A DNA stretch of 64,000 nt, from positions 18,301,292 through 18,365,291 of the forward strand of contig OZ316898.1 in assembly GCA_973895155.1 (NCBI GenBank). Reading direction: 5' to 3'. A model generated the notes under the pieces. It ran no database searches. It was given only the letters and a program-made list of their open reading frames with translations, and was not told the DNA's origin. The DNA comes from Marsupella aquatica. Lineage: Eukaryota > Plantae > Marchantiophyta. Numbering within the stretch: position 1 is the first letter of the stretch; each line of letters begins with the position of its first letter. Position numbers and translations under genes: made by a program. Of this stretch, positions 1 to 64,000 are shown in pieces.

Positions 1-141
1 GACGATCTGGAACATCCGTTCCGCCCAGGGATTTTGAGTCGACGAATCCAAGTTGGACAGTCTTTTCAGATTCTCAGATCGACATAGAAGCTTACATCTA
101 TGCATTGTTGACAGCTTGCATGACGATCGTCATAATGTGCC

Positions 142-2019
142 CTATCCGGCCAATTCAGCAATACGGTTTGCCCAGGGATTCACGCCAAGGTGCTCCAAGG
201 GTCGGTCAGTTTCATTTCTGAGGCGAATGACCTCCGGAGAAGAGAGAGACTGGTGTTGGAATCCCATGAACGCCAACACCTGGTTGTCGGCGAAGTTCAA
301 AGCTCTGTCGATGCCCTTCATGCAGGTCTTGGCCCCTGGAGTGTCGTCATCGGAGTGATGGCAAGGACCGCAGCCGGTGAAGTGTGTGATCCATGGCCAG
401 CGGTGGTTCCCCAGCCCCGGATGATATTTCTCCATGAGTTCTTCAAAAGTGTCCACAATCGGAACCCACCATCCGCTGATCATGTATTCGGGCGAGTCCA
501 CGAGCTTTACCTTCGCCTTGACAGCCTTATCGGTGATCATCAGATACGCAAGAGCGGACTGGTCATCGGCCGACCACTCGTTCCTGCCTTTGAGAACTCC
601 TGACAAAACTTGGCCGTATGCATCTCTAGCTGGGCCCCGAGGTCCCATGGGGGACCACTTGTCAATCAGATCGAGGGTCCATTGACAGTTCCGGATCATG
701 AAGACGCCAGCATTGTAAGAGGTCCAATGTTTTTCCTCGTAAAAGTAATCGTTGATACCCCACATGATCATGTTGTAGCCATCATAGGTCTTCCAAGGGG
801 CTTCGAAGATCATGTCTGTGAAAATCGCATCGCTGTCGAGCCAGAAGAACCATTCGATCTCTGGATGAGCAAGCATGAGCGTCCGGATCGTTGGGAGCTT
901 GACCCAGAAGCTGTCAAACAAAGGATCCAGCCAAACGAGATTGTAGTAGATCTCGTAGTCGTGCATCCGGGCGTAGTCCATCTTGAGCTTAAGAGATTTG
1001 ATGTGAAAACTGTCTCCCTGAGAACCATGGCATGGTCCCGGCTGGGATCCTGTCACGATGAGAACCCGTGGCTTTCCTTCTGGTGTTGTTCTCATTTTGG
1101 GGTTCGCACTCAACCAGCGTTCACGCTGCACATCCCAATCTTTTATGGTTGGACCGAGTAAGTAGGGCTCAGGGAAGACGAAAGGTTCGTCCTTCTTCTC
1201 CTCCTCCGCAGCGTTTTTTTGCACTTCAGCTGAATTCTCGTTCTGCCTCTGCTGCTGCTCCTTCTCAGTCTTTGCTTCCTCCGTCTCCTCGATTTTTCCG
1301 TCATTGGACACCTGTGGCTCCTCTTGAGATTCCCGTTTCTCTTTTAATATCTTTTGCTCATTCAACTCCTGCGCAGCGATCTTCAACTTCTCTACGTCCT
1401 CATGCTCATTCTCGTGGTCCCTTTCCTTGTGTCCCTGTAAGTGCAAACTTTGTTATTGATCAGATAAGAGGTGTCAAGAATTAAATTTCTCCCAAAAATA
1501 TTAGCAATCATCTTATCCTAGTGCAGGTTCAAGCAATGGGCGGGACGTTGCAAAAATAACTGAATCGGACTCTACGGATCAATTACATAGACGGATCGAA
1601 GATTAGTAGAGGTTGTTTGAAATTCGAGCCCCGTTTCGTAGTTTCTCGAGAAAGCAGACTTTTGACTCGTTACTGTCGTGTCCTCAGAAGTCACTACAGT
1701 AATTAAGGATCATTCTAGAGCTGAGATGTACGCACGTATTTTTTTTTTCGGACATTCCATTCATACAGATGGATGATCCCATCCTTAATTACAAATTCCT
1801 TACCTGCATGAGATTACGGGAAGCGAATTGCTCATGGTTGAGTAGTTGTCGATACCCGGCTATGGATCCTTCAAGTTTCGTCGTGTCTGGAGTCATCCTT
1901 CTCCCGTTATAATAATGCGTAGTCGCTGCATCGGTGGGAACCGCGTTGAGCTGGCTGAGGACTGTGCAGACCAGCAATCCGATCTGCAAGATGTTGTGGC
2001 CGCTCGCTAAACCCCTCAT
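142..2019 (-). CDS. GT34 family glycosyltransferase (xyloglucan xylosyltransferase / galactomannan galactosyltransferase-like), two exons: complement(join(142..1434,1804..2019))
   Basis: GT34 motifs VLIVTGSQP, KMDYARMH, FWVKLP, WFFWLDSDA (DxD), NAGVFMIRNCQW, DQSAL, HFTGC, RALNFADNQVL. Exon 1 encodes a hydrophobic anchor/signal segment ending at CAG|GTAAGG; acceptor TTACAG|GGA; both phase 0. Confidence 0.92.
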
Positions 2020-2859
2020 GTTGGGAGTTATCAAGTTCTCAGGCTTATTAGATCGACCGATAGATGCACAGAGCCTGCTCCAATCATGGAAGTACAATGT
2101 CGATGTCAACAATTGCTCAGTTTGAACAGAGTTCTGAGGATTTGACTCAATATTCTGGATTCCACATGCTACTCATGTTCGATCAACGATCTCCCATTGC
2201 ATAAAACGTGGAAATTGTTCTATCGAATTCAATGGGTCTTGGTCACAATTGTCTAGTAAGGCTACTGAGCTCATGACCTCAAGAAGACACTCTAGAACTC
2301 ATCTGAAGCATGAAGCTCAGTGCAAGTGAGCTTGCGAATAGGTCTGCAAAATCGCAATTGGGCGTCAGGCACTGTAATTAGACAATCTACTGGATCTCCA
2401 TTTAAAGGCCACCGCATCCGTGAGCGAAAAGAAGCCTCTTGCTGCCATTTTGGTTGCGAGCTCCTCAATGACCGGTTTCTCATCACACACAGCAGTACGT
2501 TCAGAGATCCCACTGGATCCCGACATGATGGCCACGAAACACTTGTCAATGACAGGTTTCCCATCCCAGTCAGCTGTACCTTCAGAGATCCTTTGGGTCT
2601 CGATGTGAGGGCCACAATGCTCGGGATCTAAGCTTCGCTGCTGTAAAGTTGTTTGCGCGCTGACTGCATGCCATGAAGTGATGCAGGGAAGCAAGCCACC
2701 AGACTCCTCTCATAGGCGCATGCAAAACATTTGTCAACCGATCAGTGAACAATTCAAGAAGAAAAATTGAGACAGTGAAACAAACGAGTGCCATTTTGTT
2801 TGCTGTCTAAAATCAATGCTTGGCATGGAAGCAGTCCTCTAGTCTTTTCCACGTACAGT

Positions 2860-3140
2860 ACCAGGCAACTTTTCGTCTTGAACAGCTGACAAACGAGTGA
2901 GTGCGATTGTCCTTCATCGATATGAGTGAGTGAGATGAGCAACTTTTCGTCTTTGAAGAGCTGACAAACGAGTGAGTGAGTGCGATTGTCCTTCGTCGAT
3001 ATGAGTGAGTGAGACGAGCACGTTGTGAGCTGTGAAAATCTAAAGTCGAAGAAAACCAAATGAGAAACGTTGTGAGCTGTGAAAATTCAAAGTCAAAGAA
3101 AAACCAAATGAGAACGTTGAGTTGTGGAAATCCAAAGTCA
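2860..3140. repeat. Degenerate tandem repeats upstream of GT34 gene (GAAAACCAAATGAGAACGTTGTGAGCTGTG-type units and GAGTGAGT units)
   Basis: Repeated units visible; copy number is higher in the paralogous 40420-40800. Confidence 0.7.
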
Positions 3141-3322
3141 GAGGTCTACAGTAGAGGTCCTTCACACTCTCATCACTTGGAATGTAGTCCTCGCTCAACG
3201 GGATCATCATAATTATGTGTCTCCCAGGTCGTGCGCATTGCCTGGCTGCCATCCAATGAATCCCAACCACGTGAGGAAAACTTTTCCATGGAGTTGCTGT
3301 CTTGTTGATGAGTCCTCAGCAG

Positions 3323-4328
3323 CCCGGTTTGGACTTGCCTGGCAAATAGGCCGTTTTAAGGCCGTCAACCGGCAAGCCGACACCCGGTCTCTCCCGGTCG
3401 GCATCATCCGGTCCCGGCCCGAGTAAATCCGGTCCCGGCCTGAGTACTCCCGGTCCTCTTCCCTCCCGGCCCCGGACCCTAAACCCCCCCGGCCCGGACC
3501 CCGGATCCTTCATCCTCCCGACCCCGGACCCTAAACCTCCCCCGGCCCGGACCCTAAAGCCCTCCCGGCCCGGACCCTAAAGCCCGCTCTCCCGGCCCGG
3601 ACCCTAAAGCCCCCCCTTCCCGGCCCGGACCCTAAAGCCCCCCCTCCCGGCCCGGACCCTAAAGCCGCCCCCCCCCCCCCCCGCCCCCGCCCCGGTCCCT
3701 CCTCCTCCTCCCCACCCGGGCCTCCTTCCCCCCCCCACCCGGGCCTCCTCCTCCTCCTCCCCACCCGGGCCTCCTCCTCCTCCCCACCCGGGCCGGGCCT
3801 CCTCCCTTCCCCCACCCGGGCCTCCTCACCCCCCCACCCGGGCCCCCCTCCACCCGGGCCGGGCCTCCTCCCTCCCCCCACCCGGGCCTCCTCCCCCCCC
3901 CCACCCGGGCCCCCCTCCACCCGGGCCGGGCCTCCTCCCTTCCCCCACCCGGGCCTCCTCACCCCCCCACCCGGGCCCCCCTCCACCCGGGCCGGGCCTC
4001 CTCCCTCCCCCCACCCGGGCCTCCTCCCCCCCCCACCCGGGCCCCCCTCCACCCGGGCCGGGCCTCCTCCCTCCCCCCACCCGGGCCTTCCTCCACCCGG
4101 GCCGGGCCGGGATTTAAAGCCGGGGCCGGGGCCGGGTGACGAGAGGTAGGGGGGGGGGCCGGGCCGGGTCCGGGAAGAGGCCGGGAGGAGTTCGGGCCGG
4201 GCCGGGAGAAGTTCGGGTCGAGCCGGGGAATAAAGACGAATATGCGTCAAATGAGAGCATTTCAGGCCGGCAAATGCCGAGTTTACGTGTCGGGCAACTC
4301 GGCAAGTTGCCCGTCACATCAAACCGGG
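3323..4328. mobile_element. Non-autonomous GC-rich TIR element (MITE-like) with 8-bp TSD and internal C-rich minisatellite
   Basis: TIR CCCGGTTTG...CAAACCGGG; TSD CTCAGCAG at 3315-3322 and 4329-4336; empty site present in duplicate copy B (~40994); related shorter copy at 20883-21251. Confidence 0.88.
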
Positions 4329-5805
4329 CTCAGCAGTCCTTAGTTCTAACGCCCACACAGCTTGAATCTCATCATCATATCATCATTGTCACTTCTAAAA
4401 CTTTCCACTTCATTACTTCATTGTAGTTTCTTTGTTTTTAGTTCTTTTGTTGTTGTGGACTCCTTCTTTGTTTTTTTGTTCCTTTGTTGTTGTTGTGGAG
4501 TACTCCTTGGCTTTGCTGGACCTTTTTGGTCTTTCTTGGGGCCTTTTCCAGTTCCTATTCCTTCCTCTTTATTGGATTGATTTGTCTATGGACCCTGTCT
4601 CCCCGCCTGGTGTTGTTATCCTTTGGCACTTTGATATACTTACTTGATGTGAAAATGAAGTAAGGGAGTTTTCATTTTAAGGAAGTGGGTGAATGGAAGC
4701 AACTAGGGACTAAGTCAGGAAGTAATTATTTTTAAAAAAGCCACATGTCATCAAACCCAAAGACTGTATTCACAATAGCAAACCCATGATCATCTAATTG
4801 GGCATCTAATCCACAAGTAGCTGACATAAATAGAAACACGATTGATGTTCACCTCAGCTGAGATTAAATCCACATGAACACACGAGAGCTTTAATATTGC
4901 ACTCTAGGCCCGTCAGCGATGCCAAGTCTTTGCAACACAAGCTCTCCCTATATATCCCTCAACTAGCTTTGTAACAATGAGCATGAGTTTCTTGTATCTA
5001 AGCAAACACTTCTTGGGATATAGTGTACGTGTAACATGCATGACTAACATATTAACCAAGTCCATGATTACGGTTAGCCCCGGGGTTAGCCCTAACTATG
5101 GTTACAATCATGATCCTAGACTAGAGTCAAATGGGAGATTGTTATGCATTTACACTTAAGTCTAGGGTTATGAATGTAACCATGGTGAGAAAAGTATCAA
5201 GGCGAGGCAATAAAATATAATTTTTGCAATGAATGTAGTTATTAAGACATGTTATGTGTGATCCTGGCCATACAATTGTTATGGCTGTGTTCAAGGCATT
5301 GCAGATAGAAGTTTTGGAAACGCTAGATAGTGACCACCGCATCATCGAGTCCAAACACAACCAAGTGATAAGAGTATAAATAGTTTATATTTTATTCATA
5401 TTCAAAGTTTTTCAAATATTTTTTCCAATTTTTTAAATGTAAATTTAAATAAATCACCCTATTCATTAAAACTGGAATTTCTCTAGTCCAAAAGTTGACC
5501 TTCAAATTTATTATTTTACCCCCAAAAATTCTATAACTTGTTCCCCAAAAGCATACAATTTAGTGGCCAAATATACACTTTTTGAGGTCTAAAATTACAA
5601 CTCTAATGCCCAAATTATTAATTAAATAATTCAGTTATCAATTATAAATACTTATTAATTAAAAGATAATAAAGTGTTCTTATCACTGGTGGTCGAACCG
5701 TAAGTACTTTTAGACCATCTATTTTGCGTGTTGTAGCAAATTCCTCCCCACTATTTTGTATAACAAATTTAGACTGCCATCCATGCTAGTATACACCGCG
5801 TAGTT

Positions 5806-6797
5806 CTAGCAAATGTTCTGACATGGTATTAAGCAAGCTAGTTGCAGGTATTGGACTGTATGCAAATGAATAGGACGAACAGACTTGTCAGAACGAACAA
5901 GTAAAAGACGAACATCTCCGTAACCTGGTGAGACTGTTGAGCCCGCTCCAGTGTTGATCGTGAGTGGATCATCCACGTAGTTCTCCAAAGTATCACGATT
6001 GTTACAGAAATGGTGGTCCGCGCCCGAATCAGAAATCCACGTAGCTGGTGTTAGATGATCTGTAGCATCTGAGTGAACTTGATGCGAGTATTGAGCGAAG
6101 GTAAAAACATCACGAAGCGGAGAAGTCAATCTAGTTGGTTGACTAGAGGTAGATGCTTGAACTTGCATTGTTCCTTTCAATCGTTCTTGAATCCATTGCA
6201 TTACGATGGTATTTGGTTGCCATCCAGGCCGACGAAGATGGACATGTTTATAAAAACACATGTCATCTTTGTGATTGGAGAAGTGGCAAAATGAACACTT
6301 CGGAGTGGGTACAGAAGAACGTGACTGTGAGGACTGAGCTTGTGTCTGCAATCGAGACACATTTAATTGAAGCGTTGGCTGTTCTCGTTCTTGTTGACTT
6401 CACCACTCATCCTTGGCCTCTTGAAGAACCAGATCTAAAGACGGTGTGTGCAATGGATCTCGACGCATCTGGTTGCGAATGTTTGGAGCCCAGTGCTGAA
6501 AATTCGGATGTGGATCAAGAATGAACAAGAACTGCATAATCTAAACCTCAGGATCAATGGTGATTCCCGCAATGATATATACAACGATCAACTGCATCCA
6601 AATATCGACCAGAAAATGCTTCCATCTCCTCACCTTGATACTGCAATTTGACGAAATGTCGCCAATAGTCATGTTTCTGTACGATTCCTCGTGGTTGAAA
6701 TTGTTGTTGCAACTTCTCCCAACATGCTTTCGTTGTAAGCAAATGTGTCAGACTAGTCTGGACATGAGGCTTACAAGAAGACAGGATAATCATCCAA
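5806..6797 (-). pseudogene. Ty1/Copia gag 3' part, zinc knuckle and aspartic protease remnant
   Basis: MIILSSCKPHVQ...CWEKLQQQF (gag), CSFCHFSNHKDDMC (CCHC knuckle), WISDSGADHHFCNN (Copia protease); frameshifted; no integrase/RT downstream. Confidence 0.85.
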
Positions 6798-6799
6798 AA

Positions 6800-6832
6800 C
6801 ACAGTGACGGACCAAACGAGAAGTGTGACCAC
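6800..6832 (+). repeat. Left TIR CACAGTGACGGACCAAACGAGAAGTGTGACCAC
   Basis: Reverse complement of 18783-18815 with 2 transition mismatches. Confidence 0.93.
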
Positions 6833-7145
6833 ACTTCTCGTTTTGCCCGCGGCGAAAAAAGTTTCTAAGGCAAAAAAGTCTTGGATACGGAATTAGTATT
6901 CCCACTAAAAACTAGTTTTTCAAATTGAAAAAATGGGAAAAATTGACACAAATACGAAGATGGGATACGGCATATCCCATTTCGGATCCAACCGAGGAAT
7001 TCCAAAAACAAAAAAACCAAACGCAGTAAAAGTGCCGATATTGGTTTACCCGAAAAGAATATTCCAAAATGATTCTTCTCAACGGTAACATTTAACCGAC
7101 TACGATGCAACTGCAGTCAAATACTAACCACGGTCAGTGAGAAAA

Positions 7146-7158
7146 CTATAAATAGGAG
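7146..7158 (+). promoter_or_regulatory. TATA box (CTATAAATAGGAG) for the first cargo transcription unit
   Basis: Canonical TATA ~140 bp upstream of ATG 7290; nearly the same motif recurs at 8644. Confidence 0.45.
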
Positions 7159-7289
7159 ATCACCGCTTGAGAATTTTACGCTCATTTTTTCTCGTTCAAC
7201 TGAACTGTACGCACTAAAGCTCTTGCTGCCTTTCAGTGACCGACACCCACTCAAGCTTAAGCTTTCCTTGAAAAACAAAGTTTTCTCTT

Positions 7290-7625
7290 ATGAGTCTAAT
7301 GGCGGTCCAGAATCAAAACCTTGAGAAACGTGCTCGTCGATTGTATAAGCGATTAGTTGCACTCAAAGTTCTTCGTCCTGGATTAGGCGCGCTATGGACG
7401 GGAGGCGTGGATCCACATGATAGTTTGAATCCACTCCGAATAGAGTTTTGTGAAAAAAATGAGGATGGAGTTCCGATTCGGTCGAGGATATGTTTGAGTG
7501 GTTGTCTGCACTCTATTAATTCTTCTTGTAACTATTGTCGTGATGCCCAAAACAAATATCATCGATTGGCATATTTTTGTTGTCGGATTTGGAACGAAGA
7601 TCCTTGGGTTAACTTATCGCGTTGA
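7290..7625 (+). CDS. Small Cys-rich hypothetical ORF inside the transposon
   Basis: 111-aa ATG ORF downstream of a TATA box; several Cys/His (CLSGCLH..CNYC..H..FCC); no recognisable family. Confidence 0.3.
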   Translation: MSLMAVQNQNLEKRARRLYKRLVALKVLRPGLGALWTGGVDPHDSLNPLRIEFCEKNEDGVPIRSRICLSGCLHSINSSCNYCRDAQNKYHRLAYFCCRIWNEDPWVNLSR

Positions 7626-7801
7626 ATTTTCTTGATTAGTGTGTAAGTGTTTAGGTGAACGTTCTTGGGTCAAACATTTTGTGAATATATTTTTCTTTTG
7701 ATCAAAGAAATAAAATCAGTTTTTCCATCACTGTTTTATAGGTTGCTGAGAAAGAGCTCACCATCTCATTTATTACTCCAGGTATCCACTCTTATTTTGG
7801 A

Positions 7802-8353
7802 ATGGCAGTCACTGAGAACCCTGTCTTTACAAGGTTAGCGATGTCATTCGACAAAGAGAAGAAACAAATTCAACAAAAAAGTGGCCAAAGGGAATCCAGA
7901 TTGCTTTTGGATGGACTTCCTAACGAGATTGTTGAAACGTTCATTTGGCCCATTTTGAAAGTTTGTTGTATAGAGGATGAGTTTGATTCCTCCAAGAACC
8001 AAGCTGATGAGAGATTGATGCGATTAAAAACCATGGTGTGGCTTGGATGCACCTCCAAGAAATGGAACCAGCTCGTAATTTGTACATGAGTCTGGGGTAT
8101 TCTTAGACTAGCAAAAAGCCAGCTTGAGGAAGTAAATGAAATGCTGACAAGCATTCCCGATGGAAAACCCCTTTAGAATGTTCATATTGAAGCTTTTGTT
8201 AGGATGGAAACACCGAATCTTCCTCCAATCGATTTCTTAGGTTTATTTTCAAGGTCTGACCTAAATCGATTTCAAGAAGACTGGCACAATCTTGAGAAAG
8301 ATGAGCAAGCGAGGCTCTTGGAAATGTATGGGGAAGCTTCTAGTCTGGTTTAG
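7802..8353 (+). pseudogene. F-box-like protein gene (transposon cargo), interrupted by in-frame stops
   Basis: LLLDGLPNEIVETFIWPIL...LGCTSKKWNQLV resembles the F-box LPxEI..V(S/C)KxW pattern; frame continues past TGA 8087 and TAG 8174. Confidence 0.5.
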
Positions 8354-8643
8354 AGCCATCTTGAATGGGCTCTTTGTAAAGACTCTTTTTAAGAATATTA
8401 ACTTAGTTTATTTTGTGGCACAATTCCGAATGAATAAAGAGTTTTGTGATTACCCTTGCATCAACCCGATTCGCTACGCGTAAAATCTATTTGGTTGAAT
8501 ACAAGGACTTGGGGATATGCCTTATCTCTAGTCCCATCAAGAGAAAAAAGTATACATAGACATCCAGACTCCAACCCTACGCTTTTGGATACACATTATC
8601 GCCTGTGGAAACCTTATCGCCTGTGGATACGAAGGTGATAAAG

Positions 8644-8655
8644 TATAAATAGGAG
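8644..8655 (+). promoter_or_regulatory. TATA box (TATAAATAGGAG) for the ParB-MTase gene
   Basis: Followed by a pyrimidine-rich leader, a putative 5'UTR intron (GT ~8779 to CAG 9242) and ATG 9247. Confidence 0.45.
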
Positions 8656-8819
8656 TGCTTGCTCAGAAAAATTACTCTCATTTCTTTTTCTTCTCAACTT
8701 TGTTTGCCTCCGCGTTTTTCTCGGGCCGCAACATCTCTATAGCTTTTCGTATTTGCTCGAATCAAAAGCAAAAAATAGGTAAAAATTGAAGAAACTCTCC
8801 CCTCCTCGTTTGGTTAATT

Positions 8820-9205
8820 GTTGAATCCTAAGAGGGATACGCTGTATCCCCCTTTGTATTCAACTCTATTATTTGGCCTTCTTTTCAATGTTGAATACGA
8901 GATGGGATACCGCGTACCCCATCTCGCATTGAACACCCTCTTTTTAGTCTTCCATACAAACCTCCTCGCTTTTTCTTGACTTTGAATACAAACTGGGATA
9001 CCGCGTATCCCATTTCGCTTTCAAGTCCCTCTTTTTTGTTAATTGCATCAGACTCTGGACATTTGTTGTTGTTGGATGCAAAATGGGATACCGCGTATCC
9101 CATTTTGCATTCAACTCCCTCTTTTTTGTTCTTTGCATCAAACTTGGCAATTGTTGATGTTGGATGCAAAGTGGGATACCGCGTATCCCATCTCGCATTC
9201 AACTA
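8820..9205. repeat. Tandem array (~90-bp period) of palindrome TGGGATAC-N3-GTATCCCA, in putative 5'UTR intron
   Basis: Cores at ~8834, 8903, 8994, 9084, 9173. Confidence 0.85.
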
Positions 9206-9246
9206 CTTTTGGTCTGGTTCTGAGTGTGTCAATCTTTTTCAGGATC

Positions 9247-12200
9247 ATGTCAAACAAATCAAAGTCGTCTGGTTCGACCCAGTCTTCACGGACATCCATC
9301 ATCGATGAGATTTGGAAGAAAGACCTTTACATGGAGGAGAAACTTGTGAGGAATAGGTGGTACTTCAGGGATGCTCGGGCGATGGATATTCATAGAGCCT
9401 ATGAAGGTCCAACGGTGTGGTTGGTTATAGTTAAGGGTAAAGACCATTGTCATTATGGATTAGTCGTGGACACCGGGGAGGCGGATATCACCGACTCAAA
9501 AACAAAATAGCTGAAGAAGATTCCAATGTACCTTTGCATTCTTCCGAACAATGCCTTCACTGTAGTTGTCCTCAACTACGAGAAACTTGATCGGGTCTCG
9601 ATGAACATATTTCCTGATGACCCGATCTGCCAGCTAATTTTGGAAGTGCCGGAGATAGAGGACTTTTCTTATTGGTGTTTGAAATTTGTCTTAAAGTCTT
9701 GGAGGGTTGTTGAGGATTTTACAAAGGTAGCGTATAGGTCCGTTGTTGGAGCCGACTTTGGCGTCAAAGAGCGGCCTTTGAAGTTGAAAGTGACAAAGCC
9801 TACCGATCCGGCTTTGAAATCAAGGGAGATGTCTGGAACACCCTCGACAAAGGAGAAATCTGCCACAGTTTCTTTTAAGGAACCGGCAAAGAGGAAGCTT
9901 GCAGATCAACTCTCTGGGGAAGGTTCTAAAGTAGCGGTGTCAAGAGAAGCTATTGTCAAGAAGAAATTGGATCGACGTGACATCCAGAAACGCGCGTCTT
10001 CTGCACCAGGAAGTGTTGTCTCATCTTTGGTCCCACCAATTTCACAGACACCTTCTCAGATTCCTTCAACTTTGTCAGGTGGGCCTTCATCTAGGGGAGC
10101 TGTTAAAGAAAAGAAAAATGATTCAACAGATATCACCACAACTTTGCAGCGGGAAGAGACACTTGTAGTTCGTGAAGAAGTGTCTCGATTGATGGAGACT
10201 AAGCGATTTTAGAAGACAACAGTTATTCTGAAAACAACTAACCTGCTTCTTGTTGACAATATTGACGACGAGAACTCAACGTTGCTTTGAACAGTCGATC
10301 GGTTGCATGTGGAGAACATCAAGACTTTGATAAAAATGAATCCGACAAATTTCATGACGCCATTTATCTTGTTTGTGATCCCCGAAGACTGCCCGACAGT
10401 GACAGACTGGGACCCAAAAAAGGCAACAAGCTGGAGATATCGAGAGATTGGAGGTAATCACGGTGCTCGGGCTAAGAGAGAATTGTATCAGGCTTATGGG
10501 AGAGAGATCTTCAATGAACTCCAAGCTTGGGTGTATGCTGGTCTCACAAGGGAGGACATTCAGAAACTTAGCATCCAACATAATATTGATCAGGAGTACA
10601 GGAAAAAAATGAACATTGATCAAATCCGAACAATGCATAAGATTTTCCTTGCCAGAGGAATGGCAAAAACCAAGGAGACTAGAGAAGCGTGTGCAATGGA
10701 GGTTTGCCTCGACGGGTTTTTTCCGGGGGACGCCACAAGCCTGAAGAAGCATGAGCCTCTCTTCCAAATTGCGTTTAGGTCGGGTAAAGTCTGGGAACTC
10801 CAAGACCAGATCTTTGAGATGTGGAACAAGTTGGAGATCAAAGGGCAGAATAAGCAGAAGTCACTGATCAAGAAACTCAAGAAAGAAAGGGAAAAGCGCA
10901 GTCAATTCCAAAAGCTTTGAATAAGCTTGCAGGGGGCCTTACCTTGACACCTTGGAGAGCAATCCAGGGAATTGAACACGACCAATTTTTGGAGTCCCTT
11001 CTTCTCCGAGTTAAGGACCGGATGATCTCTTTGGAGCAGATGGCAAAAGAAGCCGAGAGTTACAAGAAACTTGTGAAAATCAGCAAGCTTTTTGTTCAGT
11101 TGTCAGGGCAGAAAGACTGGGCGACTTGCAAACAAATGTTTTTGAAAGAAACAAAATCTGCCAAGCTTGAAAGATGGAGTGGGAAATTGTCCGATGTGGT
11201 ATGTTCTCCCCTTCCACTGATTGGACTTTTCTATTTGTTTTGCCATGTTCAGAGGTTTTCTTGGATTTCTTGTTGGAATGCGAAGTGGGATACAGGGTAT
11301 CCCATCTCGGATTCACTTGTGCTTATTTGATGTTGGTGATGTTTCAATGCGGTTTTTTCTTGGTTGAATGCCAAGTGGGATACACGGTATCCCATCTCGT
11401 ATTCACTTGTGGTTATTTGATGTTTGTGAAGTTTCACTGTGGTTTTTGCTTGGTTGAATTTGAAGTGGGATATGCGGTATCCCATCTCGTATTCAATGTG
11501 GTTATTTGACGTTTGTGATGTTTCAATGTGGTTTTTGCTTGGTCGAGTGCGAAGTGGGATACGGGGTATCTCATCTCGGATTCACTTTATGGTTATTTGA
11601 CGGTGGTGATGTTTGACTGTGGTTTTTGCTTGGTTGAATACGAACTAGGATACGGAGTATCCCATGTCGCATTCGTCGTCCAGATTTGATTGTTTGAATT
11701 CCTAAATGGTTATCTTCCCATTGTCTTTCCTCCAGATTCTTTTAACAAGTATGCGTTTGCAGTTGAAAGCTTTTTTGAAGAAGAAGAACAAGGATGCAAT
11801 TGGTGCCGATGCGGTTGAGAAGCCTACGGAGGAGCTGACTTCGAGTGTTATTCCCCCGGGGTTTAAGAATTATGTTCAAGAAGCGATTGAGAACTACAAC
11901 CATCGTCGTGGGATTGAAACGGTTGAAGCAAAGTCGAGTGACCATCGATGGAAAAACGCTGACAGAAATTTTATCAGATATACATTGCATTGTGGAGATG
12001 TCAGGGCGCTGGATAAGTTTGTAGAGAAAAGGAATTACACACTTGCAATTGCAGACATTCCTTATGGATTCAATGCGCCTGGCTCTGAAAATGATGAGGT
12101 CCCATTTTCAGAGAGTGATATTGTGGATATGGTGAATTGTTTTGCCAAGGTGACAAGTTCAAAGATGTGGAGGTTTGTTGTGATTCACTCTTTGCAGCAA

Positions 12201-12875
12201 ACTTGGTCTGTGATGAATGCTTTTGGAAAAACTTGTAACGCAGGTGTAGAGGCTGGAATTTGGGAGAAGCCAAATGTACATGCTCATCCTTCCGGGAATC
12301 GATTGGCTTGGGCTTTTGAAAACTGGTCAATCGGATATTATCACGAGTGGTATTAGGACCAGAGACATGTACAATTTTGAACATGATGAGAAAAGGGTAA
12401 ACATCATAAAAGTCTCTTGTGTTACAAAGAAATGTGTAACACCATTGGGAGAAATAGTGAACCCTTACTAGAAACCGATAGCTTTAGCAGATTGGTTCAA
12501 TTCGTTCAACATTTTAGTGAAGCAGGGGATTGGGTTGCTAATTTATGTGTGGGGAGTGGTTTGACCTCATGCGCTGCCTTGTTAGGGAATCGTCCGATGA
12601 CAGCTGTGGAGCTCAGTGCAAGCCAGGTGGATTGTATCCGGACCCGACTTGTCACGCTTGATGAATCGTGGGACTTGAATGATGAAGCAACCGAGGAGGG
12701 TACAGGACCCATGAGCTTTGAGGTTCAACCACCTATTGGTGGTACTACGAGCACCCTCACCACTGGAACTTGCATTATTACAACCGCGGAGGAGAACGAC
12801 AATGATGAGGATGAAGAGGATGAAGTGGAACATGAAGCTCCGGCACTTGATCTTGGCTCATTCCTTGAGGTGTAG
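9247..12875 (+). pseudogene. ParB/Srx-like domain + beta-class N6A/N4C DNA methyltransferase gene (intron 11199-11735), disrupted
   Basis: YREIGGNHGARA (ParB/Srx-like GxHR-type motif); LHCGDV...LAIADIPYG (motif IV, DPPY-like); NPY*KP (HPTQKP-like); GDWVANLCVGSGLTSCAALLGNR..AVEL (SAM-binding motif I, after motif IV = beta order). Stops at 9508, 10210, 12469 and frameshifts near 10890, 12345, 12500. Confidence 0.82.
11270..11675. repeat. Second tandem array (5 units, ~90-bp period) of the same palindrome, inside intron 11199-11735
   Basis: Cores at ~11287, 11377, 11467, 11556, 11647; intron has GTATGT donor and CTCCAG acceptor in phase 0. Confidence 0.87.
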
Positions 12876-12987
12876 ACTTAAGTTTGATTAGTTCTCTCAT
12901 GTTGTATCTATTGATCCAAACTTGTGAAATATTGAGGAAGATTATGATTGGACTATGTTCTTATTTCACAAAGTAATATCTTTGCAG

Positions 12988-13926
12988 GAACCACAGGAGG
13001 ATTTTGTATTGAAACATGTTCTGCATAGATTCTCACACAATCCTTCTAGTGGATTTCTTTTGGACAATAAAACATTGAGCCAACTTGAACCCGGTCAATA
13101 TTTGGGTGATGAAATAATGGAATTTTACCCACAATTAATAACCGAGGAACATGGAGATCTGGCTCCCTCAGTAAACACATTATCTTCTTTTTTTTACCCT
13201 TGGCTTGTTTCAAGGATTGAAACAGAACTAGCTGAGACCTTGTTGGAATCAATTCAAAAGATGCGGAATTATTACAAGCCACCATTTTCCCAAATTGAGG
13301 TCATTCTCATGCCAATTCACATGAGCATGCACTGGAGTCTGGTTGTAATATGTTTGGATCGGATTGAATCTTCGATCAAAATGTATCATCTAGACTCTCT
13401 CGCCGGTCTACACTCAACCCATGTAATTGGATCAATACTGAGCAGGTACGTATATATTCTATTACATTTTTTCAATTTGAATTTATTTATGTGGTACATA
13501 AATATAAACACTTTGGACTAAGAACTTTGAATGATAATTTGCAGATATTTTACAATGGAATGAGAATTATTTTTTGGAAAAGTTCCAATGAGAGTTGTGG
13601 AGATATACAATCCAATGGTAAGGATTTGAAAAGTTATTTCAACTTTTATTTAGTTCAATTATTAAACACTTTAAACCCTAAACCCTAAACCCTAAACCCT
13701 AAACCCTAACTTTAAGATTCTTTCTCAGGTACCTCAACAACCAAACAATTCAGATTGTGGTCTATTTGTTCTTCAAAATATGGGCGAAATCAGAATTCAA
13801 TGGCATATTACACAATGCCTTGATGCACAGTCTTTATTTACTGAATAGTACAATTGTAAAAGAGCATGTAACCTTAGAAAATTCATTCGAGATCAAATTC
13901 TAAAATTGATGCATGTACCTGTTTAA
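12988..13926 (+). pseudogene. Ulp1/C48 SUMO-protease domain, exons 12988-13445, 13544-13617, 13729-13926
   Basis: LEPGQYLGDEIMEFY, LSSFFY, ILMPIHMSMHWSLVVI (His), YHLDSL (Asp), VPQQPNNSDCGLFVL (oxyanion Gln + catalytic Cys) after splicing; internal stops (TGA in exon 2, TAG 13846). Confidence 0.85.
13672..13709. repeat. Interstitial telomeric repeat (TAAACCC)x5 in the Ulp1 intron
   Basis: Perfect plant-type TTTAGGG repeats on the minus strand. Confidence 0.9.
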
Positions 13927-13937
13927 GAACATCAATC

Positions 13938-16900
13938 TCAATCCTTTGAGTGTGCACAACCTCTCTCTAATATAGCAAACTCTATAATTTTTTTAGTTTT
14001 TGCTGCTATTTGATTAGTACTTAAAAGCGCAAAGTTGTATGCATACACCGCTGTTGATGATAGAACTAGTTCATCTTGGAGAAGTCGATTAGATATATTA
14101 TCTTTCTCTGGAAAATATTTCCCATCAATAGCAGACTCAGCACTTGCCTCAGTTGTGTACCATGTGATTTTGATTCTCTCAGGAATGTTTGCAGTTCTTG
14201 TCAAAATCTTTGACACCTTTGCCATCCAAAACAACTTGCCTTCTAGATCCTTGTGTGCCACTACACATATCATGGACCACTTATTGTTAACTTCCATATC
14301 TCTGAAATCTCCAAATTCAGCTTGCTTTCGTCGAGGTCCGGAGTACATAATTCTCTGTGGTCCAGCAACTTTATCAACCAAAGTTGGATCAACACCTTCT
14401 TCAACAAGTTCATTTCTCACCCTTGGAAGTAGTTGTGCACCTTGATTTTGTTGCGGCCAAACCCACTCAAATAACCACTCACCTTCCTCTAGGTGGTTTT
14501 TGATAATATCTTTTTGTTTCTCAAAAAAACTCATCCACCAAAGTTTATCTTCATTGTTAAAGTAATTGAAACCTTCCTGGATAGCTTTTTCATATTTCAC
14601 CATAGTAGTTAATGCACCATCTGTATTGGAAGAATCATGGACATCATCCCTCTCAACACCTTTTGCTGACTTCAGTGACATTTGTGCAGCAACCCACATT
14701 CTTGAAGTTGGAATGTAATTGATGAACGTCATTGCATCTCCCCAATCCTGGGTCGTGGAAAGATGTTTCCCATGAAATGTTGTCTCTTTGTTTCCATCCT
14801 CCATGACTCGTTTGAATCTGAATTGTCTTTGAAAAGTTATGAGATTGAAATCTCTCAAGACTCTACCTGAGACTCCCTTCTCATTTGGCTGGTCGTTTTC
14901 ATTGACAAATTTTCAAAAATCGGCTACTTCATCCACAAATATGATCAAAGCTTCAGGTGAATATGCTCGTCGAATAATATCCTCAAGAGTCTCCAAGCGA
15001 AATGCTTTGTGCTTGTTTAACCTAGACGAAAATTTACTAAACATCTGATCTATCTAGTCATGTGTATGACCGACCAACAAGAAACCCACTTTAATCTTGT
15101 CAAAAATCTTCAAATCTACTAACATGTGAAGATAAGCCATCAAGAATTTATTCTTGTTTTCCCGAGTGGTATTATCTAATTGAAGATATAACACTCTTGG
15201 TAATGTCCCATCCCATGTATTCAATATATTTTGAATAACATGTATGGTCAAGTTTGCATCATTATGGATATTGGGATATGTCAAAAATACTTTTGCTACA
15301 AGGTTCCTGTTGAAGATGAGACAACCTACAACATGTATTGGAATGAAATACTTTTCATCCATGTTCTTTGGACAACGAAGAAAATGTGGTAGCTCTGTTT
15401 TCTTTTGATCCATACCATCTATACAAATACCCAAATACTTGTTGGGCTCATCATAGCATTTTTTACGATGCTTGGCTAACTTCATCCTTTCCAATGATTG
15501 TACTTTTCGATGCTCCATAAGGGCATTGATATACTTTCCTGAAATGATACAATAGCAATGAATTAAAAATCAATAACTAAGGATAAACTTTGACAAATAT
15601 TGAATTACATGTCATCAAATTAAAGTTGAAGGTTATAGTTAGTGGAACTTACTTTTATACTCTTCAGTTGTTGCTTTGTCCCGAAGAGCCTTGAATTCAG
15701 TACAAGGACCACAAGTAGAAAATCGACTCCTTTTAGGAATTCGTACATTTGGAAACTTTTTTTTCCAAACACGCAAAAAATAAGAATATGTAACTTGTTG
15801 TTCTTCTCGCAACATTGTTTCAGCTTCAAAGATTCCATGTATCTCTTGCTTTGTCCAATTGTCTGGCAAGTGATGAATCTCTTTATGGGGAAGACTATCC
15901 ATATTTTTTTGGAAAAAATCTTTCAACCATTCCACCAAGTTTAGAAATAAAGGTGAGTCTTCCTTACAAAAGGTATCTCGTTCAATCCTTGTAAACATGT
16001 TTGCATGGATTGTTGCCAATCTATTATTACCTAAAGAATATAGTTTCTTGAATCCTCCTCTACATATAGGTTGTCCATTTACACTATATCCACGAGAAGT
16101 ACTACAGTTGTTCATGATACAACCTCGTAGCAAAATATTTTTTTGCAAGTGTTTAAGACCAAAATAATACTTGCGTTGTTTTGAGCATTCCTCTAGACCC
16201 AGAGACCTCAAGCAAAACTTGTCACAACAGGGATACTTAAAAATATCTTTAATTTTGCGTTTTTTTAGATTTGCAATGGTAAGTCTATCTTTTCTAATCA
16301 TCTGATCTCTGATTTTCTTGCTGGGTCTTGTCACCTCTACTCTATCCTGAATAGTGTCGGGAGAACTTACCCCCCACTATTTTCTAGTGAATTAGAATTT
16401 AAAACAAAAAGATCTTCTGTAGAGTTGTTTCCACTCTCCACATTTTCTGTAACTGTTTCATGAACAATCTCACATCCCAGGATCTCTTCAACAACATTTG
16501 AGATTACAGCAGTCTCTCTGTCATTTGCAGCCTCCTCTGATCTCTCTTTAGAGTCTTCTGAAAATGTAATAGGTGTTCGGAGATTTCTAGTTTGAAATCT
16601 TCTAATGATATTCACATCTTCAGTCGGAGTACCGCCCACTTGTCTCTGAGACTGTAATCCCAGCCTAGGTGATTCTTCTCGACTTGAGGGCTCATCTTGA
16701 CCATTGAATAATCTTTGGACAAGTTTCAATTTAGCATGTACCCTTGAATTTTCGGGCCCTCTCTCTGGCAGCTCACTTCGCAATAATCTCCGAGGAATTT
16801 TTTGGACACTAGATCTCTTCCCTCTTTTGTTTTGCACTTGCCGTCCAATGGAAGATCCAAAAACCTCACACTGCATCCTCACCAAAGGGCTTCGAAGTCC

Positions 16901-17763
16901 CATGTTGTTAGTTTTACCACTCTGTGAAATAACTGATGGGAATATTGATTGGGATCCCTGGATCCCAACTCGTATTCGTCCTTCGGGACTTCGAAGTGAA
17001 AACTTTCCCACTTGCTGTTTTGTGTCATGACTTGGTAATTTTCCGTTGCGCAATACGAACTGGGATCCGCAATACGAAGTCCGCAAGACCGGTGACTCGG
17101 GCACAAGATTCTACAAAATAACACGAGGGAATACTAAGTGGGATCCATGGATCCCACTTTGTATTTGACCCAAGGAATTTGGTACTGAAGGAGATAAAAT
17201 AGGTAATTTGCGTTCACCGTTTCTCAACATTCAAGTAGGGAATACTAAGTTATTCGACCCACCAAATTTGGCTCCGAGGCTGCCCCTCCCTGCAATTCCG
17301 GCACATTTGGACTTCTCATTCGCTCAAACTGTGATTGAACACTGGACACAGCTATCTTCACTCCCGGAGAATGAGACATTGGAAAAACCAACGGAGATCT
17401 TCGGGCGGGCCTACATGGTAATGTTGTTCTTGGCATTAAAAACCGGGGCCTTCGCCTTTGAAGATCTGTCGGGGTTCGCGGTGAACCAAGTGTCTCTGTC
17501 GTAGGAACTACATTAGGCTTCTTTACAAGTAGACATCGTTTAAGAGGTTTACTTGGAGAGACATAGTATGAAATCGGAGCACCCACAACACTCCTACAAG
17601 ACTCTAACTCTGACTTCTCAGATTCTGAGGAAAATGAAATCTTTGGCACTACTCTCTGTGAGGCTGGTAATTCATTCATCAAACGAGATGGAATAAATTT
17701 TCGAACAACATCTGGCAAAGATGCATCTGAACTGTAAATTGACTCATCACTTGAAGACGCCAT
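13938..17763 (-). pseudogene. DDD-type transposase (Sola-like), multi-segment and disrupted; intron 15539-15652
   Basis: CCDKFC, ICRGGF, RFSTCGPC..H (Zn motifs), ICIDGMDQKKTELPHF, LYLQLDNTTRENKN, FLLVGHTHD*IDQMFS; long Ser/Arg-rich N-terminal region; stops at 15054 (TAG) and ~14912 (TGA), frameshift in G-run ~16370. Superfamily assignment tentative. Confidence 0.8.
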
Positions 17764-17910
17764 AGAGAATCAAACAAGGGTTGTATAGGAGTACGTATTC
17801 CTATCCAACAGAGAAAATTCAGATTACAGTATTCTATGAAAACAACTACTCAATACTGAACGAACCTCAAAGTAATCGCAAGAAATGAAGATGAAAAACA
17901 GATGCGAGCT

Positions 17911-17985
17911 CTTCCTTTTATAGTTTTCGGGGGCATTGGACACGTGGCATTCCCTGATTGGTCCGTACGAGGGTTTTTTCACGTG
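17911..17985 (-). promoter_or_regulatory. Putative transposase promoter: TATA (CTATAAAAGG on minus strand), CCAAT and two CACGTG boxes
   Basis: ~150-220 bp upstream of ATG 17763. Confidence 0.4.
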
Positions 17986-18782
17986 AGAGTCTGTCTTTTC
18001 AAAGAATGCTGAAATTCAAATCGTAGATTTTTGAGGAAGTCGCCGTGGATCCCAGTTGGTCTTCAAACTAGAATATCAAGGTATGCGATGCAAAAACTTC
18101 AAAATGTAGAGGTTGAATACTAAATGGGATCCATGGATCTCAGTTGGTATTCATGTCGAAAGATCTCCTGATGCAAAGTTGCAAGTGGAAAACATTGAGG
18201 TTGAATACAATAGTGGATACTTGGATCCCATCTCGTATTCATCATGCGTTATGGGCTAAAAAGTTTCCGGACATGTCGTCGGGTTAACTTAACTAACTGT
18301 GTGGTTCGACTGTAGTCCGCAGTCAGCTTTTCGTAGTTTTCAATTTTACCGCAGTTAAAAATTCAAACATTTTTAACCTGAGATTAAATGGAAGCGTCAA
18401 GAGAATGATTTGGTGTGGTTTTCGTCCATGTTCAATAGTTGAATCCGAAATGGGATACGCCGTATCCCATTTTCAGTTTGCCATTTTGATGGCGAAAATG
18501 AAATCTTGTGTTTTACTCGTTTTGTTTGACGCTCGGATTTAGCTTTTAGAAGGATCACGTGAAAAGCATTGTTTTTCCAGGTTTTGGAATTTGCACTTTT
18601 TTTAGATGAAGTGTATCGGAATTTTGGATTGTGACAATTCTGTGTTTTTGCATCAACAATATCTCGATTTGAAATCCAATGTTGGATGCGATTTTGGATT
18701 CATCCTCAAAATAGCATTTTTGATCTTAATTTTAGTGATTTTTCGCCGTTTTTCGCAAAATTGAAAACACACTTCTCGTTTG

Positions 18783-18815
18783 GTGGTCATACTTCTCATT
18801 TGGTCCGTCACTGTG
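18783..18815 (-). repeat. Right TIR of the 12-kb transposon
   Basis: GTGGTCATACTTCTCATTTGGTCCGTCACTGTG, inverted match to 6800-6832. Confidence 0.93.
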
Positions 18816-18817
18816 TT

Positions 18818-19040
18818 CCGAGCTAACGCTGCTTGAGAATCGTAAGCTTCAAGCCTAGCCGTGAAGTGGTAATCCTTCTCATCAGTTTCCTTCACAGGCG
18901 GTGTAGCAGTTCCATCAATAAACTTCCACGAGCCTGATGATTGAAGGCCGGCGGAGACAAGCATTTTCCACAAGTCATAATTGACTCCTCCTTCCAGCTT
19001 TGGAATTGAGTGTGTAGAATCGCCAAAAAGGATTCGACAT
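18818..19040 (-). pseudogene. Ty1/Copia gag N-terminal part
   Basis: IPKLEGGVNYDLWKMLVSAGLQSSGSWKFIDGT...AALAR, a typical Copia gag start; continues at 6797 after the insertion. Confidence 0.8.
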
Positions 19041-19131
19041 TGTAAAAATTGATGAAAATTTGTATAAAGAAAGAACGGAGCTGAGTATCTTAGTCAGCGT
19101 GTAGTGCAAGCGCAGTCTATAGAATTAACTA

Positions 19132-19143
19132 AGGCCCATAACC
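19132..19143 (-). other. Primer binding site GGTTATGGGCCT (internal half-tRNAiMet type)
   Basis: Immediately follows the LTR-terminal CA on the minus strand; matches the GGTTATGGGCCCAG type of Copia PBS. Confidence 0.7.
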
Positions 19144-19408
19144 TGTCGACTCGTTAGATGCTCAGAGCTTGAACACGAGACAGGAAAACACTCAAAGCCA
19201 TCAAACACGATTTTGAAAACTTCCTGGAGTGCAGATTTCATTATACCTCAAAAGAGGGCGAGAGCCAGAGTACGTAGTGGCGCGGGGATGGACCTCAGTC
19301 CTTATCACACCGTTGTCCCGCGGAAGCCATGTGGCACAGAAAACAACAAAAGCAAAGTGGCTTACAGTAAGCCTGATACTACTGTATGCAAATGTAGACT
19401 AATTGACA
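19144..19408 (-). mobile_element. Putative 5' LTR of the Copia element (~265 bp); no partner LTR found
   Basis: TGTCGA...TTGACA inverted termini adjacent to the PBS. Confidence 0.6.
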
Positions 19409-20882
19409 CCTGGAACGGATAGACAATTTGACGAGCACCAAAACAAAAAGGTAAACTTTCACAAGTACCATGGACGCGGTAACTTCGGAATTTCCAGACC
19501 CGGCTCTTTTTGTAGTTCTACTTCTGGATCCCCCAACAGGGACTCCTTGTCTCGCCTTAAATTGAGTGTACTTTCTTTGATTCATCCAGTGAAGCCTCAT
19601 TAGAAATATCATGATCATCCCATGCGTCCATGAAATGCCTCCTATAGACTGCAAAGCATGTTGGGTCGACTGGCAGTCCCTGTTTCTGCCACCTTTCTTT
19701 GACTGATGTCATATTTAACTCTTTTGATCCCTGCGTGCAGCCATGCATGGCGTAGAAAAGCAATTGCTCGTAGACAAACACGAAGTTCAAGATGCAAGTC
19801 CGCAATGGCAGGTTCTTGTCACTAGTAAGCTCTAGGGTTACGATAATTGTAAAGCGAAAGATTTTTTACCGAAAGACATGTCAACATATTAAAGTACAAC
19901 AAATAGCGTTCGATAATTGAAACTAGAAAATGCTGTTCGAAGGGAGAAAAAAAATACACAAAGATGATAGCTAGATATGATAGTCAAATCTTGAACACTT
20001 ACTGTAGTCCACTGCAATCGTGCAGACGAATATCAAGAAAGTTGAACAGACATACTGGGGACCCTAGCCTGCCATTCCATCCCAGATGAATTGTCAATGA
20101 ATATGATAAAACGCATGACATGATAGTACAAAGTACCCAAACCTGCAAATCAACACGTCCTGCCTACAGAACTGATTCACCCTATGTGAGTGAACGCAGG
20201 AAGATTAAGCTTTGTTGACTGATTCCTGCGGGTATCGGGTTCAAAGGGGCCGCAAAAAGAAATCCCATTGCAACTAAGAAAGGATATGATAGAACACTTT
20301 GTCCAGGACACACTAGAAACTGCGTAAGGGTTGAGCGGTCACCATGAGGATCCAACGGGCTGTCTCAACACGGATTGCCAGACGACACAGCATGATGGAT
20401 GGACTGATTGACCGACGGAATGATTGTCAACAATGGCTGGCCACCATTGCCCATTGATCGAGTGAGACAACAGCGGCATGCCAGACCGACACCTTACCAA
20501 GCTCGCACAGTACGACGTCAAAATGATTTGTCTGCAATATCCGTGTAGAAATCGTCCATGCCATATTGAGCCGATCCAATTCTGTAACCACTAAGTTGGC
20601 TATGAAACTCAAGAATCCCTGCGTGCAGAAATCAAAACCAAGTTATCCTAGTCAACTCCACAATATTCAAAATTTTGCATGTACTAAGAGGCCCTTTGAA
20701 TGACCAAACTACTGTAGACAACTCTGGCATGAGCATTTGGAAAGCCAGATGGGACATTTGCAACAGAAATGTGTTGACCTCACCCCAACATAATACACCG
20801 TCTTAAGACCCTCACACATTGCGGCTGCTGGTAGTTTGCGTTGTTTTTTGAACTCGTTGTTGATAATTGACGTTTCTTCATT

Positions 20883-21251
20883 AAGTTTGGATGGACTTGC
20901 CTGGCAAATAGAGCCTTTAGAGGCCGTCAACCGGCAAGTTGGCACCCAGACCGTCCCGGGCTCCATGTCCCGGTCTCAATGAGTACTTCCCGGCCTGGCC
21001 TGGCCATGCCAGCCCTATCCCGGTTCTGGGTGAGGGGCTGGGTCTGGGGCCGGGCTGGGTGCGAGGCAGGGCGGGACCGGGTCCGGGGACGGGTAGGGCA
21101 GCAGGGTCCGGGACGAGGCCGGGTCTTGGCCGGGAATGGTTCGGGCCAGAGAATAATAGGGAATATCTGGCAAATAGAGGGATTTTGGTCTGGCAAATGA
21201 TGAGTTTACGTGCCGAGCAACTCGGCAAGGTGCCCGTCACTTCAAACCTGG
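20883..21251. mobile_element. Short, older relative of the GC-rich TIR element at 3323-4328
   Basis: Shared ends GGACTTGCCTGGCAAATAG...GCCGTCAACCGGCAAG and GAGTTTACGTG..GCAACTCGGCAAG..CCCGTCAC.TCAAACC. Confidence 0.75.
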
Positions 21252-22827
21252 CATTTTTTGGTGTTCCGTCATACGTAGTACTTTCCGTGAATGTTCTTGA
21301 CAAAAGTTTCAATTCTCTCAATCTCCTATGGAAGGGCATGGGCGCTGTATTGCACTATTTTGCCTCAAAAAAACCATTGAATTAAAAAGCCAGCATACAA
21401 AGTGAGCTAAGAGTATCCCATGACCTTGATCACTCTCTTGACTCAAGTGTTCTGCAACAAGTACATTCCTAAATTTCTTTATTCCTTTGCTTACTATTTG
21501 TTTTCACTCTATTTCTTCCTAAGATTGGTAACAAAGTAGAGTACTCTTTCCGAGTGTTTGTTTTCACTCTATTTTTTATAAGGATTGATTTTATTCTTTT
21601 AAAGGAAAGACACATGGTGAAACTCTCCAACAACACAAGGCAACCAGTATTCTTTTTCTAGATCCTCTTTCTTTCTAGCACTCCTAACAACTTCAATTTC
21701 TTTTTAAGAAAGGACACATATATGGCCAAGTTCCTCCAACAAAAGTTGCAACCCAACTGTTTGTATAGAGGGGTGAGGGGTTTCTGTTTTCTTGGGAAAG
21801 TAGCTTTTTTCTTTAATGGTCTAAAATTATTTTTAGCCTATGATAATAAGGTGTTTAGGGTTGGTTATTGTCTATTCACCCTAGCCCCTCCCACACTGCA
21901 TTTATTTTGGAGAGGTGGGGATTGAATTTCATGGCAAATTTCATGGCCCACCATTAAATTGGTTCTCCCATTTTTTAGACATTTATATATAGGTCATTCA
22001 TTTTATATCTCCTTCCTCTGCCCCCTATGGCTTATTTTGCTTCCCCATTAGTCAAACTTCTGCCCTTTGTGCCTGGTTGGGTTGGACCTATGAGCTCTCC
22101 CCCTTGGCGGCTTTCATCCTCTGGTTGTGTTCTGGGCTCCAGCCCCGCCTTTTTCAAAAGGAGAAATTAAAAGAATCAAACTTCTGCCCTTGCCACGGTC
22201 TATATATTTTGATGTTTTTTTACCATCTTCTTCATCAACAATGTGGAACCAAATTAAAGCAAGATTTTCAAGACTGCAACAACATTTTCAACTGAAAACA
22301 TTTCCGTGCATCACCACTTTTGCTTGAAAAAGATTTACACTCAATTATATTTCTCAGCAAAGTTTTTGTTTGACAATACTTTTAAATCTACTATTCGAAT
22401 ACAATCATCTCGCAACCACAACACTTTTTCTTGGAAACAATTTCTCTCAACAACACTTCCTCTTAGAGGCATTGACCCATTTTGAAACTTCCGTGCATCA
22501 CCACTTTTGTTTGAAAAATATTTCCACTCAACTATATTTCTCAGCAAAGTTTTTGTTTGACGGTACTTTTAAATCTAATATTTGAATACAATCATCTCGC
22601 AACCACAACACTTTCTCTTGAAAACACTTCCTCTCAACGACATTGACCCAAAGGCAGCGACAACTTCTGTTGATATGCCCAATGGTTGTTGGCAGTATTG
22701 AGCCTCACCTTGACAATGTTGCCTCAGACCCTGGCCACATCTTTGCCTCATCTTTACATCTAAACTTGCCTTCTGGATTTTGGCCTTGCCTCGACATCTT
22801 TGTATCATCTTAACATCTACACTTTCC

Positions 22828-23121
22828 CTCGGGGGTTTCACTTCCACAAAAATGGCACATCACGTGCGACGAAGTATAGGGTCATTTTATTGCTTCAAAG
22901 GGAAGACTTAAGAATTTTCTGAGAAGAACAATAGGGTTTTTTAAATCAAAATTTGAGACTTATAAGAAGATTAGGGTCCTTATAACCAAAATTTTGGAAT
23001 ATTCCAAGAATATTCCAACTTTATAGGGGTTGAAAAATATCTTTTTTCTTACATTTTAGGGGGTCCGAGGCCTAAAAACGTCACAGGTGATGGGGAGCAT
23101 CCATATAGTGAGACCCCCGAG
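22828..23121. mobile_element. MITE (hAT-like, 8-bp TSD)
   Basis: 15-bp TIR CTCGGGGGT(T/C)TCACT; TSD CACTTTCC on both sides; family member in opposite orientation at 41613-41910. Confidence 0.9.
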
Positions 23122-23129
23122 CACTTTCC

Positions 23130-23716
23130 TCAACATCTTTGCCTCACTTCGATGTCTTTGCCTCACCTTGACAACTTTCCCTTGCCTTGACATCTTGCCC
23201 TTGCCTCCACATCTTTGCCTTGCCTTGACATTTTGCCCTCACCTCGACATTTTTTCCTCTGCTCAACAACTTTCCCTTTGCTCGACGTATTTGCCTCTCC
23301 TCGACATCTTTGTCTCACCTCCACATCTTGCCCTCACCTTGACATCTTTCCCTCTGCTCAACAACTTTCCCTTCGCTCGACATATTTGTCTCTCCTTGAT
23401 ATCTTGCCCTCACCTTGACATCTTTGCCTCACCTCCACATCTTGCCCTCACCTGAACATCTTTCCCTTGCCTCAACATCTTGCCCTCACCTCAACATCTT
23501 GCCCTCACGTTCCTATCTTTGCCTCTCCTTGACATCTTTTGCTCACCTCAATATCTTTCCCTCACCTCAACATCTTTGCCTCTCCTCGACATCTTGCCCT
23601 TGCCTCAACATGTTGCCTAATTGACCTCAACATGTTGCCTAATTGACCTCAACATGTTGCCTAATTGACCTCAACATGTTGCCCCTCACCTCAACGTCTT
23701 TCCCTTTCCTCGACAT
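23130..23716. repeat. Degenerate ~21-bp minisatellite (CCTCAACATCTTTGCC-like), including a perfect 22-bp triplication
   Basis: Repeated CCTCACCTTGACATCTTT units; CTCAACATGTTGCCTAATTGAC x3 at ~23604-23670. Confidence 0.8.
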
Positions 23717-26700
23717 CTAACCCTCTCCGCGAAATCTAGCCCTCACCTCGGAATCTTTTGTGCAACGCACGGGCATTGGCCTAGTTGTCAATAATAGTTC
23801 AAAATTTCTACACAAGTTTCCTTGGCCAAATCTTGTCTTTTGAGACTCTGACCAGCCCAAGCCTTCCAAATAACTGATCAAAAGCACCCATTGATCAGTT
23901 AAGCTGTGCACCAATGCTTATCCCTTGAAGTCCATGAAAACAGACTATATCCATGGAAGCGTCTCCAGCATCTATCATGACTGCATAGCTTCCAAAGGCT
24001 GTCATTGATCTGGGACATCGAGTAAATGGATATATTATTAGAAAAATGACATGTAGGATAGAAGTGGGCCAATACTTTGTAAATGACTAAGTGATGAGAA
24101 GAAGACACTTTATAAAGAGATAAGCATTGAAGCACAAGTAGCAAGTCACCCCAACCAATTCATTCTTGATAGAAGTGGGACAATACTTTGTAAATGACGA
24201 AGTGATGAGAAGACGACACTTTATAAAGGGATAAGCATTGAAGCACAAGTAGCAAGTCACCCAACCAAATAATTCATTCTTGCTATAAGTGGTTACTAAA
24301 AAATTCATCCAAGATCTAAAAAAGAATGAATAATTATTCCTCTCAACCTGGGAATCCTCACTTGGGAATCCTTTTGAGCAGGAAACACTACAAAACAAAC
24401 TAGTCTATTGAAACTTTTTTTAGGGGAGGGGGACCTTCACACTTTTAGGTACGTTAAAGAATACTTGTTTTTTCATTAATCTAAATACAATAGTCTTAAA
24501 AACTTTTTTATTACCATTTGGGGGAGATTGCTTAAAGTTGGAGCAACCCTATGCTATACGGCAGAACCTCATTACAATTTTTTTCATGTTTATTTTAGCG
24601 TAAATTAGAATCCTAATGTGGTCAGATTACAATGAGACATTTATCAAAATAATGACCCCATGGATTATTTTTCAAACCCAGGCTTTTGCCAAAAAGAACT
24701 CCTTACTTTTGATTTAATAACTTTTTATTCCTTTAAGGTAAATGTAAGGTTACAGTTAACCCAAATCCACAACAATGTCAGGAAATGTTTCCCGAGACAA
24801 TTGTTTTTTACAAAACGGATCAATGCAATAGTGGAATGTTTTTCCAAGACATGAAGATTGCAATTGTTTTTTTGTGTGAAGCCATTTGACTGCAGACTTG
24901 GCTCTTTATGGACCCCCATGAGAGGTCTCTTGCAAATTCCCTGCCACAAGGTTGCACCACATCAGCACAACCAGCCACAAACAGGAAAGATCCTATATTT
25001 TCACAGTCACAAAAATGCATATTCATGTTTGTGGCAAAAACAAAGTAATTTTTGGGGCACCATGCCGTAAGTATTAAGCGTAAAAAAACTAGAATTTACA
25101 GAGGAAGAGATGTCATTTAGTAAAATAAAGTTACCATTATGATAACATTTGTCAATGATATATCATTTGCTTGTTTTTTTTAATTGTTTGCAAGATTGAG
25201 GGGTACCAAAGGAGGACTAAGGACAGTCACTTTTGAAGGACTGAAGGAAAGGATTGAAAATGTCATTAAAATGTGGTTGAATACCCTCCCCAAAAGGTTG
25301 GACACACTTCCACAAGATTGGGGGCATTTCCAACAATGTTGTGCACACTTCCAAAGACTTGGCATGCAAGATCTAACCTTTAAAGTTTTTCCAAGCAATC
25401 CTAACCATTCAATGTCACATTTTGGTCATTATGGAATATTCTTGGAATAAGGACAAGGAGTATATCTTTTTGTGGAGAAAATGGGAGACTTTTCAGTACC
25501 CCTCAAGCTTGCTTTTGACCCAATCGATAGAAATCATGTACATAGTTAGAACCCCTTTGGCTCCACATTGTAAAACTATGAGTATTTAATCTCTTTAGTA
25601 CTTGATGAAATCTGTTAGTGTTTGATTCATTGGAAAGCTCAAGATCAAGATTTAGAAACTCATGACCTCTTTAGTACTGTCAAAATCTCTCAATGTCAAA
25701 CTCATTGGAAAGCTAAAGTAAAATTAGAAACTCATAGAAACACGATTTCTCCAATGTGTAAGCAAAACTCATCAAAAAATTCAATTCTTCCACATTTAAC
25801 CTTCGGTTTGATAAACCAAAGAGTTCATCTCAACCAGATCAATCTCCTCTATCTTTTGAGCGTTCTCTTTTGTACGAGCACACACCAGACCACCGGGAGA
25901 CTCAAAATAATCAGTTACCGCCTTGCTAAAAATTTGATTTCACTTCATCACACACATTCGCTGGATGACTATGGCGGTCCACAGATTAATTTCTTAAAAT
26001 TTCAGTGTTCTTAAAGACACGCAAGCACGTATAACACTGAATTGTCCACTGAACACTGGACAACCTTCCAAGCATAGTAAAACCCCTCTACACCCACCAC
26101 TTTCTCTACAAAGGTAGAGAAAGATGCAGTTAATATAAACCATTGACCACTACACTAACCTATGCCAAGCTCGGCACACGTACCTTGCTGCACACCCTCT
26201 CTATAATGACCATTTTTGGGAAGTATGCCCTAAGTAGTTTGGGCATGATTGAGCAGTGACTTGCCATGGGGTAAACTAGTTGAAACTGGTTGCAGACAGT
26301 CAAGGGCCTGACTGCTTAAGGGTCACATCCAGTCAAAATTGTAAAAGGTGCCATATGAGTCTTTTTAGCCGTTCTGAGCCTGTCCATTTAAGCTTTGGAA
26401 TTCCATCCGGGCTTCAATCAGAGCAAATCCCTTGGTCTAACTTTTCTGACATATTATTGTGATAAAGCACTTTCTCATCTCCCGTCTCATCTCTCCAAGG
26501 AGAAACGCTTTGATCTTCTCAGCACCATTCCATTTTTTTCTCTTGAGTGTTGTGTTTTATTGGCAATCTGTGATGATTTTTGTAGTTAAGAGTGGTAAGT
26601 TGAGGATGGCTTTACAAGATGTGAGGGCCCCATGGGAGTGAATTCTTGACTTTTATTCACCAAGCAAGTTGGAAGGTCACTTTGGGGGGGGGGAGGGGTT

Positions 26701-28035
26701 GGGGGGCTCGGGGGGTTGACTATCAAAAATTTTAAGAACCACGCGCGATCCAAAATATGTATTTTTGATAAAAATTAACTAATTTAAAAAAAAAAGAAAT
26801 CATTTGCTTTATAATATAGGTCGAGAGCAACCGGCGCAGGGGAACCGAAGGGGAAGCATCCTAGACACGCATGCAGCGTTCCCAATATTTCTCCCCTCCT
26901 GTTTAGACAATCTGCGTGCTGTGTCCACCATCCATCTGTTCACTGTTAGGTAGCTCACCCTTTTGCGCTCGATCAAGGTCGGTGGGTACTATAGACTTTT
27001 CTACCCAGTTGGGAATTTCTAGGAGTCCGATTCGTTCCTAAGTGCCGAACGAAGAAGCTAGGAAGCAGCATCGCTTGACTTTTGAGCACGAGATATATAA
27101 TTAACAATGAACTTACTACTTTCTGGAGTGAAGGAAAATGAGTCTGAGTCTGCACTCTGCAGCTCTTTCCATGAGCGAGCTCGCGACGATGAACGCGGGA
27201 AGCTGAGGACGATTAGATGTCGTCGGACATGTTGTGTGTATATGTACAGCACTAATGCACTCTCTGTGGTGAAGAAAGATGAGTCTGCAAGCTCAATCCG
27301 TGAGCTCGCCAACGGAGACGAACGCGGGAAGTTGAGGACGTTTAGATGTCGTAGTACAGGTTGCGTATATGTATAGACAGCACTAAGATGTATCGTAGTA
27401 ATGAGAAGAGTTTATCCACTCGTCCTCCGATCGGGAATTACCTACTAACGCCTTCCCACAAATCGTGAGTGGATTGCTTGCAATTGTCGAGAGATGTGGT
27501 TGGGAAAGTCCATTGAAGTGTGTACAACGGGGTCACTTTGTTTCCAGGTTCTTGAAATTTTTTCCTCTTGTAGCAGTCATGCAATGTTTGGAGAGAACTA
27601 TTTTGAGGTTCCTAGAATTTTTTCCATTGTCTGAAGAGTCATGAGTTTGGAGAGCAAATAATTAGGAAATGGCTGCAAATTTCAGCGGGTGTCGTCATAG
27701 CAATACAGGTACGACATCCTCACATGCTTTCATGTGTAATGTTGCAATTGCAGCTTTCTGCAGCATTGAGCGTATTTAGAATAACAAGGATCCATCATCT
27801 AATCTAGACTTGTCACATTTTCAGTTTGATTTACTAGGATATTAAATGACTGTCGTGCAGTCAGTCTTTTTGTCTTCATGTCATTCTGGGTCTTGCTAGT
27901 TTATTGAATCAAGTTTCTTCATGGATGTTTCTTGTTTGCGGGCCAAAAGAGCTTCCTCGTGGACTAGGTTTTTAAGAGGCATTCAGGAACAACATTGGAA
28001 AGTGAACGGGTGCTTCTGATCGGAAAGTCCACAAA

Positions 28036-31000
28036 ATGTCAAGAAAACTGCAGTGGTCCAGAGTAAGGGCATGTGTTAATTGGGTGGAAACGCCTCTCGG
28101 CGTTTTCTGGATGTCGATGGCGTACAATCTACTAGGCAACGACCTCTCCAGTGAAGTGCAAACTCATCCAAAATCCATCCTCTTGAGACTTTCCCCTTAC
28201 ATGGGAATCGGCTCCACGATCCTCATTTTCTACGCGGTAAAGTTGACGGTCGAGTTTTATTTCCCGGAAAAGTCAGAACGATGTCCAGATCCTAATCATC
28301 CAGCTGCTGGTCCTGCAGCCAATCCTGACCGGCTTGCAATTGATCTAGTCAAGCTCGTCGACGCAGGAGCAGAGAAAAATGATCACGATCTGATGGGTCT
28401 GTTAAACTATGTCATCCGTTGTGCGAGGGAAAAGGATGAAGGGTATAAGGATCTACTTAATTTTATCGACTCTCAGAATGACGATAAACGTGCAACACTT
28501 CCTGGACCTGTAATTGCAAACGGGATTGCAAACGACTTGAGTCGAGCTCAGTCCACATGTTCGCCTCAGATTGGGTGTCTTGGGAACAGCACGATGCAAG
28601 CTCCTGCCCAGCTTGCCAATTCAGCTCTCGTAGTGCCCGTTGGAAGATCTGAGCAGGCACAGAATTCAAGTTTATGTGCTCATCTGGTGTTGTCGTCTGT
28701 CTTGCCTTTGGAAAGCAGCAGCTCTGTGGCTCAGACGCTCACAGCTTCATCTGCTCATGTGGTCTTGACAATCGACACCAAGGACTCGGTGACAGATGTG
28801 AAGGGAGTGTATGTCCCGGAGGACGAGGGAAGCGGCTCGAGATTGTTGTACAGGAGGATTGAGCTCGGGCCCCAGATTGGCGAGTTGGAATTTGGCAAAT
28901 TGAGGGTGCAGATGATGGAATCTATGGAGCTGGCCCGCAAGAAAGACGAGAACTGTACATTGCAGTTCGGATCATTTGCGGTGTTAAGATACACTGGTAA
29001 ATTTCAGCTGAGATGGGTTTCAAATCCTTATTGCTCATCGATGAAACTGAGTTTTTTGGTGGCCTGGGAAGAATCAATGAAACCTTTCAATTGGCAACAT
29101 AATGGTTTGATTTGTTGGTTTTGGTATGTAAATTACGAATTTCAATTCTGTCTGCTCTGTCATGAGGGGAAAATAGATAAGACAGCTCCTTTTATGATAT
29201 GATATTTAATAGAGGGTGAGTGGTTTTCGTTCCTTGTACAAAAGGAAATTATAGATACGAACGAGGAAAGTGGATCACCATGATAATTACCCCCCAAAAA
29301 ACCTGGATAATACTCACACAATATATATTACACAATTTAAATTTGTATTGAGTTCCACACTTCTAAAACTGATGACACAATTTCTTGAATCTTGTAGACA
29401 ATGGCCCAAAATGGTGGAAGCTCCCAAAAAATTGCACACCAACAATATGTAACATTCAGAGGTCGCCTTGGAGCTTACTAGAGTTTCTACCTGGTAAGAT
29501 ATGTGCTACATTGGAGTGTACTGCTACCATTAGTTTCAATACTAGTTGGAGTCACTTACCTATGACTAACGCTATGCCCGTGCGTTGCACAATTAGGGTT
29601 GTAGCTGGGTTGTCCAAGCATAAGTTTTGTCATTTCAGTTTGGTGGTCATTGCAAAAGACCCATGTCGTTATCATTGCAGATTGAAGTGTTCATGTTTTG
29701 GCTGGGTTGTTGTTGTGGAAGTGTCTGCTTGTGCGAAAGAATGGGCATGGGGAATTGTATGGGGACCTTCCTTTGCTTATGGATGGGTATCCGAGCTAGT
29801 TATTTATAAGCAGATGGATTGGAATGGGCCCCGAGTTTCACAGACCATCGATCAATTCTTCACATCATTTATTTACAGTTGGGGCAGGGTTTCCCCCGGG
29901 GCTTTCCTCCTTCCAGATTTAGAAAAAAATGGTTTCCATGCAGGTAGGAGGGCCAAGTGGACAATTACAGGGTCTAATCTCCAAAGTGCAACATTGAGAG
30001 CTACTACATCTGGAAAGAGCGAAGACTTAAAAGTCCTAGAATACTTTACGGTACGTGTATACGTTTTTTTTTAATGTTGGGTTTGAAAATGTTTGTTTAA
30101 GTGTACCTAAGTCCAGATGTATTTGATTTTTGTTTTGAACAGAACTCTCTAGTGTACGTCCATATTTTTTAGAGTAAAGAGCACTGTACTGTACATTGTC
30201 TTGAATGTAAGACATTCCAATTGTAAACTACTAGAAAAAAAGGCTCTAACTGTTCTATGCAATTAAATAATCAAAGTTTGCTCTGTATAGACAAGGAGCA
30301 AAGAGGATGTTTTGTTGTGTGAAGAACCCGATTTGGTGCGGAATTCAGCTCCAATATTTCCAGAAAAAGTTTACATTTGTGCTTCAAAAGCTGTGGAAGT
30401 AGAAATGGGGGCCACCATTAAACTGCAAAGCGAGGTCAGAAGCGTTAAAAGAGCATACTGGAATTCAGGTATTCACTACTGATATACCCCGTGATAACTA
30501 ACTGAGACCAACTAGTATTGTTTTGGTTGAATTCCTCTGGCAACGAGGTCAAAACCATTAAAATCTTACATTTTGTGGCTTCCCTTTAAGTCTATTATTT
30601 CATGCTTGAGCATTTATGCAGTGTAGTCGAAGTTAATTCATATGCTTGGTTACTGAACCTATTCTTGCTTTGCTTTGGACAGTTGTGAGAGGTCTCATAC
30701 CAAGCCTACCAACCATGATCACGCTTGCAGTGTTGTACTTGTTGGGAGAAATGAGAAGTGCAAGTCATGGGGGACACAATGCCTCCTCTCCCAATGTGGC
30801 CTCTGCTTCTCTTGACCGTCAATATGTTCACACGAATATTGCTGGGTTACTATGGGAATGGAACCCTTTTCTTTCAAGTATTCTGAGGGAGACATATAAG
30901 CTTTTTCTAATTCACATATTCATCATGATCCTTTCCATCTTCCTTTTCATTATGTGGCGCCTTTCACATAACAATATCACAATATTAGGTAAGTTAATTA

Positions 31001-31636
31001 CTCACTCATTGGGGTTTAACACGAAGCCCTGATATGCAGTACTAATATAATGAACAACTGTTTTATTAGTCATGTTTAGTACTGTTGTTGAAATATTTGT
31101 AAAGAGAGAAGTTTTCACTGATATGTGAGGTATGTTCTAGCAAGTGAGTCAATAATGATGTTGTGATCGAAAGTAATTCTCAAAGCTGGTTAGATGGATC
31201 TAATAAAATTGAAGCGAAAGAGTTTCTGATCAAAATCTGAGTAGATGTTACTTAGAAGTTATCTCAAAGTTACTTAAAAGTCTTTGATGCCAAAATTAGA
31301 TCATTCTACATCTCCAGTAGAAGAAGATTTGACGGAGACAGTGCTGATTGATAGTAGTGACGTGTGTACACTTACAAAATTCAGCTATGGGCTGGTTTAT
31401 CCATTTCGTTTAGGAAACACAAATCATGGAATGCTTGATATTCGCAGATTTTGATGGCCCAATCCTTGGGATAGCACTCGGTGTTGAAGAGACAACTAGC
31501 AGCTCAAGCCCTACAGCTACAACATGGATTGAGGAGGACGAGGTGGAAGATACTACCAACGATCCTGCCAGTCCTTCAAGTGTGGCAGTGGTTGAGGACC
31601 CCTTGCTGAAGACTTTCGTGCTCTCTCAGCCAGCAG
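28036..31636 (+). CDS. Multi-exon gene segment of unknown function (exons 28036-28996, 29944-30050, 30291-30468, 31448-31636), possibly the 5' part of the F-box/NLR gene
   Basis: ATG start; four phase-compatible GT-AG exons give an open frame with N-terminal hydrophobic segments; no in-frame stop reached. Confidence 0.55.
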
Positions 31637-32508
31637 GTTGGTTTAGTGAAATTATTTTGCTATTGCACAAGGATCTGTTGTTTGAGTCTTATGGGCCTGT
31701 TCTTGAATAATATGGATGTGTTCTCATGCAGAACTATTGTGAAGTTTCTGGAGGTTTAGGGTTTAGTGAGCTGTTCTTAGAGCCCTTTAACTGGGCACAC
31801 CAAACAGCCCTGCCATTGAGGAGATTTACCAAGCCAGAGAGGCACCTGTGCATCCGGGGTCTTGAAATGGACTTAGGGTTCCCCACCTGCCCCTAAACCC
31901 TCAGCCGCAGTCCTCACCAGGAGAAAAGCAAGTACACTCAAACAGTTTATTTACTGTTGGGTCTTGCTAGCCTAAACATTACTTTGAGCTAACTTGTCCT
32001 GAAATGCTAGCATGTCCAAGTCATGAGGTAACAATTTGAACGTGAGATTAGACTGCGATGTCTTGTGAATTTGATGATTCCTGATTTTAAAAACTTAGAA
32101 TTAGTTGATTCATCAATATCTGAAGAATCTGTATCTGTATCTGCATAGTGGATTGTAAGTTGATTTGTCTCCTATAAGTACTCTTCTCAGCATTGATCGG
32201 CTCAAAACTGTCAACCACCAGCTTATCCCTACATTTCATGCCCATCACTTGCTTGAATTTCAAGACCTGCAGTTGAGAAAAATTAACCATAGACACTTTG
32301 AGGGAATAACGACACAAGTGCCTGCCCAACACTTTTTCGTTTGCACTTGGTTTTAGTGATAATCTGGGAAAGAATGTTTCGCACCCTGTGAAGTACCCAA
32401 TTTTTTCTGGGCTAAGGGTCGTGTAAGTGGAGGAGAATTTAATTCCACAGCCCAAAGAATTGGGGCGCATGACAAAAGTAAGTCTTGCAAGAGCGCTTTG
32501 AGTTTCAG

Positions 32509-33466
32509 ATTGCAAACCAAGTAGTTGACCATTACAGAAATGGGATAGCTCGAATTGCTGAAGAGCAGGCCGTGGATGTTGTGCTCGCAGGGGCAGAGCT
32601 TGATCAAGAGAAATGTCTTGGTCCAGGTCTGGGAGATCTCCCACAACGTTGCATAGAATCCATTCTCCGCCTGACAACACCAAGGGATGTGGCGAGATTG
32701 GCGTGTGTGAATCGGCTTTTCTATGCTGCATCATTCTCTGATTTGGTATGGGAAACAATGCTGCCACCTTCTTATTCTGACACTCTGGACGAGGCTCAAA
32801 GTGTACTTCCAAGCACTTGTTCAAAGAAGGAGATTTACGACTTTTTGTGCAACCGAGTAATTCTCCAAAATGGCACCTGTGAGTATTGGCTGGACAGGGC
32901 AACTGGAGGAATCTGTCAAATCATTGGGGGCCGAGGATTGAATATTGCTTGGGGAGATGATAGACGATATTGGGATTGGGAGCGTAGTCGACGAGGGGCC
33001 AGGTCCATTAAAGTGGCCTATCTCAAAGAAGTCTGGTGGCTTCACATCTCAGGCAGATGGGAGTGCTCCCTCTCGCCTGGAACTTATACTCTGTCCTGGA
33101 GAATCTTCCATCAATTCACTGAAAATGTTGGGCCTGTGAGACTCTCTTTGGAGGCTACTGGTAATGCAGCAGTTGAAACCGCTTGTGATTTCACACCGGA
33201 GGGTGCAGAGCCCTTGAAGAAACTGCTTGCAGGACAGCAACAATCATTTGTTTGCAGATGGGACCAGGACAACTGGATGGAGCTTGATGTTGGAGAGTTT
33301 ATTGTTCAAGACAAAGATTCGCCAATCTCAATCATATTTTCTATGCAGGAGACTACGAAACATAAGAAAGACCTGTATCTCGACGGCGTTATGATTCGTC
33401 CCTCTTATCTCATAGCAAATGAGAGATCTAGATACAGCAGGCATGAGGCCGGTTCATCAACAAGAG
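32509..33466 (+). CDS. F-box + phloem protein 2 (PP2/Nictaba-like lectin) exon
   Basis: LGDLPQRCIESILRLTTPRDVARLACVNRLFYAASFSDLVWETMLP (F-box); YWLDRATG, LNIAWGDDRRYWDW, LKEVWWL, WMELDVGEF, KKDLYLDGVMIRP (PP2). Confidence 0.9.
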
Positions 33467-33922
33467 GTACCCGAAGAAGTTTTAAGAGAAGGACAATGAG
33501 TACTGTTTTTGAATGGTTGTGTTTCACGAATAGGGTCCAAATGTCCAACTATACACAATTGCTTTTGTCAACTCTCAAAATCGCTTGTTACTTTTCTCAT
33601 ATTGGTTGTTGTTCTTGTCTACAGATACCCTCAAACCCATATTTGGTCGTTCTACTTCTGGCTCTGGCAAACCTCATTGGGAAAATGAACAGGTAAGCTG
33701 TCTCCAGCTTTGACTGTAAGTTGCCAGTGCACTCCGATTGAGAGTCGTGATGTGCATCGCAGCCTCTTAAGGGGTTACAACCAGTAGCATGAAGCCTTGA
33801 ACGATCAACGATTGTGGCGACAGTTCCAATGGAGATGTTTTGCAGACGTTCTGTTTTTTCTACCCCAATTTTCGATACCGAATTATCATAGTGATGTTAT
33901 TTGGCTCCTCATGAACAAACAG

Positions 33923-34981
33923 ATGGAAGAAATGCAAGAGAACTTCCAGTATTTGCCCAAGCAAATAGTGGGGATTGATCACATCTTGGAGGAAGTCAAA
34001 AACAAGCTTCAGGAGGCGACTACCTTGGGTCTGGTGGGCATGGGAGGGATTGGGAAGACTACACTTGCCAAGGCCTTATTCAATACCTTGCAGCGACATT
34101 TCGAATTTACTTTCTTCCTTGAGAACGTGAGTAACATCAGAGATTGGGTTGCGGATGCCATGCAGCAGATAATTACGGGGAAGCAGTTTGCAGGGACTGA
34201 AGATCTGGTGAGATTCTTGCGAGGAAAACGATTGTTACTGGTAATAGATGATGCGATTTCAGATCTTGATATACTGCCAACCTTGATCGATGTTGTTCAC
34301 CAAGACAGTAGGTTCATTGTAACGTCCAGAGACCCCGAACTGTTATCTCTTACGAACGTTCTCGATGAAATCTATCATGTTCCATTCCTAAGCCCACAAA
34401 ACTCGGAACTACTGTTCACGACCTACGCTTTTGGGGAAGACGAAACAATTCCTCCTCCAATGCAAACATATGTAGACATGGTTGTGGAGAAGTACGAAGG
34501 CTTGCCCCTGTCTTTAGAAGTCATAGGCAAGTACCTCCGGCGTCAACCTGAATCGATTTGGGTTGAAGCTATAAAGGTCCTGGACAGGGAGAAGAACGTG
34601 GCCGGCTTGAATGATAAATTGTGGGCGAAGCTAAGGCTGAGTTATGATGGACTGGACGAAATTGAGCAGAACATGTTTCTCGATGCTGCAACAATATTCT
34701 ACAATGAGGACATAGTGAATGCAAATGCAGTCTGGAGCATCACCATGAATGGATACGAACACATGCCCTGGCAACATCTGCTGGACTTGTCGTTGGTGAG
34801 GGAATTGAAATTGAAGTATCTCAGCAAATGCAATGTACGAGTTGGCATGCATGAGGTGCTTACGGGGCTCGGGAGGAAGATAGCTTCGACTCTTCCTGCG
34901 GAACATGGCATCAGGATATGGGATAAAGACGTTGCAATGTCCCTGTTGACAAGAAAGAACTCCAGTGAGGATGATGTGAAG
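33923..34981 (+). CDS. NB-ARC domain exon of an NLR
   Basis: P-loop GMGGIGKTTLA, kinase-2 LLLVIDD, RNBS-B SRFIVTSRD, GLPL, RNBS-D MFLDAATIF, MHE in place of MHD. Confidence 0.92.
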
Positions 34982-35458
34982 GTGATTATTCTGGCCCTCA
35001 AGTTTGAGAATGGTTTACAAGTACAGTACAGGGTTGTGCATTCAGTTTGCTCGTCAAACGTATTGAGTCTCCCTAATTCATTCATTCCTAGCCTACAGAA
35101 CGATTCATGTGGCAAGGTCCACTCTGACACTGACACTAAAGAGCTAGAAGCGGCACCTCGGTTGTTTGGATTTTCAGGACATTGTTGCTTTGAAACTGGA
35201 TTACGATCACAGAGAGGAGATCATCAGCGGAGATGAGACGGTGAGATGCCTAAGCTTAATTTGGAGCGACGTGACTCATTTCCGTCAGTATTGTTAATGT
35301 GCTGTCGTTGAACCCTGACTCGAAGCCAATGCCACACCTTCATCCCAATCACCACCACCTGTGGCTAGATGTACCTCTAAAAATTCATTTGAAACCTCTC
35401 CTCTCCATGTAGCTACCTTAGGGACTAATCTGTTGGTGCTATGGATGTGCTTCAGCAG

Positions 35459-36715
35459 GTCATGGCCAATACACGGCTCAACGTTGTGGGCAGCACTCTG
35501 TACAGAATGAGAAAACTGCGGTACTTGTCGTTGCGAAACATAAACATTGATGATGGTGTCACATTGCCGTCCACCCTTCTTTACCTTTCGTTGGACGGTG
35601 TAAACTTCAGTGATCTCGTTTTCGATCCAAGCAACTATTACCAAATGGCTGTTCTGAGTCTGGTTAACTGTACTGGACTTCGAAATCTACCCACTATGTT
35701 TGGCGAACTCTATTCTCTTCAGGTGCTATCTATTTGTAAGAATGCTGATTTGGAGAGCTTGCCTGATTCGTTCGGGAATTTACATGAACTAAAACATCTG
35801 ACGATTGAAGAGTGCATGGCTTTAGGGGAGCTCCCGGAGTCAATTGGCGGTCTGATAGGTTTAAGAAGCTTGAAGCTGAAGGAGTGTCATGCTCACTTGC
35901 CAGATTCATTGTGGTACCTACCGAGGCTCAGCACGTTGGAAATCGTTGACTGCTCTCTTCGTGAGCTCCCAGACACGATTGGCGATTCAATGTTTCGTTT
36001 AGAAACTTTAAGACTGAGAGACTGCAGTGCTCTGTCAGTCTTGCCAGATTCTTTTGGGAGGCTCCGGACGCTTCATACGTTGGAAATGGTGCACTGCTCT
36101 CTTCGTGAGCTGCCTGATACATTTGGCAAGTTAGTAACTTTAGAAAGTTTAAGTCTTCGTGACTGCACTGCACTGTCCGTCTTGCCGGATTCGTTTGGGG
36201 GCTTAGTGGGGCTTAAGACGTTGGAAATAGGGAACTGCTCTCTTCATCAGCTACCAGAAACGTTTGGTGATTTGACAGCTCTAGAGAGTTTGAGCATTCG
36301 TGAATGCAAAGCCCTGTCAGTCTTGCCTATTTCGTTTGGGAGCCTGCCAAAGCTTAGGAGGTTGGAAATTGTGGGATGTCATCATCTTCAACAGCTCCCG
36401 GATTCTTTCCTGGAACTAAAAACGCTGGAACACCTCAGCCTAAAGCAAACAACTTTGCAAAACATTCCCAACCTGGACAATCTAAAATCACTGAAAACTC
36501 TTGCATTAAGTTGGGTTCCAGAACCAAAACTGTCATGCCCAACATTACCGACTTGTTTAGGGGAAGTGATCACAGCAACGAGCTTTGATCAAAGAGACTT
36601 CACCTTCAGTGTCTTGGATGGAGAATTCATCTATAGCGGATTGCCTGACGTTGGGAATGGGGCTCCGCAGCAGAGTTGGAATTGCAGAACTGAGCTGAGA
36701 CGACGGAGGAGGTAA
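35459..36715 (+). CDS. Leucine-rich repeat exon of the NLR
   Basis: Many LxxLPDSFGxLxxLxxLxL repeats; phase-0 join AAG|GTGATT...CAG|GTC to the NB-ARC exon. Confidence 0.92.
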   Translation, partial: VMANTRLNVVGSTLYRMRKLRYLSLRNINIDDGVTLPSTLLYLSLDGVNFSDLVFDPSNYYQMAVLSLVNCTGLRNLPTMFGELYSLQVLSICKNADLESLPDSFGNLHELKHLTIEECMALGELPESIGGLIGLRSLKLKECHAHLPDSLWYLPRLSTLEIVDCSLRELPDTIGDSMFRLETLRLRDCSALSVLPDSFGRLRTLHTLEMVHCSLRELPDTFGKLVTLESLSLRDCTALSVLPDSFGGLVGLKTLEIGNCSLHQLPETFGDLTALESLSIRECKALSVLPISFGSLPKLRRLEIVGCHHLQQLPDSFLELKTLEHLSLKQTTLQNIPNLDNLKSLKTLALSWVPEPKLSCPTLPTCLGEVITATSFDQRDFTFSVLDGEFIYSGLPDVGNGAPQQSWNCRTELRRRRR

Positions 36716-38207
36716 ACGAGATTTTGATGTGCCGCTGTATTCGCTACCCTTGCCCATGGAGTATGGTTTTCCCAGCCTGAAACGGAGGCAACTACTATAC
36801 GGGCTTCCCGGGACGAGGGTTTCCCCAGAGAGTGGCTAGGCTGGCAGTGAAATTTTCGTCACGAATGGCACCTTGATGAGGCATGCCTTCACAAGTTTGG
36901 GTGGCCAAGCTTTCGGGTCCAGAGTGGGAAAGATCCCTTGGAGCTTTTCGAATGGAGGCCACGCACAAGAGAGTTTTGTACTTTGTTGGAATGGTTGCAT
37001 TCATGGTGGAGGTTGACTCCAACTGAGTAATCTTGGCGGGTTGTTGTTTCAGGTCCCGACACAGACTCATTAGTTGTTTCTGTGAGTTCTCCACCACTTC
37101 GAGGGAGAGAGGCAACTGCATTTAGATTTATCACCTTGCTATTGTTGTAAGCCTGACCGAGCTTCAAACACGGAGAATGCGAACCTCGAGACTGTATGAT
37201 GCGATTTGATGATCTTGTGGTTATCCGGTGACGATGTTGTGTTTTGTCATGAGTGTGGGTGGACAGCCTTCCACAGGAATTTGTTGCTTTTGGAGCTATA
37301 ATTTTACTCTGGATTGCAACTATCTACCGAGAACAGTGCAAGGGCACGTCAGATCGAGCGAATTCTAAGAAGATGTGCATTCCACTAAGTGCGCTTCTTG
37401 GGGGAGGATCGGAGGAAGCACCAACTAGTCACCATCACCGGCACACCCACTCGTATGAAGATGATTGCATTGCAGACTACATCTGCTGTCCCTGTAACTT
37501 TCTCTGCTATATACTTTTAGCCATTGACGAGTATCTCAGTTGCTGGGAGTTGTTGAATCTCAAAGCCCTTCGATCGCCACAAAATTCTTACCATGGTGGC
37601 TCTGCGAGTTCTCTTCCTGACAATCTTGATGGTTCAAGTAGTCGCCCAAGACTGCTGGCTTCCAGGTCTGCCCCGTCTCTATATGGACCTTTTTCTCCTC
37701 TCCCCTCCCGACTACTCAGCAGTTCCTCTTCGATGCGCCACGCTCCCGGATTATGCGAGATCGAGCGGCACTGCTGGGAATGCGAATGAAGACGACACGT
37801 TCTCTAGTCTCGTTGCAGAGACTGAAGCTCCGACACCCATTCCGCTGTATGTGAGGAGAAGATTGGTACAAGCTCTAGCAGGGAATTGCCATTACGGATC
37901 GACGATCTTTGTGGACATCTAACGACATCTTGGTCTAACGCCGGAGGTGGAGGTTTCCATCGATCATTCTGCAACTTCGAAGCAAGAACTCGTCACAGGA
38001 CTCAATTGGGCAGGCATACGAGGACCGGAGTCTTTTTTGTAAATACAATTGCTTTGCGAGTTCAAGTTTAAGGTACGTTCCGATTGCACTTTCTACAGGA
38101 CGCCAAGGCAAAACATCGGCCTGCGCACTAGAGCTCACCCAGGCGTCTCTGATTAAGGAATAATTTGGTTTGTGCTCGGTCTGGCCGGCAGATTCAGGGC
38201 AGTTGCG

Positions 38208-38550
38208 AGTTGGTGGTTGCACTCCATCCAGGAGCCGAAAATTGTGATTGAAATCATTTACTCCATCTTGTTCCTAAGCACTGAATGAAGCGAAACAATC
38301 TCCTCTGGTTCCCCCGAACATGAGAATCAAATGGGAGAGTTACGATTGGTGGTTGCACTCCATCCAGGAGCCGAAAATTGTGATTGAAATTATTTACTCC
38401 ATCTTGTTCCTAAGCACTGAATGAAGCGAAACAATCTCCTTTGGTTCCCCCGAACATGAGAATCAAATGGGAGAGTTACGATTGGTGGTTGCACTCATGT
38501 AGGAGCTGACGAATTGTGTTCGAGATGATATACACCATCTTGTTCCTAAC
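38208..38550. repeat. Tandem repeat, ~135-bp unit x2.5
   Basis: TTGGTGGTTGCACTC at ~38210, 38346, 38482. Confidence 0.85.
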
Positions 38551-38907
38551 CAAGTGACGTACATGTCTCCCGACTGTGGCTCACACGAACATAAAAACCA
38601 AATACAGACGTCTCACTTCCGTTGAGCAAAAGAGGAAGCTCCAATCTGCATTTTTGTTGGGGGCACTGGATTTCCCTTCGATTCCTTTGTTGGTACACAC
38701 AATTCTACATTCACATGCATCAGCAGACAAGTAGCTGGCATGCTTTTAACTCTGTACCTATGGTGGATTTGTACTTCATAAATTGAGAATTCCACAACTG
38801 GGCCGAAGTTTTCAAGAATTGTAAATACAAACCCCAGAAGCTCCACTCCGCCAGCCATAGCTGAGAGAGGTACCGTTGTTTGGTATCCGAATGTACGATA
38901 TTCGCAT

Positions 38908-39567
38908 GATCTTCAACTTCTCTACGTCCTCAAGCTCATTCTCGTGGTCCCTTTCCTTTTCTCCCTGTAAGTGCAAAATTTGTTATTGATCAGATAAGAG
39001 GTGTCAAGAATTAAATTTCTCCCAAAAATCTTAGCAATCATCTTATCCTAGTGCAGGTTCAAGCAATGGGCGGGGCGTTGCAAAAATAACTGAATCAGAC
39101 TCTACGGATCAATTACATAGACGGACCGAAGATTAGTAGAGGGTTGTTTGAAATTCGAGCCCCGTTTCGTAGTTTCTCAAGAAAGCAGACTAACGAAACT
39201 TTTGACTCGTTACTATCGTGTCCCCAGAAGTCACTCCAGTAATTAAGGATCATTCTAGAGCTGAGATGTACTTACGTTTTTTTTTTTTTTCGGACATTCC
39301 ATTCATACAGATGGAGGATCCCATCCTTAATTACAAATTCCTTACCTGCATGAGATTACGGGAAGCGAATTGCTCATGGTTGAGTAGTTGTCGATACCCG
39401 GCTATGGATCCTTCAAGTTCCGTCGTGTCTGGAGTCATCCTTCTCCCGTTATAATAATGCGTAGTCGCTGCATGGGTGGGAACCGCGTTGAGCTCGCTGA
39501 GGACTGTGCAGACCAGCAATCCGATCTGCAAGATGTTGTGGCCCGTTGAGCTCGCTAAACCCCTCAT
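38908..39567 (-). pseudogene. 3'-truncated GT34 gene copy (exon 1, intron, first ~57 bp of exon 2)
   Basis: Exon 1 39346-39567 nearly identical to 1804-2019; catalytic domain absent. Confidence 0.85.
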
Positions 39568-41449
39568 GTTGGGAGTTATCAAGTTCTCAGGCTTATTAGA
39601 TCGATCGATAGATGCTCAGAGCCTGCTCCAATCATGGATGTACAATGTCGATGTCAACAATTGCTCAGTTTGAACAGAGTTCTGAGGATTTGACTCAATA
39701 TTCTGGATTCCACATGCTACTCATGTTCGATCAACGATCTCCCATTGCATAAAACGTGGAAATTGTTCTATCGAATTCAATGGGTCTTGGTCACAATTGT
39801 CTAGTAAGGCTACTGAGCTCATGACCTCAAGAAGTCACTCTAGAACTCATCTGAAGCATGAAGCTCAGTGCAAGTGAGCTTGCGAATAGGTCTGCAAAAT
39901 CGCAATTGGGCGTCAGGCACTGTAATTAGACATTTTACTGGATCTCCATTTAAAGGCCACCGCATCCGTGAGCGAAAAGAAGCCTCTTGCTGCCATTTTG
40001 GTTGCGAGCTCCTCAATGACCGGTTTCTCATCACACACAGCAGTACGTTCAGAGATCCCACTGGATCCCGACATGATGGCCACGAAACACTTGTCAATGA
40101 CAGGTTTCCCATCCCAGTCAGCTGTACCTTCAGAGATCCTTTGGGTCTCGATGTGAGGGCCACAATGCTCGGGATCTAAGCTTCGCTGCTGTAAAGTTGT
40201 TTGCGCGCTGACTGCATGCCATGAAGTGATGCAGGGAAGCAAGCCACCAGACTCCTCTCACAGGCGCATGCAAAACATTTGTCAACCGATCAGTGAACAA
40301 CCCAAGAAGAAAAATTGAGACAGTGAAACAAATGAGTGCCATTTTGTTTGCTGTCTAAAATCAATGCTTGGCATGGAAGCAGTCCTCTAGTCTTTTCTAC
40401 GTACGGTACCAGGCAACTATTCGTCTTGAACAGCTGACAAACGAGTGAGTGAGTGCGATTGTCCTTCATCGATAAGAGTGAGTGAGATGAGCAACTTTTC
40501 ATCTTTGAAGAGCTGACAAACGAGTGAGTGAGCGCGATTGTCCTTCATCGATATGAGTGAGTGAGACGAGCACGTTGTGAGCTGTGAAAATCCAAAGTCG
40601 AAGAAAACCAAATGAGAACAATCCAAAGTCAAAGAAAACCAAATGAGAACAATCCAAAGTCGAAGAAAACCAAACGAGAACGTTGTGAGCTGTGGAAATT
40701 CGAAGTCAAAGAAAACCAAATGAGAACGTTGTGAGCTGTGGAAATTCGAAGTCAAAGAAAACCAAATGAGAACGTTGTGAGCTGTGAAAATCCAAAGTCA
40801 GAGCAGACCAGCATCTGCGGCACAGCTCTACAGTAGAGGTCCTTCACACTCTCATCACTTGGAATGTAGTCCTCGCTCAAGGGGATCGTCATAATTATGT
40901 GTCTCCCAGGTCGTGCGCGTTGCCTGGCTGCCATCCAATCCCAACCACGTGAGTAAAAACTTTTCCATGGAGTTGCTGTCTTGTTGACGAGTCCTCAGCA
41001 GTCCTTAGTTCGAACGTCCACACATCAAAAGCTTGAATCTCATCATCATATCATCAGTGTCACTTCCAAAACTTTTCACTTCATGACTTCATTGTGTTTT
41101 CTTTGTTTTTTCGTTTCCTTTGTTGTTGTGGAGGACTCCTTCTTTGTTTTTTTGTTCCTTTGTTGCTGTTGTGGAGTACTCCTTGGCTTTGCTGGACCTT
41201 TTTGGTCTTTCTTGGGGCCTTTTCCAGTTCCTCTTCCTTACCTCTTTATTTGGATTGATTTGTCTATGGACCCTGTCTCCCCGTCTGGGGTTGTTGTCCT
41301 TTGGCACTTTGATATACTTACTTGATGTGAAAATTAAGTAAGGGAGTTTGCATTTTAAGGAAGTGGGTGAATGGAAGCAACTAGGGACTAAGTCAGGAAG
41401 TAATTATTTTTAAAAAAGCCACATGTCATCAAACGCAAAGACAGCATTC

Positions 41450-42430
41450 ACAATAGCAAACCCATGATCATCTAATTGGGCATCTAATGCACAAGTAGCT
41501 GACATAAATAGATATAGGATTGAACACCTCAGCTGGGATTACATCCACATGAACACATGAGAGCTTTATTACACTCTAGGCACGTCAGCGATGCCTATAT
41601 ATCCCTCAACTACTCGGGGGTCTCACTATATGGATGTCTCCCCATCCCCTGCGACGTTTTTAGGCCTCAGACCCCCTAAAATGTAAGAAAAAAATAATTA
41701 TTTTTCAACCCCTATAAAGTTGGAATATTCTTGGAATATTCCAAAAATTTGGTTAGAAAGACCCTAATGTTCTTGTAAATCTCAAAATTGAATTTAAAGT
41801 ACCCTATTGTTCTTCTACAAAAATTCTTAAGTCTTCCCTTCAAACCAATAAATTGACCCTATACTTCGTCGCACGTGATGTGCCATTTTTGTGGAAGTGA
41901 AACGCCCGAGCTCAACTAGCTTCGTAACAATGAGCATGAGTTTCTTGTATCCAAGCAAACACTACTTTGGATACAATGTGTAACATGACTAACATATTAA
42001 CCAAGCCCATGGCTACGGTTAGCCTTACTATGGTTACAATCATGACCCTAGACTGGAGTCAAATGGGAGATTGTTAGGTATTTACAGTTAAGTCTAGGGT
42101 TATGAATGTAACCATAGTTAGGACTGACCCTAGTTTCAAACTAGATTAGGTTAGTGATGCTTCACACTATATCCCAAGCAGTGTTTAATTTGCTTGGATA
42201 GGAGGAACTGAGGCTTATTGTTACGGAGCTAGTTGAGAGATAGGGACTCGGATAGGGGACGTTGTATTGCAAAACTCGGTATGGCTGACGCACCTAGAGT
42301 GCAAAAAATCCGGGAGAATAGCTCTTGTATGTCTAGTGGACATCGGTAACACAATCAGTAACCCCAACTGAGGTGAACCACATATCTCTCCATGTTGACT
42401 ACTTGTGCATTGGATGATCATGGGCAATCA
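41450..42430. mobile_element. Old fold-back / long-inverted-repeat element
   Basis: Arms such as CTCAACTAGCTTCGTAACAAT / ATTGTTACGGAGCTAGTTGAG and CCCATGATCATC / GATGATCATGGG; right arm missing from copy A; boundaries approximate. Confidence 0.55.
41613..41910. mobile_element. MITE (same family as 22828-23121), 8-bp TSD CTCAACTA
   Basis: TIR CTCGGG...CCCGAG; empty site in copy A (~4958). Confidence 0.9.
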
Positions 42431-44683
42431 TGCTCTTGTGAATGTTATCTTTGATCAATATATTCATCATCCACCACATGTCAAAAGGTATGGGAGGTTT
42501 CATAATTTGAGCCTCCTATACCTTTGAAAGAGGTTGATTTAATATGGCATTTGCAAGGGTGTGCAACAATTCATAACCTTAATCTCCCAAGAGTATAGAA
42601 TTATGTCAATTAGAAAAGAAGTCCAGGCAAGAAAAAATCCAAGAGATAAATTGGCGAGGTGAAAAAAGAAATGTAAAGATGAGGAAAAGATGTTGGAGAG
42701 AACAAAAAAGTTGAGGGCCAAGGAAAGTTGTCATGGTGAGACATTGAAGATGTCAAGGTCAGGAAAAGATGCCTTGGCAAGATAAGAGAAAGATAAGATG
42801 TCCCCTCAGGAATCACTGGTTGGATTATTGGAATGGGGTGTGAACTAATGAATGTTATTTCTAATCTTGTCAGACTAATAATTATAATCACACATTTATA
42901 CTAAAAACAATTTAAAATTTCAATTTTGGTAAAAAATATATTTTATATATTCAACAAGGTATCTAAAGGTGTCATACACTAAAGGGTACAAGTGCTATAA
43001 TTTTTAATTGAATTTATTTTCTCAATTTTAATTGGTTTGTTCTCACGTGTTTTAGGGGTTTTTACACTAAGTAATTCCTAGATTAGATGTCAAAGTGAGA
43101 AAGATATCCAGGAGAGGCAAAAATATATAAGTTTTGCAATGTAGTTGTCACGGCATGTTATGTGTGATTCCGGTCATACAATTGTTATAGCCGTGTTGAA
43201 AGCATTGCAGATAGAAGTTTGGAAACGCTAGATAGTGACCACAGCATCATAGAGTCCAAACACAACCAGGTGATAAGAGTATAAATAGTTTATATTTTAT
43301 CCATATTCAAAGTCTTTTTTCCAATTTTTTAAATGTAAAAGTTTTAAATGTAAATTTAAATAATGTAAATAAATAATTTCATTATTATTTAGTTTTTATG
43401 TCAGGCAGGGTGCGGGCAAGCTAAAGGGAAATTTAGACAAATACTAATTTTAGATGAAGTATATGTTTAGATCAGACTCTCTAAAATATATCACATTGCC
43501 CAAGGGCAAAAATGGTCGGACCAGGAGATGATCCAAAAGGCAAAGCAACCCAATGAAGGGAAGGAAAAAAGGGAAAAGGGCCCCAAGAAGAACAAGCCAA
43601 GGGGTCTCCAACCAAAAGCTAACAAAGGAACAAATAACAAAAAGTAACCAACAAAGGGGCCAAGAAGGCAAACACCCTACTATGCGAAGAACTGAAAGGC
43701 CTGGTAGGGCTAGGAGTAAATTGCAAAAGAGGGTCATGAAGTGGAACCTGTTGGGAAGCCTTAAAACCAACTACCTCAGCCCTACAAAGGAGAGTGAAGG
43801 CCTGAGCATGCTGAAGAGCCGCAGACACCCGCTGCCCAAAAAGGACGGGGAGAACAGAAATTGGGAAAAAAGCCTCCTTTCACTACAAAAACTACACCAG
43901 CCCGGAGAAACTGATCTAAAGTAAGGTGGAGAGCACCAAAGATTTAATAATGTTGCACCAATTATTTAATAATGTTTCGATGGAAGATCAAGATTGAATT
44001 TTTTTTTAATTTTAAAAGTGACTATCCAACCTTTTGGTAGGAAAGTATTATAGTTGTTAGATGAAACCATTTGACGGTTTTGACGTTACTAGACATGATT
44101 GTCCATGATTGACAATTATCTCATGTGTTCTCACCTTTGCATTTGAGTGTCAATTTCAATAACCGGATGTGGAGGATGTCATGAATGCTGTACCTCCTCG
44201 AGTTTGCAGCTCCACGAATAAATATGTCAAAGTTCAGAAGGACATAAATAATCGCATCAAAGTGTCCAATGAAATATGCACTAGTCCAGAGAGGACTAGT
44301 CTAGTGGACATTTGTATGATGTCATCAAAGTTTTATCATGAACAGTAAATGTATATAAAAGGTTTTATAGAGGGAAGAATCTACTCATCCACTATTCATT
44401 TGACCTTTGATAGGCTACAGTAGGCCCTTCCAGAGAAGTCCAATAAAATGAGTCACTGTAGCCGTAGGTGCGCTTAGGGCGCTGGGTTTCATGATGGTGA
44501 GGCTCCTTCAATTGACACTCTAGTGACCCTAGCTAGTATGACAATTTATGGATTAAGCTGGTGAAGTAGACAGACTGATGAGGTCCTCAGAGAGTCCTCA
44601 GTTTAATGGCCATGGTGGAAAGCTTCTCCTACTGGTGAGGTTTGTGCGTTGTCCTTCTGTGTGGTTTAATTTTCCACACTTTA

Positions 44684-45088
44684 GAGCATCTCCAACAGTC
44701 AATGGGTTGGTCTTTAGTTTACTAGCGCTACCTTGATCAAACCCACTAAGCTTGAGCAAAAGAGACTATCCCAATGGGTTACCTTGAAATCTATTCAGTT
44801 GTGAGCTTATTGAGTTTTTTGGTTATTAGAACTGTATAAATGTTCTTGAGGATAAGGATCCAAGATCTAATAATTAGTATCGAGTGGTGCATATGTCCTG
44901 AGGTAGTAAAGTAACCGTTGCATTGCATTTTAGCATATAATCGCTGATGTATACACTAAGCTAAAAAGAGTAACTCGTTACACATTATTTAATGTATATA
45001 GTAAGGAACTAGAGTACTAAAAAAAGTAACTCCTCACACTATATTTGACGTGTATAGTGAGGAAATAGAGTACACCGTTGGAGATCTC
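44684..45088. mobile_element. Tourist/PIF-Harbinger-like MITE
   Basis: TIR GAGCATCTCCAAC / GTTGGAGATCTC flanked by TTA on both sides. Confidence 0.7.
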
Positions 45089-46811
45089 TTACTTTACCTT
45101 CCTTGACAACCGGCATTGATGAATTCGAACAATACCTAGTGACGTTTCTAGTCTGTGGAAGGTGGTGGAGGAAGGTGGTGGTCCCGTGTCCCGTGACCGT
45201 CATTCTGCACAGGTTGAAACTGTGTCACGAGAGCAGATTTGCCACCGTCCAATTTCCATGGGTGCAATCATGAAAAAAGTAGAGAGCCAAATTGTCTTCC
45301 GCTTTAAAGTCTGTTGGATCCTATCTACATTGCTCTAGAAGAATCATCTTTCGAGCTGCGTTCTCTCAGCCTCTTTGTCGTTGCCCGGGTCGTTGCCTCG
45401 CTTTTTACCTCCTCAGACTTTTATCTTTAAATCTGGAAGTCCTGTACAATCAAGTTCCTCATGAATTACCGTTGCTGTCGATCCTGGTCTGGTTTGCCAA
45501 TTGAGCTACAGTAGCTGTTCCACATAACGTCTAGCTTCTCGTTGCTGTCATGAAGTGTGTTCATTTTTTATTCAAGTTGTCATGATAAACGTACTGACAT
45601 GAACACTTTGACGAACAATCATTCATGCAATCATTCAATCAGATACCGGTATCGTGTGCGGAGAGTGAGGCAATGTTCAATGGTTTCTGAAGAGACATGC
45701 AATCACCGTACTCAACGTGCATCTTCCGCTAATATCTCAAGGGTCGGGAGCAAAAACTTTCAGAAATCAGAATTTGACACGCTAGTATTTCGAGTGAGGC
45801 TCCTCCCTAATCTTCCCTTTTCCAGGGTGTGCAAAGCAGAAGTTAGATGTCCTCAACTGACATGGAATTGAATGAGTAACGAAGAATGGCGTCACTCTAT
45901 ACACTTAGCTCTATCAAAATGACCTCTGGCTACTAACAAAAAATAATGATCCGCGCCAGCCTGCCAAGGGAAGCACTACTCGTCTAGGCAAAGTACCACT
46001 GTACATGAACTCCATGTCTTTTCAAGACCACCGAACGAAATTTTGTATTAATCAATGAGGGCACCACCAGTAACTTGAGCTTGCGAATTGAAGCACTTCT
46101 GGATGTCACAAGGCAATCCATGGCTCTTAGAATGATGATGTTGCACAAACATGACGCCGGCATATGACCTGGCGCACCACCAACATACCCTCAACAGTTC
46201 TTCAGAGTCTCAGGTGAAAATCCCTGACCATCACAACGATTATTTTCAATAATCATTCTACCTACTTAACGATCTAGAGACCGTAGCATGACAACGCAGA
46301 GGCTAAATGAATACGATCCGGTCGTCCTTCAAGAAATAAATTGAACTAATATGAATGTGATCCGAAAATGGACAGTTAAAGCTAGTCTCGATATCAATCG
46401 ACGACTTTAGCAATCAAACTTATTATTATGTCGAGTTGACACTTGACATGTGAAGCGAGTTGCCGATGCTTCAGCTTAAGAAGTACCTCGATCATTATGT
46501 CGCATGCCCAGTTGCCCAAACTCTGTAAAAGGGAACAGCACGCAGCCCCAACAAAATTGGCTGAAGTGTGACGTGCCCTAGCCCTGTATATCAATCAATT
46601 CACCAGTAATTTGGCGAGAACCGGCTGGTGGATTCGACTTCGTTGGCCTCCATCAATTATGTGTGACTCGTTTTAAAAGACAGTCCTGGAAACTCCTGTC
46701 GTCCTCTCGCTGCAAGATGTGCATGGATCGGATACTCCATTGATGAGGCCAAGCTTTTGGCTTTGGTTGAAAGCCACCACCCGGATGACTGAAATTTCCT
46801 CGAGAAAGCGT

Positions 46812-49273
46812 TCACACTGCAGCTGCGGCTACTTGAGCGATACGTTCTTCCCAAGGGTTCACACCTACAAAATCCAAGGGCCGATCTGACTCATTTCTGG
46901 TTCGAGTCAACGACTGTGACGAGAGTGACTCGTGTTGGAACCCCATGTAAGCTAGTACTTGGTTGTCGGCGAAATTGAGAGCTCTCTCGATGTTCTTCAT
47001 GCACTTCTGATAGTCAGGACTGCTGACATCTCCATTACATGGACCACAGCCTGTAAAGTGGGTGATCCATGGCCATCTCGGATCCCCCAGGCCCGGATGA
47101 TACTTCTCCATTGACGTCTCGTAAGTGTCCACTACTTCGACCCACCACGCACTGATCATGTAGTCGCTCAAATCGACTAGCTTGACTTTCGCCTTGACGG
47201 CCTCATCGGTGAGAAGGAGATAAGCTAGAGCAGACTGGTCATCAGCGGGATAATTCTCGGGCCTTTTTGTAAGGTACGACGTCAACATCTTGCCATACTC
47301 GGCTCGGACAGTGTCGGGTCCCATCGGTGACCATTTGTCAATCAGGTCGAGGCTCCATTGGCAATTCCGGATGATAAACACGCCAGCATTGAAGGCAACC
47401 CAGCTCTTCTGGGCGTAAAGTCCTTCAGAATAACCCCACATGATCATGTTCTTCCCCTCTGAGTCGTACGTGTGAAAGGGAGCCTCGAAAAGCATGTCCG
47501 TGAACACTGCGTCGCTATCAACCCAGAAGAACCACTCGATCTCTGGATGGGTTAGCATCAGCTTCCGCACAGTGGGTAGCTTGACCCAGAAGCCACCAAA
47601 CAATGGATCTAGCCAAACGAAGTTGTAGTAAATTTCGTAATTGTGCATCCGTGCATAGTCGATCTTGAGCTTGACGGATTTGAGATTGAAATGGTCTCCT
47701 ATTGGGCTATAGCATGGGTTTGGCTGGGATCCTGTGACTATGAGAACGCGAGGTTTACCATCAGGATTGGCCTTCATGTGAGGGTTTGCAGTCAGCCAGT
47801 TTTCACGCTGCTCGTCCCAATCTTTGATGGTTGGACCGAGAAGATAGGGCTCGGGGAAGACGAAAGGCTCCTCCTCTGCTGGCTTTGTTCCCGCAGTTTT
47901 GGATTCAGACTTCTCCTCTCTCACCTCCTGGGTCGCTCTCTCTTCAGGTTTCGATTCAGATTCCTTCGAATCCGTGGAATATTTCACTTCAGCTTGTACT
48001 CCAACCTCCTCCTTCTCCTTAGTCTGTTGCTCATTACCCTTCGCCCCAGACTCCTCCAAGTCATCATGATATGGAATTTCATCATTGGACTGAGGTTCCT
48101 CCCTAATCTTCCTCTGTTGCAGATTCTTAGCATTTGTTTCCGATTCCGACTCCGTCCTCTCAGTTTGGACTTTTTTCTGTTGCTCGCCCTGGACCTCCTG
48201 TTCTTCGGGAAGTGCCGTCAAATGCTCCCCATTCTCCGCGGCCGTTTCACTCTCATCTGCGTTTGGTTCGTCCTCTCGATTCTTCTCCATGCCATCCTGT
48301 CTACCGTGGTGCTCGAACCCAGCCTGGAGTTCATCCACTTTCGTCACCGGATTCTCCCCTGAATGATCGGTATTCGTCTTGATCTCCAATTTTTCTGACT
48401 GCAACAAACGACAATGTATTTAGAATTTCGGTAGTTGACTTGAATTGTAATTACGTTATTTCTGACGAAGGACCTCGAGAGGCAGCAAATATCTTGAATC
48501 AGCAATCCGATACAACGCAGAACAAGCTTCAGATTCGAAATGTTTCGTCGCATGGTTTCCAAGCACTGAACACTAAGAGCTCACTGACTTCCCAGTACGT
48601 GTATCGAGAATCGTCGTTCGGATCCATGCTCATTTAACTACGGTCTCAGCTTTGCTCTGCTCTCCAGAGCCTTAACGATGAAATTCTGGAATGAATCGGT
48701 TTCTAAAACAATATTCCAGAGAGCGTTTTTCAATCCGACATAAATCGGTACTGTATTGTTTTTTGCCTCAGCTGGTCCAGACGGATCCAGGCCTTTAATT
48801 CAATTTTAGACCTTAGTTTCACCGCAGAACACGAATCCACGACAACATCAGCGCGAGGCTTCGGATCAACGGATACAACTGTGTGTCCCATAAATGCTTA
48901 AAAGAATTCGATTGGTTTCAGTTCGGTTCGTGCGCAGTTGAACTTCTTCGTTTTACTACAGAGCGGAAGCAGCTACTGTACTAAACTAGACAAACATCAA
49001 GCTTCCCCTGAGGTTTCCTTATCGAAGATGGGTACAACAAGTGATAGTTATTACCTGCACGAGGCTGTCGCGCACAGTGTCGTCATGCTCGAGTAGGAGT
49101 CGGTACCGAGCCAGCGATCCCTTGAGCTCCGTTTCCCTGACATATGTGCGGTCCACCCTCGCTGCAGCGACAGTCGTGCGAGCACTGAATTGGCTCAAAA
49201 CCACAGCGTGCAGCAGCAAGACCAACACCAGTGCCAAGAACCGATCTGCTGCCAACCTCATGAGCACCCTCAT
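46812..49273 (-). CDS. GT34 family glycosyltransferase, two exons: complement(join(46812..48398,49055..49273))
   Basis: Same GT34 motifs (VTGSQP, WVDSDA, NAGVFIIRNCQW, DQSAL, HFTGC); hydrophobic exon 1 with CAG|GTAATA donor and TTGCAG|TCA acceptor in phase 0; long acidic stem. Confidence 0.92.
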
Positions 49274-50391
49274 CGTATACGACCAGAACCGGATCTTTCC
49301 TCCGAGATCAGCTCAGACCAGGTGTGCTCTCTGCAGCAGGAGCAGCAGTAGCAGCAGGGAACAGCATCGCTTGCTTACAGTAACTCCTGCGTCCTTCAGC
49401 TCAGAGATTCATCCACATCCTAGCTGGTCTTCCCCAATAATGTGAACGCTCAGCCTCCTAGTGGTCCCCCCTTTCATATGCCTCCCAGTAGATTGTCTCC
49501 GTTGTATCCCATCCTGGAATCTACTTTCTCTGCACTTTGGCAAAACGTACTTTCCAGCAATATATGCCTGCATGTAGCTGCCTCGCACCTTTATTGCATC
49601 ATACAGGTAGATCAATCATCGATTCACGCGTAGATTAGCGTAAACTTTTGCAATCTTCTAAATTTCATGGGCAGGCTTGATGTTGACACCTAAATAAAAC
49701 CAATCTTTTAGTAGGTCGAATATCATTCCTCACAAGGAGAGGAATAATAAACCCTCGCAGGACGGAAGAGCGTAATCCCCTTGAATTATGGGGAGATAAG
49801 GACCAGGTAAACCGGGCTAACATTCGTTTGGTCAATGTATAAGACACGGGGGTGTCCAGCTAAACAGGTCGGCGACCTTAATTAAGATTACATAGCAGGG
49901 TAACTCCAATCGGTGTCCCTATGCCAGCGACAATAGGTGGGTTTGTCACAATGTACAAACTTACCTCGAAACTTATACGACCTTCAAATTGAAGAAATCA
50001 GTGTCCGAGCACATCATCGAAGTTTAGCCACGAAAAAGATGGAAGCAAATACTACTCCTCGTTATCCAGTTGTGGTGATCTCAATGAAGGAAGTACCTTT
50101 ATCAAATGATCTAGAAAACCATTCATGGCTTGAAATCCTTGAATCCAGGCTTGAATCATAATCGTTGACTCCAGGCTTGAATCATAACACATCAAACTGT
50201 CAAACACAACAGATGAATGTAAGTCGCAAATTCTTGTACTTCCGCAGAAAACATAATGCGGAAGGTCAACTTAATCATTTTCATTTTCAAGATAAGGTGA
50301 AGAAAAGCTCATGAGCGGACCATGAAAGAGAACTAGGTGACAGAAAACACATGGGGGTGAACAGCCGCATAGACAAGACTTTTTTTAGAAA

Positions 50392-50867
50392 CAGCTTTTT
50401 ACTATCCTGTCCCCCCAAACTAACCGAATTTCATAACCTGCCCCCCAAATAAATTAAATGGCTAAGTTGCCCCCCATTTGGTAGATCTCTTTAGGCATAC
50501 CCAGTACATGGTCCCTGGTGCCACATGGCAAGTTGCCACTGGTCCGTGCTAAGCATGGACAGCGTTCTCACAAATACAGACGAGGGGCCAAAAATGGGTC
50601 ATTTGCGGGAGGGCTGTGTTCGGGCCAGCGACGGGAGCGGGAGGGCTTTGTTCGGGCCGGAGACGGGAGCGGGATGGCTCTGTTCGGGCCGGCGATGGGA
50701 GTGCCTCGATGGGGAAGGGGTAGAGGACAGGGCTTAGCCCGGACCAGTGGCGACTTGCCATGTGGCACAATGGATCTACGGAATGGGGGGCAACTTAGCA
50801 ATTTAATTTGTTTGGGGGGCAGGTTATGAAATTAGACTAGTTTGGGGGACAGGATAGTAAAAAGTTG
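50392..50867. mobile_element. Mutator-like MITE with long TIRs
   Basis: ~130-150-bp inverted arms (CTTTTTACTATCCTGTCCCCC... / ...GGGGGACAGGATAGTAAAAAG); 10-bp direct flank TTTTTAGAAA on both sides. Confidence 0.85.
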
Positions 50868-53059
50868 TTTTTAGAAATGCATACTCAATTGGTAAAATGG
50901 GGATAGTTTCTAATCATGTAGTGTAGGACTCTTAGGGCTGTCTTGCATGCATGATTGTGAGGGTCTTGATGCTCCCCTCCCCCCCCCCTCCCCTTTGAGT
51001 CAGTCATCATGGCTAAGGGCCAACTCGCATGTAAGCGGCCTTACCCGTTGCGGCCCTAAAAATGACTCGCGGCAGTGTATTAGTGCATGAGAGAAAAATG
51101 CCGTCACCTCCTCCCCTGCCAGCCTTGACGGCAGAAACGTAGCAATTTGAAAGGCAAGGGCCGGATATATTACAGCCCTTGCAGGTTCCAACCTTAACTT
51201 CCACATAAAACATGCCTAAAGTAACAGAGTCATATCGCGATAGTCTCCCATTGCGAGTTTTGCTGTGGCCACCGAGTTGCGGCGCGAGAAAAAAACCAGG
51301 AACTGTTTTTTTTATAATTCACCCAATTTTTGTCCATATGCCTATCTTGGCGAGGTCAGCCGAGATTGAGTCAATCTCAACTGCCCAGCTGAGATGCACG
51401 GAGGTGCAAAGTCCCCATCTCAACTATTCATATGAGATTCAAAAAACATTTAGCGTCAAAACTGATAATTGATATCAGTCACTGATAATCGATGATGTTG
51501 TGTACCTTGTTAGCAGCCTAATGCTCACTATATATGAGAAAGAGTAGGCCTTGTACATGGAAGTGCATGAGAAAACGTATCCTCACTTGTATTCTGGCTA
51601 CCATAATCCATCAACCTGGCCAGAGAGGGTGCACAGCATGCACCAACATTTATAATTGTAATCTTGGAATAAAAAGAGACCTAGGGTTCAAAATACCCGG
51701 TGATCTGAACTTGGGTAAAAAATACTCCCTCCACATAAGAAGTTTGTGGGACCACTCAAGTCCACTTAGGATTTTATAACAAATAAATCTATACACTCAT
51801 GTAGAATTAGGAGATAAAAAAAGAATGGGAAGGTTCTTTATGCAACTGACCACTTGGTCTCATGTAGAGTTAGACCTGTACTGGAAATATACACTTGTGG
51901 TGAAATGTGAAAGCAAAAGCAAATAAATGCCCTGCTATTTCCCTCTGTAAAGTACTCATCCTTAAAGCTATTCTCAAGCCCCACTTAAAAAATAATGGAT
52001 ACTAGCCTGATACCTATTTCTTAAATGTATATTGAATGTAAATAGAGATAATTAAAGAAAAAAAAAAAAAGAATTATATGCTATTTCTTGTTCATTTTTG
52101 CCCCATCCCTGTCTATTGTTCATCTTCACTTTCAGTTTTGTCCTTATTGAGAGTTAAGATCTAGAGTCTTCACTCTAAACCATAACCCTGAAAAGTAGCT
52201 CCGGATTGCGCTTTATTAGTGAGATGTGATGGAGTTGGGAATGCAATCTCCCGATCACATACTTGGCCACCATGATTAGAAAAGGCTTATTGTTTAGTGC
52301 AGAGAAAACATGGGCAAACACCAAGAGGACATCTTCATACAGCACACCAGATTAAATTACATGAATTGTAACACGGAGTACCAATAGTTACAAATTAAGC
52401 ACATAGGATGTGGGGGAAAAAAACCAATTTCTAATGGACCAAGCATTGTAGGCTACAATAGGGTACAGACTGCAAACCAAACTCCATGCTTAATTGGATG
52501 TCTCCAATGAGGGAGGGGCAGAGCCACCTGGGTATAAGGGAGGTTGTGGCTGGGAGTGTATCTATTGAACAATGCTGGCACAAGGGTCAAGCCTCCCTCA
52601 TTGATGGGGGAGTGACATGTAAACCTAATTCGATAGAGTTGGGATGGTCTCTCCTCTTAAGAGAGAGCTTGTAAAGGTTGGGCTGGAGGTGGGGACGGAA
52701 CAATGTGGATGTGTAAAGGCTAGATTTGAGAGTGAGTGGGGGGGGGGGGTGAAGTGATGGGCAAGGCAGGGCATTTGCCACATGCCAAGACTAGACTATA
52801 CTAGGATATGGATGACCTCAATCATATGTAATCCACAAGGCATCTGGTAACTTTGCAAGGCCCCTACCAATAAATGTTTCCACAAGTACAGTCTTGATGA
52901 TGGTCAGTTGGCCAGGGGATTAGCCTAGAATCCCCCTTCAAACACAAGGGATGTGGAGGGTATGTGTGTGTTTGTAGTGGTGGGAGTAATGGGCTTCTCT
53001 TCGGCCTTTGCCAGGCCTCTTTGTGGTCCTGATCCAACCTTCTGTCCTTGCTGGTACTT

Positions 53060-53425
53060 GTCCCTGTTGGATCCCTTGGATGTTGTTCTCCCTTGTGGGC
53101 TACCCGTCTGATCCTTAGGTATTGTTCTCCCTTGTGGGCTACCCTACAGTGGTGCATACTCCAAAGTAGAGCAACTATCTTCTGTTGGATGGTTGGATCA
53201 TTGGGTGTTGTTCTCCCTTGTGGGCTACCCTACAGTGGTGCATAGTCCAAAGTAGAACAACTATCCTCTGTTGTATGGGTGGATCATTGGGTATTGTTCT
53301 CCTGGTTGGTCCCTGGGTATTGTTCTCCATTGTGGACTACCCTACAATGGTGCGTACCCTACAATGGTGCGTACCCCAGAGTAGAACTGGGTATTGTTCT
53401 CCATTGTGGGCTACCCTAAAATGGT
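53060..53425. repeat. Degenerate tandem repeat (TGTTCTCCCTTGTGGGCTACCC units)
   Basis: At least five copies of the core. Confidence 0.75.
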
Positions 53426-56400
53426 AGTAGAATGGCTATCCTGGTGTTGGATGTGTCTACTTTTGGCTTTCAAGGCAAACCAAAAAAAAAAGGTGTTTAA
53501 GGTGTCAAAGGAAAGGCCAAAAAAAGGTGTTTATGGTGTCATTGGAAAGGATTTTACACTCGATTTTACGACGATATCCAAACAAGCCCAAGGCCAAGAC
53601 TTCGTTTAGTAACCACTTAGTGATGAATCCACAAAGATTCACAAAAAGAGCGATTCACATCGTAGACGATCCTCCCAATTCATCAAATTCTTGTTCAATC
53701 CTCTCAAATTCCGTAATCCTCACTCTCCTCATCTCCTGTTCAATCATCTCCCAATGCTGCTCAATCCTCCCCATTCTCGCGATTCCTGCTCAATCCTCTC
53801 CCCAATTCCTGCTCAGTCCTCTCCCCAATTCCTGAACCAAATGTGACAGAACGATGAAGAGAATTGGTACTGACGGCAGACAGACCACAGCTGCTGCTCT
53901 TTCCCAGATCGAGTGACAGATGAGAAGTTGTAAAGCTCTCTTTGTTCTGTCTTAGATAAACTTCTGTCCGACATTCCATAGAAGAGTCGCAGAGTACTAA
54001 GCTTTTTGTTGACAATCGAAAGCAACAGCAGACAGTGGTATTCGACCACACCGACCATGCTGACTAAATTAGCACAGCTGTGGGTCAGTGTAGTCAGTGT
54101 GAACATGCAGACAGTGATCATTCGAGCTTACATCGAGCAATAATTTATCTCTATCCATGTCATTCGACGTTTCATCGAGCAATAATTATCAACAAAGTCT
54201 ATTCTGTCAGCACGCTCCCACTCCTCCCAGATCTCATTCTGTCATTCAGGCTGAAGCGTAGCAATAAAGAGGTAGGTCACCAGTCACTTGGCCGAGGGCC
54301 CCAGCTAGTTTACGAGTGTTCATAGTTCATGGTCCTGGTGTACGCAGGGACACTTTGTTAACCTTGTTCGTGGAGCAATTAAGAACGTCTACTATATCAG
54401 CTCTGACAGGACGCGCGTTGTCAACAAATTGAGGTGCTCTACCATGATATGAGTCGATCAACGATCATGTACAGAATGGCCAGGATATATTCTAGACTTC
54501 AATGTGATTGAAAAAGGTCTTGGAAAGCTGGTTGTATAATTTCCAACTGCTGACCAAAAAAAGTTGGATTTTTTAATGCACCTGGCTGAGGTTGGTGATC
54601 ATGGTGCTACTGAAGTACGGTGGACTGCCAAATTCTGAATGGTTCGACTTAAATTGATCTTCAGGGCTTAGTCTGAACGTAACTTGGCACTTGACAGTAA
54701 GCTGTAACTGAGACAAGATTCCCTAACCAAAAAAGATGAGTTCCCGCGAGGTTACATTTATATCTCGGTTTGCAGCTGTGGAACGATGGTTTGGAAACAA
54801 TCTGAAAGTATCGCAAAATCTCAATGAAGGTACACTGAACCGTGATCCTAACGCTGAACGAAAAATCAATCACCGTTCCAATCCCAGCTTAATTTATAAA
54901 TTGACTAGTAAGCATTGCAAGATTTCCTTGAGAATTTAGCTGCCGAAGGGATTGGAGTTGAAATTCAATTTGGCATCAAATGCCTCAATTTCGAAGGACA
55001 CTGACTGTCACCTTGACCACAGAGACGAGGGCTTAAAGGAAAATAAAAAGATTACCCATCAGATGACAATTTTACCCATAACTTGTGGACTGATGTTGTC
55101 TCTTTTGTCTAGTTTCCAAACTGACAGGCTGATGAAACGTATACAAGGAGACAGCGGGCATTGACTCCCAATTCAGATCTTAGGGAGATTATATAAAGGT
55201 ATGAAGTTAGACGGCTATCGATAAGCATTGCAGCAAACTGAAGGACATTGGAAGTATGAATGCACATGAACATTAACAAGAAGGAATTGGAAAAGCACGA
55301 CTATGCTAACGAGCGGAAGTTTGATCAGGGTCTAGGGTCGACTCTCAAGCTTTAAGCACACAGGGAGATGGCAGTAGAGCATGCATTGAGGACAGTTGAC
55401 AGGCCAACGGATATATATATATATTGACAATAGAGTCCGAGCTCATTTCTCAACAGCAGGGAAGATTGAAGTTAGGTGTGGACGACGTTGAGTTCAAAGT
55501 TGGAAGGCCTTCCCACTCATATGATTTGAAACCAGAAGCCAGGGCTTGCTTAGAAGCAACAAAGGGGTTTTGGAGGAGGATGTAAAGAAACCAAAAAGGA
55601 GCTGCAGGGACAAAACAGGAAGGACGGGAGCCACAGAACTAGAGTAAATTTAATTCAACAAAGAGCTGTCTAGAGAAACAAGCCTCGATGAGCAGTACCC
55701 GTGTTCGATCGGATGAATCAGAAAACACAATTGGATGATGCGCACGGCAGCTACAAACAGCATGATGAAAACTTCACATTAATTCGACAACTCAACAAAG
55801 CTCCGTATTCTCATTGTCACTAGACCCAAAATCATTTGTGTTTGTCCTCTCTGGACCGAGCTAATTACTCGTTATGATTTAGTCACGAGCTCCACCATAC
55901 TTTTCAGTTTGGTTGTGACTCTCCGATGCTGTTTAATCTTGAGCTCTACCAGACAGACTTTTCAATTTGGTGCTCGACTTTCTTTTTTGCCTCGAAAAGA
56001 CCAATTTGGTGCTCGACTTTTTGGCTATTTGGGCTTCCTGGACTTTTCGCTTGTTTTCCTCCTTGTAGGGGTTCCTGCCTTTGGAATCATGTATCTCCAC
56101 GTATGGAGTTTATGTGCTCAGGCTGTGTTATATATATTTAATTTCGTTTCCACTGTACTTTGTTTTGTCTTTTCTAGTAAAACTCCATGGGAAGTTTTTC
56201 GGCATGGATTTTGTGGGATCGTATGGGTGACATATATGTCACACATTTATTGGATGTAACCCTGAAGGGCAATGTCTGTGTTGCAAAAGCGTGGTAGATA
56301 TGTGTGAAGTTGCAATATTTTTCTTCTAAAATCCCTGGAATTGTACTAACTAAATTTGCATGGAACCCTTAATAGAGAGTAGTGAGGACACTGACTCACT

Positions 56401-59362
56401 CTAAACACACAGAAAATCAATGTTGTGAACCAACCATTCTGTTCTGGGCCAATTTGAATTTTGGCCCAATTGTCACCTGGAAAATGCTATGGCCACCCAA
56501 TAGCAAGGAAAACAGAAGATTTTCCAGTCAATTTGCCAAATCCTTGTATAGCTAGGATGATTAATCTCCAAATCTAACAGTCATCCGGAAATCTAGGGAA
56601 TTTAAATGGTTCACCAGAAGTTTGGTAACAGAACTACTTCCAAGAAAGAGGCCTCACTTCTAGAGTAAAGTGTTCACCATTTAATAGTGTTCTGTAGCTC
56701 TTTTGGATTTTAGTGATTATTGACATGAAACTGCTACAGCCTGTTCCCCTGCCGGAATTAAAAAAAGTTCTGAGTGTCACTAGAGGGTGTTGAACCCCAC
56801 TGCTACAGTCGGCTCCCCTGCTGGAATCAAAAAAAGTTTTGAGTGTATATAAGTAGAGACGTCTGAACCCCACTTTTGCGGGATGTGTGTTTAAAAGCTC
56901 ACTATGAGCTTCTAACATGACACCTGAGTCGCCCACTCTCGCATTCTACTAGTAGCCCATGGACTGCAGGATGTCAAAGAGAGTTTTTATACATATTTAC
57001 TTTCATTTGCGAGCATCTAACTTCCAACTATGGGCCACTGGCAGCCACCTTCTGATGGAGCAGGCAGCTTGACAACATTTAATGTGAATCCCAAGATTTA
57101 TACAAGGAAATGAAAGAGAGAAGTGGCCACTCACACTCTTTTCCCCAAATGGGAAAAAGTGGCTGTTGGGAGATTCATTTTTTCATTAAGTATCATTAAA
57201 TTCCACCTCAAAGCGACTCATTTTTTCATTAAGTATCATTAAATTCCACCTCAAAGCGACTTCTCCTCCACTTTTGGCTAAAATCGACCACACTTCCACT
57301 GGCCCTTTTCCACCAAGTTACAAGCCCCATATGCAGGAATCTGATGGTTATCCTGAACTCTAGGGACATGGTGAAAAGTTGCTACAGAAAAATTAGATAT
57401 GGAACACAAGGTGACGTTGGCCACCTTGGCGGCAAAGAAAAACCTTAAAAATTACCCCAGTTGTGAGCAAGAAGAACATCTTAGTGAGCATGCGGAGGGG
57501 ATTTCTTTTGTCCATAGTCCATGGACAGAAAATTAATACAAAATGCAACGACTATATTTGTGTGTCAGCAGGATGCTGCGGAACTGGTGGAAGAATGTTT
57601 TATGCCACCAAAAGTCCAAAACAGAAAGAACAACCTCTGACTTGACCTGAGGGACTGGCGACTGAACGAACTTGTCTGAGAAAGGATGGAAACCCCAGCC
57701 CCATAGTCAGGATTGATTTTTAATGGTTTTTCTTTTTAGATGTGAAAGGGAAGATATTAAGTTACATTAATTTCTCACTGTGAGATCTCCCAGGATTTTG
57801 GGATATCCATCAGATTCTTGCTAATGGGGTCTGTGTGTGGCTAGTAACCAGAAACTAATACCTCAAAAGTTTGGCCAAAAGTGATGGAGACTTCTAGAGA
57901 TGGAATCTAGCCAATCCACGAATAGGGATGGAGGCAAAACTGAACAGGAAATAGAATCCTTTTTTCTGCAAGGTTTTTTTTGTCTCATCTTCTCTATTTG
58001 TGTTCAAGGAGCATATCAGGCTAGTCTAACTAATAAATCGCACTCAGAATTACTCCCTAGGCCTCCTGTCTAGAGTGAAGCCTCTAGAGAGTGACTAATC
58101 AAGGACATAATTAAAACCGGGGATATAAACTAAAAACAAAGATGGGCCAAAGGTGAACAGGAAGTAACATGTAATCATTTTTCTTGTAAAGTTTTTCTTT
58201 CTCCTAGTTTCTATTTATATGTCTCTATTGATGTTCAAGGAAGAAATAATCAGGCTACTGTCTTCCCCCCACACACAACGCCTGGGCATTGTGTTTGAAA
58301 ATGAGATTTTTGGGTCCCATGACAAAGAACACGAATACAACATCTTTTTAACACAACGCCCAGGCCTCGTGTTCAAATATTCATTGTATTCAAGTTGGAT
58401 GATATGTTTGAAGTTTTGACCTTGAACTGTTGTACATTTAGCACAAATGGCAAAAAACTCATGAATCCTATGACAATGTCAACTCAGACACAAAGCCAAC
58501 CCTCATGCACAACGCCCATTTTCAAAGACAATGCCCTTCAAGTACAAAAAATGAAAACACATAGCTAAAACTTCAAATAAAATGCCCCAGGTGCAGTATT
58601 CAAATAGAGCGCCCCATGGCCCATTATTTGAAAACAAGGCCATGACACTGTGTTCTGTGGAAGATTATAGTCATTATAATTCTTTGCAATTCACTCAATA
58701 CTTGCATAACAAAATTATGCAGGTATTGAGTTGCATTGCTCCACTTCCTTACTGGTCCTACGTGGAAACTCAGGAATTCAAGATCCTTCAACCTTGTCCT
58801 GTCAGTAGTAGTTTGTCCTGAAATCGGTGAAGTGAAACTGCAAACAAGGGAAGCTTCTTATGGAGAGAAGAATCAGTACTTTGTCAGCAAATTCTTCCAT
58901 GATTACTTTATGTAGGAGACGACTATAATTGGGCCGTTCTCACCACTTTGCAAATTAGCATGAGTGCAGCCATTAGCATGAGTGCATGACAGTACTCATC
59001 GCCCCTTATATATAGCATGCTCATCCTGGAACATGCTTTATTTTTTTGTCTTGTAGTGATATGAAAGTAAATAAAATATGAGAGCATAGAAGTGCTGTTA
59101 TATAAGTAAAGTGTTTGTCAAGAAAAGTACAATGACCAAGAACAGGTACAGTCAAACTATGCTACGATGTGTGCACTTAACTCAGGGTGCCTTATGAATG
59201 ACACTCCTTTCAATAAAAACCATAAACCTAGGAAAGAAAAACATGAGGAGAACTTAAGAGGCTATGTATTCATGTTCTTCAACATCATTTCTCTCACTTG
59301 TGGTGGTGGAGCCTTTGGTTTCATCTCTAAGAAAACACATAATGTGAAAGGGGGCTGCCAAA

Positions 59363-59722
59363 ATAAGTTCAAAACACTCTAGAATACCTAAAACTAAAGG
59401 GGTCTAAAAATTAATTAAAAATGTATAGAATACAAAGGCTGCCCCTTGATAAGGCAGATTGAAATGAAAATACATGACACAAAAATCTGAATAAGCCAAA
59501 ATCTGAAATGTGCATTCACCATATAGCAGCTTCACAAATTGTGTTCATTGGGATAAGTTCAAAACACTCTAGAATACCTAAAACTAAAGGGGTCTAAAAA
59601 TTAATTAAAAATGTATAGAATACAAAGGCTGCCCCTTGATAAGGCAGATTGAAATGAAAATACATGACACAGAAATCTGAATAAGACAAAATCTGAAATG
59701 TGCATTCACCATATAGCTTCAC
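59363..59722. repeat. Tandem duplication, ~190-bp unit x2
   Basis: ATAAGTTCAAAACACTCTAGAATACC at 59363 and 59553. Confidence 0.88.
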
Positions 59723-62700
59723 ATTGCCCCTGTCTATTATCACACGTCAAAATGTGGTAAAGTTCTGTGTGCACTCATTGATCTAAAGCAAATTAGATCA
59801 CTCAAGCTCGGAGTACTTTCCAATTATCATAAGCAAATTACTGACGGGTAAAGTCGTCACGCCAACCAATGGAATTTGTAAAAGTGATTCATGTCAGGCA
59901 GAAAGTCCTCCAGGACCTAGTGAATTGGCATGATTGTTGCTGCTACTGAAATACACTCGAATGATTGATCATGGCTTTGATTTTTTTCTTCTAGCCAGCC
60001 GGGTTAATGTCATCTGGTGTGAAATAAAACTCATGCCAAGAATATTTGTTATTTAATATTTTTACATTTTATCTTACTAATAAAGTGCGACAACAAGCTA
60101 TTTCCCAGGGCCACATACAGTCTAGACTGAAGCCTCTAGAGATTAACTTTAGGGCGTCACTAAAGTAAATAGTGCTTTGGGGGTGGGGGTGACAATGGTG
60201 AGTTGAAAAATGCAAACTAGGTTTAGGGTAAGAGGGCTTTGAAAATGGAGTGATGCAATGGCACTGTGTGCTGTGCTCCTTCTCCACATTCGAGCTGTTG
60301 TGTGCTGTGCTCCCATTGATTGCTCACATCTATTCAAGTTCAAAGAACGGGTGGTCGGGGTAGTTTGTGACTATATCTTACAAGGTGTAAAGCTAGCCTT
60401 ACTGGTTAATTAGTGTGGTGTGTAGCTAGATGGGAAGCTACCCTAAATTCATTGGTTAGACTCCTAACTAGAGTTATGAGATCATGAGTCCCATAAATCC
60501 TTTACAACTTTCAGCCACGGTCCTGCTTTTTCACACCCTTACTAGTGCAAACAAAACATGTGCAATCTCAAGTTGTTTGATTTTTTAAGAAGGATAGCCT
60601 GATTACCTGTTCCTTGAACATAAATAAAGATACGTGACTATAAATTATAGAGATGAGGAGAGAAGACAAAACCTTGCAAAAAAAGATTACCCGTAATTAC
60701 TTGTTCATCTTATCCCCAATCCCTAGTAAATAAGGATGGCGAGAGGAGACCAAAAAAACCTGGCTTGCAGAAAAAAGGGTTTTCCTCATCCCTGTCTGCA
60801 CCCTCAATTTCAACACCCTCAGTGTCAGTTATGCCCTCACTTAAAGTTACGGACATGCCCTCACTCAGAGTTAGGGGTCTAGCTATAGCTTCTGATGGCT
60901 TAGGCTTTTGATGGCATTATTATTAGTCAGATTGCCAACTCATATGCAAGTGAACACTGAACCCATGTCGTGATGAATTGATGACATGCACTTATTCCGT
61001 TGAAACGCTCGTTTCCTTTCTCAGTTTCTCCTGAGTCCTGACTAGTGACTACTCTTGTTCTGAAATGTGAAGAGAACTGTTCATTGATTGTGAAAATCCT
61101 TGAGTCCCAGTGTCGTCACCTGGTCGGAGTTTTGGATTCCCTGCATGTCACGCTGAGCCTGTTGTCGCCTCTGCCCTCGCCTTTCCACAGACATCCACTT
61201 TCTCCAAAATATCCATAATTTAAACCGTCAGCAGGAAACAAGAACATCGTGTTGAGTTTCGTGTGTTCATCTCTTTGCATTGGGCGACTTTTGCTTTTCT
61301 CCATTGTACTACTTTGTTTGGCACTGTTTTGTAGATTGGTCCTTTGTCTTCGAGTGAATGAGCTAGTGGACGAAGATCGACCTAGGTCCAGTTGTTGGCG
61401 GCTATGGAATCAAAAAATTGACTCTAGAAACCAGCTGTTTCGTGTTTCCCGACCTCAGTCCACTTATGTCGGAATCAGCTTTGGAGGTAAAGAATTGAAA
61501 CTATTATCATAAAGATATTTCTTTCGTGTTCCCGGTCATTGTACGGTGTTAAATAGAGTTTTGGAATGCCGTAATTGTCAGTGGAATGAAGGACATTTCA
61601 CAGCCTGTTGCTTCCACTTTTGACGGCCTAGCTCGCGCAGAAATTGGACTTCTTCGCCTACCCTGCATGGCGCCGCAGCAAGTAAGGCGGCTTTGCGACA
61701 AGACAGGAAAACGGCTGAGTGTCACAACGGGGGCGTAGATGTCCTTGAATGTGGGACGGATGGTACTAGTCTACTAGAGTTATGTCAACTGTAACACTTC
61801 GTTGGATCTTTTCTTGCCTCCCTGGGAACTCTCTTCTTCGAGCGCTGAGCTGCTTGTGTACTGGAAGGTTCAGGGGAAAGTTGTACTAGAGTGCTCCAGA
61901 GAAAACAGTGTAAAGGAACATAATTGTGACGTTCCAGGGAATGGATGATTTACTATTTCCATCAGGGATGAACCTTTGTACTGGAGTGATTTGTGAGACT
62001 ACCGTAGTGCAGCCTTTTTGGACGACACCCTAGCTGTAGCTAGCTCAGAGCTTGGACACGAAGCTAAGTTGTAGCATCCGTGATGGAGGGGGTCTTGAGA
62101 CCATCTTGGTGCAGAACCTTCAACAGCCTTTTCGTCCTCGCTTTCCTGCAGTGCACAGTCGTGGCCCACCTGAGTGAAGTTCCTTCATGGAGATGAGCTA
62201 GCGGAGCTTCAACGATCGATGTTCCGAAATGGGAACTCAATGGATGATGACCACTCGCAGTCTTCCATGCGTGATCTCCTCAGGTAAACAAATACTCTCC
62301 TCGATCGAACCGAACCAGCTCATAATCTTCCCCTGTCGTACTCTCTTGTGTACATTGGCATTTACTCCAGCAGGATTTGCCTGGGGCCCTATAGTGCAAC
62401 TCGTGTGACTCTTGTTCACGATAAAATACTTGAAACTGAGGTTTACATGCACTGACGAGTAAATAGGTTTGTCAGTGTCTATTTCATATTGTTCCCGACA
62501 AATATTAACTGTTTACATGACACAGTCGTTCCCATTTGGTCAGAAGCAGATAAACATTTGTACGTGCTGCCAACCAGCTCTGCTCTTCTGAACTCACAAG
62601 CACGCCGCAGTTGTATCAATGCCAATGTTGACCAATTGAACTTCTGTCTAGTACTCTCTTGCTGTGCTTTATGCCACATTTTAAAGCAAGGCTCTGTAAT

Positions 62701-62814
62701 GGAAGCTTTAATTCGGCGTTCTTGGAATTAGGACGCCTGTCTTCCTCTTTTGACCACGTGCCTGAGGAAGACCATTCCACAAGCTAGACGAAGCCGGCAA
62801 ACACACGGCAATGT

Positions 62815-63426
62815 GCTCTTGGGAAGAGGGGTTCAGGAAGCATAAGAGCTGGACTTCCGTCAATGTGGGTGTCTTCCTCATTCGGAATTGTCAATATATG
62901 GACCAACGATCTCTTTGACAAGTGGTCCCCAATGGGACCCGATGGTCCAGTCCGAGTAGAATATGGAAAGATCTTGTCCAGTTTTCTAGAGAGGTACAGC
63001 GATTACCCTGCTCATGACCAATCGGCTCTCATCTACCTCATGCTCACAGATGAAACCGTACTTTCAAAGATCCAGCTAGTCGAGAACAATTACATTAGCA
63101 GTGGGTGGTGGGTTGGTGTGGTGGACACCTTCGAGAGCTCCATTGAGAATTATCATCCGGGGTTGGGGGATAAAAGGTGGCCGTGGATCACACACTTCAC
63201 GGGCTGTTCGCCATGCAGTGGCGGCAACAATCCCGCATTCTCTTACGAGCAGTGCCTGAGGAACATTACCAAAGCCTTCAATTTTGCAGGAAACCAGGTG
63301 CTGGCGTACATGGGGTATCAATACGAGACCCTCTGGTCCACAACAATTGTCAGAACCAGAAATGAAACAACTCGACCTTTGGACTTTGTGGGCATGAATC
63401 CGTGGAAGAAAAAATGGCTCAACTAG
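62815..63426 (+). pseudogene. 5'-truncated, frameshifted GT34 fragment in inverted orientation
   Basis: KSWTSVNVGVFLIRNCQ in one frame shifts to WTNDLFDKWSPMGP...DQSAL...HFTGC...FNFAGNQVL; no DxD-containing N-terminal half seen upstream. Confidence 0.85.
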
Positions 63427-63874
63427 CTGCTGACACGGGAGCCAATTCGTCATGATGGCCATACGAACGTCACGGTTGATAAGAACTGCGGTCTAAGTTT
63501 CCGCTTGATCGATGTCAGGTCACCAACTAAAGAGAGGTGACTTAGACCCCATTTCTATCGCATCTGCACTCTACTAGGTGTGCACCAGATCTAACACTTT
63601 CAATCGGAGGGCAAAGATGCGCATATTCTGTGATCGAGGTCCTCACTCTGGGCTTATTGTAAAGTTCTCTGGAGTAGCGGCGGTTCAGAGTTTCGGCAAG
63701 CTGCACGATTCCATTCCATGAAGTTCCTGACAAATGTACTGGACAGCACAAAGTTGAGATTCCGATTTGACGAAGCACCTAAAGCGTTCCAGCAGAGGGG
63801 CACGCAGTAGCGTGATTTAGAACTGTAGCAAGCTAAATCTCAGGCTACAGTTCCAAGCTAATTTGTTGATGCAA

Positions 63875-63903
63875 GGGTTTAGGGTTTAGGGTTTAGAGGT
63901 TTA
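63875..63903. repeat. Short interstitial telomeric repeat (GGGTTTA)n
   Basis: GGGTTTAGGGTTTAGGGTTTAGAGGTTTA. Confidence 0.8.
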
Positions 63904-64000
63904 AACGTTAATTTGTTGATGCAATAGAATATCTGTGGGTCCGAAACTGTGAAAAGGTGAAAGTGGGCGAATTTTGCTGGGTTGAATTCGGTTCCATGCT

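Follow-up and report, generated by a model that had tools for sequence, protein, structure and literature searches.

The element and its insertion site

The window analyzed here, a 64-kb stretch of liverwort DNA, contains a large DNA transposon between positions 6798 and 18817 (12,020 bp). The element holds the remains of a transposase gene on the minus strand and, on the plus strand, those of a ParB-like domain, a linker, a DNA methyltransferase domain and an Ulp1 protease, together with arrays of short palindromes. We consider it quite probable that this is a dead Sola1 element of the autonomous type with a ParB-methylase accessory gene, and with Ulp1 as an addition in one lineage.

The original prediction described 33-bp terminal inverted repeats bounding a 12,016-bp unit, and these repeats are present. 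The 33 nt make up a core (6800-6832 and 18783-18815), and inclusion of the outer AA/TT extends them to 35 nt that are 94% complementary: the left repeat at 6798-6832 on the plus strand, which starts AACACAGTGACGG, and the right repeat at 18783-18817 on the minus strand. The 17-nt terminus occurs at exactly two places in the 64 kb, both of which are ends of the element, and this terminus search found no second copy of the element in the window. Immediately outside the repeats is a proposed target site duplication, CCAA on the left (6794-6797) and CCGA on the right (18818-18821), in which three of the four bases agree and both copies end in A.

As had been predicted, the element splits a host reading frame, which is on the minus strand. 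Excision of the 12,016-bp unit together with 2, 5 or 8 further bases leaves the two flanks joined in an open frame of about 172 aa. Removal of 8 additional bases corresponds to loss of the element plus one copy of the proposed target site duplication, and restores the host frame. The left host fragment (5809-6797) contains the part of the gag frame downstream of the break, followed by the Pol beta-barrel domain, and the right fragment (18822-19093) contains the part upstream. In Pfam searches, the left flank matches Pol_BBD with 29.2 bits, which exceeds the cut-off, and the right flank has a weak match to Retrotran_gag_3 (E 0.0044) that is under the cut-off. Based on these matches, the host is a Copia-type gag-pol fragment. 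The ORFs tested farther down the host strand included no integrase or reverse transcriptase, and the nearest gene identified there with Pfam is a GT34 host gene. The data support the reading of the element as a large DNA transposon with cargo, inserted in one piece.

A DDD transposase had been predicted on the minus strand. The catalytic and C-terminal part (13941-15569), a single exon in relatives, matches Pfam DUF7869 at 4.8e-32 and aligns in a single frame with the related sequences P0001, P0004, P0005 and P0007 (57-61% identity). The N-terminal region, with a Cys-rich motif (15642-16376), has tblastn matches to transposase genes in the related loci L001 (Riccia sorocarpa), L004 and L005. 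In addition, three blocks of the transposase, DGMDQ, QLDNTTRENKN and VGHTHD*IDQ, agree by eye, rather than in a scored alignment, with the curated transposase of Sola1-1_Ec32 from Ectocarpus. In the window and in Sola1-1_Ec32, respectively, the first block reads IDGMDQ...LP and MDGANQ...VP, the second QLDNTTRENKNKFLM and QVDNTVAENKNNYLM, and the third, again by eye, FLLVGHTHD*IDQMFS and FMMVGHTHIQIDQIFS. By its sequence, then, the minus-strand protein is a Sola1-type DDD transposase, and the prediction holds, with DUF7869 and the three Sola1 catalytic blocks behind it.

Sola elements have DDD transposases and make 4-bp target duplications. The 35-nt repeats in the window start with AACA, as does the Riccia sorocarpa element (L001:2730-12314), and Sola1-1_Ec32 starts with AACCG. 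The Riccia element has AACAGCCGC...GCGGCTTTT ends and a perfect target site duplication, TGTT/TGTT; the terminal 17-mer of the window was not found in the Riccia locus.

The copy in the window is dead. Its transposase contains two in-frame stops (15054-15056 and 14913-14915), its methylase contains four (12354-12389), and there is one frameshift, between the ParB-like domain and the linker. ParB and linker form a single ORF in relatives, and the match in the window shifts frame between 10848 and 10887. The original prediction had the element holding genes. With reading frames broken by stops and a frameshift, it holds pseudogenes rather than genes.

The ParB-methylase gene and other accessory sequences

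The accessory gene begins with an exon at 10291-10917 on the plus strand, assigned by homology and AlphaFold to a ParB/sulfiredoxin (Srx)-fold domain followed by a helical, possibly DNA-binding domain (IGGNHGARA). In methylase proteins from Chara, Ginkgo and Adiantum, the homologous sequence forms the N-terminal part. The linker domain exon that follows (10887-11201, plus strand) is in a different frame and is conserved in homologues. An AlphaFold model of the ORF, built on a 27-sequence alignment, has a pLDDT of 82.9. This model aligns with ParB, Noc and PadC over 75-79 residues with middling Z scores of 7.0-7.7 and an rmsd of 2.3-3.0 A; for the ParB N-domains the values are 7.3-7.7 and 2.3-2.7 A. 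Six of the 48,161 chains searched had a Z of at least 5, and all six are ParB/Srx-fold proteins. We conclude from the model, at a middling Z of about 7, that the ORF is predicted to carry the N-terminal (Srx-like) fold of ParB.

Sequence searches did not reach the same assignment. Neither the ORF in the window nor any of 10 homologues matched ParB_N in Pfam at E 5, and profile searches of the PDB never reached ParB. The CTP-binding box GERRxR (GERR) is missing from the ParB-like ORF, which has GGNHGAR at this point, nearer to the GGCHR type of Srx. Thus, the predicted ParB-like domain stands at the level of the modeled fold, but not as a Pfam or PDB sequence match of the ORF itself. The nearest Atlas clusters to the ParB part are phage proteins, which could serve as a lead.

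The methyltransferase domain (11706-12869, plus strand) is of the beta class of N6/N4 amino-methyltransferases, with motif IV (DIPYG, at about 12054) preceding motif I (VGSGLT, at about 12550) and a SAM-binding GxG motif. In single-sequence searches of Pfam and the PDB, neither the ParB-like nor the methylase ORFs of the window had a match. The homologues are more informative. There are 100 representative methylase homologues, with E values down to 1e-63, among them sequences from Chara, Ginkgo, Adiantum and Riccia, and several of them pass the gathering score of Pfam N6_N4_Mtase (such as P0028, 65.7 bits; P0030, 39.9; P0051, 33.0). A profile of the family reaches DpnA in the PDB at E 0.0016, with DpnA, CcrM and M.MboIIA as the best matches, and tblastn with the methylase reaches phage methylases. 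By the profile of its homologues, therefore, the domain classifies as a phage- or bacterial-type beta-class N6-adenine/N4-cytosine methyltransferase. The predicted amino-methyltransferase is borne out through these homologues and their Pfam scores, but not through the ORF in the window, which by itself matches nothing in Pfam or the PDB.

The catalytic motifs bear on whether members of this family methylate DNA. A six-frame search found no DPPY-type motif in any frame; instead of (D/N/S)PP(Y/F/W), the family has D[IVAFL]PY(G), with D[IVAFL]PY in 59 of 91 aligned homologue segments and DIPY alone in 33 of the 91. In the window, N replaces the conserved D ahead of motif I. It could be that the methyltransferase-like domain is a pseudo-enzyme and that the protein is only a DNA-binding scaffold, which here delivers Ulp1, with no DNA being methylated. 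The absence of the first proline from motif IV (DIPY) and the failure of the window's methylase ORFs in Pfam fit this idea. However, D-x-P-Y-G is kept over about 100 representatives, from Chara to ferns, and motif I in the relatives, LDxxSGSGT, is canonical, with SGSGT plus the acidic residue; one would expect a dead domain to have lost at least one of the two motifs. Moreover, N-I/L-P-Y (Erm, KsgA) and D-L-P-Y-G (THUMP-type) occur in amino-methyltransferases that are active, and thus DIPYG is compatible with catalysis. A pseudo-enzyme seems to us somewhat unlikely.

Downstream of the methylase is an Ulp1/C48 protease in two exons. The first part (12988-13518, plus strand) includes the catalytic His (about 13330) and Asp (about 13393) and matches Pfam Peptidase_C48 at 1.2e-12 (48.6 bits, profile positions 1-120). 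The second exon (13696-13845, plus strand) contains the QQ...DCG motif, with the catalytic Cys codon at about 13756, and matches the same family at 1.4e-05 (25.5 bits, profile positions 157-179); the cut-off is 20.7 in both cases. These exons were searched individually rather than as a joined protein model. The catalytic His, Asp, Gln and Cys are all there, in HW, DSL and QQ...DCG motifs, and the predicted protease is confirmed. A putative phase-0 intron of 118 nt (GT...AG; 12870-12987, plus strand), read from the sequence, would join the methylase to Ulp1, and the protease is probably spliced to the ParB-methylase through this intron as a C-terminal fusion.

Which of these genes belong to the family can be judged from related loci. 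The Sola1 transposase adjoins a ParB-methylase gene in four further independent contigs: L001 (Riccia sorocarpa), L004, L005 and L007. Because of this linkage, the ParB-methylase gene is cargo of the family and not a one-off capture. The package stays linked over a transposase divergence from about 80% to 46% identity, and transposase and methylase rank the contigs by similarity in broadly the same way, L004 and L007 being much nearer to the window than L001 and L005 for both. At two Chara loci (L002 and L006), the ParB-methylase gene is present and no Sola1 transposase was found within the DNA examined.

In contrast, Ulp1 had been proposed as cargo of the family, and this does not hold. In the two closest relatives, the stop codons of methylase and transposase are just 360 nt and 140 nt apart, which leaves no room for Ulp1; the Ulp1 module is therefore a later addition. 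Co-occurrence within the family thus extends to transposase and ParB-methylase but not to the protease. In tblastx searches against related loci, neither the leftmost 2.7 kb nor the rightmost 1.7 kb of the element gave a match.

The left part includes an ORF (7742-8086, plus strand) with an F-box-like motif (LPNEIV ... KKWNQLV), for which both the domain and the status as a gene are unsupported. It has no Pfam match even at E 10, no homologue and no tblastx match in related loci, and its Atlas scores are below 0.85, with F-box clusters at only 0.76-0.79. The predicted F-box protein therefore comes down to a motif.

Palindromes and possible self-recognition

The element contains 15 copies of a palindrome of its own, including one near each end and two five-unit arrays. 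All copies are within the element, with 0 in the other 52 kb of the window, and none are expected by chance. The subterminal copies (GGGATAC-N3-GTATCCC type) are at 6961-6979, 164 nt from the left end, and at 18451-18469, 348 nt from the right end. Array A (8833-9190) is upstream of the ParB-like exon, with the last four of its five units about 90 bp apart, and array B (11286-11664), five units about 90 bp apart, is between the linker and methylase exons. A shorter variant (GGGATCC-N2-GGATCCC) is present in three copies in 16950-18142 (at 16950, 17139 and 18125). The palindrome motif differs by lineage, every lineage having an array of its own. Of the six array-bearing lineages, five (the element in the window, L001, L003, L004 and L008) have an array between the ParB/linker and methylase exons; in L005, it is upstream of the gene instead.

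We tentatively suggest, at somewhat less than even confidence, that the ParB-like domain recognizes the element's own palindromes much as ParB recognizes parS. The position of the array between the ParB/linker and methylase exons fits self-recognition of this kind. Binding of the ParB-like domain to the palindromes would keep the methylase, and here the SUMO protease as well, at copies of the element. The tethered enzymes would then mark these copies, shield them from silencing, or help assemble a transposition complex.

Alternatively, the palindromes could be subterminal and internal repeats bound by the transposase, as in CACTA, Mutator and hAT elements, with the ParB-methylase acting elsewhere or without sequence specificity. 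Each end has a palindrome at a distance of about 160-370 nt in the window and about 250-350 nt in the Riccia element, and repeats bound by transposases usually sit at such subterminal distances. The subterminal copies could equally well be sites for the transposase. However, most of the palindromes are well away from the ends, in two phased arrays, and the placement of the array within the gene in five lineages mirrors the clustering of bacterial parS sites at parB. A published case from a red alga likewise ties a ParB-domain gene to adjacent arrays of inverted repeats (bioRxiv 10.1101/2025.02.11.637652). For these reasons we think it rather unlikely that the palindromes serve the transposase, and we tentatively prefer recognition by the ParB-like domain.

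Relation to known elements and implications

The closest published parallel is Sola1-1_Ec32 of the brown alga Ectocarpus, which has AACCG termini, a 4-bp duplication biased to end in A and, on the strand opposite the transposase, an accessory gene for a ParB-like domain and an N4/N6 DNA methyltransferase (Genome Biol 2025, PMC12477816). The element in the window shares with it the three catalytic blocks, AAC ends, giant size, a 4-bp duplication ending in A (a proposed one in the window) and the opposite-strand ParB and methylase accessory gene, the two genes being likened by domain content and not by orthology. The two elements differ in host and dimensions (21.5 kb with 282-bp terminal repeats in the brown alga; 12 kb with 35-nt repeats in the liverwort), and the Ulp1 domain and palindrome arrays of the window are not reported for Sola1-1_Ec32. 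Because the ParB-methylase design is known from a brown-alga Sola1, the element in the window is a land-plant variant and not a new kind of element.

Several other systems have parts of this arrangement. Plavaka elements (CACTA/EnSpm) of the red alga Bostrychia, with the accessory genes PAG2 and PAG3, also have tandem inverted-repeat arrays beside a ParB-domain gene, and the protein has been proposed to bind and modify its own element (bioRxiv 10.1101/2025.02.11.637652). However, Plavaka is of another superfamily, its ParB domain is fused to a 2OG oxygenase, and its N6-adenine methylase is in a separate protein with a SET domain. Phage and plasmid ParB-domain/beta-class methyltransferases of the DpnA, CcrM and M.MboIIA type have, like the methylase here, motif IV before motif I and an SGSGT-type motif I, whereas the gene in the window has putative introns, resides in a eukaryotic transposon, has DxPYG rather than DPPY, and has a ParB part without GERR. 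Lastly, Mutator (KI-MULE) and CACTA elements of plants carry Ulp1/C48 passengers with H, D, Q and C inside a DNA transposon, as here, but the Ulp1 in the window is in a Sola1 element, is probably a C-terminal fusion to the ParB-methylase, and is absent from the closest relatives.

The original prediction saw an undescribed family of plant transposons in which F-box protein, methylase and Ulp1 evolved and move together as a single toolkit against silencing. All of the ORFs are indeed between one pair of inverted repeats, and the ParB-methylase gene is family-wide. However, the family is Sola1, its ParB-methylase cargo has already been published (PMC12477816), the two closest relatives lack Ulp1, and the F-box-like ORF has neither a domain match nor a homologue. 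The claim of a new family must therefore be withdrawn, and a toolkit of this kind is very improbable. What survives is a ParB-methylase module that is stable in the family; with the F-box unsupported, Ulp1 specific to a lineage and the copy itself dead, the "toolkit" becomes one conserved accessory gene plus lineage-specific additions. A Transib/RAG-like identity, suggested by the RSS-like heptamer CACAGTG at both ends, can be dismissed as hardly credible, since the transposase is DUF7869/Sola1-type and not RAG1-like, the 5-bp flanks disagree (CAAAA and TTCCG) where Transib would have a 5-bp duplication, and the repeats reach two bases further out (AACACAGTG), resembling the AACA/AACC ends of other Sola1 elements; CACAGTG at an end is thus no sign of Transib or RAG.

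We speculate, with considerable doubt, that Sola1 elements of streptophytes (Chara, liverworts, ferns and Ginkgo) have a working ParB/parS-like system of self-recognition, in which the ParB-like domain binds the fast-evolving palindrome arrays of its element and guides an active 6mA/4mC methylase to the element's own copies. In the liverwort lineage, the same system would also bring a SUMO protease. If this is true, a land plant would have a DNA mark other than 5mC that is written by a transposon and works against host silencing.

Until now, algae were the only group in which transposons combining a ParB-like DNA binder with a DNA-modifying enzyme had been described; the package of Sola1 and ParB-methylase is now found in land plants and charophytes as well. 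The additions to this picture are the lineage-specific pairing with palindromes, the shared position of the arrays within the gene and the gain of a SUMO protease in one lineage. The copy in the window, being dead, contributes anatomy only. Taken as a family, the elements provide a concrete pair of protein and DNA site with which to ask whether eukaryotic transposons mark their own DNA.

The transposase and the boundaries of the element

The transposase on the minus strand of the window element (6798-18817; 12,020 bp) is of the Sola1 type. The ORF at 15057-15569 matches Pfam DUF7869 (4.8e-32), and database relatives show 57-61% identity to the region 15548 to 13971. Because they align in one frame, the catalytic and C-terminal parts of the transposase form a single exon. 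The supplementary material of a paper on Ectocarpus TEs (PMC12477816) gives the curated Sola1-1_Ec32 transposase, and, compared by eye, its catalytic blocks have counterparts in the window: MDGANQSNFVVP and IDGMDQKKTELP (block 1, Ectocarpus and window, respectively), VQVDNTVAENKNNYLM and LQLDNTTRENKNKFLM (block 2), and FMMVGHTHIQIDQIFS and FLLVGHTHD*IDQMFS (block 3). A Transib or unknown transposase type was rejected on the DUF7869 match and on the three blocks, which correspond to those of Sola1-1_Ec32. Upstream of the transposase core, two long open frames on the minus strand (16370-17110 and 17248-17769) have no match in Pfam or in the related loci, and may be either spurious or an N-terminal extension of low complexity.

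The inverted repeats of the original prediction are real, and its 33-nt form begins two bases inward, at CACAGTG. With the outer two bases counted, the element begins AACACAGTG, and the two 35-nt arms (6798-6832 and 18783-18817) are complementary at 94% of positions (2 mismatches). Both ends carry AACACAGTGACGG. The 64 kb contain exactly two occurrences of the terminal 17-mer, one at each end of the element, and no second copy of the element was found within the window. For Sola1-1_Ec32, the recorded termini are AACCG and the target duplication is 4 bp, with a bias for A as its last base (PMC12477816). Next to the window element lie CCAA (left) and CCGA (right), which match at three of four bases and both end in A. 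The 4-bp rule for this lineage is settled by a Riccia sorocarpa element (L001:2730-12314), which has ends AACAGCCGC...GCGGCTTTT and a perfect TGTT/TGTT duplication. This 9.6-kb Sola1 element looks complete, with inverted repeats of roughly 34-37 nt, an annotated 903-aa DUF7869 gene and a ParB-methylase gene. Elsewhere in the same locus, a pair of ~105-nt inverted repeats 1.5 kb apart (20131-20235 and 21729-21832; 96-97% identity) looks like an unrelated short inverted-repeat element.

The unit does split a Copia-type gag, as had been proposed: once the element and 2, 5 or 8 more bases are removed, a minus-strand frame of ~172 aa again reads open through the junction, and taking out 4 bp along with the element is one of the frame-restoring options. 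We read the host sequence as a Copia-type gag-pol fragment because the flanks of the element carry a Copia-typical Pol beta-barrel domain (Pfam, 29.2 bits) and, more weakly, a gag_3 match that falls under its cut-off (E 0.0044). Further along the strand of this fragment, the ORFs tested yielded neither an integrase nor an RT, and the nearest Pfam-identified gene there is a GT34 glycosyltransferase gene. This host gene, ~4 kb from the Copia fragment, is an intact 436-aa ORF (145-1452, minus strand) of the GT34 galactosyl/xylosyl-transferase family (Pfam Glyco_transf_34, 5.7e-46). Sequences at 5000-5452 and 41953-43363 share 81-85% DNA identity and represent an unrelated dispersed repeat, possibly the LTR of the host retroelement.

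The accessory gene

The methylase ORF on the plus strand (11706-12353) has 100 representative homologues, including proteins from Chara braunii, Ginkgo, Adiantum and Riccia sorocarpa, several of which exceed the Pfam N6_N4_Mtase gathering score (best 65.7 bits). In the PDB, a profile of the family matched DpnA and CcrM, both beta-class enzymes, and tblastn with one homologue matched phage methylases. Motif IV is D[IVAFL]PY in 59 of 91 aligned homologue segments (DIPY alone in 33), usually followed by G. Motif I is the canonical LDxxSGSGT in relatives and a degenerate ANLCVGSGLT in the window copy. The family thus retains both hallmark motifs, which we read as compatible with catalysis.

In their N-terminal and middle parts, the methylase homologues share homology with two further ORFs (10291-10917 and 10854-11327); because both ORFs match the same proteins, the ParB-like domain, linker and methylase form one conserved architecture. 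ParB was not reached by any sequence method tried on the ParB-like part, profile searches included. An AlphaFold model of this ORF, built on a 27-sequence alignment, had a pLDDT of 82.9, and the first 14 Foldseek matches listed (to rank 20) were all ParB, Noc, Spo0J, KorB or PadC, though with weak E-values (0.08-0.45); KorB came up again at rank 23. VIA-align on model residues 1-105 gave Z scores of 7.0-7.7 (rmsd 2.3-3.0 A over 75-79 residues), and an independent pass covering 48,161 chains gave six with Z of at least 5, all of them ParB/sulfiredoxin-fold proteins. The ParB-like part is missing the CTP-binding GERR box, and its GGNHGARA motif is nearer the Srx type. The Atlas sets the ORF beside phage clusters, some with ParB_N, which we take only as a lead.

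The predicted Ulp1 protease was recovered as a Pfam C48 domain in two exons, with the catalytic His, Asp, Gln-Gln and Cys motifs all present. A GT...AG interval (12870-12987) is a putative 118-nt phase-0 intron, through which the methylase and Ulp1 are probably fused in the window copy. The proposed F-box gene fared poorly: it shows a single motif, Pfam gave nothing at E 10, and neither a homologue nor a convincing neighbour in the Atlas turned up. The window copy is dead: the transposase has two in-frame stops (15054-15056 and 14913-14915), the methylase has four, there is a frameshift between ParB and linker, and the two inverted repeats differ at 2 of 35 nt.

Cargo and palindromes in relatives

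Four other contigs also place a Sola1 (DUF7869) transposase gene next to a ParB-methylase gene: Riccia L001, ENA scaffold L004, JGI contig L005 and Logan contig L007. The expected co-occurrence thus held for these two genes, and Ulp1 and the F-box-like ORF were absent from every fetched relative. Identities to the window in the transposase core and methylase, respectively, are 82% and 54% in L007, 77% and 58% in L004, 46% and 34% in L005, and 46% and 32% in L001. The two identities are broadly parallel, which fits long co-descent and not repeated capture; L004 and L007 switch rank, but both are far nearer the window than L001 and L005. L004 and L007 share the tail-to-tail layout of the window and lack Ulp1, because only 360 nt and 140 nt, respectively, separate the transposase and methylase stop codons. 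Given the linked gene in four contigs and no fetched relative with Ulp1, the ParB-methylase gene is core cargo and Ulp1 a lineage-specific addition. In Chara braunii (L006:10001-39538; protein P0016), one 1825-aa gene model over 29.5 kb holds a tandem pair of units, each ParB-like plus methylase; the fetched 49.5 kb of that locus has no match to a Sola1 transposase.

The window element contains 12 copies of GGGATAC-N3-GTATCCC and three of a shorter variant, with none in the other 52 kb of the window and none expected by chance. Two five-unit arrays lie at 8833-9190 and 11286-11664 (units ~90 bp apart throughout the latter), and one copy is near each element end. Relatives have motifs of their own, located between the ParB/linker and methylase exons in L001 (CACCCCATGCGWCGCATGGGGTG), L003 (AGCGATACNGGTATCGCT, five copies), L004 (GCGATACCGGTATCGC) and L008 (GCGATACTGGTCTCG), and upstream of the ParB-methylase gene in L005 (CGTATATCGCTATCGG). 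The L001 palindrome is found near both element ends and within the gene. L008 also has three 69-nt tandem units (2-208) in an ORF upstream of its ParB gene. The window and closer relatives have the core GATAC-N3-GTATC in common and differ in its flanks. Co-evolution of a DNA-binding domain with its target site would leave such a pattern, which is indirect evidence for it. We tentatively suggest, as a possibility somewhat short of an even chance, that the ParB-like domain recognises the element's own palindromes and would thereby tether the methylase to the element. The subterminal copies could also serve the transposase.

Relation to known elements

The combination of genes had been thought undescribed, and this view does not hold, as the Sola1 ParB-methylase design is already published for Ectocarpus. 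There, a 21.5-kb Sola1 element has, on the strand opposite the transposase, an accessory gene for a ParB-like domain and an N4/N6 DNA methyltransferase, as in the window element; its product is proposed to bind and epigenetically modify the element's own sequence (PMC12477816). In Bostrychia Plavaka elements, ParB-domain accessory proteins adjoin inverted-repeat arrays (bioRxiv 10.1101/2025.02.11.637652). A 2016 BioEssays survey of eukaryotic adenine methylases has ParB-linked clades in algae and chytrids only, without a streptophyte clade of this type. We found no literature report of the Sola1 ParB-methylase package in land plants, nor of the Ulp1 fusion. We conclude that the element is a real, decayed liverwort member of Sola1 with a ParB-methylase accessory gene, and that what sets it apart as a variant is a probable Ulp1 fusion together with palindrome arrays that are clearly lineage-specific.
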